In this document: piece by piece, positions 1-64,000 of the stretch
Numbering within the stretch: the first letter of the stretch is position 1
Layout: every line of letters begins with the position of its first letter
DNA from: Candidatus Nanohalarchaeota archaeon
GTDB lineage: Archaea; Nanohalarchaeota; Nanosalinia; Nanosalinales; Nanosalinaceae
Length of the DNA stretch: 64,000 bases
Assembly: GCA_022729235.1 (NCBI GenBank)
Contig: JALDAJ010000001.1
Location: forward strand, 832,001 to 896,000
Direction: 5' to 3'
Position numbers and translations under genes: made by a program
Notes under the pieces: model-generated
Database searches by the model: none
What the model was told of the DNA's origin: nothing
Seen by the model: only the letters and a program-made list of their open reading frames with translations

Positions 1-2
1 GT

Positions 3-338
3 GATGAAACCTTCGAATACACGAGCTTCAGGAAGAGTCCTGTAAATTCCTCGTTGGTTTATGACCAAGAGACGGGAGATGTTGTACAATTATCCGTCGC
101 TCTTCCAAAAGGGAGGCCTTATGATTCAGAAACGGGACTTCATGATCTGGATCCAGATGCAGTTCAATCAGCGATTGACTATCTGCAGAACGAGGATAGG
201 ATAGAGTACGATGACGAATTAGGATCTATAACAGCTAGATTTGAACCTCAGGAAACGCCTGAAGAAACGGCTGATCTACTGGAGGAGACGGCAGAAGCAG
301 TGGAGACTGTTGCGGACATTAGAGAGGCTCTAAGCTAA
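3..338 (+). CDS. hypothetical acidic protein, 5'-truncated by the window edge
   Basis: Frame of track ORF 54..338 is open back to position 3; acidic composition; T-rich tract after the stop. Confidence 0.6.
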   Translation, partial: DETFEYTSFRKSPVNSSLVYDQETGDVVQLSVALPKGRPYDSETGLHDLDPDAVQSAIDYLQNEDRIEYDDELGSITARFEPQETPEETADLLEETAEAVETVADIREALS

Positions 339-560
339 ACAAACGTTCATATATCTACTTTTTTCTTTTACTTACTCTCTTCTAGGTAAAGAAAGTTCAG
401 AATTAGAGAAACAGACAGAAAATACAAGGGGCTTTTGTAGATTATTTGTCTAAATCTTAAAATTCAACCGAAATATGCACTCTCCTATCTAGATATTATT
501 TAAATGCTGAAGGCTGTATTTCTTTTGAAAATCCAAACGAAACAAGGAGAGGCGAAGAAT

Positions 561-665
561 AAGTCGATAAACGACTGTGAACGCTTGAGAGGGAAGCCCC
601 GTTTTGAGGTATGAATGTTGACTTCAACATCTCATACTGAGATTGCGGTGAAACCCCGAGAGGTA
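561..665 (+). repeat. att-like site 1
   Basis: Hairpin AGTCG-ataaa-CGACT, GAA ending at 581, 12-nt spacer, core AAGCCCCGTTTTGAG at 594, TTCAA 28 nt after AGCCCC start, CCCCGA at 654. Confidence 0.6.
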
Positions 666-717
666 TACTATGATTTAGTCCGCAAGTTAATTAAGAATAT
701 TTTGCTATCAATAAGTT

Positions 718-1353
718 ATGACAGGTTGGTCTGTGGTTGAAACCGAGTATTCATCTGAGGGAAGACCAGAATACGAACAGATTTTTGTTAATGGAGATTC
801 GGAGGCTGTAGAGAATTTGAATGAGGTATATTTAGAAGAGAGACTAAATGGATTTTCCTTCAAGGATGCAGCAGAGAACCTGTCAAACGCACAGAGAAAT
901 GGTAAAAGTAGAGAAAGCTCAGGAGATATAATTTATCCTGCAATTACAGAGGATGGTTATCGTTGGCGAGAAGAAATAATCAGAAGTGACGGCAGCTGGA
1001 GAAAAAGTATTCCATTCGTAGATTATCAAGAGATAGCTGTCTTATTTCCGCAAAAACGCTCAGGAATTAATCCCGATGATTTGGATGATGGCGAGATAGG
1101 TTTGGGTGCCTTACTCGTTGGGCAAGGATACAGTGCTGAAGAAGCACAAAGAATAGCTAAAGAACGGAAAGAAGCAACTAAAGAGGCTGTAGAAAATAAT
1201 CCGTATCTACGAGATACACACTTTCTAGGAGACCGTTCCGTAGCAGTATACGCAACAGATAATGTAGAAACTAACGGGGCTGAAGAATTTCTCTGGGAAT
1301 TGGCAGATGCTTTAGAGAAAGAAACAGTAGATAAGCAATTTGGAAATAAATGA
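718..1353 (+). CDS. hypothetical protein (sole gene between att-like sites 1 and 2)
   Basis: 211-aa acidic ORF; TATA-like TTAATTAA about 25-30 nt upstream. Confidence 0.75.
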   Translation: MTGWSVVETEYSSEGRPEYEQIFVNGDSEAVENLNEVYLEERLNGFSFKDAAENLSNAQRNGKSRESSGDIIYPAITEDGYRWREEIIRSDGSWRKSIPFVDYQEIAVLFPQKRSGINPDDLDDGEIGLGALLVGQGYSAEEAQRIAKERKEATKEAVENNPYLRDTHFLGDRSVAVYATDNVETNGAEEFLWELADALEKETVDKQFGNK

Positions 1354-1359
1354 TAAAAT

Positions 1360-1463
1360 AAGCCCGCACTGGGCTCTTGAACATAACGCTTATAAGCCCC
1401 GTTTTGAGTTCGGGTAATCGGGTTCAAAAGCCCACAAACTAGTGGACAGTGACCCCGAGGTCA
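1360..1463 (+). repeat. att-like site 2 (both arms present, attP-like)
   Basis: TGGGCTCTTGAA (1370-1381), 12 nt, AAGCCCCGTTTTGAG (1394), then GGGTTCAAAAGCCCACA; the two arms are inverted repeats; CCCCGA at 1453. Confidence 0.75.
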
Positions 1464-1511
1464 GTATTTAGTTTTGTATAGACAAATGTTTTAACTTATT
1501 GTTTGGTTATT

Positions 1512-2777
1512 CTAGATTGGATTAATAGCAGAAACCTCAGGTATGTATATTAAGGCATCAAAGTTTTCTCTAAGTCTCAGTTTGTCGTAGTGATCTTCAA
1601 TATTTTCAAGATGGAAATAAGTTCCTGCAGTATGGAGTCTGTGTTCTTGAGTTATCCATTCCTTCAGTCCTTCATTTGGTATGCCTGTAAAGTCTAGGAA
1701 GAATGGTTCTTGAATCTGATCTAGTTCTTGAGCTAGAGTGTCTTCGTGTAGTTTTTCAAATGATCTTTCTCCCTCCCAGTTAGGCTGTGGTTCTTCCATA
1801 TCGAGGTATTTGAATGATCCTGTTCCGAAATCAAAGCCGATGGCGTAATAGTCTTCCCCGTATTTCTGATCTAGATAGTATCCGAGTGCCTTTGATTCAG
1901 GGTTTTCAGGTTTCCCTCCTTTCTTGATGTGAGCGTTATGTGACCAGACAAATGCCTTTTCTTCATCTTCGAAATCCATCATCCAAGAAATATTTTCCGC
2001 CATACTTTGGTCACGGAAAGTCCAAGAATCTATATCAAGTTCAGCATTCTCATTTACGGCTAAACAGAACTTTCTACACTGCTCAAGTATCACTACTAAC
2101 TGCTTCAATAAGTTGTATTCTTTCTCAGAAATAATTTCCAGATACTCATCCTGCTTCTGCTTGACTTGATTCTCCAAATCTGTGATAAAGTCTTTGAGTT
2201 CCGCTTCTTTTTCTTTATCTATTTCTGCGAACATCATCTTTCCTTGCTCCATAAACTCCAGAGTCTCATTATTTGCTTCAATAAAGTCTCTGTCAACTTT
2301 CTGCATAATTTTCCGCAGCTTCTTGAAAGAAGCAATATCATTCTGCATATCAAAGCCATAGAATCTGACTTTCTCCTCATCTGAAACCTGCTTATTATGT
2401 TCTCGAACCCATTCCACCAAGTTCAAAATTTCTTCTGTTCTGAATATAGGCGAGCTTATCGAACTCAGTGCTTCTTCAGCCGTTCCTTCTCCGTTAACAA
2501 CATAGTTGTTGATTTCAAGCGTTTCTCCAAACGATGCTTCCCAAGCGAATATACGGTAGTCTAACTCTTCAACAAGAAATCGAAAGAATCTGCGTCTAAC
2601 CTGATGAAACTCTTTAGTGGAGTGTGTAGCTTCGCCTATACCAATGATTTTCCTGTTCTCAAGTGTTTCTTTCGGTATTTGGAAGTCTTCAAAAGGATTT
2701 TCTGAAGAAATCTTAAGCGGAGTTGAATAAGATTCTAACTGATTTGATATATTCTCTTGAGAAGACATAGAACACAA
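1512..2777 (-). CDS. erythromycin esterase (EreA/EreB) family protein
   Basis: Motifs IGIGEATH, YGFDMQ, RDQSMAEN, WSHNAH, FDALIYI. Confidence 0.88.
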   Translation of the reverse strand: MCSMSSQENISNQLESYSTPLKISSENPFEDFQIPKETLENRKIIGIGEATHSTKEFHQVRRRFFRFLVEELDYRIFAWEASFGETLEINNYVVNGEGTAEEALSSISSPIFRTEEILNLVEWVREHNKQVSDEEKVRFYGFDMQNDIASFKKLRKIMQKVDRDFIEANNETLEFMEQGKMMFAEIDKEKEAELKDFITDLENQVKQKQDEYLEIISEKEYNLLKQLVVILEQCRKFCLAVNENAELDIDSWTFRDQSMAENISWMMDFEDEEKAFVWSHNAHIKKGGKPENPESKALGYYLDQKYGEDYYAIGFDFGTGSFKYLDMEEPQPNWEGERSFEKLHEDTLAQELDQIQEPFFLDFTGIPNEGLKEWITQEHRLHTAGTYFHLENIEDHYDKLRLRENFDALIYIPEVSAINPI

Positions 2778-2954
2778 ATTTACATTTTCAGGCTTAAATC
2801 TCTGGAATTCTCGAAATACTTAACACTAACGAAAATTACGGCAATATCTTTCAATAACTAATTGTGACAAAAAATATCAACTTCAAATGCTCGTATGAGA
2901 AATTCTAAACCAAAAAACCTGTTATCAGAACCTGATAGATACAAATATAGTGTT

Positions 2955-3020
2955 TAGCCCCTTTTCGAGCTTGGGATGTAGGGTTCGAAAGCCCACAATC
3001 CCTTGGTGAACCCCGAAGGG
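2955..3020 (+). repeat. att-like site 3, left boundary of the integrated element
   Basis: AGCCCC core (2956-2961) then TTCGAAAGCCCACA (2984-2997), the exact reverse complement of 31879-31892; CCCCGA at 3011. Confidence 0.8.
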
Positions 3021-3049
3021 TTGTAATGTCGGTCTACATAGACAGTTTT

Positions 3050-4051
3050 TTATGAATTCTGAATTCTGTGAGCTACATCTGATGAACTGAATAGTCTGGC
3101 GTCTTTAGATACCGTCAATATGGTCTCTCCATCATACTTGTGTTCAATCTGCTGAAGCAGTTCCTCCAGGAATTCTAGTTCTTCATTAGTAAATACATCT
3201 ATCTGCTCTAGAGCTACGTCTAGGCTAGCCTTAACTTCCTCATAAGATATTGTATCTGAAATTTGAGGTTTCATCGTTTCTAATTTAATCTCTGAAAGAA
3301 CATCTTCTATGTCTTCCATACCGATACTGTCTTCAAGATGTAGGAATATGGATGCGCCGTGTTTCAGGAGAAGATATTTTGGCTTCTTGTCGTGTAGTGG
3401 GAGGAATATTTTGTGGGAGCTTTCCATTTCTTCAGGGTTCTTTTTGACTCCTTTCAGAAAGCTCTTGATTATCGTTACCTTTTCCGTTGATTCAAGCTCT
3501 TCTCTTACATCGTATTCTTCTAGAAGGTCGTCATAAATTTCTGACGCATAATCTTCCAGTTCTATAGTTTTTTCTTCCTCAATTTTTCTGATGATTTTTC
3601 CCAGTAATTTGTCCATCGAAACTTTTTCTTCTCCTATGACGATTTCTTCTTCCAATATGGAGTTATCTTCTAGACCGTGGTAAACTGCGGTTTTATAGGA
3701 TTTTTCTCCGTCAAGATTAATTTTGACCGAGGTATTCTGTGGTTTAGTATGTTTGATGCTTTTCTCGTCGCTAAAACGGGATGAGAAGCTGTAAATTACT
3801 TGTTTGTAGTCTTCGTTTATCCTGATGGCGTGAGGTCTGGTGCTTTCATCCTTTATTATAAGATTACTCTCTTTCAGCCTACCTAGATTTCTGGATACAG
3901 CATCTCTTTCATATGGGACTCTATCTACGATTTCGTTTACCGAGAATTCTTCCTTATCTGAGTTATGCAGAACTTGTAGTATACAGTCCATAGTTCGATT
4001 GTAATGGACGTATCCTTCTTCTCTGTTAATGTGGTATCCCTCCTGATACAT
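3050..4051 (-). CDS. N-terminal winged-HTH protein, probable element regulator
   Basis: FSVNEIVDRVPYERDAVSRNLGRLKESNLI is a wHTH pattern; divergent from the replication operon. Confidence 0.65.
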   Translation of the reverse strand: MYQEGYHINREEGYVHYNRTMDCILQVLHNSDKEEFSVNEIVDRVPYERDAVSRNLGRLKESNLIIKDESTRPHAIRINEDYKQVIYSFSSRFSDEKSIKHTKPQNTSVKINLDGEKSYKTAVYHGLEDNSILEEEIVIGEEKVSMDKLLGKIIRKIEEEKTIELEDYASEIYDDLLEEYDVREELESTEKVTIIKSFLKGVKKNPEEMESSHKIFLPLHDKKPKYLLLKHGASIFLHLEDSIGMEDIEDVLSEIKLETMKPQISDTISYEEVKASLDVALEQIDVFTNEELEFLEELLQQIEHKYDGETILTVSKDARLFSSSDVAHRIQNS

Positions 4052-4075
4052 TATGTATTACCCGCGGATACATAA
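4046..4075. promoter_or_regulatory. palindromic operator overlapping the wHTH start
   Basis: TTATGTAT-N9-ATACATAA (4051-4075) plus overlapping ATACAT-T-ATGTAT (4046-4058). Confidence 0.5.
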
Positions 4076-4230
4076 AAAGGGTTTGGTCGGCAATCATCCC
4101 ACAGGATGAAAGAATCCAAGAAAACCTCGGCGAACACGCAAGAAAACAGTATTAGGGTCGGCGTAGAACTTCCTTCACACTCTGCGCCGACTCCAACATT
4201 TTTCCTGATTTCAGCCAGGAGGTGTAGAAA

Positions 4231-4743
4231 ATGGCAGTAACCGACGGACGAAGAAAATTCCGCTGTGGTAAGTGTGAGGAAGAAATCGAAGAATGGGACA
4301 GAACTCCTGAAAGCGACAGCCACGACTTCAAATGTCCAAACTGCAACAAGCCTCATATTCATCACCGAACTGACGCTTTCGAGGAACTGATTCCAGTAAG
4401 TGAAGAAGACGGCGAACACCAGAACGTGTTCATTACTACTACAGGTAGGAAAATTCACGGCATAGACTCCGTACAACGCCTCCTGACAGAAGCAACTTCC
4501 AAGAAAACCTGTAAAAACTGTCACGCAGAGAAACACGAAGACTGGGAATACAGCAAGTCTCCAAACTACGACCTTGCCTGTCCAGAGTGCGGGAAGAAAC
4601 ACTTAGAAGACACCAACAAGCTGATTCCAGTCGATAAAGAAGGAAACCGTCAAGACGTGATGGAGGACTCAAGAGGACGGACATATATAGGAGAGGAAGA
4701 GATACAGGAAGCCCTAGAAAAACTGAAGGAGGAGATAGAATGA
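4231..4743 (+). CDS. tandem zinc-finger protein with internal duplication
   Basis: Two copies of CxxC..W..D..CPxC.K.H...LIPV; AGGAGG upstream. Confidence 0.75.
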   Translation: MAVTDGRRKFRCGKCEEEIEEWDRTPESDSHDFKCPNCNKPHIHHRTDAFEELIPVSEEDGEHQNVFITTTGRKIHGIDSVQRLLTEATSKKTCKNCHAEKHEDWEYSKSPNYDLACPECGKKHLEDTNKLIPVDKEGNRQDVMEDSRGRTYIGEEEIQEALEKLKEEIE

Positions 4744-4865
4744 AGCGCAATCGTTGTGATAGATGTGGTAGCGACGATATTGCAGTAAACAACAACTCTG
4801 ACTCTATAAATCGGAGAACTCTACGTTGCAGAGAATGCGGGAAAACAGGGTTCGAGGTGTTCTAG
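4740..4865 (+). CDS. 41-aa zinc-ribbon microprotein (not in ORF track)
   Basis: MKRNRCDRCGSDDIAV...LRCRECGKTGFEVF; ATGA overlap with the previous stop. Confidence 0.65.
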   Translation: MKRNRCDRCGSDDIAVNNNSDSINRRTLRCRECGKTGFEVF

Positions 4866-4960
4866 TATGGTAAAAAATACTGCTATGAAACTCAATCAGA
4901 ATTCAGGTTATCGCAATTTATTCACGGAAAATCTGGTCAGAAAAGAGAAGGTGGTTAGGG

Positions 4961-5182
4961 ATGAATAGACAAGAGCTATTTCTCTATAACTACTACGGTT
5001 GTCCTCCGCCTCCTCCAGAAAAGAGGGATGAGGAATGCACAGTAGAAGGTTGTGCGGAAAGTGCCTGGATACAAGGTAATTGTCCCGACCACCTCTCTTT
5101 TGACTTAGCTACAATCTGGTCAGGACTGGATAACACAAAATCTGCAAACGAATTCCTGAAACTTCTAGGTCATAAGGTATGA
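4961..5182 (+). CDS. small Cys/His protein
   Basis: CTVEGC...CPDH motif; GAAGGTGG upstream; overlaps next ORF. Confidence 0.55.
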   Translation: MNRQELFLYNYYGCPPPPPEKRDEECTVEGCAESAWIQGNCPDHLSFDLATIWSGLDNTKSANEFLKLLGHKV

Positions 5183-5469
5183 CAACGCATACTGTAGATT
5201 GCTCCTCTACAAGCAAAGAAGCTGTTCAACAGGTATTGAATGAAAAAGAAGGATATCTAGTAACATCCTTTGAGGTTTCTGAGGGGAAAGTAATTTTTGA
5301 GTTCAGGGAAAGCAAAGCCAGGAATAATAATTATGTCTGGTTCGTTTCGGAGACGGATGAAGTAGAGGAGCACGTAGTAAATTACGAAGAACAGGGGTGG
5401 TCGCTTGTAGACTACTCTGTAGAGGAACAAGTTTACTTGCTTTTCCATAAAGGAGGTGAGAAGAGATGA
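5179..5469 (+). CDS. hypothetical protein
   Basis: 96-aa acidic ORF, translationally coupled to previous. Confidence 0.6.
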   Translation: MTTHTVDCSSTSKEAVQQVLNEKEGYLVTSFEVSEGKVIFEFRESKARNNNYVWFVSETDEVEEHVVNYEEQGWSLVDYSVEEQVYLLFHKGGEKR

Positions 5470-5532
5470 AGGAAGTGCGCTCTCTTCCTTACATCTCTTT
5501 TTGTACCACGTCGGTGTCAGGGGGTGTAAGCT

Positions 5533-5829
5533 ATGGATTATCCTCTTTCGACTCCTTTTAAACTCTACTGCTGGACTCAAAGCAGTGTATACTACATCTT
5601 CTATGAACACTGTGAAGGCTATGAACGTCCCCATAAACTCGGTTTAGACCTTCTGTTGAGAGAAGTCAATCTATGTCCTGTCTGTGAAGGTTATGAATCC
5701 AGATTTCACAGGGGTCAGTGTAGGTTTACTGACTTTATTCTAGAGCTAGACGTTTTAAACGAAAAATATGACAGAAATAACAGGGTTCAAAGGGTTCATA
5801 ACCCCTCCATAGGAGGGGTTGTAGAATAA
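5533..5829 (+). CDS. hypothetical protein with CxxC
   Basis: CPVC motif; stop overlaps MCM start. Confidence 0.5.
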   Translation: MDYPLSTPFKLYCWTQSSVYYIFYEHCEGYERPHKLGLDLLLREVNLCPVCEGYESRFHRGQCRFTDFILELDVLNEKYDRNNRVQRVHNPSIGGVVE

Positions 5830-8090
5830 TGAGTAACAACCAGAAGCTGAATGAGAAAAGAAGAAAGATACTGAACTATCTGAAAAACAGTGGCGAGCAG
5901 ACAACCAAGAAAATCTTCGAAAACTCAGATACCGATTACAGTTCGAAAAACTCTCTCAATAATGCCCTGAATCGTCTCAAGAATCACGGATACCTGAAAA
6001 AGACAAATCCAAAAGGTCAATCAAATTACTGGAAACTTACAGAAAAGGGAAGAGAAGCAATATCTGCTAGAAAGATTGATGTAAAAGATAGTACTTTAGA
6101 ATATGGAGAATTAGTTAGAAGACTGGGAGATTTTGTACAAGAAAAATTACAGGATGATATTGCGCACGCTATCAAGAAAGATAAAAAATCTTGGATAGAG
6201 GTCAGTCTTCCAGACTTGGACAGATTCGATAAAGAAATAGTGAATAAATTGCTGAAAGACCCCGACACGGTACTAGAGGCATTTGAAGAAGTAGTAGAAA
6301 ATAGTTCTCTGGTAGGTAGAGAAGATTCTTTGGAAGTTAGGATTGTAGATTTGCCTGAAGAAGATACAGTAAAACTTTCAGAGATTTACAGCGAAAATAT
6401 AGGTCATTTCGTAGCGGTGGAAGGAATTATTACCAATAATATACTCTCAAAACCTGCAGTTAAATCAGGTATATTCGAGTGTGCAAAGTGTGGAGACCAG
6501 TACAAGAAAGAACAGGACTCCTCTCACCTAAAATCACCATATAAATGTGAATGCGGTTCTAGAAAATTTGAGGTTGTAGAAAAGATTCTGCAGGACACTA
6601 AGACAATTAGTATACAGGAGAGAACCAGCAAGCCGAATCCCAGGAAGCGTGAAGTATACCTGGAAGGCAGTCTAGCAAGAAATAAAGAATTAGAGAACGC
6701 CAGCCTTGGTTCTTTAATTAGAGTAAATGGTATTCTACGAGACCGTCCTCTCAAGAAAAATTCCAAGAAGCTAGAACCCTATATAGAGGCAAACTCTATT
6801 GAGTTCAAGGACAAGAACGAAGTGGAAGAAATAAGTGAGGAAATACAAGAACAAGTACAAGAATTATCTAAAAACCCTGAAATAAAAAGCAAGCTCAAGG
6901 AATCGGTAGCCCAAGGGAAAATCGGAGGTCTTGACCGTGTCAAAGAAGGATACCTACTTTATAGGCTTGGAAAATTTCCAGAAGGAGATATACATCTTCT
7001 GATAGCAGGAGAGCCAGGAGTCGGAAAATCTGAACTAGTTTCAACCAGCGCAGAAACACTTCCTAGAACAGTATATACGGTACTTGAAAATTCTACAAGT
7101 ACAGGTATTACCGCATCGCTCACTGAAGACAAGAAGAAAGGAGGATATGAAGTAAATGCTAACGCTCTTGTAAAAGCAGATGACGGCTTCTTTATAGGTG
7201 ATGAAGCAGGAAAATTTAACGACTCTTACAGTTGCTTCAATACGCCTATGGAGGATGGAGAAGTAAATAGGTCTGCAGGAGATAAGGATATTAGACTGCC
7301 TGCGAAGGCGTCTGTCTGTCTAGTTATGAATCCGTCAGACGTGAATGATAGAAGGTGGGATGGAAAGCCGTCAATAGATGATTTACCTGTAAGCTCTCAA
7401 AGTGATATTTTAAGCAGATTCCATCTCAAAATAGCTATACCCAGTCAGGAAATAGGGGGAAGTGACAGTTTACGGAGAGAAATTAGAAAGGCGGAGAAGG
7501 TTCTTTCATCTGATGAAAACAGAGCAGAGCTTGACCTAGATATTTACCGTGCATATCTTTCAGTAGCTGAAGATATAAATCCAGAAATCTCAGAGGAGGG
7601 TGAAGAACTTCTAAAACGTATCTATGTAGGACTATCATTAAAGAATTACACTTTATCTCCAAGGACTTTGATTGCGTTAAAGAGGATAGCAAAGGCGTAT
7701 TCAAGAATACGTTTGGAGAATAAAGTCTCTGAAGAAAGAGTAATAGAGGCTTACATATTCTGGAAAGAATGTCAAGCTACTCTCTATGAGGAGTTTAGAG
7801 AGGAAAAGCGAAGGGTCACAGAATCTAGTGGATTTCAGAAACAGAAACCGTCTCTATTAGGTGAACTTCTGGAAGTGCTCAGTAGAAATAATGGAAGAAT
7901 GAGGAAGGAGGACTTAAAGGAGGAGCTGGAGCTTGGGGGTTCGGAATCTAAACGGGAAAAAGTTTTTGGAGAGTTAATTGAAGACGCCTTGGAGCAAAAT
8001 GCAGTATCGGAAGAAGGACAGTTTATATATCTGGAAAAAGAGCCTGACTTTTTCGGAGGAGAAGTTGTAGAAATCTTGGAGAATATCTAG
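5829..8090 (+). CDS. mcm: element-encoded MCM replicative helicase with N-terminal wHTH
   Basis: Zn finger CAKC..CECG, Walker A GEPGVGKS, Walker B IGDE, arginine finger SRF; extra N-terminal wHTH. Confidence 0.9.
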   Translation: MSNNQKLNEKRRKILNYLKNSGEQTTKKIFENSDTDYSSKNSLNNALNRLKNHGYLKKTNPKGQSNYWKLTEKGREAISARKIDVKDSTLEYGELVRRLGDFVQEKLQDDIAHAIKKDKKSWIEVSLPDLDRFDKEIVNKLLKDPDTVLEAFEEVVENSSLVGREDSLEVRIVDLPEEDTVKLSEIYSENIGHFVAVEGIITNNILSKPAVKSGIFECAKCGDQYKKEQDSSHLKSPYKCECGSRKFEVVEKILQDTKTISIQERTSKPNPRKREVYLEGSLARNKELENASLGSLIRVNGILRDRPLKKNSKKLEPYIEANSIEFKDKNEVEEISEEIQEQVQELSKNPEIKSKLKESVAQGKIGGLDRVKEGYLLYRLGKFPEGDIHLLIAGEPGVGKSELVSTSAETLPRTVYTVLENSTSTGITASLTEDKKKGGYEVNANALVKADDGFFIGDEAGKFNDSYSCFNTPMEDGEVNRSAGDKDIRLPAKASVCLVMNPSDVNDRRWDGKPSIDDLPVSSQSDILSRFHLKIAIPSQEIGGSDSLRREIRKAEKVLSSDENRAELDLDIYRAYLSVAEDINPEISEEGEELLKRIYVGLSLKNYTLSPRTLIALKRIAKAYSRIRLENKVSEERVIEAYIFWKECQATLYEEFREEKRRVTESSGFQKQKPSLLGELLEVLSRNNGRMRKEDLKEELELGGSESKREKVFGELIEDALEQNAVSEEGQFIYLEKEPDFFGGEVVEILENI

Positions 8091-8104
8091 ACAAAAACCC
8101 TTCC

Positions 8105-8536
8105 TTAAAGTGTCTATTTTGCTGGACACAGGTTTCTTCAAGTCTCGAATTAGAGAAGCTATTGATGGAAGACCTTATCTCAGAATGGCGCAGTAGTCAA
8201 GTAGAAGTAGAACCAGAGACTGTGATAGGCTCTGAACACAGTTTGGAGGATATTAAAAAGCAAGTTCGGAAAATGTCAGAGGCGCAGAAGAAGAATTTTC
8301 TTTACAGGATGCTGGCGCAGACTCACGCCAAGGGCAGTAACACTACTAGAGAGGAGATGGAATCTATCATATTAACCACGATAAAAATTATGCGTCACTA
8401 CGAGTCCTTGAAGGCGCAGAGAGACAAGTTCTCTGAATCAGTTGAAGAAGTAGAAGGATAGAACTTAAATTTCCTTGTAGAGTTTCCTAGATGATTAAAG
8501 TGTCGGTTTGCGCCTACGCACCATTCTTAAAGTGTC
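8105..8536 (+). repeat. three copies of TTAAAGTGTC
   Basis: Exact decamer at 8105-8114, 8495-8504 and 8527-8536, all intergenic. Confidence 0.6.
8162..8461 (+). CDS. hypothetical helical protein
   Basis: 99-aa ORF between MCM and recombinase. Confidence 0.6.
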   Translation: MMEDLISEWRSSQVEVEPETVIGSEHSLEDIKKQVRKMSEAQKKNFLYRMLAQTHAKGSNTTREEMESIILTTIKIMRHYESLKAQRDKFSESVEEVEG

Positions 8537-8566
8537 GAATGGGAAAATAAACAGGTTTATTTTCAT

Positions 8567-9664
8567 ATGAATGAAGAAGACGTCGATGAAACCATAGATG
8601 AAATCTTTGATGATTATGCCCAGTACCAGGAAGAAAACTACATAGACTTCGACAAGTTCCTCAACCACTATCGAGGCGAACTCTCCAAGAACACCTTGGT
8701 TACCTACGGAAGAGCTTTGAAGTTCATCGACTTTGACCCTCTAGCAGATTCCCCAGAACCTGAGTGCCTGGATGAAGAAGAACAGGAAAAGTTTGACCTG
8801 TCGCAGTTTGAAAGTCTTTGGTCAAAGCGGAAAATGAAGGAAGTATGTGGGAAGGTTGACAAAAATCGTGCTACCAGGAACAGACAGTCGTACCTCTGCT
8901 GGCTCGCTCTCAAGAAATACTACAAAGCGGTAGGTGAAGCAGGGAGAATTGAAGAACTCCCGAATTCCTCTGATTTTGATAATAGAAGCAGTAGCGGAGA
9001 TACAAGCGATACTGATGACTATGTAAAGGTCAGTCTTGAGGAAAGCCAGATAGAACAAATGATGGATGTAGCAGATGAAAAAATGAAGAATGCGCTGATT
9101 AATCTTTACCACGGAGGTATGAGAAGCTATGAGCTACTTCACGCAACATACAAGTGGTACGATTTCTCTTTGGAGGGACGAATAGAGGTAGAAGTCCCAG
9201 CTAAGTATGCGAAAGGTCGCCGAGGGAATCGTTCCTCTGAAAAACTCTATATTAAAGAAGAGTTCCAGGAAGCTCTCCAAAACTACATTTTGGATGTTCA
9301 CAATTTCGATGGAAGTTACAGTGACTTTCTGAAACAGGTAGATGAGGGTAAGGAGCAGTATCTGTTCAACTTCAAACAGGAAACGAATAAGTCATTCAAA
9401 GATTTGAGGGTAGAACGCTGGCGTCTATGGGAGTCTATCCGCTCTGTGGCGAAGGATGCAGGTCTTAATGAGGAAGATGTGAAGAGCTTAAGCAGTCACG
9501 ATTTTCGCACGAACCAAATCCGAAAAGTCTATGACACCGTTAATGACCTTAAGAGGACTGCCCTGGTTGCACGGCACGCTTCATCGAATACTACAGAAAA
9601 ATTTTACCTAAACAAGGATGAGCAAGAAAAACTGGAAACCTACAAAGAAGCATTTGAAGAATGA
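8567..9664 (+). CDS. tyrosine recombinase/integrase
   Basis: GMRSYELL (R), AKG (K), HDFR (HxxR), ARH...TTEKFY (H, Y). Confidence 0.88.
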   Translation: MNEEDVDETIDEIFDDYAQYQEENYIDFDKFLNHYRGELSKNTLVTYGRALKFIDFDPLADSPEPECLDEEEQEKFDLSQFESLWSKRKMKEVCGKVDKNRATRNRQSYLCWLALKKYYKAVGEAGRIEELPNSSDFDNRSSSGDTSDTDDYVKVSLEESQIEQMMDVADEKMKNALINLYHGGMRSYELLHATYKWYDFSLEGRIEVEVPAKYAKGRRGNRSSEKLYIKEEFQEALQNYILDVHNFDGSYSDFLKQVDEGKEQYLFNFKQETNKSFKDLRVERWRLWESIRSVAKDAGLNEEDVKSLSSHDFRTNQIRKVYDTVNDLKRTALVARHASSNTTEKFYLNKDEQEKLETYKEAFEE

Positions 9665-9704
9665 AATGAAAAGTCATTTATCTTACTGTTTTGTGAATTA
9701 ATCT

Positions 9705-10268
9705 ATGAGTTTTGACCTTTCTAAAGAGTATTTTGAACAAGATACTGGTTTAGAAGAAAAAGAAAACCTATCAATTGAGGAAGCTCTACAAGAAGTAGAT
9801 AAGGTTGTCAGTACAACAGAACCAACAGGTTTGTCCTTTGGAACAGAAGACCACGTACTAGGTTTTGATTATGTGCCTGATGAAGATGAGTGGCGAGTAC
9901 TTGTAATCTGGCAAAACCAGGAGCGTGACGACCTCAGTCGTTCAGGACTACCAACAGAGATAGTGAAAGAAGTACTTCAAAAATATTCTGAAGATGGAGA
10001 ATGGTTGGAGATGCTGGAAAACTGGGAAGGACACGAAGAAGACGAAATAGTGGAATTGTTGAAGGAGAAAATAAAATCTACTGACTGGGAACTTAACACA
10101 GACTTCAATCCCGCTATGATAGAACTGAGAGCTGAAGACAACCAGTTCGTACTTGACCCTGACAAAGCAGAAACAGTAAACAAGGATGAGGTAGGAATAT
10201 CCATTAACTCACAGAATTACACAGTAATGCTCTCCCAAGACGGCTCAATACAATTTATAGAAGAATAA
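9705..10268 (+). CDS. hypothetical acidic protein
   Basis: 187-aa ORF. Confidence 0.7.
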   Translation: MSFDLSKEYFEQDTGLEEKENLSIEEALQEVDKVVSTTEPTGLSFGTEDHVLGFDYVPDEDEWRVLVIWQNQERDDLSRSGLPTEIVKEVLQKYSEDGEWLEMLENWEGHEEDEIVELLKEKIKSTDWELNTDFNPAMIELRAEDNQFVLDPDKAETVNKDEVGISINSQNYTVMLSQDGSIQFIEE

Positions 10269-10336
10269 TGAAATCAACAACCTGAAAGCTAGAATTAAAG
10301 CTTAGCATTAAAACAAATTGACAATAGGGACAAAAA

Positions 10337-11242
10337 ATGGAAAGAAAAGACTACTTCTACATAACCAGTATCGCCTTCCTATTCCTAATAGTAGTCACAG
10401 GCTACAGCAGTAACTTATCAAGCGATGTGAAAAGCCTGACAGTTGACCCTGTAGCCAACACCTTAGACCAGACACAGACCTGTGAACTAGAAACCTCACT
10501 AAACATAGACGATGAAACAGTTATTGCTAATGTAACACACTTCAGTTCACCTGAAGAAGTAGCAATAGATAGCCACAAAGTCCGTTTGAAGGCTGAAGAA
10601 ATACAAGACCGTCATCACCGAACAGGAATCGAATACACCTGTGAAGAAGTATTCGAGGGAGAAGGAGAATACAGTTGTGAAATACAGGGAGAACCACAAC
10701 CTGAAACAGAACTAGGATTCGTCATCGAACCAGAAACTAACTACAACCCATTCCAAGACAGATGCGAATTTGAAGGACACCACCGTGACGAAGACATAGA
10801 ATGGATAAGAACAGAAAGTTACGCATCAGCAAACCCACAAACCAGCCTTGAAGTAACAGATGTAAACATAGATATTGAAGATGTCTCTTGGGGCGAAACA
10901 GTAACAGAAGCAGTAGAACACCTAGAAATCACCAACACAGGAAACACCGAAGTAGAAATATCCGCAACATTCCCAGACGAAGAACAACCAGAAAAACACC
11001 TAGAAAACGACAAAGGCTCAATCTTCCTCGGAGAACCAGGAATACAAGAACTAGAAACAGAAATATCGCCAGATGAAACAGAAGAAATAGCTGTATACTA
11101 CCAAGTAAGCCCACAACAAGAATCAGAAAAAGATGAAATAACTCCGATAAGAGAAACTGCATATATATTAGTAAACCCAGAACAACCGAATTCAATCGAA
11201 ACTGCGCAACAAAACTATACAGTTAGCATAGAAATAACATAG
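10337..11242 (+). CDS. secreted or membrane-anchored beta-rich (Ig-like) protein
   Basis: N-terminal hydrophobic segment; LEITNTGN motif typical of Ig-like folds. Confidence 0.65.
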   Translation: MERKDYFYITSIAFLFLIVVTGYSSNLSSDVKSLTVDPVANTLDQTQTCELETSLNIDDETVIANVTHFSSPEEVAIDSHKVRLKAEEIQDRHHRTGIEYTCEEVFEGEGEYSCEIQGEPQPETELGFVIEPETNYNPFQDRCEFEGHHRDEDIEWIRTESYASANPQTSLEVTDVNIDIEDVSWGETVTEAVEHLEITNTGNTEVEISATFPDEEQPEKHLENDKGSIFLGEPGIQELETEISPDETEEIAVYYQVSPQQESEKDEITPIRETAYILVNPEQPNSIETAQQNYTVSIEIT

Positions 11243-11248
11243 CTTTAC

Positions 11249-11578
11249 TCAGTAAATTTCTGATGATTTCGCATCCGTACCTCTATACTTTTCAGGGACT
11301 TTCAGAGTGCCTGTAAGCACTTCCTCTGTCTCATTATCTTCGTCAGCTACTACTACGCTTATCTTCTCCGTTTCTTCAAATGGATACCTGTCAGGGTAAG
11401 TCTTCATTCCTTTCTTCTGGATTACGTTGGAGACTGTTTTCTTCCACTGCTTCTTTGAAAGAGATTTCAAGTCTTTATCTGTCTCTAAAACTGCTATGTT
11501 TAGGTATATTTCTTTATTCAGGTTAGGGTGAGGTCGCTCGTCCATCTCTTTCACGGCTCTTATCCAGGCAGTTTGCAT
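11249..11578 (-). CDS. hypothetical protein
   Basis: 109-aa ORF convergent on the previous gene. Confidence 0.55.
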   Translation of the reverse strand: MQTAWIRAVKEMDERPHPNLNKEIYLNIAVLETDKDLKSLSKKQWKKTVSNVIQKKGMKTYPDRYPFEETEKISVVVADEDNETEEVLTGTLKVPEKYRGTDAKSSEIY

Positions 11579-11784
11579 CAGTTACGACTTCTTTCGACTC
11601 ATTAAAAATCTAGTCCCGACACGTCGGGGAACAGTCTTGAAACCTGTATTAACAGGATTGAAATCTATTTTAGAACGGTTGATTCTTCGTGCGTGCGCCT
11701 CGCCGAAGGTCTGGGGTATGTAACTAGGGGTAGGGCGTGTTTCAGGTCACGTAATTTTTAACTCTGGTAATCTCACCGAAGGTT

Positions 11785-13551
11785 ATGAGTAAGGCGCAAA
11801 GTTTCCAAGAAGTTGTAACTAAACAAGTTAAATTCAAGATTCCTGAGTATCAGAGAAATTATTCCTGGACTGAGGAAGAGTTCCAAGACCTGTGGAGAGA
11901 CCTAAACAACGTGATGGATAACAGAGAGGCGGAAGGAAACGGGAGAAACCATTTCTACGGGATGTTTCTCTTTGAAACTGAGGATAATGTTTACAAGATA
12001 ATAGATGGACAGCAGAGAATCACTACGGCAATCATCTTCTTGAATGAAATCAAGAACAAGCTAGCTGAGCAAGGATACGATACCGAGGCTGAAAAGATAA
12101 AACAGGGCTACATAAAAGACATCAACGGCTACAAACTCCAGCTTGGAACAGATGAGGATGACCTTGTATTGAAGGACAATATACTAGGTAAGAAAGTTGT
12201 TGACAGGGATATAGAAGTAATATCTGACTCTCCTTCTCAGAACAAGCTCTTGAGAGCCAAGAAGTTCTTCAGGGAAAAACTGGAGGACAAGGACAAAGAA
12301 TACCTTCTAGACTTGAAGGAAGAGATAACTAAATTAGAAGTCCTTACGTATGAAGTAGAGTCTATTATCCGTGCAGTAAAGATTTTCGAAACCGCCAACG
12401 ACAGAGGACGAGACCTTACAGTCCTGGACAAGACCAAGAGCTTCCTAATGCTACAAATCTATCTCAACAACCACGAAGGAGAAGAAACAGCAATAAAGGA
12501 AGAAATAAATCTTCTACAATCCAGATTCGGAGATATATACGGTAAAATTGAAGAGATTAATCAGGATAGCCACTGGGGAGACCTATCCGAAGACAACATT
12601 CAAAGATTCCACTACATTCTATGGGACACTGAATGGAGCTCAAGCAGAGGAGAAAGATACCACCAGAACCTGCTAGAAAACCTGAAGCAGAAAATCAGAG
12701 AAAGTGAAACGCCTTTAGAGGATATTGAAAATTATTCGAAGCAGTTAAAGACCGCTTTTGTGGCGCAGGAACAACTGACGAAGAAATCTGAGGATAGCAG
12801 AGAAAAGTACCTGATTAAACGGATGGAACTTATGGGAAGTATGGGTAATATCAGACCCTTGCTACTGGCTCTGCGCCTCAAGAAAGATTCTCTAGGAGAA
12901 GACAACTATATCGAAATTCTAGAGCTAGTAGAGACACTAGCGGTCAGGATGTATTCAATTCTTCAAAGACCTGCCTACACTGCTAGATACAAGATATACA
13001 ACCTGGCTAGAGATGTTTACCAGGAAAACGTTTCAGTAGAAGAAATCAAAGAAAAACTGATAGATATAATAGAGGATAAAGCAAGTGATGAAGCAGTAAG
13101 AGAAGCTCTTACAGAGGAATACGATGATTTCTACAAAGACTTTGGGAAACAGGAAATCAGGTTTTTACTCTACTTCTATGAAGAACACAAACAGACAGAG
13201 TCGGACAGACAGAAAATGCCTTTCAACTTGGAAGAATGGGTGAACGGAAAACTAGTCGGCGCAGACAAAGATACAAACATAGAAGTTGAACATATCCATC
13301 CACAGTCTCCGAACGAAGACCTAGACCTAGAGGAAGATAAACACAGGCTCGGAAATCTTTCAATTCTACCTGAAGGAGAGAACAAATCACTTCAGAACGC
13401 AGTTCAAGCCGACAAAGAAGAAGCATACAAACACGTAAACCTAGATATGAATAAGGACATAGTTCCCGATTTAACTGACTGGGGCAAAGATACAATTGAG
13501 AACAGAGAAGAGGAGATAGTTAATCATATCTTGGAACGCTGGAGCTACTAA
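11785..13551 (+). CDS. GmrSD-family (DUF262 + DUF1524/HNH) modification-dependent nuclease
   Basis: IPEYQRNYSW, IIDGQQRITT, FETANDRG; C-terminal EHIHPQ...GNL...N. Confidence 0.9.
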   Translation: MSKAQSFQEVVTKQVKFKIPEYQRNYSWTEEEFQDLWRDLNNVMDNREAEGNGRNHFYGMFLFETEDNVYKIIDGQQRITTAIIFLNEIKNKLAEQGYDTEAEKIKQGYIKDINGYKLQLGTDEDDLVLKDNILGKKVVDRDIEVISDSPSQNKLLRAKKFFREKLEDKDKEYLLDLKEEITKLEVLTYEVESIIRAVKIFETANDRGRDLTVLDKTKSFLMLQIYLNNHEGEETAIKEEINLLQSRFGDIYGKIEEINQDSHWGDLSEDNIQRFHYILWDTEWSSSRGERYHQNLLENLKQKIRESETPLEDIENYSKQLKTAFVAQEQLTKKSEDSREKYLIKRMELMGSMGNIRPLLLALRLKKDSLGEDNYIEILELVETLAVRMYSILQRPAYTARYKIYNLARDVYQENVSVEEIKEKLIDIIEDKASDEAVREALTEEYDDFYKDFGKQEIRFLLYFYEEHKQTESDRQKMPFNLEEWVNGKLVGADKDTNIEVEHIHPQSPNEDLDLEEDKHRLGNLSILPEGENKSLQNAVQADKEEAYKHVNLDMNKDIVPDLTDWGKDTIENREEEIVNHILERWSY

Positions 13552-13599
13552 ATGACTTCACTGGAAAGAATTAAAACCAATTTTGTGTGATGTAGTATT

Positions 13600-16500
13600 A
13601 TGCCGTATTCGAAGATAACTTCTTCAGATATAGCGAATTGGGACTCTATAGATAAAATCGCTGAATCTCTAGAGAAAAGAGGCTTGGAGCGTGAAAAGAA
13701 TCTTTCAGAACACGACGATGAAATTGTATTGAGAATAAATGACGACGAATTTGTTGCTGTAGTGAAGGCAGAGGAAGGAAAGAAAGCATCGGATTATCGA
13801 ACCAGAATGGACTCAGCAAGGCACACACAAGTTGTTTCTACCACAGATTTCGAAAACTTTACTTTCACAAGCAGAAGACGTTCCTGGGATAAACACGGAC
13901 GAATTCAATACCAGAAATTCTCCTTCAGCAAAGACCAGTTCACAGGACGTGGAGAAAAAAGGTCAGTCCTAGAAAAACTCAACAATATAGAATATGGTGA
14001 CTCTAGAACTATAGACCAGATTTACGAAACACAGAAAGTTGTCAAGAAATTCTACGACGAGTTCGAAGAAATTAAAGCTGAGATGGTCAGAAATGTAGAG
14101 AATATACCTGAAGACAGAGGAGATGCAAAACAAAATTACGCTCAGACTATTTTTGACCGACTGATTTTCCTTTACTTTATCCAAGAGAAAAAGCTTCTAG
14201 ACTACAAGAAGGACTACCTCAGACGACATCACGAAAGAATTACAGAAGAAGGTGAAGATGTATACGAGGAATTTTACGAACCATTATTCTTCAAACTGTT
14301 ATCTGAAGGAGCAAAAGATACTGAGTTCGGAGAATTACCGTACCTGAACGGAGGGCTTTTCAGCAAGACGAGAATCGAAGAAGAATTCCCAGAAGCAAGG
14401 CTTGGAAGCGGTGTGGAAGAAACCAACGAACTATTCGAAGAAATACTTGACTTCCTCGACAGTTGGAACTGGCACGCTGACGAAAGATTAGATATAGTAG
14501 ACCCGAACAGAGTGAGTCCAGAACTTCTCGGGCATATTTTCGAGAAAACAGTCAATCAGAAAGAAATGGGGGCATACTACACGCCAGAAGAAATCACCCA
14601 TTTTATGGCGAGAAACTCCATTCATCCATATATTATAGACAGGCTGAATGAGAAATTCGATACTAACTACGAAGAAATAGACGAAGTATTCAACTTAGAC
14701 GAATATGAGGAAGACGAAGAAACTTACGAACACGATGAAACGAGAATCGGAGAACTGGACGGAATAAACCGAGAAGAAGTAGAACATCTCTACTTCGAAG
14801 TTCTTGAAGACCTGAAGGTTCTCGACCCTGCAGTAGGTTCTGGAGCATTCCTGCTCGCAGCCCAAGAAGTCCTACTAGACGTATACCTTTCCTGCATCGA
14901 ATATTTCCAGAAGCTCGACGAAGAACAGAAATGGGAGATGACACCGCAAATAACGGAGTTTGTCCAGGAGCTAGAGGAAGGAACGCAGAGCGAATCGATG
15001 CACGCCAAGAGAGAAATTATTCTACAGAACCTCTACGGTGTCGATATTGACAGAGGGGCAACAGAAATCTGTAAGCTCCGACTATGGTTATCAATTGTCG
15101 CAGACCTCGAAGAAGGGAAAGACCCGACAGAAGTTGAAACTCTCCCGAACATCGATTTCAATATCAGACAAGGAAACAGTCTTGTCGGTTTTACACAGCC
15201 ACTGGACAAAGCTCTTGACGGCGGCTCTAGTGGTCAGAACACCCAGTCCAGCCTTCATCATTTTAATGAAGACTCCATAAAGGAGAAATACGAAGACATT
15301 ATTGACGCAATTGAGAAGCATAAACGTGCAGATAGCAGTAAGGAGGCAGAAAAATATAGGAAAGATGCAGAAGAACTTCTTAGCAAATATAGAAGTGAAC
15401 CTAACCAGAAGATAAAGAAGCAGTTTGAAAATGCGGGGGCAGAGGTTGATAAAGATACAATAGAAGACTTCTCTCCGTTCCACTGGGTTTTAGAATTCGC
15501 TGAGGTTTATTCTGAGGGCGGATTTGATGTAATTGTCGGAAACCCGCCTTGGGAACAGCTTAAACCGCTGAGAGATGAGTATTTCGAACAGTTCGATGCT
15601 ACATTTAGAGGTCTAAAACCTGATGAAAAGAAGGAGAGGAAGAAAGAGCTATTGGAAGACCCTGAAATCGAAGCGGGATGGGAAGAATACCAGAGAGAAA
15701 TAGATATTCAATCCACCTACTTTAAGAAATCGGGCGTGTATCAATTCCAGCAGCCAGTTGTAGATGGCAGGAAGCACGGGACGGAGAGAGAGCTAGCTGC
15801 TCTATTTTTGGAGAGAGTTTTCTCTTTAGCGGATGAAGAAGGTTATGTATCTCAAATTTTACCTGGAAAAATCTGGAATGGTAGTTCAGCGAAAGATTTG
15901 CGGATGCATTTGCTTAACGGAACGAACATCCGTTCTCTGGTAACGTTTGAAAATAAAGGAATATTCAGCGATATACATCCTCAATATAGATTTGGAGTAG
16001 TTGTGTTTGAGAACCAGGACGAGACTGAAGAATTAGAAGGTATTTTCGGACAAACAGAAACTGATATTCTAGAGAGATTAGATGACGCTAGTGTCCAGAT
16101 TCCAAAAGAAGTTCTGGCTAAATTTTCACCAGAAGCTCGCACTTTCCCAACCATTAAGTCAGAAGAAGATGTCAAAGCTCTCAAGCCTATCTTAGATTAT
16201 CCGCCTATAGGGGATGATATAGAGAATAAGTGGGTCGTGCAAAGCTATAGAGAACTAGACAGAACGAATGACTCAGATAGATTTGTTGAAAAAGAAAAAG
16301 GCGATTATCCAATATACAGCGGAGGCAACATCTTCCAGTTCTGTTACAAAGATGTAGATGGAATTAGTCTGGAAGACACTGAATTCTGGAGTGTTGATGA
16401 AGAAAAAGACCCTGAAGTGAGTGCAAAGAGAAGAATCAGAGAGAAGAACACCTTGGAGCTAAAGAAGCAACTATACCAGGCTTTCGATGGAAGTGGTTCT

Positions 16501-17205
16501 CAAAAGAAATTTGTTAATGAATTATTAGAAAAGAAAAGAGGTAGAAGTCTAGAGCTAGATGATGTGTTGCTCGACTGTAGGACTTTCAGAATTGCTTATA
16601 GGTATGTAGCCAGACAGACGGATGAACGCTCTATGATTGCTTCTGTTTTGCCCAAAGGAGTAGTTACCAGAAATCAAGCACCGACGGTCAGACCTTTCGA
16701 AATAAACCCTTCTAAGGATGACCTTGATTCTGAAGACCTGCACAGTTGCTACGAGGAGATTTTCTCTACCGAAGAACTCTTTTACGCTGTAGGAATTATG
16801 AACAGTCTGCCTTTCGACTTCGTGATGCGAATGAAAGCTGACGCCTCAATTCCTGCTTACAGACTTGAAGAAACTCAAGCACCTCGTCTGACCGAAGGCG
16901 ACAAATGGTTTGAATTTATATGGGAGCGGGCTGCGAAGCTAAACGCTTATGATGAAGAATTCAAGGAAGTCCGAGAGGAACTTGATATTGAGGCTGTAAA
17001 AGAGGGAGAGAAAAGAAAAGAACTTCAGGCAGAGATTGATGCAGCAGCTTTCAAAGCCTATGGTGTGGAAGATAATGAGGCTAGGCACATACTCGATACT
17101 TTCCATAAGGTCAATAATCCTCGAATGATGGATGACGAGTATTTTGATATGGTTTGGGACAAATATCAGGATTTAAAGGAGAAAAAGGAGGTAGTAGCTG
17201 AATAA
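13600..17205 (+). CDS. large N6-adenine DNA methyltransferase (type IIG/Eco57I-like)
   Basis: YLNGGLF, GAYYTP, DPAVGSGAF (motif I), GNPPW (motif IV), C-terminal TRD-like region. Confidence 0.9.
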   Translation: MPYSKITSSDIANWDSIDKIAESLEKRGLEREKNLSEHDDEIVLRINDDEFVAVVKAEEGKKASDYRTRMDSARHTQVVSTTDFENFTFTSRRRSWDKHGRIQYQKFSFSKDQFTGRGEKRSVLEKLNNIEYGDSRTIDQIYETQKVVKKFYDEFEEIKAEMVRNVENIPEDRGDAKQNYAQTIFDRLIFLYFIQEKKLLDYKKDYLRRHHERITEEGEDVYEEFYEPLFFKLLSEGAKDTEFGELPYLNGGLFSKTRIEEEFPEARLGSGVEETNELFEEILDFLDSWNWHADERLDIVDPNRVSPELLGHIFEKTVNQKEMGAYYTPEEITHFMARNSIHPYIIDRLNEKFDTNYEEIDEVFNLDEYEEDEETYEHDETRIGELDGINREEVEHLYFEVLEDLKVLDPAVGSGAFLLAAQEVLLDVYLSCIEYFQKLDEEQKWEMTPQITEFVQELEEGTQSESMHAKREIILQNLYGVDIDRGATEICKLRLWLSIVADLEEGKDPTEVETLPNIDFNIRQGNSLVGFTQPLDKALDGGSSGQNTQSSLHHFNEDSIKEKYEDIIDAIEKHKRADSSKEAEKYRKDAEELLSKYRSEPNQKIKKQFENAGAEVDKDTIEDFSPFHWVLEFAEVYSEGGFDVIVGNPPWEQLKPLRDEYFEQFDATFRGLKPDEKKERKKELLEDPEIEAGWEEYQREIDIQSTYFKKSGVYQFQQPVVDGRKHGTERELAALFLERVFSLADEEGYVSQILPGKIWNGSSAKDLRMHLLNGTNIRSLVTFENKGIFSDIHPQYRFGVVVFENQDETEELEGIFGQTETDILERLDDASVQIPKEVLAKFSPEARTFPTIKSEEDVKALKPILDYPPIGDDIENKWVVQSYRELDRTNDSDRFVEKEKGDYPIYSGGNIFQFCYKDVDGISLEDTEFWSVDEEKDPEVSAKRRIREKNTLELKKQLYQAFDGSGSQKKFVNELLEKKRGRSLELDDVLLDCRTFRIAYRYVARQTDERSMIASVLPKGVVTRNQAPTVRPFEINPSKDDLDSEDLHSCYEEIFSTEELFYAVGIMNSLPFDFVMRMKADASIPAYRLEETQAPRLTEGDKWFEFIWERAAKLNAYDEEFKEVREELDIEAVKEGEKRKELQAEIDAAAFKAYGVEDNEARHILDTFHKVNNPRMMDDEYFDMVWDKYQDLKEKKEVVAE

Positions 17206-20200
17206 TGGTATTTCTTGACCCGATTATCGATAATCAGGAACATAGCTTGCGTGATACTTACAAGAAGCTTGTTAGAAGAAGTGAAGAAGTCCGAATTGCT
17301 ACAGGTTACTTCTACTTGTCAGGCTTTAATCTGTATAAGGAAGACCTAGAAGAACTTGCTGACCCTGAAGAACTTGGAAAATCACCTATTCGAATCATAA
17401 TGGGTAGGAAGACAGATAGAAGAACTGCTGATGAGCTTGAAGAAGGTTTTAATCTGCGTGAGCAGATGGAAGATGATATTCACGAAGATATTGAACAGCT
17501 TAACAACGCCCAGATGGATAGGTTAGAAAGACTCAAAGACTTCATCGCAGAAGGACTTGTAGATGTCAGAATCAGCAATCCTGATGGAGGAAGTTTCCAC
17601 GCTAAAGGAGCTTCTTTCAGAGAGCCACTCACTGAAGGCGAGAAAAATGTAGAAGACCAGGACAGAAGACCTGTTTCCGTAATTGTAGGGTCATCGAACT
17701 TCTCAGAAACAGGACATACTAAAAATATCGAACTAAACCTCTCCTCTCAAGATGCTACGAAGGCAGCAGAGTTTGAAGGATGGTTCGACAACAGATGGGC
17801 GAACTCCGAAGAATTTAATCAGGAACTAATTGAGATAATAGAATCGAATCCAAAATATCAGGACTGGAAAGAAGACCAAGAAGAAACAGAGGGCGAAGAA
17901 AGTGAAGAACTCGAACTCGGAACATTTATCGAACCATTCGAATACTACAAAATGCTGGCATACGACGCACTGGATGGCTATGTCAGCGACAGACACAACA
18001 GCCCACTATACCACTTCCAGCACAGAGGATACGAAAGTGCAAAAGCAAAGCTCGCCAAATATGACGGAGCAATTATCTCTGACAGTGTAGGACTTGGAAA
18101 GTCATTCATCGGAGCAGAAATTCTAAGGGACTACAGACACAACGGACTCAACGCACTTCTAATCGTTCCAGCACACCTAACCAACCAGTGGGAAGAACTT
18201 CTGGAAGAAGCAACAGATGAAACAGGTAACAAATACTTCAACCTTGAAGTCGATGACCGCCATCTTGAGGTAATGAGCATCACGAAGTTCCAGAACTTGG
18301 AATATGAAAGAGTTCAGGAACTTCGAGAACAGTTTGATGCAGTTCTTGTAGACGAGGCACACCGATTTAGGAACAGCGGTCGCTGGAAACCAGGAAAAGA
18401 AGATTACAAAGGAACTCGAAGATACGCCAACCTCAGAGAGTTCAAGGACAAGAAGATGATAATGTTGACAGCGACTCCTCTGAATAACAGTGCAGAGGAC
18501 TTGAAGAATCTGATAAGCTTATTCACCAACGAGAAAGACCTAAGAAATATCGATGGTCTGGACTTCGATGCATTCGACGAATACATCAAGCTTGCTAGCA
18601 AGCGTAAGAAGATGATTAGGGAGGATGAGGTAGACCAGCAAGAGCTTCAGAAAATACTTGACCAACTTGCTGACAAAGCCGAAGAAATCGGAAATATTCT
18701 TGACAGTGTGATGGTTCTCAGAACGAGGAAACACGTCAAGGAGCAACTACGAGAGGAAGAAGACTTCGATATGAACTTCAAGCCTCCAGAAGTCCACAAG
18801 GAGAACTATACGCTTCCTGATGCGTATCAACCTGCATATGAAGTTCTTCCAGATATAATGAATGCTCTACACCTCCCGCATATTACAATCAGAAATCCGC
18901 AGGGAGGCAGCACCTTGAAGGCGCTCTACAAGTTGAACCTGCTGAAAAGACTGGAATCATCGCCATATGCATTCATAATGTCGCTTCAGACACTTTACGA
19001 GAGTGAAACCAAACTATTAGATATACTTGAGGACTTGCCAGAAGACGAAAAGGTCAGAGAACTTCAAGAGCTACAAGATGAAGATAAAGTCGTTCTCGAA
19101 GATTTCACGCAGAACGAGGAAACAGCAGAAGGACTCCAGTCAACACTTGAGGAACTTGGATTCGATGATTCTGTCGCCAGACAAGGCGATGATGTAGTTG
19201 ACGACCTCGAAAAAGCAGAGGTCGGAGATGTCATCAAATTTATCCGTGAAGACCTGGCGATGCTCTCTCACTTCGCATCACAGTTCGTTACAGGCATAGC
19301 TCCTCAGGACGAAGAACTCAACGACCTAAAACACACTACCGATAACTGGCTGCGAGAGAAAGGACTCAATAAAATACCTGATGTTCCACCGACCAAATAC
19401 GATGAAGTAGTCTACCCTGGCACTGACTTGGAGGATGCGGTCGAGGAGCTAGAACCATTCTATAACAGAATCTTCGACATCCAAGAGTTCAAGGACACGA
19501 AAGTAGACAGGTTAGCGAAGGTTCTGAACAAACAGGACGGTAAGACTATCATATTCACTCAGTATAGAGCCACAGCAGACTACATCTACGACCAATTGCT
19601 GGATTCCGATGAATCACCTATGACAAGAGAAAACAGTGCGGTCGTAAAGGGAGGTGACAAGAACAAGCAGGATGTTGTGAAAAGATTCTCACCAGGCTCT
19701 ACTGGTTATCAGTCAACACTTGATGAAGAAGGAGAAAACGAGCTAGACTACGTGGTCGCAACTGACACACTTTCCGAAGGAGTCAATCTTCAAGATGTAA
19801 ACACAGCAATAAACTACGACCTGCCTTGGAATCCGATGCGTATCGTTCAGAGAGTCGGAAGAATCGACCGAATCGGAAGCACAGCCGACAAACACGTCCA
19901 CAACTTCTTCCCAGACGAAGACCTAGAAACAGCCATCAAACTACTGGAAAGACTCCAAGCAAAGATTGACGACATCGCACTGATTGTCGGAAAAGAAAAC
20001 AACATACTCGACCCTAACGAAGACGAAGTCCTAGACCGCGCAGGAGTCGAAAAAGAGAAAACCATCGGAGAAATTGAACTCGAAGAAATACAAGAAAGCG
20101 TCCAAAAATCCAGAGAAGTAGAAGACATCAACGAATTAGACGACACCAGTCAAAACGCGCTCCTACGTAGAACAGGCAAGGAAAGCGAGAAAGAAGCATT

Positions 20201-20942
20201 TAGACGTGTAAAGCTCAAGCAAGAACTTCAGGATAAATACGACCTCGAAGAATCAGACTTCGAGTTCGCTGAAGACTACTTTGAAACACAGCCAGAAGAC
20301 AGAGAACAACTATACACTGTCCTCAACGAAGACAATATTTCCGAAGCATCAGTCCTAGCCTTGATGCATATCTGGTACGAGAACTCAGATGCACCACTAA
20401 ACCGTGCCGAGCGAGAAGTATATTACACAAGCTCTCACAAGGACGAGGTCAACACTATCAACAGCGTCCGCCAAATCAATATCAGTAAGTATGAAGATAC
20501 AGAAAAGATTGACGAAGTTGATGAGACTCTGAAGAATGAGATTGAATTAATCACAGAAAAGGTCGATGAAAGAACTGGTGAGGCAGAGAAATCTCAGGTA
20601 GAGGGAGCTTACAAGGAAGGCGGAAAGAAATCAAAACAACAGGAAATGGTTCTGGAATACCTTGAAAGAAAAATCATACCTGAAGAAGACCACTTAGAAG
20701 AACAGGCACAGGAAATACTTAACAGACTGAAACATCCTAATCTGAAGAATACCGAGGAAGGCAGAGAGTTACGCAGCTTACTCGGCGACCAAGCCCTGAC
20801 CGATTGGGATACTCAAGAACTACTAAACGAACTTCAGGGATTTGTCGAGGAGTTCATCCAAGAATCACCTGAATACCAGTCAAAGCTAGCCAAGAAAAGC
20901 GAAGTCAACTCCGACACTCCCGTCTGGGCAGTAGTTCGCTGA
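17205..20942 (+). CDS. PLD-nuclease + SNF2-type helicase fusion
   Basis: IATGYF, FHAK...GSSNFS...NIE (PLD); DSVGLGKS, DEAH, TATP, SEGVNLQ, NYDLPWNP, QRVGRIDR. Confidence 0.9.
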   Translation: MVFLDPIIDNQEHSLRDTYKKLVRRSEEVRIATGYFYLSGFNLYKEDLEELADPEELGKSPIRIIMGRKTDRRTADELEEGFNLREQMEDDIHEDIEQLNNAQMDRLERLKDFIAEGLVDVRISNPDGGSFHAKGASFREPLTEGEKNVEDQDRRPVSVIVGSSNFSETGHTKNIELNLSSQDATKAAEFEGWFDNRWANSEEFNQELIEIIESNPKYQDWKEDQEETEGEESEELELGTFIEPFEYYKMLAYDALDGYVSDRHNSPLYHFQHRGYESAKAKLAKYDGAIISDSVGLGKSFIGAEILRDYRHNGLNALLIVPAHLTNQWEELLEEATDETGNKYFNLEVDDRHLEVMSITKFQNLEYERVQELREQFDAVLVDEAHRFRNSGRWKPGKEDYKGTRRYANLREFKDKKMIMLTATPLNNSAEDLKNLISLFTNEKDLRNIDGLDFDAFDEYIKLASKRKKMIREDEVDQQELQKILDQLADKAEEIGNILDSVMVLRTRKHVKEQLREEEDFDMNFKPPEVHKENYTLPDAYQPAYEVLPDIMNALHLPHITIRNPQGGSTLKALYKLNLLKRLESSPYAFIMSLQTLYESETKLLDILEDLPEDEKVRELQELQDEDKVVLEDFTQNEETAEGLQSTLEELGFDDSVARQGDDVVDDLEKAEVGDVIKFIREDLAMLSHFASQFVTGIAPQDEELNDLKHTTDNWLREKGLNKIPDVPPTKYDEVVYPGTDLEDAVEELEPFYNRIFDIQEFKDTKVDRLAKVLNKQDGKTIIFTQYRATADYIYDQLLDSDESPMTRENSAVVKGGDKNKQDVVKRFSPGSTGYQSTLDEEGENELDYVVATDTLSEGVNLQDVNTAINYDLPWNPMRIVQRVGRIDRIGSTADKHVHNFFPDEDLETAIKLLERLQAKIDDIALIVGKENNILDPNEDEVLDRAGVEKEKTIGEIELEEIQESVQKSREVEDINELDDTSQNALLRRTGKESEKEAFRRVKLKQELQDKYDLEESDFEFAEDYFETQPEDREQLYTVLNEDNISEASVLALMHIWYENSDAPLNRAEREVYYTSSHKDEVNTINSVRQINISKYEDTEKIDEVDETLKNEIELITEKVDERTGEAEKSQVEGAYKEGGKKSKQQEMVLEYLERKIIPEEDHLEEQAQEILNRLKHPNLKNTEEGRELRSLLGDQALTDWDTQELLNELQGFVEEFIQESPEYQSKLAKKSEVNSDTPVWAVVR

Positions 20943-20984
20943 CACACAGATAAAAATAAATTTATAGGAGGCTCATCCAAGCTT

Positions 20985-21401
20985 ATGTCAGATTACAAAG
21001 GACTCGTGTTTCCTCTCTACAGAGATATTATAGAGAGAGCTGTTGAACAGGATAAAGATGTCTTTGTCAAATTCTCTAGAAGGCAAATAGATGAGGGAGA
21101 AGAACTCTATCTCTATGAAAGCGGTGAAAACGGCAGAAGAAAAATTGTAGCTAAAGCTATCGTAACTGGTTCTCAACATCTTAAGCCTTCAGAAGTCAAA
21201 GAAAACTACAGTGATAGAGTCTTCCAAACAGAGGAAGAATTAGAGGACTACATCCGAGGTAGAGGAAACAAAGAAATGCTCGTTATAGAGTTAGAAGACT
21301 TACAATATCTAGACCACCCAGTTGAAGCACCTGGTAATCTAACAGTTGCGGGACTTTACCTCGACGATGAGAGATATGAGAAGCTAAAGAATAGTCTTTG
21401 A
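20985..21401 (+). CDS. PUA/ASCH-like (DUF365-type) protein
   Basis: VFVKF...G..LYLYES....IVAKA pattern. Confidence 0.65.
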   Translation: MSDYKGLVFPLYRDIIERAVEQDKDVFVKFSRRQIDEGEELYLYESGENGRRKIVAKAIVTGSQHLKPSEVKENYSDRVFQTEEELEDYIRGRGNKEMLVIELEDLQYLDHPVEAPGNLTVAGLYLDDERYEKLKNSL

Positions 21402-21453
21402 TTCTTGTTGTCTTTAGAAAACATTACAAGATTTTACATTAGAATTAATTGTT

Positions 21454-22527
21454 ATGGATGGCGGAAATCTCTGGTTCTATGATAATAGAAATGAAATACT
21501 AGGCATTTTACAGGATTTCAGCAACGAATATGGAAACTTTTACGCCACATTATTTGTCAAAGAACCAGGAATTGACCTTATTGAACCTTTAACAATTCTG
21601 GAGAAGAGAAGCAGAGTGTTTGGTTTTGAGGAGAAAGAAAGCTCTGACCTAGAGATATTTGAATTAAATTTTGAGAATGGTGAAGCGGAAGAATGTCCAA
21701 ACTGTGGAGAACTAATTCAAGAAGAAAGTAGTCCGAAGTTTCTGATGATAAGAGAAGATAATTTTGTCCTAGTGATATCAAACGCAAACAGTAAGGAATA
21801 TGAGGCAAGAATAAACTATCTCAACGCTCTATACCCGACACTTTCTCGAATATTCTTGCGTTCTGCGCAGATACAAGATATTCTAGATAGTAGCGAGGAA
21901 CAGCTGGAGCAGGACTGGAAAGTGACTGAATTTGTAGCGAAAAGACGATATGGGCAGGAAGTAAGCGTCCAAGAATATCCCAAAGGCAATATAGGAGTTG
22001 AAGAAGCATATAGGAGAGCAGAAGAGCGAGATACCTGGATAGATAATATGCACGTTAATTCTCTTGATAAAAGAGTTCGTCTTAGGCGAGACGGTATAAT
22101 TAATCTTTCTTTTACTAACGCCGAAGATATACTATCACTGGTATTTAACCAGATAAGAGAGGAAGTTAAAGAAGACTATGAAGTTCTTGCGTCAGAAGAA
22201 ATCTTAGAACAAGAAGACGCAGCCATCGAACTCTCCCTAGAGCGAGATTACTTTACTGATATAGAAAGCTCTCAAGCTATTAAGAAAGAGCTAAACCAAG
22301 TTGAACAAGTGGACATTTTCCCATTAACGCAGGACAGTGAACAACCTGAATATTACCTGAAGGACTACTCAACAGGCAGTGTAACAAAAATAATTGTAAC
22401 AGGTCAAGACAAGCTGTTCATATCGCCTGAACTGTATCCTTCAGCGGTATCCATCTACAAAATCCTGACAAAAATATCCGACGTAGTAGAGGGTGAAATA
22501 AATGTCACAAAAACTCAGACGGTATAA
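21454..22527 (+). CDS. hypothetical protein
   Basis: 357-aa ORF overlapping the next gene. Confidence 0.75.
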   Translation: MDGGNLWFYDNRNEILGILQDFSNEYGNFYATLFVKEPGIDLIEPLTILEKRSRVFGFEEKESSDLEIFELNFENGEAEECPNCGELIQEESSPKFLMIREDNFVLVISNANSKEYEARINYLNALYPTLSRIFLRSAQIQDILDSSEEQLEQDWKVTEFVAKRRYGQEVSVQEYPKGNIGVEEAYRRAEERDTWIDNMHVNSLDKRVRLRRDGIINLSFTNAEDILSLVFNQIREEVKEDYEVLASEEILEQEDAAIELSLERDYFTDIESSQAIKKELNQVEQVDIFPLTQDSEQPEYYLKDYSTGSVTKIIVTGQDKLFISPELYPSAVSIYKILTKISDVVEGEINVTKTQTV

Positions 22528-23617
22528 AGACAGAATCAACGACTATAGAGCCTCAGTATATGCCTCAGTCTTCCTCCGAAATCTGATTGAGGAAGAATGG
22601 AATCTAAACTACACCTTCCACTTTGGAGGCAACATAGATGGCTCTAGAAATGACTCTCCAGACTTTGTCCTTGAATCAGAGAATCAAGAAAACAGGGATA
22701 TTTTGGGTGACCTAAAGAAAAGTATCTGTAGAAAAGACCTTTCTGACGATGCCACGCCAAGCGACCTAGTTAAAGAGCACGGAGAAGATAAGCTCTTGAA
22801 CGAGATTTGTGGAGACCTAGAAAAAGATGCGGATAAATACTCTGATTCCTTCGACCATATTTCCGACCCGCACGACTTATTTTTCTTCTACAGGAACAAA
22901 TACAACCGAATTCCAAGAGTCTGGAATAAAGTGTCAGAACTCCCTGAAGAAAGACAAGTAGCAGGTATTTCCTACGAAGTTACCCAAGGCAGGCAGAAGT
23001 CACTTCAGATAGACCTTGACTTCGGTGGATTCTCGAATGATAAACTTAATGATAAGATAGAGTTCAGCAATACCGAGTTTGTCTACGAAAAAATACCTGA
23101 GATAATTCTAGAAGATGAAATAGTAATAGTGGAAGAAAACGACTCCGCACCACTCGGTTACTTGATATTTGTTCTATGGACTGTAGTATTCGATAAATTA
23201 GAAAGCAAAGAGAAAGATGAATTGATACTGGACAGATTTGAGAGGGAGAAAACAGGCGAAATCACTGAGATGAAGGTTGACCTAGAAGAACTTATTGACC
23301 TACTCAACGAAGAATACAAGCTACCTTTCTTTGAAACACATCCTTCAGGAGGTACAAGACACCAGTTCTCTGACAAACAAGTAGAAGAAGCACTAGATGC
23401 GATGGCAGCTATGGATAACTTAGGTGTCGAGAAAATTGATGGAGAAAGAATCACTTACCGCATAGAATACGGCGTGATTTCTAAAGGAAAACAAGACGCA
23501 CTAGAAACAATAATTGAATATATGCAGGAAGAAGGAATTGGACAGTTCGAATCAGAAGATGAAGGACAAACTGCAGTAGTTCAGAAAGGACTTTCTAAGT
23601 TTGAGGGAGAAAAATGA
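22502..23617 (+). CDS. hypothetical protein, possible PD-(D/E)XK nuclease
   Basis: SPDFVLES...ILGDLKKS resembles PD...(D/E)xK. Confidence 0.5.
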   Translation: MSQKLRRYKDRINDYRASVYASVFLRNLIEEEWNLNYTFHFGGNIDGSRNDSPDFVLESENQENRDILGDLKKSICRKDLSDDATPSDLVKEHGEDKLLNEICGDLEKDADKYSDSFDHISDPHDLFFFYRNKYNRIPRVWNKVSELPEERQVAGISYEVTQGRQKSLQIDLDFGGFSNDKLNDKIEFSNTEFVYEKIPEIILEDEIVIVEENDSAPLGYLIFVLWTVVFDKLESKEKDELILDRFEREKTGEITEMKVDLEELIDLLNEEYKLPFFETHPSGGTRHQFSDKQVEEALDAMAAMDNLGVEKIDGERITYRIEYGVISKGKQDALETIIEYMQEEGIGQFESEDEGQTAVVQKGLSKFEGEK

Positions 23618-23901
23618 ATTACTGTCCTTATTGCGGTGAAGAACTTATAGAAGACGCTTCTTTCTGTCAGGAATGCGGTAGTAACATTAAGAAACAGTCC
23701 GCCAATTCTGAGGAAAAAACTAACATCCTACAAACGGAAGAAGAGATAAAGCAGGCGGCTAGAGATGCGGTTGAGAAATACGATATGACCAGAGAACATA
23801 TCACAGAGGAAATGATTATGCATTATTTCTTGATGCAGCAAATCATACAGAAAGAAGCAGAGGAAGAAGTAGAAAAAGAACTCAATACGGATTTAGGTTA
23901 A
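23614..23901 (+). CDS. zinc-ribbon protein
   Basis: YCPYCG...ASFCQECG. Confidence 0.75.
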   Translation: MNYCPYCGEELIEDASFCQECGSNIKKQSANSEEKTNILQTEEEIKQAARDAVEKYDMTREHITEEMIMHYFLMQQIIQKEAEEEVEKELNTDLG

Positions 23902-24093
23902 GGCTCGCTTCAAGTGTTCTTGCTTTACAGTCTCATAGTCTTCTTCCTGAGCAACTGCTATTGCTTCTTCAGCTACATCCCCTGCAAATCTTTCCAATAT
24001 CTCGATTAGCTCTTTAGATGCATCTTTGCTGACACGCTTGTTACCTTGTTTCTTAATAATTCGTTTCCCTGCAGATATAGAGAATTCTGACAT
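23893..24093 (-). CDS. HMf-like archaeal histone (66 aa), element-borne
   Basis: MSEFSISAGKRIIKKQGNKRVSKDA...TVKQEHL matches the HMfA/B fold; start re-assigned to ATG at 24093. Confidence 0.85.
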   Translation of the reverse strand: MSEFSISAGKRIIKKQGNKRVSKDASKELIEILERFAGDVAEEAIAVAQEEDYETVKQEHLKRALT

Positions 24094-24221
24094 ATTTATT
24101 AGCTCTAAATCTGGTTTTTTATAGACTTTGTTAAGTAAAAATGTCAATTGATAGAGGTTTCTTGAATTAGAAATAGGTTTAACTTTTTCACCCAAATTAC
24201 CTTTTCAGAGGTTAATGTAGA

Positions 24222-24614
24222 ATGGTCGACCGTAATATACCTCCTGGCGATTCTTTATCACAGGAAAATCGCTATGGAGGGTTACATCTTGGCAATATAA
24301 TGTTTTTCAGTCAAGACCTTACAGAACAAGTTTCAGATGTTAAAGAACAGCTGAAAGATATTCGAGATAAAGATATTTCGAAAAAAGAGCAATTTAAGAG
24401 GGAAAGAAATGCGCTTCTAGAATTCAAAGAAACAGTTGGGAAACGTAGCGGACAAATTTCAGAAAAGGCGGATAAGATACGGAAACACTTGCCTGATGAG
24501 ATGACAGACTATGCAGAAGATGTAAAGAATTCGAAAGAATTCGCAAGAGAAGAACCTGATAAAGAAGAATATGACCTTAGCTTCAACAAGGGAAATGAAG
24601 TGGAGGATGAATAA
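24222..24614 (+). CDS. hypothetical helical protein upstream of nurA-like gene
   Basis: 130-aa charged ORF, 3 nt before the next start. Confidence 0.6.
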   Translation: MVDRNIPPGDSLSQENRYGGLHLGNIMFFSQDLTEQVSDVKEQLKDIRDKDISKKEQFKRERNALLEFKETVGKRSGQISEKADKIRKHLPDEMTDYAEDVKNSKEFAREEPDKEEYDLSFNKGNEVEDE

Positions 24615-24617
24615 ATT

Positions 24618-25379
24618 ATGGAGGAAAACTGGATTGTAAACTCTGAAGAAGAATGGGAGGTAACTGAACTAGAACCTGGAGAATTCCAAGCTGAATATGT
24701 TTTCCTTGACGGCTCACAAGTAGACCTTACAAATCGAGAGCCTTCCAGAGGGAAAATATTCATCTCATACTTAGTGATGGATGGACTTGAACCTGTGGAA
24801 TCAGAAATTCTGAAGAATACGGTAGATGTTTCTGCAACTCAGGACATAAATGACAAGATGACACGTGGAGAACGAATTATCGCAGAAGACCTGGCACACG
24901 AAGAAGATAACAGAGTTGTATTCTTTGATGGTATTAGACCACCCACGTGGGGAGAAAGAGGGGAATTCCCATTCGTTTCGCTCATTAAAGATTCCGCAAC
25001 AAACAGGCACTATAAAGGAAAAGGGCTCATACCAGAACTAACAGACAAGTATTCGAACCCTGTAATGATAGAAAACATCTATCAGGAAGACAGCATACCT
25101 GACAACATTAGCAGAACGGGTCAGGAAGTCATCTTCGTCAAATTCACGCCACTCACGCCCGCATTCAAAATAGTTTATGGCGGAGGAATAGACGACATAC
25201 AAGCGCATCTAGAAGGATTAATGCGCTACTGCCGAAACAGATTCAAACCAGGTTATCCGTTACCTAGCTATATTGTTCATAAAACAGCAGGAAAGAATCC
25301 TGAAGCACAAGCACATCGAAATAATACAATCCTTCCTGAAAACTCTCACGACGCCTATATGAAACTATTAAGAGGTTGA
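24618..25379 (+). CDS. compact NurA-family nuclease
   Basis: FLDGS, E in GERIIA, FFDG, LIKDS, GYPLPSYIVH; directly upstream of HerA. Confidence 0.75.
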   Translation: MEENWIVNSEEEWEVTELEPGEFQAEYVFLDGSQVDLTNREPSRGKIFISYLVMDGLEPVESEILKNTVDVSATQDINDKMTRGERIIAEDLAHEEDNRVVFFDGIRPPTWGERGEFPFVSLIKDSATNRHYKGKGLIPELTDKYSNPVMIENIYQEDSIPDNISRTGQEVIFVKFTPLTPAFKIVYGGGIDDIQAHLEGLMRYCRNRFKPGYPLPSYIVHKTAGKNPEAQAHRNNTILPENSHDAYMKLLRG

Positions 25380-26989
25380 ATACTATGCAAAGAGAAGATT
25401 TTGAAGCCATAAACTTTGAAGATGAGGAAATACCCGCAGAGGTAATCAAAATCAAAGACGGCAGAAGAATAACTGTTGCTAAAGGCGACCAGATGGAGAT
25501 GGGGAGCTTCAAAGTAGTAGAAGACCCGAAAGGAGACTACCTAATCAAAGTCATAGAACCTGTCAAGTCAGATGGAGATGCTGAATCACATTATCAGTTC
25601 CAAAAATTCGGATTCCCGACCTTTGAACCTTGGAATCATAAATGCAGTATAGTCGGAAAAGTAGAAGACGGAGAAGTCAAAGGATACGATAAAAAACCAG
25701 AAAAAGGAAGTCCTGTACTAGACAAACTTGACGGAGACATCTTCGACTACACAGAACCATACTTCGGAGAACTCGCCACCGACGATATACAGGTAGGTAT
25801 TCCGCAGGAAGCAATCAACCTTCACTTCTCAATCTTCGGAGGAAGCGGAAAAGGAAAAACCAACACCGCCTGCGTTATCATATCCCAACTTCACGGATTC
25901 CAACAAGCAGTACCTATCGTAATCGAAAACAAGAACAGCCTAGTAGACGACCTAATCAAGCACTACTACAGCAAAAGCGATAACGACGAATACCAAGTCC
26001 TGACAGCCAACGAAGCAAACTACGAAAACTTCAAGGACTACGGAGTTCCCAGCAACCAGATAAGGAAACTATTGATAGACCCTAACGACCTCGACCTAGA
26101 CACATTCCGACTTCTAGTAAGAAACTTCGATAGAGAAAGCACTTACGCCAACGTCATACAAGATTACTACTACGAACATAGGCAGGACAACTGGTTCGAC
26201 ACCTTGGAAGACGAAATAGAAGACGGAGAACTTGATGTAGCGGAAGCAACAGAGGACGCTATCAGGCGCAGAGTGAACAGCGTTAGAAGAAAAAGCTTTA
26301 TCGCTGACAGAGATGAAGACGGAATAGAAATCTTCGACGTAGCCAAGCACACAGTGAATGAGGAGGAAGCACTTATCGTGGATGTATCCAGTGCAGGAGA
26401 CAGAGTTATGAAAGCAGTTGGAATGCTTGTAGCCAACAAACTTGCCTCTGTATGCGACAGAAGAAGAGTTGAGTCCGACAATATGGATGACGAAGTACCG
26501 TTCATCCTGGCGATGGACGAGGCGCACAACTGGATAGGGAAAGGAGAAGACACAGAACATATCTTCAGAAGATTCATCAAGGAACAGCGTCAGAACAAGC
26601 TTGGATTCCTGTTTATCACGCAGGAAGGAAGCAACCTAGATACACCGTTCTTCAACAACGTAGGAACTATAATCACTCACACGATGAAAGGAGATGAAGC
26701 CAGCCACGTAGCATCAAATATGTCCACAGATACAGAGAAAGGAGAAATAGAAACACTAGAGAAAGGAACTGCTATCGTAGAAGACTCCACCGAGCATAGC
26801 AAGGTAGACGCTTCCCTAAAAGTTGAAGTCTTCGGTGCTTTCGAAGACTGGGTATGGAACGCAGAACTCTACGAATGCAGTGACTGCGGAGAAAAAAAGG
26901 CATTAAACGAATTGCGCCAGCCCCGTGAAACTCCAAAATGTAAAAGTTGCAATACTACGGCAGAAGACTTTGTAGAGCAACAGGTCTAG
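25376..26989 (+). CDS. HerA/FtsK-family ATPase with C-terminal zinc ribbon
   Basis: HFSIFGGSGKGKT, MDEAH, EQR, ITQ; CSDC...CKSC. Confidence 0.88.
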   Translation: MNTMQREDFEAINFEDEEIPAEVIKIKDGRRITVAKGDQMEMGSFKVVEDPKGDYLIKVIEPVKSDGDAESHYQFQKFGFPTFEPWNHKCSIVGKVEDGEVKGYDKKPEKGSPVLDKLDGDIFDYTEPYFGELATDDIQVGIPQEAINLHFSIFGGSGKGKTNTACVIISQLHGFQQAVPIVIENKNSLVDDLIKHYYSKSDNDEYQVLTANEANYENFKDYGVPSNQIRKLLIDPNDLDLDTFRLLVRNFDRESTYANVIQDYYYEHRQDNWFDTLEDEIEDGELDVAEATEDAIRRRVNSVRRKSFIADRDEDGIEIFDVAKHTVNEEEALIVDVSSAGDRVMKAVGMLVANKLASVCDRRRVESDNMDDEVPFILAMDEAHNWIGKGEDTEHIFRRFIKEQRQNKLGFLFITQEGSNLDTPFFNNVGTIITHTMKGDEASHVASNMSTDTEKGEIETLEKGTAIVEDSTEHSKVDASLKVEVFGAFEDWVWNAELYECSDCGEKKALNELRQPRETPKCKSCNTTAEDFVEQQV

Positions 26990-26992
26990 AGA

Positions 26993-27754
26993 ATGAAAAT
27001 TAACTTGTTTGGAGTTAGTCACGTAGCTCAGAAAAGTGAAATGCAGGAACAGCTAGAGGATTATATTGAAGATAAAGAGCTTGACGCAATTTTTATTGAA
27101 AGACTGGATGAAGAGCCTGGTATTAAGGAAAAGTTGAAGGCATCTTTGATGAATCCGTCTCTTATGCTTTTCAAGTATCTATACAAGCACATAGGAGATT
27201 TACTGGTTTTCCTCAAGAATCTAACTAGGAGACGAGAGATAAACTGGACTAGAGATGACGGACGAATAGCTAAAGAACTCAGTAATGAGTTAAATATTCC
27301 ATTATATAATGTTGATAAGTCGATTGAAAAATCTATACTTGATGAAGGCTGGATTTGGACAGCATTAAGCTGGACAGTCTTTCTAGCCCTCTCAGCACAG
27401 ATATTCCAGTTCGGCTACCTAATATTTGTAGGAGAATTTTACAGTATACTTGGTCTAGGCGCAGAAATCTTCGGACTAATAGCCTCCCTGTTTTTCGCAG
27501 TATCAATCCTAATCGCATTTCCATTCATAATAGCCGAAGTAGACTCCAGAAACATCTATATGCTGAACAACTTACAGGAAATATCCGAAGAAAATGATTA
27601 CGAAAATGTATTGATGATAACTGGTAGAAAACACGTAGAAGGGTTTGAAACACTGATACAAATGACACCAGATAGTTGCAGTTCAGAGAATTATACAAGG
27701 AAATCGTTAAGACAAAGGATTCAGAGTAGAGTAGGAGGTATTGCTAGTAGATGA
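26993..27754 (+). CDS. TraB/PrgY-like membrane protein
   Basis: GVSHV, IFIE, RNIYM, TGRKHVEG; two hydrophobic helices. Confidence 0.6.
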   Translation: MKINLFGVSHVAQKSEMQEQLEDYIEDKELDAIFIERLDEEPGIKEKLKASLMNPSLMLFKYLYKHIGDLLVFLKNLTRRREINWTRDDGRIAKELSNELNIPLYNVDKSIEKSILDEGWIWTALSWTVFLALSAQIFQFGYLIFVGEFYSILGLGAEIFGLIASLFFAVSILIAFPFIIAEVDSRNIYMLNNLQEISEENDYENVLMITGRKHVEGFETLIQMTPDSCSSENYTRKSLRQRIQSRVGGIASR

Positions 27755-28014
27755 ATTCAGAAATGGATTACTGCCCTAGCTGTGGCGGGGATGTGTTAGA
27801 TGAAGCAAGTTACTGTCATTCTTGTGGGGAGAAACTTGAAGATTTTAACACAGACTCCCACGACAGCAGTAGTGAGGAGAAGGAAGATGACCAAGAGAAT
27901 GAGAAATTGAAGGAATTGGAAAGTCTTCTTCAAGAGAACCCTGAATTGTATGATACCTTGACAAATATCGAGCAAAGGATAATAGACGCACTTGGAGTTA
28001 ATCCAAATAACTAA
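27751..28014 (+). CDS. zinc-ribbon protein
   Basis: YCPSCG...ASYCHSCG. Confidence 0.75.
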   Translation: MNSEMDYCPSCGGDVLDEASYCHSCGEKLEDFNTDSHDSSSEEKEDDQENEKLKELESLLQENPELYDTLTNIEQRIIDALGVNPNN

Positions 28015-28056
28015 AACTCCAATTATCGCCTTTAAAATCTCAATATTGCCTGTCTG

Positions 28057-28857
28057 CTAAATCCTCTGATACCCTTCTTCGTTTTGGAAAACTTCTCCTT
28101 CTCTCGCTAGTTCATTTAATGCGGTTTCCGCCATCTTCACTGTGACTCCTTTTTCCTTTACTTTTTCAGCGATTTCTCCAGGGGTGAACCCTGAGTCTTC
28201 AGAAGAATCGGGTAGGGCTTGTTTCACTATATTCTTGACTGGCGGTGTTTTCTCGACTTTCTTGTAATTATAGGCTTCGTCTTTAGTGAAGTCTTTGATT
28301 CCGCCATAATCGTATTTCTGCTTGTCCCATTTCATATTGAAGAGTGCTTCATAGGCAACTTCGTTAAGTGCCTTGTGTCTTCTCCAGCGAAGAGCTGATA
28401 GTAGCCAGTGCGCAGGTGAGGTCGTTTCTATGTTATCTTCTATTTTCTCAGAGTTCAGAATTATTTCCAACCCTTCAAACAAGACTTTTTCCAGTTTCCA
28501 GTATCCACATTTTTGCGGTAGTATATGTTCGATATAGGATTCTAGGAATTCTCTTACCCATTTTTCGTTGTCGATTAGGGATTCTACTACGACTTCTGAG
28601 TTTGCTTCGTGTTTAAGTTCTTGGTATATGAAGTCGGCGATTCTCTCAGTGTTTACTCGGTAATATGTTGGGTTTTCTCCGAGAATTGGTTCGATGAATT
28701 TGACTTTTTCTAGTTTTTGAACTACTCTATCTACTGATGTTTGGTGTTTATCCAGTTTTTTAGATAGTTCTGAGGTATAGGAGGGTTGTTTTGCTAATTC
28801 GTGTAGAATTTTGGTGGCAAGAGGTGATTCTAGAGGCGCAGTACTAGATTCAGACAT
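28057..28857 (-). CDS. ArsR-like wHTH regulator with second C-terminal wHTH
   Basis: KILHELAKQPSYTSELSKKLDKHQTSVDRVVQKLE; C-terminal TPGEIAE...ALNELAREGEV. Confidence 0.75.
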   Translation of the reverse strand: MSESSTAPLESPLATKILHELAKQPSYTSELSKKLDKHQTSVDRVVQKLEKVKFIEPILGENPTYYRVNTERIADFIYQELKHEANSEVVVESLIDNEKWVREFLESYIEHILPQKCGYWKLEKVLFEGLEIILNSEKIEDNIETTSPAHWLLSALRWRRHKALNEVAYEALFNMKWDKQKYDYGGIKDFTKDEAYNYKKVEKTPPVKNIVKQALPDSSEDSGFTPGEIAEKVKEKGVTVKMAETALNELAREGEVFQNEEGYQRI

Positions 28858-28879
28858 ACTACCACATAGGTGTGGTAGT
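28858..28879. promoter_or_regulatory. palindromic operator abutting the regulator start codon
   Basis: ACTACCACA-N4-TGTGGTAGT between a TATA-like TTTAAG and the ATG. Confidence 0.6.
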
Positions 28880-28915
28880 CTTAAATTTGTTTTGTGAGGG
28901 ATATTGAAGAAACCG

Positions 28916-29392
28916 CTAGAGGTCGTAGATTTTATTTACAACGAAGGCTAACTGTCCTGCCTCTATGTAGTCAAGATTCCCGTTTCTGACTCTTGACTTT
29001 ATATCTTCAATTCCGCAGTAGACTTCATCATTCTGGTATTTGAGTAAGGTGTCTCTATTTTCATCGTAGTCTACTATACAAAACTCTGACCTGTCTTTAT
29101 CGTAGAGAACTTCACCGAGATGAAGCTTTCCTTGTTTTATTCCGAACAACATTCCTTGAGCTCCATATTTCAGTCTGAAGTTTCGAAGTTTACTCGATGC
29201 TTCTTCTATCTTTGAAGCACTGACTTCCGAGTTTTCTACATCTTTTCCGCTAACTGAGAAGTCTTCAGGTACTCTATATTTTCTTTCTGTCTTGTTCAAG
29301 TTCCATTCAGATTCTACAAGACCTGCCTCATTAAGAGTTTTCAGAGCATTTCTCACTTCTTGTATCTCTTCTTTACTAGGTTGTTCTGTCAT
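28916..29392 (-). CDS. hypothetical protein
   Basis: 158-aa ORF; GAGGT upstream. Confidence 0.65.
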   Translation of the reverse strand: MTEQPSKEEIQEVRNALKTLNEAGLVESEWNLNKTERKYRVPEDFSVSGKDVENSEVSASKIEEASSKLRNFRLKYGAQGMLFGIKQGKLHLGEVLYDKDRSEFCIVDYDENRDTLLKYQNDEVYCGIEDIKSRVRNGNLDYIEAGQLAFVVNKIYDL

Positions 29393-29426
29393 AAAAATTA
29401 TACCTCAGCGAAATGTAAAGTAAAGT

Positions 29427-29924
29427 ATGGACAGTAAATTGAAATGTGAAATAGCTGATGGCGATTGGAATTCCAGAAAAAGTCAGTGTGAGTTTAACAC
29501 TGTGTCCAATCATACAGATTGTGTAAAAAGAACGGTAAAAGAGGCTATAGGTAGCAGTATGACAGCAGGAGCAGAAGGAGCTGTCCTAAAAGGAACGAAA
29601 ACACTTGTACAGTGTTATGGTGAAAAATTTGTTTTCCAGCAAACTTACGAGAAACTAGAGGTGTCTGAAGAACACTCGGAAAGTTTCACTGCAGAAAGAA
29701 CTCGGCTTCAGACAGAAAACATAGCACAAAATACTTTGAAAGTTGCCGAGCAACCTGTGAAGCGTAGAGAGCCTGGTTTAGATGCAAGAAGCTTGGAAAA
29801 TAATGTTTCTGAGCAGAGAGAAAGTATAACTTGTCCGAAATGCGGTACAGAAATGAAGAAGACAATAGATTCAATTTATGTATGTTCTGAGTGCAACTCT
29901 AAATTTATTGAGGGCAAAACTTAG
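29427..29924 (+). CDS. hypothetical protein with C-terminal zinc ribbon
   Basis: CPKCG...CSEC. Confidence 0.55.
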   Translation: MDSKLKCEIADGDWNSRKSQCEFNTVSNHTDCVKRTVKEAIGSSMTAGAEGAVLKGTKTLVQCYGEKFVFQQTYEKLEVSEEHSESFTAERTRLQTENIAQNTLKVAEQPVKRREPGLDARSLENNVSEQRESITCPKCGTEMKKTIDSIYVCSECNSKFIEGKT

Positions 29925-29951
29925 AGGGAAAATAGCTACAGATTCAAAAAA

Positions 29952-30404
29952 TTATTTTACATTCAACTTCTCCTCACGTTTCATACTACAAAACTCTTCT
30001 CTAGATATTATTACGTGGTCAAGTAGCTGGACATCGAACTTCTCCAAGCAGGTCTGAACCTGTTCGGTTGCCTTTAAGTCAGACGTGGATGGTTCTGCGC
30101 TGGTCGAGGCGTGGTTGTGGACTAGGATGACTGCTTCTGCATCAGTAAGGACTGCGGTTCTGACAATATCCTTCACGTCCAGGGAAGTCTGCATCGACTG
30201 TCCGAGGGAAATCAGTTTGTCACCGATAACCTTGTTGTCGTTGTTCAGGTAGACGACGTAGAGAGGTTCCTTCATCTTTCGGCGCAGGAACTGATACCTA
30301 TCTTTGATGTGCTGGAGGCTGGCTACCTGGTCTCTGCCCTCTTCGACTTGCTGGAGACTGCTTCCGCTGTGATTGTTCCGAAACTGTATTCCATAGACTA
30401 ACAC
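29952..30404 (-). CDS. RadC-like JAB domain protein
   Basis: E..YVVYLN, VHNH...PS..D, LLDHVII. Confidence 0.85.
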   Translation of the reverse strand: MLVYGIQFRNNHSGSSLQQVEEGRDQVASLQHIKDRYQFLRRKMKEPLYVVYLNNDNKVIGDKLISLGQSMQTSLDVKDIVRTAVLTDAEAVILVHNHASTSAEPSTSDLKATEQVQTCLEKFDVQLLDHVIISREEFCSMKREEKLNVK

Positions 30405-30441
30405 TTCTTGGAAGAAGTATGGGGTGAGGGAGAGGCAGGAC

Positions 30442-31827
30442 CTAGATTTTGCCTGCGCCTCCCTGTAGACCTTTCTGATTTTTCTCGATGACTACTACTT
30501 CTTGTTCGGTCTTGTTTCTTGCTATTTTGTCGGTGAGTGCGTGTCCGCAGGTGCAGAGGTCTCTGGTCGGTGGGTGGATTGTCTCGCAGTTCCCGCATTT
30601 CTTCCTGTCAAGCGCTTTCAGGTCTCTGTCGTCTTCTGGTTCGATTCCTTGTGCGAGAAGCCTGTCTCTCCCTTCTATCTTGTCAGGTTCTAATGTGTAA
30701 TCTCTGACTTGTTGAAGGTCGCTCCACCCTCCTCTGTCAGCTACTTCGCCTATATCCCAGTCTGCAATTTTGCGGTAATACGTTACCATCGAAAAACGGT
30801 ATGCGTGAGGGTTATGGCGTTTATCTAGGTTGATATTGTCTGCTAGTCTTTCCAGGGCTTTGGATATGCTTCTTCTGGACATTTGGTCTCCTCTATCCTT
30901 TGCTTTCTCTCCGTCTGGCGTGTATGAGTCTTGGAGGACGCAGAAGATGTAGGCTTCTGGGTTATCGCTTCGAGGGTGGTATTCCAGCCATTCACGGAGA
31001 AGATGTGTGCAACGTGTTAAATGGTTCTCTCTTTTTGGGCGCAGACTCTTGTTTTTCTGACTGTTCAGAGTTAGTGTGGTGTGTGTATCGTGTCTGGTTA
31101 CGTCCTTTATCTGGAGTGTTCTGATTTCCTCCAAACGAGCCCCTGTACAGTAGAATAGGAGTGGTAGGAGGGCATCTCTCCTGTTTTTTGCGGATTTCGC
31201 CATTGCCATTACTTCGTCTGGGAAGATGAAGTCGTAAATCCTCTTCAGTTCTTTCTTCCCTGGGTGGGAGGTGTTCGTGACCTCTGAGTCGAGGATGTTC
31301 CAGATACGGGGTGGTCTGTCTCTTGGAGGGAACATCGTCTTGTAGAACTTCTGGAGGCAGACACGTCTATCCCGCTTTGTGGTTGCGGAGACATCTTGCT
31401 GGTCTATTGCGTCAGCAAGTTTTCCTATGTCTTCCAGTGTTGCTTCTAAAAGCTTGAAATCGGTGTGTGGTAGAATTTGTCCGAACTGTGACAGGTATTT
31501 CTCAAGCCTGTAGTCGCTGATTTGGTCGTCTCGGACAGAGTTGAGTTCGTGTATGAACTCTTCTACTGCTTCTCCGTTTTCAGGGGAGACGTAGTCTTTG
31601 TCTAGAAGGTTTTGAAGTCGTCTTTGGATGTGTGGTGACAGAGTTGAATCTGTCGTTTTGTCTGTGTTGTCGTCTTCGTTGTGTTCTGGTTTCATTTCAA
31701 AGGGTTCACCTGATGTTTGAGTGAACCCTTCGGGTCGGTCGGGGTTTCCCCGCCCGTTCACCTGTTCGAGGAGTTGCCTCCTCTTATCTTTGTATTCCCG
31801 TTCCGTTATGGCTTGGGAATCCTTCAC
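30442..31827 (-). CDS. tRNA-targeting tyrosine integrase with C-terminal zinc ribbon
   Basis: TGARLEEI, SQK, PHAYR, GW...VRDY; CGNC...CTCG; starts ~80 nt from the tRNA 3' end. Confidence 0.92.
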   Translation of the reverse strand: MKDSQAITEREYKDKRRQLLEQVNGRGNPDRPEGFTQTSGEPFEMKPEHNEDDNTDKTTDSTLSPHIQRRLQNLLDKDYVSPENGEAVEEFIHELNSVRDDQISDYRLEKYLSQFGQILPHTDFKLLEATLEDIGKLADAIDQQDVSATTKRDRRVCLQKFYKTMFPPRDRPPRIWNILDSEVTNTSHPGKKELKRIYDFIFPDEVMAMAKSAKNRRDALLPLLFYCTGARLEEIRTLQIKDVTRHDTHTTLTLNSQKNKSLRPKRENHLTRCTHLLREWLEYHPRSDNPEAYIFCVLQDSYTPDGEKAKDRGDQMSRRSISKALERLADNINLDKRHNPHAYRFSMVTYYRKIADWDIGEVADRGGWSDLQQVRDYTLEPDKIEGRDRLLAQGIEPEDDRDLKALDRKKCGNCETIHPPTRDLCTCGHALTDKIARNKTEQEVVVIEKNQKGLQGGAGKI

Positions 31828-31865
31828 GTCGCCGAAAGGCTTGTAGTGGGAAAACCGTTTCTATT

Positions 31866-31911
31866 CACCCACAAAGAGTGTGGGCTTTCGAAACGATTTT
31901 CACGAAGCCCC
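31866..31911 (+). repeat. tRNA-proximal att site, right boundary of the element
   Basis: Hairpin CCCACA-aagag-TGTGGG, TGTGGGCTTTCGAA (31879-31892), 12 nt, AAGCCCC (31905-31911) overlapping the tRNA 3' end. Confidence 0.8.
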
Positions 31912-32053
31912 GCCCGAGATTTGAACCCGGGACCTCGTCCTGTTTGTTGACTGATTCCGCCGTAGGCGGCGACCACCGAAGTGTGGTCCTTGCGTGTGGA
32001 CCGAGCGTAACCAGTCCTACCAAGGACGTGCTCTACCGCTGAGCCAGCGGGGC
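31906..32053 (-). tRNA. tRNA-Thr(GGT) with 76-nt intron at 37/38 (31942-32017)
   Basis: GCCCCGC/GCGGGGC acceptor stem, CGTCC-TTGGTA^A-GGACG anticodon arm, GGTTCAAAT T-loop; relaxed BHB. Confidence 0.93.
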
Positions 32054-32193
32054 AACGGTTGTTGGTCCGCTTCAGAAACTCTGGGTTTCGTCAGCGGGGC
32101 GTGTATCTTGTTGATAGGTGGTAAGTTCTTTAAATTCGAAGGTTGTTGTTCAGTGTATCAGAATTTAAGTTTTGCCGTAAGCTGGTTCTCTGC

Positions 32194-32589
32194 ATGACGG
32201 ATGAGGGATTCCCGGATAGGGACGAGTTGTGTAGTTTTAATGAGTATCTCTTAGACGGGACTGAGTATCTGGAGGTCGTTGAAAGGTTGGAAAATACTGA
32301 GTATGAGCGGGATGAAGTTGCGGAGGCTTTGAATGAACTGGCTGAGGACCCTGAGCTCTTGGAGTTCCTGAATGAGGTTAAAAGAGGGCATAATGATTGG
32401 AAGCGTCTGTACGAGATTTACGGTCGCTCTTTTAATGATTACAGGAAGCGTCTGGAGTCATGTGGCATGATAAAGTCGATTGACAAGTGCGGCAGGGAAA
32501 GAGATTTTGGGCTGACCTGGCTGTCTCGGAAGTATTTTGAACATCTTCAGAATTTCGATACGGATAGTTTGAGGAGTGCTTCGGATTAG
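32194..32589 (+). CDS. hypothetical protein, possible wHTH
   Basis: Acidic ORF from ATG 32194 (track starts 32143); RLESCGMI...FGLT. Confidence 0.6.
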   Translation: MTDEGFPDRDELCSFNEYLLDGTEYLEVVERLENTEYERDEVAEALNELAEDPELLEFLNEVKRGHNDWKRLYEIYGRSFNDYRKRLESCGMIKSIDKCGRERDFGLTWLSRKYFEHLQNFDTDSLRSASD

Positions 32590-32599
32590 TTTCTGCTGG

Positions 32600-33478
32600 T
32601 TACATCGCGACCAGTACTATGCCGGCTATCAGTATCAGCGATCCAAGGAGTTTCTGGAGTACGTGGGTTTCCCCGAAGATCTGACCGCCGGCTATTATTG
32701 TCAGCGGTATCTGCACCTGGAGTACAGGGATTACCTTGCTTGCCTCCGCAAGTGATAGTGCGGTCAGTATGGATAGGTATGCTCCTGCACCGGCAAGCCC
32801 TGCGACGCTGTAGACTATTTTCCGTGATGATAATTCGTTCCTGAATGTCTCGATGTGATCTCCGTTCCTGCCCTGGAGGTAGCCGTTGATAGCTATCGCC
32901 ATGGTCAGGAGTATGAAAAACGTGTATACTTTGGGGTCAAGTGTCTGTGTAACGTACCGGTCTGTTACGGCTGCAACCCCGAATACAGCTGCTGATGCGA
33001 GAGACAGCTGTGCGCCTCTGTCTGTTTTCAGGTTGGTGAAGGGTTCCAGGAAGTGAGTCCTGTTTTCCAGGAGGACGATGTAGCTTCCCAGCGTTACAAG
33101 TATTATACCTGAGCCGAGGCTGAGTGTTATGACTTCGTGGAGTATTATAACTCCTAGTACGGCGACGAATACTGGCTGGAGACGGCTTAGAGGCATCGCG
33201 ATTGATAGGTCGGTTTTCTTGAGTCCGTGGTTGAGAGCGAGTATGCCGAATACGTTCGCCAGTCCTGAAAGCAGGATGAAAGGAGCGAACTGTGTTAAGG
33301 TATCAAGGTGTGTTGTGGAGATATAGTAGAGGAAAACGGGTAGGTAGAAAGCTGTGGATATCACGGCGTATATCGATGTGTAGGTTACTGCCGAGGTGTC
33401 CTCCATGACTTCCTTGCTAATCACTGCCACTGCTGCAAAAAGGATAGCTGCGATTAATGCGGTGTAGAACCAGAGCAT
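32600..33478 (-). CDS. EamA/DMT family transporter
   Basis: About ten TM helices in two repeats; PVFVAVLG..ILHE; GE...KLLG. Confidence 0.9.
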   Translation of the reverse strand: MLWFYTALIAAILFAAVAVISKEVMEDTSAVTYTSIYAVISTAFYLPVFLYYISTTHLDTLTQFAPFILLSGLANVFGILALNHGLKKTDLSIAMPLSRLQPVFVAVLGVIILHEVITLSLGSGIILVTLGSYIVLLENRTHFLEPFTNLKTDRGAQLSLASAAVFGVAAVTDRYVTQTLDPKVYTFFILLTMAIAINGYLQGRNGDHIETFRNELSSRKIVYSVAGLAGAGAYLSILTALSLAEASKVIPVLQVQIPLTIIAGGQIFGETHVLQKLLGSLILIAGIVLVAM

Positions 33479-33510
33479 ATGACTTCTCTAGAAACTTGGC
33501 GTTGAAATAC

Positions 33511-33672
33511 TTATCCTGCGAACTGGTCGTTCTTCTTTCTCAGGTGAGGGTAGCCGCATTTCCTGCAGGATGTTTTCTCCGGGTTAGTGGTTCTGTTACG
33601 GGCGTTGCATCTCCTGCAGATGTAGATGTTTCCGAAAACCCTTTCTTCAGCTTCCTCGAATTTCTGGGCCAT
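33511..33672 (-). CDS. rpl40e: 50S ribosomal protein L40e (not in ORF track)
   Basis: MAQKFEEAEERVFGNIYICRRCNARN...CRKCGYPHLRKK; GGTGA upstream. Confidence 0.9.
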   Translation of the reverse strand: MAQKFEEAEERVFGNIYICRRCNARNRTTNPEKTSCRKCGYPHLRKKNDQFAG

Positions 33673-33710
33673 TAGATGTTCACCTTAGTTACCGTTGGCG
33701 GACTTTAACT

Positions 33711-34244
33711 TTAAGTAACCTTCAATACTTCTCTCACTGGTTCCAGGTACGGCTCCCGCATCTCCTCTCCGGATTCTTCCAGGTCTTGCAGGGTCCAGTA
33801 CCGTGCTTTTTCAGCATCATCGCCGGCATTAACTCCTCCTTCGACTTCTTCCTTACTTATGAGGTAGACAAGTACCAGGACGTAGCCTCTTCCAGGCTGT
33901 TCTATGAAAACTGTATCGAAAAGCTCTAATTCATCTGGATTAGCCTCAACCGAGGTTTCCTCTTTTAGCTCCCTGGCGGCTCCTTTCTCTGGTTCTTCAT
34001 CCTGCTCCAGGAAACCTGCAGGAATACTCCATTTACCCTTGTCCGGCTCGATTCCGCGTTTTATCAGGAGCGTCTCCTCGTTTCCAGTAACTACCACTCC
34101 TGCCGCAGGTTTGGGGTTCTGCCATATGACTTCTTCACAGGTCTCGCAGTAGAACCGTTTTCTGTCGTCTACGTACTTTGTCGACAGTTCAGAGCTGCAG
34201 AATGGGCAGAACCGCGGGGTTCCAGGACAGGATAGGTTGGTCAT
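33711..34244 (-). CDS. NUDIX hydrolase with N-terminal zinc ribbon
   Basis: FCPFC..CETC; PAGFLEQDEEPEKGAARELKEET. Confidence 0.9.
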   Translation of the reverse strand: MTNLSCPGTPRFCPFCSSELSTKYVDDRKRFYCETCEEVIWQNPKPAAGVVVTGNEETLLIKRGIEPDKGKWSIPAGFLEQDEEPEKGAARELKEETSVEANPDELELFDTVFIEQPGRGYVLVLVYLISKEEVEGGVNAGDDAEKARYWTLQDLEESGEEMREPYLEPVREVLKVT

Positions 34245-34304
34245 GAGGGATTTTGAGGGAGTAGTGCTCTAATTTGTTTCTGTTACCTGTGGTGACATGT
34301 ATCA

Positions 34305-34958
34305 TTGTTCGAATATGATGAACAGTATTTAAGGTTTGGTGTTTCTCCCAACCCGGAAATGGCGAAAGAGTCAAGAGAGGTAGATGGAGAGGAAGTTTAC
34401 GGCGAGATAAACCCTGTTCGCGAGTACGAGGGTGTCGATGTCGAGCAGTTTGAGAGGATGACTGGCGCGCCTTACAGGCACTGGAAAATGCAGAGAGGAG
34501 TTCCCCATGATGGATCAAAGAATGAGACGGATAAATACGATATTGGCTTTCACGATATCGAAGATGTCTACCTTCTCGCAGTGCTCGGGAGGGATATGCT
34601 TGAAAGCTACGGCGATTCTGGTTTCGGTGATATCCTCGAGGTTTTTGAGAAGACAGACTTCGACAACCCGTACGATGAGATAGGTCACGAACTCAAGAGA
34701 GACAGGGGAGGGTACACCTTCCTGGACTGGATGGAGGAGGAACCTGTCCAGAGCCTTACAGAAAGCTACGGCTGGAAAACCCCCGGTCATTTCGACCAGA
34801 CAGTTCAACGTCTAGCCACATTTACTAATCATATTGACTCCGCGCTAGATGCTGAAGGTCCTTACAGCGAAGGAGTGCCTGCTGTACACCTTCAATCTTA
34901 CAGGCAGGGCGCACAACGGGCAGAAGAGCTTGTCCGGGAACTTGAAGACTTGGTGTAG
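34305..34958 (+). CDS. hypothetical protein
   Basis: 217-aa acidic ORF; true start may be internal. Confidence 0.65.
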   Translation: MFEYDEQYLRFGVSPNPEMAKESREVDGEEVYGEINPVREYEGVDVEQFERMTGAPYRHWKMQRGVPHDGSKNETDKYDIGFHDIEDVYLLAVLGRDMLESYGDSGFGDILEVFEKTDFDNPYDEIGHELKRDRGGYTFLDWMEEEPVQSLTESYGWKTPGHFDQTVQRLATFTNHIDSALDAEGPYSEGVPAVHLQSYRQGAQRAEELVRELEDLV

Positions 34959-35031
34959 TTGTAGAAACGAAGTCGCGGAACACAGCGTTTGAACCCGAAA
35001 CGCTGTTCGAGCACTTTTCGAATACGAAAAG

Positions 35032-35136
35032 CGCGGAGCGCGGGATTTGAACCCGCGTCCTCACCGCGCCGCCCATACAACAGACGTTGATATGGTTGAC
35101 AGGGTGAGATGATGGGCCGGACTACACCAGCTCCGC
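35032..35136 (-). tRNA. tRNA-Asp(GTC) with 30-nt intron at 37/38 (35067-35096)
   Basis: GCGGAGC/GCTCCGC acceptor, TCACC-CTGTCA^C-GGTGA, GGTTCAAAT; canonical BHB (CTGT/GCGG helix). Confidence 0.93.
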
Positions 35137-35210
35137 GTGAATCTGCAAACTGTAAATCGATATTTAACTGGAATTCTTTTAAACACTTAAGCCTCCAGAG
35201 GTTTGACAGG

Positions 35211-36461
35211 ATGTCAGAAAGATATGTTATAATCGGTGACGGTATCGCAGGAGCCGCGGCTGCAGAGACTATAAGAGAAGAACAGGGATACGCAGAGATC
35301 GCGGTCCTCACTGATGAGTCCGAGCCGCTTTACAACCGAATCATGCTGAAGACGTATATGAAAGGCAAGCTCCCGCTCCAGTACACGCGCGTCCACGATA
35401 AGAGCTGGTATGAGGAGAGAGACATAGAACTTGAGCTTGAGACCCGGGTCGTTGATGTTGATACGGAGGATAATACTGTCAGGACGGAGAGCGGCGACAC
35501 ATATGATTACGATAAACTGCTGGTCGCGACAGGCGGTTCACCGAGAAAGCTGCCGTGTGATGAGGGCTACGACAACGTTCACTACATGTGGACGATGGAC
35601 GACGCCAGGAAGATGCGAGAGGTCGCTGAAGAATCGGAGCGCGCTGTAGTTATCGGCGGAGGTCTTCTTGGAATCGACTTCGCGGTCGTCTTCGCAGAGC
35701 ACGGCGCGGACGTGGACTACCTCATACGCGGTGAGAACTGGTGGAGACGCGGTCTCGATAGAGAGGGTGCGGAGATAATCCACGAGAAGCTGGAGGAGAA
35801 AGGAGTCAACATAGTAACAAATACTGAGGTCGAGGAGTTTGAAACCGAAGATGGTGAGGTCACTGCCGCAGTCAGTAAAGAAGGGAAGCATTTCGAGTGC
35901 GACACTGTCGCGGTTGCTATCGGACAGACACCGAACAGCGACTTCATCAACGTGGAGAAGAACGATAGAGGGATGATCAAGACTGACAAGTACCTCCAGA
36001 CCTCTGAATCTAACATCTATGCGGCGGGAAACATGGTCGAGTACGACTCGCCCGTGTTCGAGCGCAGGCTCTGCAACGGCTCCTGGGACCACAGCGAAGA
36101 GATGGGAGAGACTGCCGCGCTTAACATGGTGGGCGCAGATTTCTCAGACGAGAAATCCTGCTCTGAGCAACAGTCTGGAGAAGACTGGTGCGGGCGAGAT
36201 GAGTTCGACTACGTCAACACCTACGGCGTCGGCCACTTCGATGTACAGTTCCTGGCGATCGGTGACTGGGATGGAGAGCCAGTTTCAAGAGACTATGATG
36301 CAGAGGGACACTACAGAAGGTTATTCTTCCGAGACGATAGACTGGTTGGCGCGGTTATGATAGGGTACACGAGAGGCCAGGAAGAAATCAGGAGGATGAT
36401 ACGGGAGAAGGAGAAGGTCGATGACAGGGAGAAACTTCTGGATAAGGATTATGGGAAGTGA
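35211..36461 (+). CDS. NAD(P)/FAD-dependent oxidoreductase
   Basis: IIGDGIAG, VATGG.P, VIGGGLLG, IYAAG; start moved to ATG 35211 because the longer ORF overlaps the tRNA. Confidence 0.9.
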   Translation: MSERYVIIGDGIAGAAAAETIREEQGYAEIAVLTDESEPLYNRIMLKTYMKGKLPLQYTRVHDKSWYEERDIELELETRVVDVDTEDNTVRTESGDTYDYDKLLVATGGSPRKLPCDEGYDNVHYMWTMDDARKMREVAEESERAVVIGGGLLGIDFAVVFAEHGADVDYLIRGENWWRRGLDREGAEIIHEKLEEKGVNIVTNTEVEEFETEDGEVTAAVSKEGKHFECDTVAVAIGQTPNSDFINVEKNDRGMIKTDKYLQTSESNIYAAGNMVEYDSPVFERRLCNGSWDHSEEMGETAALNMVGADFSDEKSCSEQQSGEDWCGRDEFDYVNTYGVGHFDVQFLAIGDWDGEPVSRDYDAEGHYRRLFFRDDRLVGAVMIGYTRGQEEIRRMIREKEKVDDREKLLDKDYGK

Positions 36462-36549
36462 AGATTTTTGAACGTAGTAATGATTCTTGTACACGAACAA
36501 AGATGTTGTTACCAATAAGTTAATAAATAATTTGTTGTGGTTATATTGT

Positions 36550-37170
36550 ATGGAACTTTCCTCGCTGGATTCTCGTAAGAAGTATACGGAAGAAGATCTG
36601 ACTACATATTATCATGGCGTCAGCTGTGCCTCATGTATAGAAGGAATTTTAGATGAGGGAGCATTGGTATCCAAGAACAGGGGGGAAAGCATAGGCTATG
36701 ACATTATGGTTACACACCTCCATGAAGACATAATCAGGCACGCTGGCTCGAATATCACGAAAGTTAATCTGAGCGATGCTGAAGCTGTTAAATCCTATGT
36801 AGAAGAGCATAATGAAGAATTAATGGAGGCAGGAACCTGCTATACAAAGTGGCTTATGGATGAGTCTGTAGAGTACGGAAGAGGTTTAGATTTTAAGAAT
36901 GATCTTGTTTGGTTAGCGAGGGTTAAAGAAGAAGCGAATAACTATTCTGCTACAGAAGAAGTATGTAATAAGAGGTCAGGAGGTATTTTCGAGTTATCTC
37001 TACCTGAGGGAGATGTACTGAATATGGGGATAAGAGGAGGAGTTCCTGGCGACGTACCCTTAGAGTTCGCCGATGTACTCTATCTTGAAAACATGAATGA
37101 GGAAGAGGGCGAAGAAATATGGCTGGAGTTCGTAAGCTCCAGATATGATGTGAGGATTAAACGGATTTAG
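36550..37170 (+). CDS. hypothetical protein, possible ADP-ribosyltransferase-like fold
   Basis: YYHG...ILDEGAL.S, VWLA...A.NYS, GIFEL; start at MELSS. Confidence 0.5.
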   Translation: MELSSLDSRKKYTEEDLTTYYHGVSCASCIEGILDEGALVSKNRGESIGYDIMVTHLHEDIIRHAGSNITKVNLSDAEAVKSYVEEHNEELMEAGTCYTKWLMDESVEYGRGLDFKNDLVWLARVKEEANNYSATEEVCNKRSGGIFELSLPEGDVLNMGIRGGVPGDVPLEFADVLYLENMNEEEGEEIWLEFVSSRYDVRIKRI

Positions 37171-37174
37171 GAGA

Positions 37175-38161
37175 CTACTCCACTTCATCCAGTGTGTCCA
37201 GTGCTCTTGGACTTACCAGTGCAAGGTCCTGGAAGTCCTTGGTCATTCTGGGGCAGGCGCAGTTGACGTAGATGTCGATTCCGTAACCGCGGTAGTCTGA
37301 TTCGAAGATGCGGTCTTCGACGAATAAGTAGACGTCCTTGCCGTGTTTCTCCAGTTTCTCCTTCGCTATTTCTACGGCGCGCATGTAGTTCTGGCCTTTC
37401 TTCGATGAGGTGATGATTCCCCACTTCTGCTTGTCCTTGTACTTCATGACGCGGGCGATTTCCGCCTTCATCTCGTCGTCCAGTGAGTTCGGTGGCTCGA
37501 CCCAGATATGTTTCTCGTAGGGATCGACCACGTACACCTTCTTGCCGGTCTCCGATACCTGCGAGGGATGGAAGTGTCCCGAGCCGAGGAAGACGAACGC
37601 GTCGACTTTCTCCGCGATGTTGTGCGCGGCGCCTGCGTCGCATCCGAGCACCTGTCCGGGTTCCGAGGTTCGTAGACCTGTCTTACCTTCCACGACATCA
37701 TAACCCTTGTCTTCAAGGAACTCTCTGGCGGGTTCGGCGCGGTCCATGTACTGTGTGACGCCGACAAGCCCGAGTTTATCCCCCTCGATCTCATCGTAAT
37801 GCTCCTCCAGGACACTCATTATATCTCGGTCCTCGCGGTAAGGAAGGTAGTAGACGTCCGCGTCCATCATGTCCGCTCCTTCAGGGTGGAGGAACCGTGT
37901 GTGTCCGATGTGTATGAGTGCGTCCGCGTCCATCCTCTTCGCTTTCTCATCTGCGATACCGCAGGCGCCGAATGTTGATGCGCCGACGATGACCGGTTCT
38001 ATATCATGTTTTCTAAGCCTGTCAGCGTACTCTATAATCTGCGGTTTGATGCCGTCAGGACCCTGTAACCCGATGCGGTTGTAATCCTTTTCTCTGACCT
38101 CTTCCAGGACTTCTTCAAAAGTCTCGTAGTTAAACTTTTCCCGCTCTTTTTGTTCTGGCAT
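37175..38161 (-). CDS. dph2: diphthamide biosynthesis radical-SAM-like enzyme Dph2
   Basis: LQGPDG, GAC, GQVLGC, G.FHP, K.GQ, ACPR. Confidence 0.92.
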   Translation of the reverse strand: MPEQKEREKFNYETFEEVLEEVREKDYNRIGLQGPDGIKPQIIEYADRLRKHDIEPVIVGASTFGACGIADEKAKRMDADALIHIGHTRFLHPEGADMMDADVYYLPYREDRDIMSVLEEHYDEIEGDKLGLVGVTQYMDRAEPAREFLEDKGYDVVEGKTGLRTSEPGQVLGCDAGAAHNIAEKVDAFVFLGSGHFHPSQVSETGKKVYVVDPYEKHIWVEPPNSLDDEMKAEIARVMKYKDKQKWGIITSSKKGQNYMRAVEIAKEKLEKHGKDVYLFVEDRIFESDYRGYGIDIYVNCACPRMTKDFQDLALVSPRALDTLDEVE

Positions 38162-38186
38162 ACTGTCTTTATAAGCCGCAAGCTTT

Positions 38187-39704
38187 TTACTTGGAAAGCT
38201 CTCTCAACTGCTTAAGAATAAATCTCCGTTCCTCCCGCTCCACAACTTTCTCCAGCTGCTCCAGGTTTCTTGAGGTTCCGAAGACATCGAAACCTGCGCT
38301 CACTGCCGCGCGGATTATCTCTGGTTCCGGATAGTCGACAAGAAGTATCTTCAGGTCTGCATCAAGATACGTTATCGCCTCTTCAAGCCCTTCTCTTCCA
38401 AGCTTCCTCGCATCGAGCACTGCTTTTTCGCCTTCGAAGCCAAATATTTCGCCGTAGCTGGTTAGATATCCCGAGCTCGGTATGGTGTCTGCTCTAGCGT
38501 TTCTGTCCGTCACTGCGTACCGCGATCTTGAGAACGGAGGTGTCATGTAAATCCCGTTACCGGAGTCTATGGGAAGTACTTCTGATGCTGTTCCAGCGAC
38601 CTTTCCGTGTAGGTCTTCCGGTTCATTGGTCTCTCCTGTTACTGTCACCTGGCGGGGTTCGAGTGATACGTGCTGTCCCTGTTCCAGCTCCTCTCTAAAA
38701 CTGAACACTGCGGGTTTCTCTCTACTCCTGGCGAGCTGTGCATGTGTGGATGTGTAACCTCCTTTTTTCGATATAACAGCTTCAGGATACTTGTCCGGTG
38801 ACACCGTCTCCTCTGAATACGCTATTTCTCTCCCGATCTCTCCTTCTATTTCTCCTTCTGATACTCGTATCCCTTCCAGAGACAGGGATGTTGTTCCGAA
38901 CGGATTCACGTGCCCTGTTTCGGATGCATCGACTACGTAGAAACTTCCCCTCTTGTATACGAACTTCACGTCCACGTTTTCCTGTTCAAGTGACTGGAAG
39001 AGCTGTATGACTTCTTCATCGCTGAACGGCGGTTCAGGTCTAACAGTCTTCTTCTCATGTTTCCCGTTCATGTTATTTCTCTCGACTGCCACCTGTTTCT
39101 CCGGAATCCGTCTTTCTTCAACCCGGTTTCCTACCAGGTACATCGCCGGTGTTGTAACGCCTTCCTCTATAGATGCTCCCAGTCCCTCGACTGTTTCAAG
39201 CAGGCTATAGTTGCCGAAGTAAGATGTGATAGCGGCACCGCTGTATCCTGGCTCCACCATCTGCTGGACTATTACTGCGGGATAATCTTGCTCTGTTTCT
39301 ACCTGGTAATAGGAGGCTATTACTTCTTTTAACGCGTCTTCTAGTCCTGAAGCTCCAACGTTCAACCGGTAGTCGAACACGCCTTCCCTGTCGTCCGATA
39401 CTCTCAAAGACACTCGCTGACCGTTCCGTTGTCCTCCGACCAGGTTTCTCGCTTTCCCGGACGCCTCGCGTACCTCGGAGCTCATACCTATCTCATCGTA
39501 GGCTTTCTCGACTTTTTTCCAGGTACTACCTGAGAACTGTTTGTTGACAACTTCTTCTGATGAATCTGCTTCGCCTATCAGCTCTCTAACATCTGTTCGT
39601 GTTATGGTGAAGAAATTAGGTACATTCAGGCTCTCTACGGAATCCAGTCTCGCGGCTTTTCCGCCTGATTCCTCACGGGTTACCTCTCCTTTCCACTCTA
39701 CCAT
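38187..39704 (-). CDS. shortened PEP synthase/PPDK-like protein
   Basis: GGKAARL, AVIVQQMV, EGLG.SI.EG, GGYTSTHAQLAR. Confidence 0.7.
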   Translation of the reverse strand: MVEWKGEVTREESGGKAARLDSVESLNVPNFFTITRTDVRELIGEADSSEEVVNKQFSGSTWKKVEKAYDEIGMSSEVREASGKARNLVGGQRNGQRVSLRVSDDREGVFDYRLNVGASGLEDALKEVIASYYQVETEQDYPAVIVQQMVEPGYSGAAITSYFGNYSLLETVEGLGASIEEGVTTPAMYLVGNRVEERRIPEKQVAVERNNMNGKHEKKTVRPEPPFSDEEVIQLFQSLEQENVDVKFVYKRGSFYVVDASETGHVNPFGTTSLSLEGIRVSEGEIEGEIGREIAYSEETVSPDKYPEAVISKKGGYTSTHAQLARSREKPAVFSFREELEQGQHVSLEPRQVTVTGETNEPEDLHGKVAGTASEVLPIDSGNGIYMTPPFSRSRYAVTDRNARADTIPSSGYLTSYGEIFGFEGEKAVLDARKLGREGLEEAITYLDADLKILLVDYPEPEIIRAAVSAGFDVFGTSRNLEQLEKVVEREERRFILKQLRELSK

Positions 39705-39768
39705 AGTTACAGTATTCTGTTTATTTCCTAATTAAACCCTTCCTCCAATATGATTCTGGGGGAGGAAG

Positions 39769-40185
39769 ATGTCGGAGGCGGAAAAGTGGCCATTGTACCA
39801 GGACGGGAGAGAAAGGTTTCTAGCCCGTATCCTGGGATTAGAGGATGATTTGAACCATTCCCGGTTTTTCATCGAGGCGGTTGACCGTGTACCTATCTGG
39901 CTAGATAATGAAGGTGTTAAAGTATCAACATACCATCCTGACAGTATAAAGAAAGTGATGGAAGGAATTGCCGGGGAGCGAGGGACCGAGGTCGAACTAC
40001 CTGGTGACTGGAATGATTATAAGGCGGATATGGGTGCGGCTCTATCCGGTATTAACGAGTTAACAGATGATGACGCTCTAGAAGAGATATCTACCTATGG
40101 GCGTAACCATAAGCGCTACCGGGGCAATATCGGTAAAGAAGAACTGATGGAGATAAGAGATGATGTTGAAAGGTACTTTCTCTAG
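39769..40185 (+). CDS. hypothetical protein
   Basis: 138-aa acidic ORF with GGAGG upstream. Confidence 0.65.
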   Translation: MSEAEKWPLYQDGRERFLARILGLEDDLNHSRFFIEAVDRVPIWLDNEGVKVSTYHPDSIKKVMEGIAGERGTEVELPGDWNDYKADMGAALSGINELTDDDALEEISTYGRNHKRYRGNIGKEELMEIRDDVERYFL

Positions 40186-40188
40186 GTA

Positions 40189-40713
40189 TTACTTATCCAT
40201 CTTGACCCTGAATCCGACAGGCAGCTTCTTTCCAGCCCTGTCAAGCGCCTTCCGTGCCTCTGGAACGTTCTCTTCATCGACTCTTATTCGGAAAATTACC
40301 TGGTCATCGTCAACAAGTGATGCCCTCCCGGTTGGGCGACCGAAAGGCTTTCTCATACCCTCGTAGTACCTGTCTGCGCCCGCGACCCCTGCAAGAGGGT
40401 GGTACCTTAGTACGTGGTGAGGGTAAGGCAGAAGTTTCATGTGGTAGTCTTCTTCCATGTCAAGCTCCTTACTTAGGTAAGAGTTCGCCGCAATCCTTGC
40501 AGCTTCCAGCGCCTCCGATCTGATGGCGCACCCTTCTTCGATGTGTAGAACAACTGCAGTCTCGAAGTCCTTGTTCTTGGCGCCCTGCTCGTACTGTGTA
40601 ATCCTTGGCGCAGGTGCTCCTGTAACATAGTTATCTTTATCGCTGGTCTGGGACTGCCTCGTATAAGGTTGACCGGGCTTGTCCCTGTAGATACGTGCTG
40701 GTCTATCTCCCAT
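40189..40713 (-). CDS. rpl10e: 50S ribosomal protein L10e (uL16)
   Basis: RPARIYR, ALEAARI, YPHHVLR, AGADR..GMRKPFG.P. Confidence 0.96.
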   Translation of the reverse strand: MGDRPARIYRDKPGQPYTRQSQTSDKDNYVTGAPAPRITQYEQGAKNKDFETAVVLHIEEGCAIRSEALEAARIAANSYLSKELDMEEDYHMKLLPYPHHVLRYHPLAGVAGADRYYEGMRKPFGRPTGRASLVDDDQVIFRIRVDEENVPEARKALDRAGKKLPVGFRVKMDK

Positions 40714-40774
40714 TTTTGATAAACACCTTACAGAGAAGGTCTGACTTAAGTTTTAAATAGGGCTTGGCTATAGT

Positions 40775-41242
40775 CTATCCAAGAATCTCTGCTTGTCTGA
40801 AATCATTTGCATCCAGTGCCTCGGGCAGAGTTACATCTTCCTCGTCCAGTACATCCTGTAAAGTTCTTTCTATTATCGGCATCTCCTCGTTAATTCCGAT
40901 GAATCTCAGTAATGCTTCTTCATAGTCTCTCTGGGCTTCTATCATCGATGCGAAATCAACTACCTGTCTTTCATCCAGTTTTAATTCGTCCTTTGTCTGA
41001 GTGTAATGATGTGGATCTTCTCTATCTGATTTTATTTCTCCGTAAACTAGAGATCTTGCTGAGACATCGTTCATTTGCTGGTAAATTTCATACCCTTCCC
41101 GTAGAGGGTCTAACACCATATCCGTGTCATAATCCTCATCAATAACTTTATTCAGTCCATCATGTATTTCTCTAACATAGCCGTACATCTCATCCTTCAG
41201 GGTAAGCAACTCTCTTGAGAATTCCTTTTCAGGATCAGACAT
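40775..41242 (-). CDS. hypothetical protein
   Basis: 155-aa acidic ORF. Confidence 0.65.
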   Translation of the reverse strand: MSDPEKEFSRELLTLKDEMYGYVREIHDGLNKVIDEDYDTDMVLDPLREGYEIYQQMNDVSARSLVYGEIKSDREDPHHYTQTKDELKLDERQVVDFASMIEAQRDYEEALLRFIGINEEMPIIERTLQDVLDEEDVTLPEALDANDFRQAEILG

Positions 41243-41346
41243 ACTCCAACAATAGGTTGTTATTTTTAAATAGTAAATCTAGGATCTGTCTTTAGTATGA
41301 CTCAGATAATCTGTTTTCTAGAAAGTAACATTTTGGACTGCATACC

Positions 41347-41481
41347 CTACCGTGCCTTGTTCATGTGTTTCATGCAGAACTGGTGGCAGTAGCCTTCGCC
41401 TGTCTCGTAAAAATCAGCTTTCATGCGGACAATACTGCCGCAGAGTATGCAGTCTCCTATAGGTAATGATGATTCTTTCAT
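41347..41481 (-). CDS. 44-aa zinc-binding microprotein (not in ORF track)
   Basis: MKESSLPIGDCILCG...GYCHQFCMKH; G-rich SD-like sequence upstream. Confidence 0.5.
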   Translation of the reverse strand: MKESSLPIGDCILCGSIVRMKADFYETGEGYCHQFCMKHMNKAR

Positions 41482-41585
41482 CCCCCTTCCCCCGGCACAA
41501 GGTTATCGGTGCTTCATTAAAAAGGTGTGTTTACTTGAGTGGTGCTTCAATCGATATTTTAAATTCCGGAGAACTGATTTGGTAC

Positions 41586-42845
41586 GTGAAGTCGCTGAAA
41601 ATATACCAGATAGGGCTCGGAAGTTTTGGACGTCACGGCTTTGAGAAGCTGGTGGAGATGCATAACCACCTGGAAGAGGTAGATGTAGAGCTGAAAGGTG
41701 TCTGTGAAAGAGATTTTGACAGGTTAGAGGAGGCACAAAAATTTGCCGAGGCGAACGGTATCGATATCGAGACGTTTCACAGCGTAGAGGAGATGTACGA
41801 CGCGGCAGAAGAAGAGAGTGGAAAAGTGATGTTCTACGGTGCAGGTCCTGCAGACGTTCACGCCCATCACATATACGAGTCACTGCAGAGAGGGTTTTTC
41901 CACCTGGCGGAGAAACCGCCGTCGATGACGAGAGAACAGCACCTGAGGGAGAAGGAGCTTTCGAAGGAGCGCGATGTGTTCTACAAGGTTGACTTCGTTG
42001 AGAGAGAAAACCCTGTCGTGAAAAAAGCACTTGACCTGCTTGAAGGCGAGGACATCGAATCGATAAAGGTTTTCAGGGAGAGTAGCATCGGTGCGCAGAA
42101 AGTCCTTCAGCCAGTGGAAAGGCAGGGTGTTAAAGGAGGGGATATACTTGACAAGATGGTTCACGAGGTATACGTCCTGGACTTCCTTGAGGCTGCAGGT
42201 ATGGAGCCGGAACTGGAGCTGGAGGAGGCTGTATCTCCTTACTTCATGCCTAAAACTCCAGGGTCAGAAAAACTGATGTCGGTCAACGGTAGTGTACTGG
42301 AGGATATCAGTGAAAAGACGGCGACGGGTAGAACCCATGCTGTGTTCCAGGCAGGTGATGTCGACGTAGAGTTTTACTCGAGCTGGTTAGGTGTTAGTGA
42401 GGAGGCAAAGAGCGCCGCGGAAAGAGTGGAAGACCTTGTGGAAGAATCAGTTATTGATAGGAGTCACAGAGGTGCCGGTGACAAAGCGTTCGTTGACGAG
42501 GAGGCACGTTTCTTCGTGGTGGAGGGTACCCGGGAACTAGCAGGAGACATGCTTCACGGAAACCTTTACGATCTTGATTCAGGTCAGCAGATCGAGGTCC
42601 CTGATCTTCTCCACGATCAGCTCTACCGTGTCGTGGAAAAGGCAGTATTATCTGCAGTGGGTAAAGATGTAGATCACGAGGTCACGGAAAAGGAAATCGA
42701 TATTTTCATGAACGCAGTGTTTGACGTGAAAGAGAGAGTGGTTGAAAACGCGGACGGGTTCATGGATGAGCTTGAGCGCGCCAATAGAAGGCTTAAAGAG
42801 ATGATTATAGAGGATTTAAAGATGGAGGAAGGGGTGACAGCATGA
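41586..42845 (+). CDS. Gfo/Idh/MocA-family oxidoreductase
   Basis: IGLGSFG, AEKP, GGDILDK.VH; likely GTG start near 41586 (track starts 41466). Confidence 0.75.
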   Translation: MKSLKIYQIGLGSFGRHGFEKLVEMHNHLEEVDVELKGVCERDFDRLEEAQKFAEANGIDIETFHSVEEMYDAAEEESGKVMFYGAGPADVHAHHIYESLQRGFFHLAEKPPSMTREQHLREKELSKERDVFYKVDFVERENPVVKKALDLLEGEDIESIKVFRESSIGAQKVLQPVERQGVKGGDILDKMVHEVYVLDFLEAAGMEPELELEEAVSPYFMPKTPGSEKLMSVNGSVLEDISEKTATGRTHAVFQAGDVDVEFYSSWLGVSEEAKSAAERVEDLVEESVIDRSHRGAGDKAFVDEEARFFVVEGTRELAGDMLHGNLYDLDSGQQIEVPDLLHDQLYRVVEKAVLSAVGKDVDHEVTEKEIDIFMNAVFDVKERVVENADGFMDELERANRRLKEMIIEDLKMEEGVTA

Positions 42846-43936
42846 AAGCAGTTATACCGGTTGCGGCGAAGAAAGAGTCTCTTTTCCCGTTCTCGGAGTC
42901 CAGACCAGTAGGTTTGATGCCGGTGGTAGGTAAGCCGCTGGTAAGCCATCTGATATCTGCGCTCCAGGAAGTAGGTGTTGACGATATCTACCTGGTTACG
43001 AACTACATGGAGGAGCAGTTCGAGGAAGTTTTCGATGAGTACACTAATGTCAACCTGATAACCCAGGAAGAACTGAACGGTACAGCTGCAGCGGTCAACT
43101 GCTGTGACTTTATAGATGAAGAGTTTTTCGTTGTCAACGGTGATGTGATGGTCTCCCAGCGCGACCTGGAGAGTCTTCTTGAGAAACACAATAACTCGGG
43201 AGACGGGGTTACCCTGCTTGCAACAGACCAGAGAAAGCCGGAGAAGTTTGGTGTCCTGAGCATAACCAATGACCGTGTCAAATCGATAGAGGAGAAACCT
43301 GAAGAGGCGGAAAACCCGCTTGTAAACACTGGTATCTATGTTTTTGATCCAGAGATATTTGATTATATTCAGAGACTTGAAAACGACTACCTTAGTTTAA
43401 CAGATGCTGTCGCAGGGATGATCGGTGACAGCGAGGGGCGTTTTGAGCTTATCCAGGATTACTGGTTCGATATAAACTCACCCCGGAAGCTGTGGGAGGC
43501 GGACAAGATAAAACGAGATCACGATACCAGGGGAGTTCACGGGGAAGCAGATATCAGTGAAAACGCGGAGGTAGGTGATAACGTAGTCATAGAGAAAGGT
43601 GCAGAGGTCAGACCCGGATCTGTTATAGAAGGAAGCTACATTGGTGAAAACGCGGTTATAGGACCGAACACAGTCGTCAAAGGGTCAACGGTTTCAAGAA
43701 ACAGCGACCTTGAGGAGTGCAGTGTTTCCAACTCACTCCTGTTCGAACGCACCGCCCTGAAGGCGTTCACCTCGATTGAGCAGTGTATACTTGGAGAAGA
43801 GGTTGAGGTCGAGCCCGGGACGGTTATACGGGAATCGTTTATCGGTCCACGCAGTTTTATCGAGATGAACAACTCTATACGGAACGTGGAATTCGTTCCT
43901 GATGCAAGAACAGATCTTGGTGAAATCAGTAAGTAA
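42842..43936 (+). CDS. sugar-phosphate nucleotidyltransferase with left-handed beta-helix
   Basis: KAVIPVA, GTA.A, VVNGD, EEKP, VNTGIY, hexapeptide repeats; degenerate GxGxR motif. Confidence 0.85.
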   Translation: MKAVIPVAAKKESLFPFSESRPVGLMPVVGKPLVSHLISALQEVGVDDIYLVTNYMEEQFEEVFDEYTNVNLITQEELNGTAAAVNCCDFIDEEFFVVNGDVMVSQRDLESLLEKHNNSGDGVTLLATDQRKPEKFGVLSITNDRVKSIEEKPEEAENPLVNTGIYVFDPEIFDYIQRLENDYLSLTDAVAGMIGDSEGRFELIQDYWFDINSPRKLWEADKIKRDHDTRGVHGEADISENAEVGDNVVIEKGAEVRPGSVIEGSYIGENAVIGPNTVVKGSTVSRNSDLEECSVSNSLLFERTALKAFTSIEQCILGEEVEVEPGTVIRESFIGPRSFIEMNNSIRNVEFVPDARTDLGEISK

Positions 43937-44022
43937 TCCTGTATGTTAAACTTTTCTGTTGTTCTACACATTTGTCGTTCTGTATGGCATCATATGAAGT
44001 AGAATAGATATTTTAGACCTGC

Positions 44023-45477
44023 ATGGAACTCAAGGTCCGTGAAGGGGAGAGTAAAGAGGTTAAATCAGCTATTGATGGCGCAGATATCTGGTTAACCCCG
44101 GAGGTTAAGAATCAGGTAGCAGAGATAGAAAATAGTTATCCTTATTACTGGGGTGACGGAGAGCTCAAGGAAGCAGTTTTCCGGGTTTCGCACCAGATTC
44201 ATGGTTTCCTTGAGATGGATCGGGTAGACCCCGGGAGCAATGATATACTTGTTGCGACAGACTTTGACGGTCCAGTGAATATCCTGGATTCTACAGTTTT
44301 AGAGCAGTTGCCAGGAGATAATCGTCCCGGTGATGTCAACATGCATCCCGGGTTCCAGGAAGCGTGGGAGTTTATTCCTTATGAGACCAGTGTTTTGACC
44401 TCGGTGATATCCAACAGGAGTGTTCCTTACCTCCAGTACTGGTCAGATAACCATCTCGGCGACTTCCTTGGCTCAAGACTGACCCTGGTAGGTGAGGGGG
44501 GAGCAACTTATACGGAGGGACTGGCTGACAGTGTCTCGTCCGCGGTGGAGCTGGAAAACATTCATTTTACATCTATGCCTGATATCTCCGTTACAGATAC
44601 CCTTTACAGGGAAGGAGAGGGTATAGATATCAGTGAAAGGGTGGGGCTGGAAAGAGAAATATACCGCAGGGCAGCGGATGAAGGTCGGAAGATAGTATCT
44701 GCCCGGAAGTTCTCCCCTGAGATGGTAACCGTCAGCTTTGAAGGTTCAGGTCTTAACCTGGAAGAGGAAAGAACTGGTATCTGGAACAGTGATTTCTATG
44801 CAGAAACGTACGGAGACATATCAATAGAGGAGTTATGGGACTTTATATCTGATTTTGAAGAAGGAGAGTTTTACCGCCTTGGGAGCACAGATGCTATAGT
44901 ATTCAGGGACAGTTACGAGAGCGCTAAAACTCTTAGCAGGGTCCTGAATTACAAGCCCGCTGAACTCCGGTTTGACAGACCTAATGAAGGACTTCTTGAA
45001 AAAATTCCGGGGAAACAGGTAGAGAGCCCGGAGAATTATCTGATGTTCACCACTCATCCCATGGCTGATGAAGATTACACGTTTAAGGATGCCAGAGAGG
45101 ACCTAGAAGCTGCGGCACGCTGTTACAGGGAAAGAACAGGGAATGAAGTAGAACTGGTTCATAACACAGACTGGTGGACCGATTATATTCTCGGCGAAAA
45201 AACAGGTAAGGAAAGTTCAACAGAGGAACTCCTGGAAAATCACCCAAGATTCCGTCCTGAAAACACTGTTATCTTTTATATGGGGGACAAGTCTACGGAC
45301 GTCTATACCGGAGATAGATCTTACTTTTTCGCACAGGAAGGAAAACCTGCTGAAGACGCAGCCAGGGACAAAGGTACTCGATACGGTGTAGCAGAGACCT
45401 CTGTGGACTACGCACTAGGAATCGCGGATTTGATGTACCACGTAGGTGTGACTGATGACTCAGAGAGCGGTTCCTGA
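44023..45477 (+). CDS. divergent HAD-superfamily-like protein
   Basis: VATDFDG, ISNR, GK, YMGDKSTD. Confidence 0.55.
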   Translation: MELKVREGESKEVKSAIDGADIWLTPEVKNQVAEIENSYPYYWGDGELKEAVFRVSHQIHGFLEMDRVDPGSNDILVATDFDGPVNILDSTVLEQLPGDNRPGDVNMHPGFQEAWEFIPYETSVLTSVISNRSVPYLQYWSDNHLGDFLGSRLTLVGEGGATYTEGLADSVSSAVELENIHFTSMPDISVTDTLYREGEGIDISERVGLEREIYRRAADEGRKIVSARKFSPEMVTVSFEGSGLNLEEERTGIWNSDFYAETYGDISIEELWDFISDFEEGEFYRLGSTDAIVFRDSYESAKTLSRVLNYKPAELRFDRPNEGLLEKIPGKQVESPENYLMFTTHPMADEDYTFKDAREDLEAAARCYRERTGNEVELVHNTDWWTDYILGEKTGKESSTEELLENHPRFRPENTVIFYMGDKSTDVYTGDRSYFFAQEGKPAEDAARDKGTRYGVAETSVDYALGIADLMYHVGVTDDSESGS

Positions 45478-45514
45478 CCTAAAGACATAAAGAAGTAATG
45501 AAGATAATTTTTCG

Positions 45515-46708
45515 GTGATGAAAGCCGTTATCCTCGCTGCGGGTAAAGGGACTCGTATGAGACCTCTCACAGAGGATACACCTAAACCTCTTCTACCGGT
45601 TGCAGGAAAACCTATAATCCGGCATACAGTTGATCTTTTAGAAGGACACGTAGAGGAGATAATCGTTGTAGCGGGGTACGAGAAACAGCAGGTAGAGGAC
45701 TTTTTCTCCAGTGATTCGTATGTTCGGGTGGTAGAACAGGAAGAACCTCTTGGAACCGCTGACGCAGCATTGACTGCCCAGGACTACGTGGATGGGAAGA
45801 CGCTGGTGATTAATGGCGATGATATCTACCGGGTTGACATGGAGGGAATAAGAACGGTGGACAGAGGCGTCATTGCTTCAGAAGTAGACGACCCGGAGAG
45901 TTATGGGGTAATCAGTGCTGAGGACGGACAGGTTAAAGGTATAGAAGAAAAACCGGATAATCCTGGTTCAAACCTGGTGAATACAGGGTTCTACATCGTA
46001 CAAGAGGATTTTTTCGAGTTACTTGAAAAAGTGGAAGAGTCGGAAAGAGGAGAGTACGAGATAACACGTGCTTTAAACCAGTATATCAAGAGCTACGGCG
46101 TCGAAGTTGTAGAGGCGGAGAACTGGTTTCCCTGCAGCTATCCGTGGCAACTTATCGAAGCAAACGAGCAACTGATGGATAGGCTGGAGGGCAGGATTGA
46201 AGGCGAGGTAGATAGGTCTGCCTCGGTAAATGGTGAAGTAGTAATAGAAGAAAACGCCGTTATCCAAGAAAACACGGTTATAGACGGACCTGCCATCATA
46301 AAAACAGGGGCTGAGATCGGTCCAAACGCGCATATCCGGCAAGGAACAGTACTTCACAACAATGTTAATGTCGGTAACGGCTCTGAGGTAAAGAATTCGG
46401 TGGTGATGGAGGACTCCTCACTACCGCACCTGAACTATATTGGAGACAGCTACGTAGGCAGAAATACCAACATCGGGGGAGGCACGATAACAGCTAATAT
46501 CCGCCACGATAATAAGGAGGTCATGATGGAGGTCAAGGACAGCCTTATGGAAACGGGTAGAGAGAAACTGGGGGCGGTTATAGGTCCGGGGGCTAAAATC
46601 GGTGTAAACTGCTCTATCAATCCTGGCAGGATAATCGGTTACGAAACAACGGTGGCGCCGGGAACAGTGGTTAAGAAGAATATTATTCCCGGGGCAGAAA
46701 AACGATGA
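45515..46708 (+). CDS. glmU: bifunctional sugar-1-phosphate nucleotidylyl/acetyltransferase (archaeal GlmU-like)
   Basis: LAAGKGTRM.PLT..PKPL, SERGEYEIT, YPW, PHLNYIGDS, TGREKLGA. Confidence 0.88.
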   Translation: MMKAVILAAGKGTRMRPLTEDTPKPLLPVAGKPIIRHTVDLLEGHVEEIIVVAGYEKQQVEDFFSSDSYVRVVEQEEPLGTADAALTAQDYVDGKTLVINGDDIYRVDMEGIRTVDRGVIASEVDDPESYGVISAEDGQVKGIEEKPDNPGSNLVNTGFYIVQEDFFELLEKVEESERGEYEITRALNQYIKSYGVEVVEAENWFPCSYPWQLIEANEQLMDRLEGRIEGEVDRSASVNGEVVIEENAVIQENTVIDGPAIIKTGAEIGPNAHIRQGTVLHNNVNVGNGSEVKNSVVMEDSSLPHLNYIGDSYVGRNTNIGGGTITANIRHDNKEVMMEVKDSLMETGREKLGAVIGPGAKIGVNCSINPGRIIGYETTVAPGTVVKKNIIPGAEKR

Positions 46709-47202
46709 AGATAGGTATTGACTTTGACCGCGTACTTTTCAAGACAGAAGAATTCAAGGAGTTCCTGGAACAAAAAATCCCGGGATTCATAGGAGCATAT
46801 CCTGAAGAAGGTGTTTACAATCCTGGTAGACATGCGGAAAGCCTTGGTATAGAAAAAGAAGAGATAATGGACGCGCTCGGGAACGCTGACAGGTTTATCA
46901 GGGATGATGCTTCAGAACTCAGGGAGCTCAGACCAGGTCATGAACTTGTACTTGTAAGCCGTGGAGACCCGGCGTTCCAGGGCAGGAAAATCACTAACTC
47001 AGGGGTATGCGAGCTATTCGATGCAGTGGTTGTCATAAAGGACGGACCAAAGGACAGGATTGATATCGACTTCCTGGTAGATGATGCCGATTTCGAACAT
47101 GAAAGAGCTGATGTACCCGGTTTCAGATTCGATATGAGAAGGCACAGTGTTAGAGATATAGTTGAGAAGGTGAGAGAGCTTGAAGCCAGAAAAAGTGTTT
47201 AA
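46705..47202 (+). CDS. HAD-like hydrolase
   Basis: IGIDFDRVLF, VSRG, LVDD. Confidence 0.7.
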   Translation: MKIGIDFDRVLFKTEEFKEFLEQKIPGFIGAYPEEGVYNPGRHAESLGIEKEEIMDALGNADRFIRDDASELRELRPGHELVLVSRGDPAFQGRKITNSGVCELFDAVVVIKDGPKDRIDIDFLVDDADFEHERADVPGFRFDMRRHSVRDIVEKVRELEARKSV

Positions 47203-48505
47203 ACGGTACGACATCCGCGGGAACTACCCTGGTGAAATCGATGAAGAATTTGCAGAACTACTGGGTAGAGCCATCGGAACCTTCTCAAGGCAAGAGTACT
47301 CGAGTAAAGTAGTTGTTGGAAGAGACAGCAAGAAAAGCTCTTTACCTCTTAAAAAGGCGTTCGTTGAGGGTTTAAGGGGTGCGGGCGTTGATGTTCTGGA
47401 CGCTGGTACAGGACCGACCGACTACGTAGCATTAGCGGGACGGGAAAATAAGTCTGTATCAGTCCAGATAACCTCGTCCCACTTACCTCTTGACACCAAC
47501 GGCTTCAAGTTCATGTACCCAGAAGGCAACGGCTTCCTGAACCCGGATCTTTACGAGGTCCAGGATTTGTTCCGGGAAAGAGACTTCAAGAGCGGAACGG
47601 GAAAGGTTGAAGATGTATCGGGAGAGTCCTATGAAAGATACTTCGAGGAAGTAAAACAATTTTTCCACCAGTACTTTGACTCCATTGACAGGAAGGTCGT
47701 GGTTGATACGCTAGGAGGTGCTGCAAACGGTTTTCTGCCGGAACTTCTCGAAGAACTCGGCGCTGAAGTCGTAGATATTGCCGCGGAGAAAGACGCGGAT
47801 GAACCCTACGTTGATCCTCCGAACCCGGAGCCGGGAGAACTGGAGTACGTAGCGGAGCGTGTTGAAGAGGAGAACGCTGATATCGCGCTCGCAACCGATA
47901 TGGACGCGGACAGGGTCGCGGTCTACTATGGTGAAGAGTGGTTAACAGGAGACCAGCTTTTCGCGGTTCTCGCGGGACTGATGACTCCTGAAAAAGTTGT
48001 AGCCTCAGTAGATACCTCTACCTTGCTTGAAGAAGTTGTGCAGGGTAAGGATGGAGAAGTATACTATACCCGGGTAGGAGATCCGTTTGTCGCGGATAAA
48101 GCTCTTGAAGAGGATGCGGTACTTGCTGGAGAGCCAAACAACCATTACTGTTTTCCCGGTTTCGTCCCATACAACTCTGGCACACTTACTGGGCTTTTAC
48201 TCTCCGCGGCAGACCTGGAGAATCTTCTCGAAGAAGTTCCAAATCGCTCTACAGGACGTACCAGTCTGGAGGTTGAGGACAATAAGGTCAAAGAGGATGT
48301 CATGCAGGATATAGAGAATGAGGTCAGAGAGGAACATGAGATGATTTCCGACCTGGACGGTGTGAAGTTCAGGAAGGAAGGTGCAACTGTTCTTGCCCGA
48401 CCGTCCTCCCGCTCACCTGTTATACGGGTAGCAGTTGAGGCTCAGAGTAGAGAGGACGTGGAGAATGTTCTGGGAGAGGTCAGGGAGCTTGTCCGGAACC
48501 AATAA
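47180..48505 (+). CDS. phosphomannomutase/phosphoglucomutase family
   Basis: FKRYDIRG, TSSHLP..NGFK, DMDADR, RPS. Confidence 0.92.
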   Translation: MKPEKVFKRYDIRGNYPGEIDEEFAELLGRAIGTFSRQEYSSKVVVGRDSKKSSLPLKKAFVEGLRGAGVDVLDAGTGPTDYVALAGRENKSVSVQITSSHLPLDTNGFKFMYPEGNGFLNPDLYEVQDLFRERDFKSGTGKVEDVSGESYERYFEEVKQFFHQYFDSIDRKVVVDTLGGAANGFLPELLEELGAEVVDIAAEKDADEPYVDPPNPEPGELEYVAERVEEENADIALATDMDADRVAVYYGEEWLTGDQLFAVLAGLMTPEKVVASVDTSTLLEEVVQGKDGEVYYTRVGDPFVADKALEEDAVLAGEPNNHYCFPGFVPYNSGTLTGLLLSAADLENLLEEVPNRSTGRTSLEVEDNKVKEDVMQDIENEVREEHEMISDLDGVKFRKEGATVLARPSSRSPVIRVAVEAQSREDVENVLGEVRELVRNQ

Positions 48506-48530
48506 AACTTGGTCTGAGAAATCATTCCCT

Positions 48531-48746
48531 ATGAGCGATACACTTCACAGTTTCTCTGAAGGACCCTATGACCTCCTGAATTACTCGATTGAGACAAACA
48601 ATGGAAAAGTGGTGATTGAAGTCAACAACGGCGGTCTAGGAAGACTGCCTATCGAGAACATGGAAACAGTCGAACAACTGAGAGAGGCACTCGAAAAGGT
48701 AGAGGCTCACTTCAAAGAACTGAAGAGAAGACAGGAAGAGCTTTAG
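48531..48746 (+). CDS. small hypothetical protein
   Basis: Start at MSDTL (48531); the longer track ORF overlaps PMM. Confidence 0.6.
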   Translation: MSDTLHSFSEGPYDLLNYSIETNNGKVVIEVNNGGLGRLPIENMETVEQLREALEKVEAHFKELKRRQEEL

Positions 48747-48847
48747 TAAATCTTCCTCAAAATGTTTCATGTTTCTGGTCAGGATTTCCAATTGCTCTTT
48801 TTGGCAGTTACAGCGATACAGGTGTCGTGGAAAGTCAGTACAATTCC
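48745..48847 (-). pseudogene. frameshifted C-terminal fragment of a VapC/PIN toxin
   Basis: FHDTCIAVTAK, shift in an A-run, then EQLEILTRNMKHFE; matches D..IA.TA...L.T.N.KHF. Confidence 0.5.
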
Positions 48848-48893
48848 AAAAATAAGAGAAGAAAAAGAGTAAAGATGAAGGCTTCGAGACGTT

Positions 48894-49061
48894 TTAAACG
48901 TCTCTTGCCTTGCAGGTTCTGCGTCCGTTGTCTTCTGCTCTTTCTACGGCTCTGTTGATGAGTCTTTTGACTTCATCGTCTAGAGCGTCGTAGAAGTCGC
49001 TTCCGACGTTTACGCCAGATGCGGCGTCACGGACGCCTGATTTCTTTAGAACGTCTACCAT
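48894..49061 (-). CDS. 55-aa short histone-fold protein (DUF1931 / face-to-face type; not in ORF track)
   Basis: MVDVLKKSGVRDAASGVNVGSDFYDALDDEVKRLINRAVERAEDNGRRTCKARDV; GGTGA and TATAAAA upstream; T-rich tract downstream. Confidence 0.9.
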   Translation of the reverse strand: MVDVLKKSGVRDAASGVNVGSDFYDALDDEVKRLINRAVERAEDNGRRTCKARDV

Positions 49062-49250
49062 GGTTGATTCACCAATTAGCTATTGTGTGGCTTCTTTTTT
49101 ATAGGGAGGGGGTTTCCGGGCTTTAAACAACCTAGTCTCGGTCTCTACTACCGGTTTTGTTATTTCAAGTCGATGAAAAATAAACCTTAAAAAGGGGATA
49201 ATAGCCGTTATCAGCCATTAATAAAGGTTTTCTTTATATAGCGCTTTTTT

Positions 49251-49268
49251 GTTCGGTTTGAACCGAAC
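49251..49268. promoter_or_regulatory. palindromic operator GTTCGG-N6-CCGAAC, copy 1
   Basis: Just upstream of the TATA-like box of the ArsR gene; same arms at 57912. Confidence 0.65.
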
Positions 49269-49310
49269 CGGACTTGTTAAAATAAAAAGTACTTTCCATC
49301 ATTTTTAGCC

Positions 49311-49850
49311 ATGGAGCTTGATTTCAAAACTGTCAAGGCACTTTCTTCTCCTACCAGGATAAGGATACTTAACCAGGTCCTCGAGCAGGAGTCTACCCCG
49401 ACCGCGCTGAGTGAGAACCTGGACCGGAGCAAGTCAACTGTTTCCTCCCATCTTGACACGCTCGTAGACGCAGATCTCGTGGAGAAGGATAAGGAGGAAG
49501 GACGCAGGAGGGTGATTTACAGACCTACTGGGAAGGCGGAGGACATAGTACGGGGAAAGGAGAAAAGAGTCAAGTTCAGCCTCGCCTCATCTTTCGTGTC
49601 TGCCTTCGCCGGGGTTGCTCTTGTAGGGAGTCAGGTTGTTGACTATACATCAGGGACTGTTGAAGACAGGGCGTACCTCCAGGAGGATTCTCCTGGTGTC
49701 ATGGCTGAGACTGCAGAAACTGCTCCTGCAGGAGGTCAGGAGTTTTTACTTGATCCTTCAACCGCGGTTCTTGCCTTCGGTCTGTTCTTCATCACTGTCT
49801 CCGCCCTTGCCCTCATATATGGTCTGGTTATGAGGCGGATAGGACGGTGA
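49311..49850 (+). CDS. membrane-anchored ArsR-family regulator
   Basis: KALSSPTRIRIL...STVSSHL..L; two TM segments. Confidence 0.88.
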   Translation: MELDFKTVKALSSPTRIRILNQVLEQESTPTALSENLDRSKSTVSSHLDTLVDADLVEKDKEEGRRRVIYRPTGKAEDIVRGKEKRVKFSLASSFVSAFAGVALVGSQVVDYTSGTVEDRAYLQEDSPGVMAETAETAPAGGQEFLLDPSTAVLAFGLFFITVSALALIYGLVMRRIGR

Positions 49851-49944
49851 CTGGCAAAGGTATTAAACTTTTCAACATCAATGTTTCTAACGTGTTAAAG
49901 TGAGAAACAACACCAACTATCTCGGACTTGCTCTGTGACTTCAA

Positions 49945-50391
49945 ATGGCATCTTGTAAACTATGTGGACAGGACGCGGATTCTCTAAAAAAGGTTAAAAT
50001 CGAGGGAGCAACGCTCAAGGTCTGCGACTCGTGCTCGGATATGGGCGAGGAAGTAGGGACTTCGAAGAAGAGAAAAAAGAAGACAAGAAGCAGGTCTGCC
50101 AGACCAAGGTCTGAAAAGGTCCTGGTGAACGATTACGGGTCCCGGATTAAGGAGGCGCGTGAAGAAGAGGGGATATCCATCAAGGAACTCGCTGATGAAT
50201 TAAATGAAAAAGTCTCGCTCCTCAGCAAGCTTGAAAAAGAAGATCTTAAGCCGGATAACTCACTTGCGAAGAAGATCGAGGATAGGTTAGGAATTGATCT
50301 CTACACAACGCCCACGGTTCATGACCACGACGCACCGAGTTCGGACAGCAGGAAAGCTACTCTTGGAGACGTTGCGGAAGTAAAGGACTAG
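49945..50391 (+). CDS. multiprotein bridging factor aMBF1
   Basis: CKLCG..IEGA.L.VC..C, HTH, TLGD. Confidence 0.9.
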   Translation: MASCKLCGQDADSLKKVKIEGATLKVCDSCSDMGEEVGTSKKRKKKTRSRSARPRSEKVLVNDYGSRIKEAREEEGISIKELADELNEKVSLLSKLEKEDLKPDNSLAKKIEDRLGIDLYTTPTVHDHDAPSSDSRKATLGDVAEVKD

Positions 50392-50855
50392 AGCCTGAAC
50401 TCCTGGTCAAGTAACAGGTGAGAGATTAATCCCAGACCCAGGGCTGTACCCGGGACTGCAGAACCGAGAAGGTAGACCCCGATGACAACTACCAGACTTG
50501 ACAGGGTCACGCAGAAACTGAGGGTATGGGTTATACCGCGGTGCTTTATCTTCACCGCGTCCAGGAGAAGATAGACTGCTACAAGAGCCAGTATGGATGC
50601 AGCGAAACGGTACACGATATCCGCAGGGATAAAGAGCAATAAGAACAGGCCAGCAGATATACTTGTCATCGCCTTCACCGAGCGGTGGACGTAAGCGTTC
50701 TTGTTATCGATGTCAGGCAGGACAGAACCTATGAAAACAAGTATGACCGAGATAACAGCTTCACTGCTCGTGATATCTACCTCACCCAGGACATAAACTG
50801 TTACAGCAGCCAGCAGGAAACCGAACAAAACGTGCTCATGGAAGTCTCCCATCAA
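50388..50855 (-). CDS. membrane metal-dependent hydrolase (YdjM-like)
   Basis: GSVLPDID, HRGITH, SHLLLD. Confidence 0.85.
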   Translation of the reverse strand: MMGDFHEHVLFGFLLAAVTVYVLGEVDITSSEAVISVILVFIGSVLPDIDNKNAYVHRSVKAMTSISAGLFLLLFIPADIVYRFAASILALVAVYLLLDAVKIKHRGITHTLSFCVTLSSLVVVIGVYLLGSAVPGTALGLGLISHLLLDQEFRL

Positions 50856-50890
50856 AAAAACTATACGTCACGCCGCTTAAAGTTACTTAT

Positions 50891-51775
50891 CTAACAACAG
50901 CCACAGCCGCTGTCAGGTTTACCATTACACGCCGCTCTCAGTCCGTGAAGTACAGCCTCTTCTTCAAGCGTACATTTCTCGACTTCAGGAGCCTCATTAG
51001 CTATCTGTTCCTTTATACCTGGTAAAATAGGTTCGATCACTTCTTCGGGATGGTTTAGTGCGACCGCGCCACCGAGGACGATTTTCTCTGGGTTGTACAG
51101 GTTGACCAGGTTAGCGAACGCTTTCGCATTGATTTCATTCATCCTCTCAAGCGTTTTTTCCGCCGCTTTATCGCCGTTACCTGCTTTTTCAAAAACCTGT
51201 CTTGCGTCCCTGAAGTCTTCTCCCGTAGTTTTTTCCGCGGTTCTTGGAAGACTGTTCCCTGAGCAGTAAGCCTCCCAGTGGTCCTCCCCTCCACACCCGC
51301 AGTCCCTGCTGTCCTCGCCGACCTGCATGTGCCCGACCTCTCCGAAGTTACCGTTCCAACCCTCAACAAGGTTCCCATCGACTATGAGGCCGGCACCGAT
51401 ACCGCTGGAGATTGTGACGTAGAGAAGATTATCGACACTGTGATCGCCATAATAGTATTCTCCCAGAACTGCGGCGGTACAGTCATTTACAATCCGGACA
51501 TCCCCAAACGCTTCCAGTGGTCGCTTGATCTGCACCTCCTCCAGATCGATATTCGGCGGGTAGAACACTCCCCTATCCCGGTCAAGAGGTCCGGCAGCCG
51601 CGACAGCAACACGGTCAATATCATTTATCTTGCCATTTGAAAGCGTCTTTTCCAGGCAGGCTCCCATGTCTTCAAGGAATTCCTGGCTTTTCACCTCTTT
51701 AACTATCTCGAAGTCGCCGTTACCAACGCCTATCAACGTATTAGTGCCGCCTATATCGACGCATAGAAACGCCAT
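50891..51775 (-). CDS. ROK-family sugar kinase (glucokinase)
   Basis: DIGGT, NDC.AA, GEVGH, CGCG..HWEAY.SG. Confidence 0.92.
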   Translation of the reverse strand: MAFLCVDIGGTNTLIGVGNGDFEIVKEVKSQEFLEDMGACLEKTLSNGKINDIDRVAVAAAGPLDRDRGVFYPPNIDLEEVQIKRPLEAFGDVRIVNDCTAAVLGEYYYGDHSVDNLLYVTISSGIGAGLIVDGNLVEGWNGNFGEVGHMQVGEDSRDCGCGGEDHWEAYCSGNSLPRTAEKTTGEDFRDARQVFEKAGNGDKAAEKTLERMNEINAKAFANLVNLYNPEKIVLGGAVALNHPEEVIEPILPGIKEQIANEAPEVEKCTLEEEAVLHGLRAACNGKPDSGCGCC

Positions 51776-51834
51776 ATTACAGAGTAATACATACGTCTTT
51801 TTGTATCCTTCTGTACTGCCCCGAATTTAAGGCT

Positions 51835-52341
51835 CTAGGGCGCCAGTTCGAGTTGTCCTGAGCCGTCCAAGGTGTAAAGATACTCACTGTCCATGTCGAA
51901 ATGGTCGAGGTTATCTGGGTACACGCCCCACTTTGTGAAGATATCAGGTTTGTATCCCATCTCTTCAAACTCTAGTCCCGCGTCCAGAAATCGTCCTGTC
52001 TCGCGGACGTTATCAGTGTCGTGGAAGTCGTCGTTGTAGACGCATACAACATAGGTATCCCGGCTGCTTGAAGATTTGGATGTAGAACACTTGGCGCCTG
52101 AAAGCATGTTCTGCTCTACTACCCAGTCCAACACTTTTTCGTACTCTCTATCTATGTCCGATTCGTCTATCTTGATAACCCACTTGCCAGAGGTTAAACC
52201 AGACGGTCTGTAAAGACTGGATTGCATCCAGATATAGTCGGCGCGGAACTCGTCCGTTGGGTCTAGAGCTACATCTCTATCTATGAATGTTTCCCCAGAA
52301 GGGTTTCTGGATACCAGATGCATGTTGAAGAGGTCTTCCAT
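51835..52341 (-). CDS. DUF1917-like (eIF4E-like fold) protein
   Basis: SGKW, AKCST, VCVY..DF.D, YKPD.FT..GVY. Confidence 0.7.
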   Translation of the reverse strand: MEDLFNMHLVSRNPSGETFIDRDVALDPTDEFRADYIWMQSSLYRPSGLTSGKWVIKIDESDIDREYEKVLDWVVEQNMLSGAKCSTSKSSSSRDTYVVCVYNDDFHDTDNVRETGRFLDAGLEFEEMGYKPDIFTKWGVYPDNLDHFDMDSEYLYTLDGSGQLELAP

Positions 52342-52571
52342 CTTAATCCCACATCCGTACCACGCAGATTTAAAAGAGTCTATTGCCTATCGACGGATAA
52401 CGTGATTACAATGCAGGGTGGATACTTTCACTTCGGAAACAGATTTGCAACCAGGTAAAATCTCTCTAAACAGTTCTAACTCTAGCTCTGATTCTTCTCA
52501 AGGCTTCTCGAAAAAGGGAAGCCAGAAACGAAGCTCCTCAAGTCGCTTCTTGAGTTCACCTTCAACTGAGG

Positions 52572-52817
52572 GTGAATGCGTTCACGTTCTCGGCAACGCT
52601 TGACTCGAAAGGACGCATCACTGTACCGTCGAGGATTAGGAAACGATTGAACCTCGGGAAAGGCGATGAGATTTCTCTCTCGCTCAGCTCCACGCAGGTA
52701 GTCGTGGAAGAAGTCGGCAGTTACCGGGAAGCGCTTGAGTTCATCAACTCGCTTGACTCAGTGAAGAGCTTCTCTTACGAAGACGGAGTAGTCGAGGTGA
52801 CCATCAGTGACAGGTGA
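52572..52817 (+). CDS. AbrB/MazE-family DNA-binding protein
   Basis: LDSKGRITVPSRIRKRLNL.KGD. Confidence 0.85.
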   Translation: MNAFTFSATLDSKGRITVPSRIRKRLNLGKGDEISLSLSSTQVVVEEVGSYREALEFINSLDSVKSFSYEDGVVEVTISDR

Positions 52818-53572
52818 GTATGTTCATCGGTGTCCCAGAGAAAGGTAGAAATGCGGGTATGGCTCTAAGAGAAGAACTTCCTCCTGGCTATGATGTAGAC
52901 TTTCTGCTCGATGTTTTGAATGGCGGAGGTAAGAATTTTGCTAGGAGAGGAGCAGATATCAACTGGGTTGCCGAAGCGGTTGCAGAGCTTGATTGTGTAG
53001 AATTTAGAGATACAGGAAGTCCGTTTCCAAGACCGATATTCACACAGATTCAGCTTGACGGAAAACTAATCACCTCATATGAGGAGAATCCTCTAGAGAA
53101 GGATTTCGATCGTTTCTATCAGGGGTTAGACCAGATAGTAGAAGAAGACTGTTCAGTAAACAGAATTTGCGAAAAATCCTTTGAGGATCTGGCAAAGGAG
53201 ATAGCCGAAGAAGAGAACTATCTGCTCGAGGATTTTTACGGCAAAGAAGTCAAGTGGGGAGTCATGAACACCGATCTTGACGCTGAGCCGGAAGCAGTTC
53301 TTATGCCGGAAAACTTTCCCAACCTGGGGATAGCAGCAGTTGATAAATACTGGGATAAAATTCCCAAGTATCTCCGTTTCGAGGATTATACAGGTGGCAA
53401 CGGGATAGATACATGGGACGAAGAAGAGATTCTGGCTAATACATCAGAGGAAGTAGCCGGAGTCTATATGTTCGTCTCAGGTAAAACTGCCGAAGATGCT
53501 GGGCTCGAATACGAAGCTCTTCCTGGTTTCAACAGTCGGCTCGGAAGATTCGAGGTGATGGAGAATGAATAG
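52814..53572 (+). CDS. hypothetical protein
   Basis: 252-aa acidic ORF coupled to the AbrB gene. Confidence 0.7.
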   Translation: MSMFIGVPEKGRNAGMALREELPPGYDVDFLLDVLNGGGKNFARRGADINWVAEAVAELDCVEFRDTGSPFPRPIFTQIQLDGKLITSYEENPLEKDFDRFYQGLDQIVEEDCSVNRICEKSFEDLAKEIAEEENYLLEDFYGKEVKWGVMNTDLDAEPEAVLMPENFPNLGIAAVDKYWDKIPKYLRFEDYTGGNGIDTWDEEEILANTSEEVAGVYMFVSGKTAEDAGLEYEALPGFNSRLGRFEVMENE

Positions 53573-53626
53573 CTTCAAAACCGCTTTAAAACCTCGCAGG
53601 AAAAAACCTGATAGGAGAACGATAAA

Positions 53627-54928
53627 ATGACTGAGATAACTTCGCTTAAAGGATTCTATGACAGGTACCCGGACGATTGGGCGAGCTGGAAAAAACTGAT
53701 AGAAGTAGTGGACGAGACAGCTGAAGAGTTCGGGTTCAGGCAGATAGACACACCAAATGTAGAAAAGGCGGACCTGTACCGAGTCAAGTCGGGTGAGGAA
53801 CTGATGGAGCAGATGTACAACTTCGAGGACAAGGGCGGGAGAGAGGTATCGCTTATACCCGAGCAAACTCCTACACGTGCACGTTTAGTCCAGCAGAGGA
53901 AGGACCTGAAGACGCCGATAAAGTGGTACGACACCTCGAAAAGGTGGAGATACGAGAACGTCCAGAAAGGTCGTGACAGAGAGTTTTTCCAGGGCGACTT
54001 CGACATATTCGGCATCGAAAGTGTCGAAGCTGACGCCGAAGTCATAGCCGCCGCAGCGACGATATACCAGAAACTTGGTATCGAGGACCGCGTAGAGTTC
54101 CTTATCAACGACCGAAAGCTGCTTGAATCCATGCTTGAATCCCAGGGAGTCGAGAACACGGAGGAAGTCATGAGAGAGGTAATCGACGACAAGGAAAAGA
54201 TGACCCGCGAAGAGTTCCTCGACGAGCTTGAGGAACGAGACCTTACCTCCGACCAGGCGGAAAAAGTCGATGAACTGACCTCTATATCTGGTCCTATAGC
54301 GGATACTATAGACGAGGTTAAGGAGAAAGCTCCTGAAGAAGCCCGGGAATCCGTTGAGAGGATGGTGAGCCTGGCGGAAGCGCTGGAAGCTTACGGTGTT
54401 GCAGATGTTTGCATGCTCGACCTATCGATAGCGAGAGGTCTCGCATACTATACGGGTCTGGTCTTCGAGGCGTTTGATGCGGAGGGAGAACTCCGCGCTC
54501 TGTTCGGAGGCGGGCGTTACGATGAGCTTGTCGGAATGTTCGGTTCACGCGAGGTACCTGCTGTTGGGTTCGCGTTCGGATACTCTACAACTGTGGAGCT
54601 CCTCAAGAAGGAGGACCGGTGGCCTCTGAAGGAGGTCGAGACCGATGTCTACGTGCTGAGCGTATCCGAGTCAGTGCGAGACCGCGCCCTTGAGTATGCG
54701 AAGGAGTTGAGGGAGGAAGGCCTAGTCGTCGAGACCGATCTCTCAGGAAGAGGTTTCGGAGGTCAGCTGGACTACGCGGACTCTATAAATGCCGAACGCG
54801 TTTTAATCGTGGGCGAGCGAGACCTAGAGAACGGAGAGGTCACTATGAAGCACATGGACACAGGAGAAGAAGAACAGCTGGATGAAGATGGAGTAGTTGA
54901 GCACCTGGAGTCAGAGAGCTTCCTCTAG
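53627..54928 (+). CDS. hisS: histidine--tRNA ligase
   Basis: KGFYD, WRYE.VQKGR.REF.Q, RGLAYYTG, GGGRYD. Confidence 0.97.
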   Translation: MTEITSLKGFYDRYPDDWASWKKLIEVVDETAEEFGFRQIDTPNVEKADLYRVKSGEELMEQMYNFEDKGGREVSLIPEQTPTRARLVQQRKDLKTPIKWYDTSKRWRYENVQKGRDREFFQGDFDIFGIESVEADAEVIAAAATIYQKLGIEDRVEFLINDRKLLESMLESQGVENTEEVMREVIDDKEKMTREEFLDELEERDLTSDQAEKVDELTSISGPIADTIDEVKEKAPEEARESVERMVSLAEALEAYGVADVCMLDLSIARGLAYYTGLVFEAFDAEGELRALFGGGRYDELVGMFGSREVPAVGFAFGYSTTVELLKKEDRWPLKEVETDVYVLSVSESVRDRALEYAKELREEGLVVETDLSGRGFGGQLDYADSINAERVLIVGERDLENGEVTMKHMDTGEEEQLDEDGVVEHLESESFL

Positions 54929-55308
54929 CTGAACTCTCCTAGACCTCTCTGCTGCTGTTTTTTCTCCTCCATGTAGAAGTTGTACTCGCGGGCGATCCAT
55001 CTGGTAACGAGGTTGACAACTGACTCGACCTGGCTGTCGGTGAGTTCCTTGCCCTCTGGCACCCGGTGTGACCTGTTCAGATCTTTCCTGGACGCGGCGT
55101 TGCAGGCGTGCATCGCCTTGTAGACAGGGTTACCGCCTAGAGGAGTCTGCTTCCCATCGTTCTCCGGCTGTCTCCTCAGCTTCTTCTCCACCATTCTCCG
55201 TGCCTGCTCCCTGATACCGTCTATACCTACTTCCTGTATCAGCTCCACGTCCTTATCATCCAGTCTCGGCCTGGAAACGTCTCTTCCCGGGAGTTTAAGT
55301 CTGCGCAT
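54925..55308 (-). CDS. DUF4186-family protein
   Basis: NDGKQTP..G.PV..A.HA. Confidence 0.7.
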   Translation of the reverse strand: MRRLKLPGRDVSRPRLDDKDVELIQEVGIDGIREQARRMVEKKLRRQPENDGKQTPLGGNPVYKAMHACNAASRKDLNRSHRVPEGKELTDSQVESVVNLVTRWIAREYNFYMEEKKQQQRGLGEFS

Positions 55309-55353
55309 AGTTCATAACTCAGAATTCGAAAGTTTTAAGAATAGGATTTTGTT

Positions 55354-56025
55354 TCAGAATCTTTCGTATGCTGTATCCTGACCGTCTTCTCTTTCATCGA
55401 GCCCTCTCTCATGTATTTCCTGGATTTGGTCGTGCACTAACCTTTTCATCTCTTCTCTTATCTCAGGATTTGGAACTTCACCGGTACTGAGAAAGCTCTG
55501 TATACTTTCATGCATATCTGATAGAAAGTCTTCCAGTCCGTCCACATCTGCAGATACTGAATCTGTTCTTATGCTTTCTACTTCCCTGTAACTGCTCTCG
55601 ATCCAGTTATCGATTTTCCTCAGTTCTTCTTCTGATTTCTCAGAGATTGAACCAGCGATCCTCTCGTATCTCTCTAGTTCCTTTATTCTGTTCTCTAGCC
55701 AGGGCTTATGGTTGTTCTTCAAACGTTCTAGTTCTTGATATGCTTTTCTGGCCACAAGATCAGAACCTATAAGAATAGCAATAATCTCCTCAATCTCACG
55801 CCACTCAGCGCCAAGAAATTCCAGGGTCACGTGTATGTCTTTATTTTCCAGTTCTTCAGTTCTTGATACTATATTTCTCCATCTCCCATCAAGACTCGAG
55901 TCTATAGAACCATTTTCTCCCCGTAAGTGCTCAATGAGGCTTTCTGCGGTGAGAAGATAACTCTTTGCCTCATCCCACTGGTTTTTCACTTCATCGACAG
56001 GGTTATCGGAATTTATTGAATTCAT
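55354..56025 (-). CDS. hypothetical coiled-coil protein
   Basis: 223-aa helical acidic ORF. Confidence 0.65.
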   Translation of the reverse strand: MNSINSDNPVDEVKNQWDEAKSYLLTAESLIEHLRGENGSIDSSLDGRWRNIVSRTEELENKDIHVTLEFLGAEWREIEEIIAILIGSDLVARKAYQELERLKNNHKPWLENRIKELERYERIAGSISEKSEEELRKIDNWIESSYREVESIRTDSVSADVDGLEDFLSDMHESIQSFLSTGEVPNPEIREEMKRLVHDQIQEIHERGLDEREDGQDTAYERF

Positions 56026-56089
56026 AATTCATCCACGACGATTTTGATATCAGTGACAGGTAAAAAGTCTTCCCAGATGAAAGGTTAAT

Positions 56090-57286
56090 ATGCCATACAA
56101 AATCGGTCTTGTCGGTAAACCCTCGGTCGGGAAGTCAACGTTCTTCAACGCTGCAACGATGAATGATATAGAGGAGGGTGCGTACCCTTTCACCACTATT
56201 GATCCCTCAGTGGGCGAGGCGTATGTCCGTGTGAGATGTGCCGCACCTGATTTTGATGAGAAGTGTGACCCGAACTTCGGTTTCTGTGAGGACGGTAAGC
56301 GTTTTGTTCCCGTCAAGCTCGTGGATGTTGCAGGACTGATTCCTGGTGCGCACGAGGGTAAAGGGCTGGGTAACAAGTTCCTGACAGATCTCAACGAGGC
56401 GGATGTACTGGTACACATAGTAGACTTTTCCGGTAAGACGGATATCGAAGGTGAGCCTACAGAGGGGCACGACCCGCGTGAAGACATCGATTTCCTGGAG
56501 GAGGAGCTGGACATGTGGTACCTGGAGATACTGGAGAAAGGTATCGAGCGCTTTGAAGGGAAACAGAGGCAGCCGGACGTAAAACTAGAGGAAGAACTCG
56601 CGGAGCAGATGTCTGCGTTCAAGACTAACAAGAACGAGATAAAACAGCTGATACTTAGAGAAGACCTTGAACTCGACCCGGATACATGGGACGAGGATGA
56701 CAGGAAGGATCTTGCTCGTGCCATAAGGAAGGCGACCAAGCCGATGATAATCGCCGCGAACAAGATGGATACGGAAGAGGCGCGGGAGAACTACGAGGAG
56801 ATAACCAGCGACCCGGAGTACGAGGATTTAGCTATAGTTACCAGTAGCGCCCACGCCGAGAAAGCCTTGAAGAACGCGTCGGAGCAGGGTGTGATCGATT
56901 ACACGCCGGGTGACGAGGATTTTGAGATAACAGGTGAGGTCTCCAGTGAGCAGGAAGAAGGTCTGGAGGAGATCCGGGAGTTCATGCAGGATTATGGCGG
57001 GACAGGGGTACAGGAAGCTCTCGAGAAAGCGCTGTTTGACGAGCTAGGTGTCATCGCTGTCTTCCCTGGCGGCGCTGACGGTTTAGGTGACGAGCACGGC
57101 AACATACTGCCTGACTGCTTCCTGGTTCCTGAAGGCGCGACTGCCGAAGACTTCGCCTACGAGATTCACTCCGACATCGGAGAGGGTTTTCTGCACGCTA
57201 TCGATTGCCGCGACAACCGGCAGATAGGTGCTTCGCAGGAACTTGAGCACCGGGATGTAATCGAAATAGTGTCGTCTAACCAGTAG
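56090..57286 (+). CDS. ychF: Obg-family ATPase/GTPase YchF with TGS domain
   Basis: GKPSVGKST, YPFTTI, DVAGL, G.GLGN.FL, ANK.D. Confidence 0.93.
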   Translation: MPYKIGLVGKPSVGKSTFFNAATMNDIEEGAYPFTTIDPSVGEAYVRVRCAAPDFDEKCDPNFGFCEDGKRFVPVKLVDVAGLIPGAHEGKGLGNKFLTDLNEADVLVHIVDFSGKTDIEGEPTEGHDPREDIDFLEEELDMWYLEILEKGIERFEGKQRQPDVKLEEELAEQMSAFKTNKNEIKQLILREDLELDPDTWDEDDRKDLARAIRKATKPMIIAANKMDTEEARENYEEITSDPEYEDLAIVTSSAHAEKALKNASEQGVIDYTPGDEDFEITGEVSSEQEEGLEEIREFMQDYGGTGVQEALEKALFDELGVIAVFPGGADGLGDEHGNILPDCFLVPEGATAEDFAYEIHSDIGEGFLHAIDCRDNRQIGASQELEHRDVIEIVSSNQ

Positions 57287-57309
57287 GAAAAATAGAAAGA
57301 AAAAGAGGT

Positions 57310-57867
57310 TTAGAAGAGGTTTCTGAGCCAGTTGAAGAATGAGCTGAAGACTCCCTGTGTTTCGTCGCCGTTGTCTTCACCGTTTGATCCGTCGTACTCG
57401 TGCTCAATGGTTTCAACTCTTTCACCGTCGTGTTCGACGTGGAGCTGGAACCCTTCATCTGTCTCGAAGCTGGCCTGGTACTCGATAATTCCTACACACT
57501 GCATACATACTTCTCCTTCTTCAAGGTCGCTCTCGGTCACTACGTTCATCGTGTAGACGCCGTATCCTTCGTCAGTCACTTCGTGGTCAACTGTGTAGCA
57601 CGGGTTTGGTGTCTGGATGAAACCAGTGAAGTGGACTCCCATTATTTCTTCATCATCAGGTTCTGTAGTGTATACCCCGTAGTCATCCACTCCTTCTTCC
57701 TCGTTGCTCATACAGGTAGCGTTGACAAGTTCAAGTGAAGCCTGCCAGCCCTGTTCCTGCACTCCAGTGATAGCCGCCTCATCTTCTCCCGGTTCCGGTC
57801 CTCCGACTACTGCGGTGGAGAGACCTACCAGCATCAGGACGGATGCGATGTAGATAAGTTTTCTCAT
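57310..57867 (-). CDS. secreted protein with paired cysteines
   Basis: Signal peptide; TPNPCY...CMQC; amphipathic C-tail. Confidence 0.75.
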   Translation of the reverse strand: MRKLIYIASVLMLVGLSTAVVGGPEPGEDEAAITGVQEQGWQASLELVNATCMSNEEEGVDDYGVYTTEPDDEEIMGVHFTGFIQTPNPCYTVDHEVTDEGYGVYTMNVVTESDLEEGEVCMQCVGIIEYQASFETDEGFQLHVEHDGERVETIEHEYDGSNGEDNGDETQGVFSSFFNWLRNLF

Positions 57868-57911
57868 ATCCCTAAGAAGGAAGATTACAGCTTAAATAAA
57901 GAGATGTAGAT

Positions 57912-57929
57912 GTTCGGATATAACCGAAC
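57912..57929. promoter_or_regulatory. palindromic operator GTTCGG-N6-CCGAAC, copy 2
   Basis: Between the divergent secreted-protein and sulfatase genes. Confidence 0.65.
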
Positions 57930-57976
57930 CTTTATTGTCCGATAGAAAATTAAGATTCCCCTTCACCTTTCAGAAC

Positions 57977-59317
57977 ATGAATGTCCTGGTAATCGATATA
58001 GATTCTCTCCGCCCCGACCACGTAGGATGCTATGGCTATGAGAAAGAGACCACACCAAACATCGACTCGCTCGCGGAGGACGCGGTAGTCTTTGAGAACG
58101 CTTACGCGGCGAGTTCTCCCTCGCTACCGTCCCGCGCCTCCTTCATCTCTGGACGGTATTCTGTGAGCCACGGAGTCGTTTCCCATGGTCCTGAAGCGGA
58201 AAGACTGGAGTCGCCGAAGGTTATGCCCCCGGAAGAGTTGAAAGACTGGGACGGCGACATGAGGGACTGGATGACTCTTCCAGAACTGTTCTTCGAGAAC
58301 CGTGTAAAGACCGCCGCAGTCAGTTCTGAACCGAGGCACCCTGCTTCGTGGATAAACCAGGAGTGGCACGAGTTCTACCAGCCCCAGGAGCCGGAGGGTG
58401 AGATGGAGACTCATGGGACTGTACGGGGTGAAGAGGTAGCTGATTTAGCCGTTGATTTCCTGGAGCGACAGCAGGAGGATTTCTTTCTCTACGTGCAGTT
58501 CTGGGATCCTCACATCCCCTGTAAACGCAGTGATGAGGAGATAGAGAGGTTTATTGATGGGCTTCCGAGCTACCTGGATGCGGAAGAGCTTGAGTTCGGA
58601 GACGGCTGGAACTCTCCTCACGTACTGGATATAGAGAGCTCGGGGGATGTGGAGAGGATAATCGCAGGGTATGATGCGGAGATAAGATATGCTGACAGAC
58701 AGGTCGGACGGCTGGTAGAGAAGCTGAAACAGCAGGGTATCTACGATGAGACAGTTATCGTTCTTGTAGGCGACCACGGTGAAGAGTTCGGGGAGAACGG
58801 TGTCTATCGGGAGCACTGGAGTGTCTACGAGGGTACACAGAGGATACCGATGATAGTGAAGCCTCTAGAAGAGGTGGATGATGAGAGAAAAGATGAGCTG
58901 GTGACGAATATAGATATCGCACCTACCCTTGCCGATTACGCCGGACTGGAGAAGCCGGATAAGTGGCAGGGAAGCTCTCTTAAGCCACTGGTAGAAGATA
59001 AGGCTCGGGAATGGCGTGATTTTGTGGTGGTTGACCACGGGCTCTACACTGTCCAGCGCGCGATTATAACCAGCGATGGCTGGAAACTGGTCAAAACTCT
59101 GCATCCGGGCGCGAGAGATATACCCGGAGAACAGCTGTTTAACCTTGACAGTGACCGGTACGATCAGAATGATGTTTCTGCGGAAGAAACTGGTAGAGTA
59201 GAAGAGCTTGAGGAAAGAATGGCTGACTGGGTCGAAAACAACTGCACGCTTGATAGAGACCCGCTGGAAAGGCTGTCAGAGAAGGGTCCTGTCGCCTACC
59301 GCTACTTCAAGGATTAA
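57977..59317 (+). CDS. sulfatase (Ser-type motif)
   Basis: DIDSLRPDH, TPNID, SLPSRAS, DPH.P, GDHGE; start at MNVLV. Confidence 0.9.
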   Translation: MNVLVIDIDSLRPDHVGCYGYEKETTPNIDSLAEDAVVFENAYAASSPSLPSRASFISGRYSVSHGVVSHGPEAERLESPKVMPPEELKDWDGDMRDWMTLPELFFENRVKTAAVSSEPRHPASWINQEWHEFYQPQEPEGEMETHGTVRGEEVADLAVDFLERQQEDFFLYVQFWDPHIPCKRSDEEIERFIDGLPSYLDAEELEFGDGWNSPHVLDIESSGDVERIIAGYDAEIRYADRQVGRLVEKLKQQGIYDETVIVLVGDHGEEFGENGVYREHWSVYEGTQRIPMIVKPLEEVDDERKDELVTNIDIAPTLADYAGLEKPDKWQGSSLKPLVEDKAREWRDFVVVDHGLYTVQRAIITSDGWKLVKTLHPGARDIPGEQLFNLDSDRYDQNDVSAEETGRVEELEERMADWVENNCTLDRDPLERLSEKGPVAYRYFKD

Positions 59318-59325
59318 GGGGGTTA

Positions 59326-59523
59326 CTAGTCGATTTCTTCTATCCGTTCCTTTATAGCCTGTTCATCCACCTCTATACCTGCCGGTTCCACGTCGGTCTC
59401 ATGCTGTAACCCGTGCTGGTTCGCGTAGTGCATCTGGGCTACACGTATGATTCCCTTCTCGCTGTCGGCTTCTATGACCTCTCCGCAGAGCCGGCACACG
59501 TACCTGTAGGAAGTCATCTCCAA
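59326..59523 (-). CDS. small metal-binding protein (DUF1059-like)
   Basis: CRLCG...H...H pattern. Confidence 0.6.
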   Translation of the reverse strand: MEMTSYRYVCRLCGEVIEADSEKGIIRVAQMHYANQHGLQHETDVEPAGIEVDEQAIKERIEEID

Positions 59524-59651
59524 CAGGCGGATAATGTCTGCCAGGGGTTAAAAGCAAGACTGTACCGCTCCGAAATGTAGCGTCGGCATGCGACTAGCCT
59601 ATAAAAGTAACGGTCTAATCATACAGTATAAAAGAGGATTTGTTTGTACAG

Positions 59652-60785
59652 ATGAGTTTTGAAGAAATCGGAATTTCTAAAGATACAGTTTCCAGGCTTG
59701 AAAAGCAGGGTATAACAGAACCAACGGAGGTCCAGGAGCGGTCAATTCCCAAGATATTCGAGGGATACGATGTCCTGGTGGAGTCGGAGACCGGCTCAGG
59801 TAAGACGCTAGCGTTCTCGCTACCGGTTATCGAAGAAGTCTCCGGCGACGAAACGCAGGCATTGATTCTCTCGCCGACCAGAGAGCTTGCGAAGCAGATA
59901 TCGGAGGAGATAGACCTTGCATCAGGCGACAATGTTGAGACAGTTACTATCTACGGCGGGGTCTCGTACGGTCCGCAGGTACAGGGTGCGAAGACGGCGA
60001 ACATCGTGGTCGGTACGCCGGGGCGTGTGCTTGACCTCCTGAAGCAGAGAAAGCTTGATGTGTCTGGAATCGAGTATTTTGCGCTTGATGAGGCGGACAG
60101 GATGCTGGACATGGGTTTCCAGGATGAACTGGAGGCTATCATCGACTTTCTACCAGACAAGAGACAGAACCTGTTGTTCGGCGCGACCATACCCCGCGAC
60201 CTGAAGGAGCTATGCAAGAAGTATAACATGACCCCGGGTATCATCCGGGTCGAGAGAAAGAAACACACCCGCAACCTGAGCGAGAAATATATCGATACCA
60301 AGAGGGATAAGAAGCTATCAACACTCTATACTTTACTCAAGGACAGGGAGCGCGACCTTTCACTCGTGTTCTGCCGGACCAAGGCTACCACCAGGTGGCT
60401 CGCGGACAAGCTCCGGAAGAACGGTGTTGATGCACAGGAGCTTAACGGTGACATGTCCCAGCACAAGCGTGAAGAGATGATGGAAAGGTTTGAGAACGGA
60501 GAGATAAAGGTGATAGTCGCTACAGATGTCGCGGCTAGAGGTCTCCACGTTGACAACGTCTCCCATGTTTTCAATTACGATGTTCCCGACACATTCGACA
60601 CTTACACCCACAGAATTGGTAGAGCGGGTAGACAGGGAGAAGAAGGAGAGGCAATCACCCTGCTTGAAAGTGATGACCACCGGAAATGGCGGCAGATAAA
60701 GAAAAAGAAGAAGCAGTCAAAGGATGATACAAAGATTGAAAGGATGGACAAGGACCAGCTTGACCTGGAAAAGGTCAGGACCTAG
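59652..60785 (+). CDS. DEAD-box RNA helicase
   Basis: TGSGKT, PTRELA, TPGR, DEAD, ARG, HRIGR.GR. Confidence 0.95.
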   Translation: MSFEEIGISKDTVSRLEKQGITEPTEVQERSIPKIFEGYDVLVESETGSGKTLAFSLPVIEEVSGDETQALILSPTRELAKQISEEIDLASGDNVETVTIYGGVSYGPQVQGAKTANIVVGTPGRVLDLLKQRKLDVSGIEYFALDEADRMLDMGFQDELEAIIDFLPDKRQNLLFGATIPRDLKELCKKYNMTPGIIRVERKKHTRNLSEKYIDTKRDKKLSTLYTLLKDRERDLSLVFCRTKATTRWLADKLRKNGVDAQELNGDMSQHKREEMMERFENGEIKVIVATDVAARGLHVDNVSHVFNYDVPDTFDTYTHRIGRAGRQGEEGEAITLLESDDHRKWRQIKKKKKQSKDDTKIERMDKDQLDLEKVRT

Positions 60786-60815
60786 GTACCGTAAATCTGG
60801 TACTTTTTTACCTTC

Positions 60816-61280
60816 CTACAATGGTGGTGAATACGTTTCTACCAGCTTGTAACCCAGTTCACTAGCCTCGTCCAGTATCGAGTCCATATCCGATGTAGTC
60901 TCGCCTATTTCTCCAGATGCGGTAAAAGGTATGCCGGTTCCATGGGGTCCGAAGTACGTGGGCTCTATTTCACTGTAGGCGTGATCCCTGGCTTCTTCAA
61001 GATTAGCCTGTTCTCCCTCACGTCCAGTTACAGGCATATCCAGCGAAGCACACCAGTCATCTTCGTTCCCATCGAACCTTACTCTCAGGGTAGGAGCCAT
61101 GAATCCGAAATCTCCGTTTAGTATAAGGTATATTTCCGGGGTGTTCTCCTCCTGGTACTGTTCCACCCACTCATCGACCTGGTCGTAGAAAGGTTCTTCT
61201 CCCACACATTGGTTATATCGCCAGTCATTACTTTTATTGAGACTGCAAATTAACTCCCTTACTTCTTCGGAATCGTCCAT
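60816..61280 (-). CDS. hypothetical protein
   Basis: Acidic ORF, likely start MDDSE (track starts 61349). Confidence 0.6.
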   Translation of the reverse strand: MDDSEEVRELICSLNKSNDWRYNQCVGEEPFYDQVDEWVEQYQEENTPEIYLILNGDFGFMAPTLRVRFDGNEDDWCASLDMPVTGREGEQANLEEARDHAYSEIEPTYFGPHGTGIPFTASGEIGETTSDMDSILDEASELGYKLVETYSPPL

Positions 61281-61401
61281 AACTATTGAATCAAGATTAA
61301 AAACGAATAAATATGTGGTCAAGCACACATAATCCTGTTGAGAAATCACCGGTTAAAGCTTTATACACCGGGATAACCGTATTACTTACGTGGAAGCGTA
61401 G

Positions 61402-62403
61402 ATGAACAGGGTAGTAAACGTTGGCGATGACGAGAAGGAGAGTTCTATGGACACGGATATGGAGGAGTTAAAGGAAAGACTCTACAAGAGCATTGGACTG
61501 GCGTTTATTGCCGTTATTTCTCATACAGTTTCTGCTTTCGGTCATATAACTACGGCTGCGATTAAGATATGGCGTATATCTGTGAAGTCCTTGGTTAAAG
61601 CGTCAGGATATGTTTCACAGGCTTTAAAGAGAGTTTCTGGAATACTGCCGGGTAAAATTAGAGAGGTATTCGATAACATAGAAAGAGAGACGGATACAAT
61701 CTTGAGGCTGTCCTCCATCTTTCTAGGAGTTGCTATTCTGTCATTCTCACTGACAGCTTTCCTTGGACTCAATTTTTACTCTTCTATGACCTCGCAGGAA
61801 GCCTACGTCTCTATGGTTAACACAACCCATGATTCCGGGGACACTATCGCCTACGGAGACCGCAGCTGGTACGGGGATACGTGTGATGTATCACGTGTTA
61901 TATCCTCAGTTGAAGTTCCCTGTGACACACTAGCTGGCGGAATGGATTCTGTTATAGGTTACGTCGCGGATCAGAAGGACGTTGACAGGGAGGAAGTACT
62001 GGTTGATGTCGCGGAGAGAGCTTATGCAGACTCAAATATCGCTTCTAAGCATCAAGCCTCTGTTACTCTTATGCCGGGCGCAGTGGCTCTTGCTGCTATC
62101 TCGGCACTGATAATTTCATACCGGTCCCGGAATGTTCTCGAGGTATTCAAGAGAGTGGGTAGCGCCAACATCATCTCAGGTTTCCTGCTGTTCGCGCTGA
62201 AGTCTCTTCTACCATATAATATAGTCGATACCGCTGCACACTACACACTGGGATCTTCAAACGTGGTAGTCCTCGCCAACAGTATCTCCCTAGTTCAACC
62301 CTTCCGAGCCCAGCTCTTTATCCTGGACGTGGTCGCGATATTCCTTACTTTCTCAGGGTCAATCCTTGTACTATCCGCTTACTATCTTGAGCATAAATAC
62401 TAG
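61402..62403 (+). CDS. hypothetical membrane protein
   Basis: Several hydrophobic segments. Confidence 0.65.
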   Translation: MNRVVNVGDDEKESSMDTDMEELKERLYKSIGLAFIAVISHTVSAFGHITTAAIKIWRISVKSLVKASGYVSQALKRVSGILPGKIREVFDNIERETDTILRLSSIFLGVAILSFSLTAFLGLNFYSSMTSQEAYVSMVNTTHDSGDTIAYGDRSWYGDTCDVSRVISSVEVPCDTLAGGMDSVIGYVADQKDVDREEVLVDVAERAYADSNIASKHQASVTLMPGAVALAAISALIISYRSRNVLEVFKRVGSANIISGFLLFALKSLLPYNIVDTAAHYTLGSSNVVVLANSISLVQPFRAQLFILDVVAIFLTFSGSILVLSAYYLEHKY

Positions 62404-62759
62404 CCCTGGCGTCTCATATCCTCCAGTAAGTCCTCTTTCAACTCCTGGTACTCTTCCTCGGTAATCGCATCTTTATCTCTTAGCTCAGCGAGTCGTTCCA
62501 GCTCCGAAAGTTTGCGGTCATCAAGTAGACCTGTATAACCTCCCCATACCGCAACGAGGTAGACGAGCGCGCCCACGAAGTTGAAAACAAGTATCACGAC
62601 CGCCCAGAGAAGCTTTTCTTCCACGCTCATACTTTCTCTTTTCACAAGAAGATCATAGAACGCGTAGACTATTACTGCCAGCGCGGCGATTGATGCTAGC
62701 ACACCTAACAGGGTTATCAATGCAAAAGTGCCTAAAGCAAACATTTCTCCGGGGAACAT
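62400..62759 (-). CDS. PLDc_N-like + SHOCT membrane protein
   Basis: EKLLW...GALVYL; ELERLAELRDKDAITEEEY...K. Confidence 0.8.
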   Translation of the reverse strand: MFPGEMFALGTFALITLLGVLASIAALAVIVYAFYDLLVKRESMSVEEKLLWAVVILVFNFVGALVYLVAVWGGYTGLLDDRKLSELERLAELRDKDAITEEEYQELKEDLLEDMRRQG

Positions 62760-62810
62760 ACAGTAAGTTAGTTCAGCCAGAGTTATAACTTTTAAATCGG
62801 GACAGAGAGG

Positions 62811-63467
62811 TCAGACGGGTTTTCTAAACTCTACTTTCTCCATAAGCCTCCGGATAGCGGATTTGAACACTTCATGAGTCTCCTTGTGATCGTGGATAAG
62901 GATTATGTCTGCTGAATCTGTGTTAAGACCCTTCATGTTTCCCGGTTCGTCCTCATCCATCCGTTCCAGTACTTCTTCCCTGCTGTCGATTTCGTACTCC
63001 TTGACATCGAATGTCCAGAACCAGTCAACTTTGTCTCTGCATTTTTCATCGTACCATCCATACGTGATTCCCGGGAAGCCAGGCTTGCTGTACCCCTGCT
63101 CTCTTAGAAAACTCTGCAGCTCTTCTTCTTTCTCACCGCCCCTGTTACCGAACGGGAACCGGAAGAACTTTCCTGGTCTATCCACTCCTGCTCTCTCATA
63201 GAGCTTATCAATGAGTTCGTCAGTCCTCCTGATCTCTTCCTCCGCCTTCTCCAGACTGATATCTGAGAACTTAGGGTGGCTGTAGGCGTGGTTCCCGATG
63301 ATGAATCCCTCTCTTATCGCCTTGACAACAATCTCTGGTCGTTCCTCAAGGTAGTGCCCCTCGCAGAAGAACACTGCAGGGACATCATTGGAGATAAGAA
63401 GCTCTAGCTTGTCCTCGAATACAGGCGAGGGCGCGTCATCGATTGTCAGGTAAGCGGTCTTTGTCAT
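62811..63467 (-). CDS. polysaccharide deacetylase (NodB family)
   Basis: LTIDDAP, IGNHAYSHP, FRFPFG, ILIHD. Confidence 0.9.
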   Translation of the reverse strand: MTKTAYLTIDDAPSPVFEDKLELLISNDVPAVFFCEGHYLEERPEIVVKAIREGFIIGNHAYSHPKFSDISLEKAEEEIRRTDELIDKLYERAGVDRPGKFFRFPFGNRGGEKEEELQSFLREQGYSKPGFPGITYGWYDEKCRDKVDWFWTFDVKEYEIDSREEVLERMDEDEPGNMKGLNTDSADIILIHDHKETHEVFKSAIRRLMEKVEFRKPV

Positions 63468-63989
63468 TCAAGACAACTCTTTCTCGTAGATTGTGTTCGC
63501 TTCGAAGGCGTTGAAATTTTCTTTCAGCTCGTTTCTGGTTCCTGCGCTGTAGTTATCGAACTCTACGTACAGGAACTTTATCTCAGAGCCGATATCGCGT
63601 TCATCGACTAATCTTTCCTCCTTCCTGTAGTTTTCAGGCAAATCACTCCTGTTCACCTGCAGAAGTATCTTCTCGGGTCGGTAACCGCAGCGCCTGTAAA
63701 ACTCTTCCACATTATCCGCTGTCGCCACACTAACTCTGTCCGAGTAATTCCGTGCCTGTTTTTCAAAGAACTCCAGTATGCTTTTTCCAAATCCTTCTCC
63801 CCGGTAATCCTCTCTGACCGCGATGGATTCAAGTATAACTTCACCGTCTCTCACGGTTCCGGATGCCTCTCCTATCAGTTCTTTACTATCTCTGCATACG
63901 ACAAAAAGCTCCGGCCACTTCTCGTATTTCTCCCTGAACTCTTCAAGTGAATCATCTCTCTCCGTGTACTTCTTCTCGAACTCCAGCAA
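63468..63989 (-). CDS. GNAT acetyltransferase (start may lie beyond the window)
   Basis: IAVREDYRGEGFG; FY..CGY. Confidence 0.85.
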   Translation of the reverse strand: MLEFEKKYTERDDSLEEFREKYEKWPELFVVCRDSKELIGEASGTVRDGEVILESIAVREDYRGEGFGKSILEFFEKQARNYSDRVSVATADNVEEFYRRCGYRPEKILLQVNRSDLPENYRKEERLVDERDIGSEIKFLYVEFDNYSAGTRNELKENFNAFEANTIYEKELS

Positions 63990-64000
63990 TTTCTCGAGTT

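Follow-up and report, generated by a model that had tools for sequence, protein, structure and literature searches.

Integrase-less gene modules in tandem at a tRNA-Thr gene of a nanohaloarchaeon, bounded by probable attachment sites of a tyrosine integrase

The primary papers on accretion of the ICESt1 type are reportedly Pavlovic 2004 and Bellanger 2011. In bacteria, cis-mobilizable elements (CIMEs) accrete in tandem with integrative elements at tRNA genes and other att sites, as described for the ICESt1 type of Streptococcus thermophilus in the available part of PMC5704250. For archaea, the available parts of two reports give short att identities, 8 bp in Thaumarchaeota (PMC8371274) and 13 bp for SNJ2 (PMC6563490). 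Integrons have been reported in Archaea (10.1101/2022.02.06.479319, available in part). The locus described here is a new variant, and its closest mechanistic precedent is the tandem accretion of att-bounded integrase-less elements.

The locus was studied in a 64,000-nucleotide stretch of a nanohaloarchaeal genome (the window). As in CIME accretion, att-bounded elements without integrase or transfer genes lie in tandem with an integrase-bearing element at a single target, a tRNA 3' end, and the elements are joined by chimeric internal att sites. Alternative excision, which can carry neighbours along in CIME accretion, is proposed here, not observed. Unlike in CIME accretion, the modules reside in a DPANN archaeon, next to an autonomous partner of MCM plasmid-like rather than conjugative type. 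CIMEs are decayed islands of a few kb to tens of kb, whereas the passengers here, which recur across genera and have conserved structured arms, mostly comprise one or two genes in 0.7-2.4 kb (3.9 kb in one case). Archaeal tRNA-site integrase arrays of the pNOB8 and SNJ2 types, as far as the available parts of PMC8371274 and PMC6563490 describe them, share with this locus the integration at a tRNA 3' end with the integrase intact afterwards, and the re-use of one site by tandem elements; integrase-less integrated elements are known there, and the att identities are of 8-13 bp against 6-12 bp here. The smallest element of the SNJ2-type arrays is of 2.6 kb and has its own integrase (available part of PMC6563490), unlike the units of this locus. 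One-gene integrase-less units with conserved arms across many genomes are not described in the available parts of PMC8371274 and PMC6563490.

The sites and small units were as follows (window coordinates; E values are from the arm profile models R1 and R2):
1..594, + strand, right part of unit 0, which runs from site 0 (window -737) to site 1 (1332 bp)
595..672, + strand, site 1: core 595-600 and class B P' arm
595..1394, + strand, unit 1 (800 bp, GC 0.40)
1361..1394, + strand, P arm of unit 1, an integrase-type 'A' arm by its sequence architecture
1395..1470, + strand, site 2: core 1395-1400 and class A P' arm (R1 E=5e-22)
1395..2955, + strand, unit 2 (1561 bp, GC 0.37)
1512-2777, - strand, erythromycin-esterase-family gene, 421 aa (Pfam PF05139, 1.7e-61)
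2956..3025, + strand, site 3: core 2956-2961 and P' arm (R1 E=1.8e-14)

AGCCCC cores were located at 595-600, 1395-1400, 2956-2961 and 31906-31911. The hexamer by itself was uninformative (12 matches in the window vs 17.6 expected); the longer site features are beyond chance. Sites 595, 1395 and 2956 were the sole three copies in the 1.03-Mb genome of an element of about 75 nt that opens with AGCCCC, the final six bases of tRNA-Thr(GGT), and all three had the same orientation, upstream of tRNA-Thr. The pattern AGCCCCKTTTYGAG gave three forward matches across the 1,027,595-bp genome, which were sites 1-3 (the backwards control gave 1+2). The 12-nt motif TGGGCTYTYGAA had exactly four genome copies (1370+, 1423-, 2984- and 31881+; about 0.5 expected under a uniform model), and 4/4 were at a fixed distance from a core. 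Models R1 and R2 recovered exactly sites 1-3 in the genome, even at E<=1. By pattern, motif counts and profile search, the genome-wide scatter that the initial annotation had raised as an objection was not seen. The architecture that it had described (GAA, exactly 12 nt, AAGCCCC) was found at sites 1 and 2 and next to the tRNA and was missing from site 3, as it had reported; the TTC(A/G)A starting 28 nt past the A of AGCCCC and the GTGA..CCCCGA further right were present at sites 1-3, and the imperfect inverted arms of the 800-bp unit (9/12) held.

Site 1 contained the hairpin GTATGAATGTTGA/TCAACATCTCATAC followed by GGTGAAACCCCGAGAGG (R1 E=2.7e-12, R2 E=7.4e-14), and arms 84-86% identical to its own were present in the related genomes G017 and G056. 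The P' arm of site 2 carried TTCAAAAGCCCA at 1423-1434, and site 2 together with 1361-1394 formed a complete P-core-P' junction. At site 3, which forms the left boundary of the 29-kb element, the P' arm consisted of TTCGAAAGCCCACA at 2984-2997 and a hairpin AACCC-CGAA-GGGTT.

The element and the tRNA gene were delimited as follows:
2956..31905, + strand, integrative element of 28,950 bp, with core and P' arm at 2956 and P arm, core and tRNA at 31906
5829-8090, MCM helicase, within the element
8567-9664, second tyrosine recombinase, within the element
11785-13551, GmrSD, within the element
13600-17205, Eco57I-like methylase, within the element
17205-20942, PLD/SNF2 helicase, within the element
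25376-26989, HerA-like ATPase, within the element
30442..31827, - strand, tyrosine integrase, 461 aa (PF00589, 1.6e-17)
31868..31905, + strand, P arm of the element, from its sequence architecture
31906..32053, - strand, tRNA-Thr(GGT) with a 76-nt intron (ARAGORN with introns allowed)

The tRNA-Thr(GGT) gene was missed by default ARAGORN and at Rfam gathering thresholds and was recovered by ARAGORN allowing introns. Its final 6 nt (31906-31911 on the + strand) are the common core, that is, the discriminator base and five acceptor-stem bases. An outer site, site 0, was found beyond the left edge of the window, at genome position 831263 (window -737). It carries AAGCCCCGCCCG, which matches the tRNA end over 12 nt; this 12-mer had three genome copies (vs 0.12 expected), the third inside another tRNA. 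Direct copies of the 12-nt AAGCCCCGCCCG, at window -738 and 31905, delimit the island as a whole, a low-GC region of 32.6 kb from site 0 to tRNA-Thr, and the internal junctions have the AGCCCC identity (6-8 nt). Neither R1 nor R2 recognised site 0. The suggestion that the ORF at 1-338 belongs to a further unit was right, since site 0 lies upstream of it.

The integrase aligned to the Cre catalytic domain (GAR, HAYR, GGW, RDY) and has the tyrosine-recombinase catalytic signature (R..HxxR..Y). Its ORF is uninterrupted after integration and starts 79 bp from the core; only two PF00589 matches were found genome-wide, the integrase being one of them. A catalytic domain, a direct repeat of the tRNA 3' end and an intact adjacent integrase, three marks of tRNA-targeting classical (non-suicidal) tyrosine-integrase islands, were present. 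The GC content of the element was 0.41 vs 0.485 for the genome; that of the integrase module was host-like (0.486) and that of the rest of the element 0.409. The P arm of the element comprised the hairpin CCCACA-aagag-TGTGGG, then TGTGGGCTTTCGAA (31879-31892), 12 nt and A, and the TTCGAAAGCCCACA of site 3 (2984-2997) matches 31879-31892 as an inverted repeat at 14/14 positions. The two closest integrase homologues (G056:C14, 48%; G069:C15, 46%, with 2 stops) both adjoin the same hairpin, TGTGGGCTGTTGAA, 13 nt, AGCCCC and tRNA-Thr. At the other end of the G056:C14 element there is a P' arm too, and the Zn-ribbon protein and MCM of that element are 53% and 34% identical to those of the 29-kb element. 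These results support reading the sites as att-like junctions linked both to the integrase and to the 3' end of tRNA-Thr.

The sites had been said to bracket integrase-less single-gene units, and this was confirmed for 595-1394 and 1395-2955, each with one ORF and no PF00589 match. Unit 1 has an ORF of 211 aa at 718-1353 (+), which matched no Pfam family above threshold. Its P arm comprises the hairpin AGCCC-GCAC-TGGGCT, then TGGGCTCTTGAA (1370-1381), 12 nt and A. The same architecture was found beside the tRNA in integrase-bearing elements (this genome, G056 and G069) and in integrase-less units of G017, G055 and G056:C5. The right end of unit 2 has CTTCAAATGCTCGTATGAG (2881-2899) and the hairpin CTGTTATCAGAACCTGATAG (2919-2938). 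What the window contains of unit 0 includes the 3' portion of an acidic ORF of 155 aa, which ends at 338 and has a 46% identical homologue (155/146 aa) in a one-gene unit adjoining tRNA-Thr(TGT) in G046. Relative to the sites, unit genes have either orientation, in this genome and in relatives. The small units of this genome are distal to the tRNA, beyond the 29-kb element.

The P' arm, right of the core, is of about 75 nt and consists of (N)TTTYGAG, a hairpin whose 3' half always starts with TTCAA/TTCCAA at +28, and a second small palindrome (GACC..GGTC or AACCC..GGGTT). Stem sequences differed between classes with pairing kept, and loops were of 2 to 14 nt. The P arm ends a module, left of the next core, and one type has an inverted TGGGCTYTYGAA at -25. 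Left arms were heterogeneous: among 17 cores mapped, the inverted motif was present at -25/-26 in 6 and a direct copy at -72/-73 in 4, and 7 had neither copy within 2 mismatches. The mean folding z over 28 arms was -1.5, with 9/28 below -2, and a hairpin of at least 5 bp was present in 26/28 arms (a count with no shuffle control). A T-run directly follows the core, and arms lie just downstream of the stop codons of the esterase gene and of a 333-aa gene. In the unit of G055 with an APH-family gene, the P' arm was 90% identical to that of the 29-kb element, and the TGGGCTTTCGAA inversion was 12/12.

The distribution of the arms was family-wide. R1/R2 matched 18/70 genomes, all of family f1; outside the genome studied, matches were found in 17/49 others of f1 and in 0/20 of four other families. 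A search of about 185,000 species genomes with the strict pattern matched only 2 records, each titled as a Nanohaloarchaea MAG. Where contigs were long enough to show it, sites lay upstream of tRNA-Thr (GGT or TGT) in nine genomes or contigs (this genome, G016, G064, L029, G013, G017, G046, G051 and G056:C14). The 13 units bounded on both sides measured 686-3858 bp and none had a PF00589 gene; 12 of them were of 686-2350 bp with 1-2 long ORFs each (the 2350-bp unit has up to four ORFs of at least 80 aa), and the G013 unit was of 3858 bp with 3 ORFs. Like those of this genome, the units of G016, G064, G055, G017, G056 and L029 are integrase-less. No PF00589 match was obtained anywhere in G016 (96% complete) or G064 (77%), so the arrays there are currently without a resident catalyst. 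Integrase homologues (E<=1e-5) were not clearly enriched in genomes with arms (9/18) vs those without (23/52). Three scans of viral contigs for attP gave 0 true matches. L029 has a decayed integrase, an N-terminal fragment 80 bp from the core, and in G056:C5 the integrase is split and adjoins a tRNA fragment of 12 nt. The tRNA-proximal position is held by a small unit in L029, G017, G046 and G051.

Cargo is exchanged between these genomes. In line with the initial annotation, units recurred in related genomes with different cargo, order and hosts, and comparison of the gene content between sites showed that the intervening genes are not syntenic in relatives; unit order and neighbours vary. 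Similar stacks in related archaea contain other genes, which makes the site look like a common docking point for gene swapping. The esterase was 88% identical to that of G016 (aa; 89.6% nt) vs 47% for the flanking EamA host gene. The APH-family gene of G055 was 83% identical to that of G017, and a 205/220-aa gene 79% identical between G056 and G013. Unit 1 and a G017 unit share their arm types (class B for P', TGGGCTCTTGAA for P) and have unrelated cargo. Four comparisons placed breakpoints at the core. The esterase units of this genome and G016 are homologous exactly from the first base (A) of AGCCCC onwards, the core is where the duplicated P arms of both G016 and G064 stop, and G055 and G017 lose homology 5 nt inside it. 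The APH units of G055 and G017 differ over roughly the first 50 nt of the P' arm, which a simple single-core crossover model does not predict. In three other metagenome runs (X2-X4), contigs covered the esterase unit only; the sequence to its left was of at least 4 different kinds, with the break at 11393-11395 of L004.

Probably, the sites serve as att sites for a tyrosine integrase with tRNA-Thr as its target, and the att-bounded modules stacked next to the autonomous 29-kb element are non-autonomous. The tandem array would have been formed by site-specific recombination joining DNA modules at the tRNA-Thr 3' end, with AGCCCC as the predicted crossover core. The autonomous module would be the 29-kb MCM/defence element, whose integrase gene adjoins its own P arm and the tRNA; the putative non-autonomous modules (1332, 800 and 1561 bp) have the same ends, one cargo gene each and no integrase. 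We infer that this integrase is the catalyst and that it may recombine the tRNA site with any site of the P-core-P' or core-P' form, which would stack modules by accretion. The autonomous element would be excised alone or together with neighbouring modules. Modules may thus move between hosts as passengers and remain when the integrase element departs.

A tentative, more specific version of this explanation, overlapping it, is integron-like capture in trans: a unit would excise as a non-replicating circle on which P arm, core and P' arm form attP, and a co-resident integrase would re-insert it singly at the core. The units own both ends of an attP, and four integrase-less ones (unit 1 and units of G055, G017 and G056:C5) have a clean P arm of the integrase type and lack integrase fragments, while the one clear decay product, L029, retains its N-terminal fragment 80 bp from the core. 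The identical arm pair around unrelated cargo, the presence of one cargo at different array positions, and stems that vary yet stay paired (loops 2-14 nt, 3' half at +28) point the same way. However, cis-mobilisation with the autonomous element accounts for these comparisons too, the genes face both ways, a fixed attI-like entry point next to a resident integrase is lacking, and two array-bearing genomes (G016, G064) have no PF00589 match. No circle, deletion or excision junction was found in the assembled contigs of the probable source run, in which one contig spanned the array; assembled contigs drop rare variants, so the missing junctions are no evidence against circles.

Integrons have an IntI-type integrase beside attI, next to which cassettes are inserted; the cassettes are mostly promoterless and co-oriented, and attC has an R''/L''/L'/R' structure with a GTTRRRY core. 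Like them, the array has small, mostly single-gene units between repeated sites with imperfect dyad symmetry, accessory-enzyme cargo common to several lineages and a tyrosine recombinase as predicted catalyst. Unlike in integrons, there is no attC, and the tRNA end AGCCCC forms the core, with TTTYGAG and then a hairpin at +28 to its right; the integrase is at the tRNA-proximal end of a mobile 29-kb element, with no IntI-type integrase by attI; the array is anchored on a tRNA gene; and the integrase is missing from some array-bearing genomes. An integron was ruled out by the absent IntI/attC architecture and the genes in both orientations. The initial interpretation stood for the att-like sites, the integrase-less units and their recurrence, but its integron-like label was unsupported beyond analogy. 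It is doubtful that Nanohaloarchaea have a second, non-IntI gene-cassette platform, in which hairpin sites would mimic the tRNA-Thr 3' end, a plasmid-borne integrase would capture, stack and reshuffle cassettes in trans, and the hairpin rather than the sequence would be recognised.

It is unlikely that the small units are immobile deletion remnants of full-size elements pushed outwards by successive tRNA-Thr integrations, an alternative that the initial annotation had named. Tandem att re-use followed by decay is the usual history of arrays in the available parts of PMC5704250, PMC6563490 and PMC8371274. The small units of this genome are tRNA-distal, as expected of older insertions, several left arms are unrecognisable, and L029 (whose decay counts for this alternative) and G056:C5 have their decayed and split integrases beside a core and a 12-nt tRNA fragment, respectively. 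The remnant alternative is weakened by intact cargo ORFs in 13/13 bounded units (12/13 of 0.7-2.4 kb), none of which has an integrase, MCM or other backbone fragment. Random deletions would rarely end in the gap of about 35 bp between P arm and integrase start, as four units do; the same unit recurs with both ends conserved in different genera and contexts; and a small unit is tRNA-proximal, that is, most recent, in L029, G017, G046 and G051. It is highly improbable that the repeated element is a structured RNA, terminator or regulatory repeat and no recombination site: the arms fold into hairpins (mean z -1.5, 28 arms), a T-run follows the core and arms lie just past the stop codons of the esterase and 333-aa genes, but an Rfam search gave no family (4 chance-level matches, E 2-10, far under gathering scores), orientation to the neighbouring gene is inconstant, and the tRNA-end identity, the tRNA-Thr adjacency in nine genomes or contigs, the arms common with integrase elements and the homology breaks at the core would be left unexplained.

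DPANN archaea have tiny genomes and are host-dependent, and to our knowledge their gain of accessory genes is poorly known. As a probable att array of a tRNA-Thr integrase, the locus offers a defined docking site at which one-gene modules are stacked and exchanged among genera of one nanohaloarchaeal family. It is also a small, testable recombination system (6-bp core, ~75-nt arms, 461-aa integrase), and the arm model is a sequence signature with which the flexible gene pool of these archaea can be mapped in brine metagenomes. If single units are mobile in trans, an integron-like solution would have arisen independently of IntI/attC; no integron-like tRNA-Thr platform of that kind is described in the literature searched, as far as its available parts go and supplementary files aside. 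The module cargo included an erythromycin-esterase-family enzyme, an APH-family kinase, a lipoate ligase, a phosphodiesterase and small acidic proteins.

The sequence details given for the repeated site in the initial annotation (architecture, spacings and arms) were all confirmed. The bare hexamer AGCCCC was uninformative in the window (12 matches against 17.6 expected) and chance was kept as its source; for the long motifs, chance was ruled out by genome-wide counts and profile models. Forward matches of AGCCCCKTTTYGAG in the genome were limited to sites 1, 2 and 3 (cores AGCCCC at 595, 1395 and 2956). Two profile models of an element of about 75 nt retrieved exactly these three positions in the genome under study, even at E ≤ 1. 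The genome has four copies of TGGGCTYTYGAA: two inverted ones at −25 relative to the 1395 and 31906 cores, and two direct ones at +28 relative to those at 1395 and 2956.

To the right of each core, the P' arm was composed of (N)TTTYGAG, a hairpin whose 3' half begins TTCAA or TTCCAA at +28, and a further palindrome, either GACC..GGTC or AACCC..GGGTT. The tRNA core and site 2 are each preceded on the left by a P arm of the integrase type (hairpin, TGGGCTYTYGAA, 12 nt, A). As site 2 combines P arm, core and P' arm, it is a full P-core-P' junction, as expected where two tandem-integrated elements meet. Many left arms carried no recognisable motif, which fits poorly with a reading of the sites as att sites. 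AGCCCC was the sole stretch common to all junction types, the flanking bases being variable. In our reading, the start of the P' arm resembles the antisense of the tRNA end (AGCCCC-G(CCC/TTTT)-GAG-(A/TC)-TTGAA).

Folding of 28 arms as single-stranded DNA gave a mean z of −1.5, with 9 of them below −2. A hairpin of at least 5 bp directly followed TTTYGAG in 26/28 arms (counted without a shuffle control), with loops of 2–14 nt. The stems varied between arm classes and pairing was kept (GTATGAATGTTGA/TCAACATCTCATAC, GGCGGTTGA/TCAACCGCC, TCTTGAAG/CTTCAAGA and TGTGGGC/GCCCACA). A single common arm structure cannot be scored because the classes fold in different registers. A known RNA family was rejected, no credible Rfam match being obtained at the gathering threshold or at E ≤ 10, as was a consensus RNA fold, since a TTTTGAG/TTCAAAA helix, weak at −4.6 kcal/mol and with 2/11 pairs compensated, was all that 10 arms yielded. 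The arm structure is compatible with a dyad protein site and equally with a hairpin that folds. Candidate sequences for integrase binding are the TTCRAAAGCCCA duplex and the arm hairpin.

The sites lie in an island anchored on a tRNA gene. The window spans bases 832001–896000 of the genome, a single contig of 1 027 595 bp with a GC content of 0.485. Low GC (about 0.40) begins about 1.5 kb outside the left edge of the window and persists to about 30 400, and the island ends at a tRNA-Thr gene:

31906–32053, minus strand: tRNA-Thr(GGT) with a 76-nt intron, found by ARAGORN with introns allowed

This gene was not detected by ARAGORN with default settings or by Rfam at the gathering threshold. The tRNA-Thr genes of relatives have introns of 14–103 nt at the same position. 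An outer site, site 0, was located outside the window (genome position 831263, window −737); it carries AAGCCCCGCCCG, which matches the tRNA end over 12 nt, and then TTCAAAGCCC at +27. The 12-mer has three copies in the genome against 0.12 expected, the third being in another tRNA. Its copies at site 0 and at the tRNA end thus bound a 32.6-kb island by a 12-nt direct repeat, and the three internal sites split this island into units of 1332, 800, 1561 and 28 950 bp. Sublocation classes of tRNA integration sites were reportedly described by Williams in 2002.

Directly left of site 0 is an ORF of 329 aa without a Pfam family (genome 830180–831169; L004 8180–9169 in coordinates of the locus under study). 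It stands between site 0 and a host-like membrane-protein gene, and no site was detected on its left. In the metagenome locus L032 (4663–5750), a P' arm site starts exactly at the stop codon (TAA|GCCCC) of a fragmentary P-type ATPase gene. Genome G017 has a homologue of this ATPase to the left of its array, and this gene may mark the original left boundary of the tRNA-Thr locus.

The largest unit is the 29-kb element between the small units and the tRNA. It carries:

5829–8090: MCM helicase
8567–9664: second tyrosine recombinase
11785–13551: GmrSD type IV restriction
13600–17205: Eco57I/MmeI-like methyltransferase, 1201 aa
17205–20942: PLD and SNF2/ResIII helicase, 1245 aa
25376–26989: HerA-like ATPase
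30442–31827, minus strand: tyrosine integrase, 461 aa, with the tyrosine-recombinase catalytic signature, starting 79 bp from the tRNA end

This 29-kb unit is integrative and plasmid-like and at the same time a defence island (5829–27754). Its ends are core and P' arm on the left, and P arm, core and tRNA on the right; the two arm motifs are inverted copies of each other, matching at 14/14 positions. The closest integrase homologues among 70 genomes were those of G056 (contig C14, 48% identical) and G069 (contig C15, 46%, with two stops). Both adjoin the same succession of hairpin, TGTGGGCTGTTGAA, 13 nt, AGCCCC and tRNA-Thr. The G056 integrase element has a P' arm about 21.9 kb away; in common with the 29-kb element it has a Zn-ribbon protein (53%) and MCM (34%). 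The integrase module (30000–31906) has a host-like GC content of 0.486 and the other 27 kb of the element one of 0.409. This contrast does not sit well with the main reading of an integrase-bearing element stacked with smaller units; it hints at a composite element or at long residence of the integrase in the host.

The strict arm pattern was found in 3/70 genomes of the order and in two further metagenome contigs; among about 185 000 species genomes, it was found only in two Nanohaloarchaea MAGs. A motif profile scan of relatives, as proposed in the initial annotation, gave matches in 18/70 genomes, all of one family (the phylum-level and order-level sets are the same 70 genomes). The models matched 17/49 other genomes of this family versus 0/20 in four other families. 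There was no match in six complete genomes of the family, nor in the one genome of the same genus. Wherever contigs were long enough, the sites lay in one orientation upstream of tRNA-Thr (GGT or TGT isoacceptor). This was the case in the genome under study, G016 (three sites), G064 (two sites), metagenome locus L029, G013, G017, G046, G051 and contig C14 of G056. Contig C5 of G056 has four cores within 4.3 kb, the last being a 12-nt tRNA fragment adjoining a split integrase. No tRNA was present within the flanks examined for sites in G058, G068 and contig C1 of G056, and several other sites were at contig ends. In G007, tRNA-Thr/EamA synteny is kept; the downstream DNA is low in GC, with an arm-like word at about −31 and zero model matches. 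The left-flank protein (281 aa) had no orthologue in the five genomes searched, which precluded a clean comparison with an empty site in close kin. In viral contigs, the strict arm pattern and a class-B arm word each gave 0 matches; ten matches to a P-arm and core pattern were judged to be chance, being in unrelated context with neither arm nor tRNA after the core.

Units bounded on both sides by a core (n = 13) measured 686–3858 bp:

Genome under study: 1332, 800 and 1561 bp
G016: 2152, 1032 and 1406 bp
G064: 845 and 1446 bp
L029: 686 bp
G056, contig C5: 2350, 913 and 1072 bp
G055: 1185 bp

One unit of 3858 bp with three ORFs was found in G013, and the units of G017, G046 and G051, each adjoining a tRNA, measured about 0.8–1.2 kb.

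No unit contained a PF00589 gene. Cargo assigned to Pfam comprised an erythromycin-esterase-family enzyme, DUF2268, a nucleotide pyrophosphatase/phosphodiesterase, an APH/fructosamine-kinase-family protein and a lipoate-protein ligase; the remaining cargo consisted of small proteins without a family.

Cargo and surroundings were compared between arrays. The esterase is 88% identical between the genome under study and G016, and the flanking EamA gene 47%. The DNA of the esterase unit is 89.6% identical over 1424 bp from exactly the A of the core; the sequences to the left bear no relation to each other. Metagenome runs X2–X4 (three older, independent runs; assembled contigs) covered the esterase unit only (L004 11394–12849), with at least four different sequences left of L004 11393–11395; the uncovered parts carry no evidential weight. 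In one of these contigs, the esterase unit was followed by 2208 other bases and another P' arm. Runs X5 and X6 contained next to none of the locus words. In X1, the probable source run, one assembled contig went across the stretch and no excision joints were seen, which does not fit the main reading. G055 and G017 have an APH-family gene in common (83% identical), and G056 and G013 a gene of 205/220 aa (79%). The 155-aa gene of the unit starting at site 0 is 46% identical to the cargo of a tRNA-proximal unit in G046. Homology between G055 and G017 stops 5 nt into the core; in G016 and G064, the core is where the duplicated P arms stop. These breakpoints, with AGCCCC as the common stretch, fit a 6-bp overlap region. 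The first 50 nt or so of the arm differ between the APH units of G055 and G017, a misfit to the main reading. These loci (L073 on contig C27 of G055, L075 on contig C9 of G017) have the same APH cargo and P arm, a first P' hairpin of different classes, and homology that resumes about 52 nt past the core. Such a mosaic suggests a second site of exchange, or else gene conversion, within the arm.

The small units could be random remnants of larger elements. One clear decay product was found, in L029, where an N-terminal integrase fragment (33% identical) is fused to another domain 80 bp from the core:

L029 1739–2890, minus strand: ORF of 383 aa, the first ~170 residues 33% identical to the N-terminal part of the integrase, the rest response-regulator/PAS-like

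This ORF looks like an integrase that has decayed and become fused with another gene. The P' arm of the G055 APH unit is 90% identical to that of the 29-kb element, and the unit has a 12/12 inverted P-arm motif. Unit 1 of the genome under study and the G017 unit, with unrelated cargo, both have a TGGGCTCTTGAA P arm; their P' arms, both of class B, are 84.6% identical. Non-autonomous modules were ranked above random remnants because the ends are common with autonomous forms and only one clear decay product was found.

The initial annotation had taken the units for integron-like cassettes mobilised in trans by the integrase at 30442–31827. Its observation was confirmed and extended, and its interpretation was supported in part only; a cassette platform independent of IntI/attC and acting in trans is considered unlikely. 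Integrase homologues were not clearly enriched in arm-bearing genomes (70 genomes), and G016 and G064 had zero PF00589 matches genome-wide despite their arrays, which does not fit the main reading. The closest mechanism is the bacterial CIME/accretion model, in which, according to passages of PMC5704250, integrase-less elements bounded by att sites are stacked with an integrase-bearing one and moved together. Array-building re-use of a single att site, archaeal att sites of 8–13 bp and integrase-less integrated elements are known from parts of PMC8371274 and PMC6563490. Such arrays go unmentioned in the main-text passages searched in the nanohaloarchaeal virus and genome literature. Integrons, also reported in archaea (10.1101/2022.02.06.479319), are an analogy and not the family of this array, which differs from them in core, site structure, integrase position and gene orientation.

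Neighbouring units with paralogous cargo were observed in L023 (contig C44 of G064, 9886–11063), where a 229-aa protein is 68% identical to a partial one of 113 aa that is cut off by the contig end. Duplication of one unit would account for this pair, and so would the capture of related units more than once.
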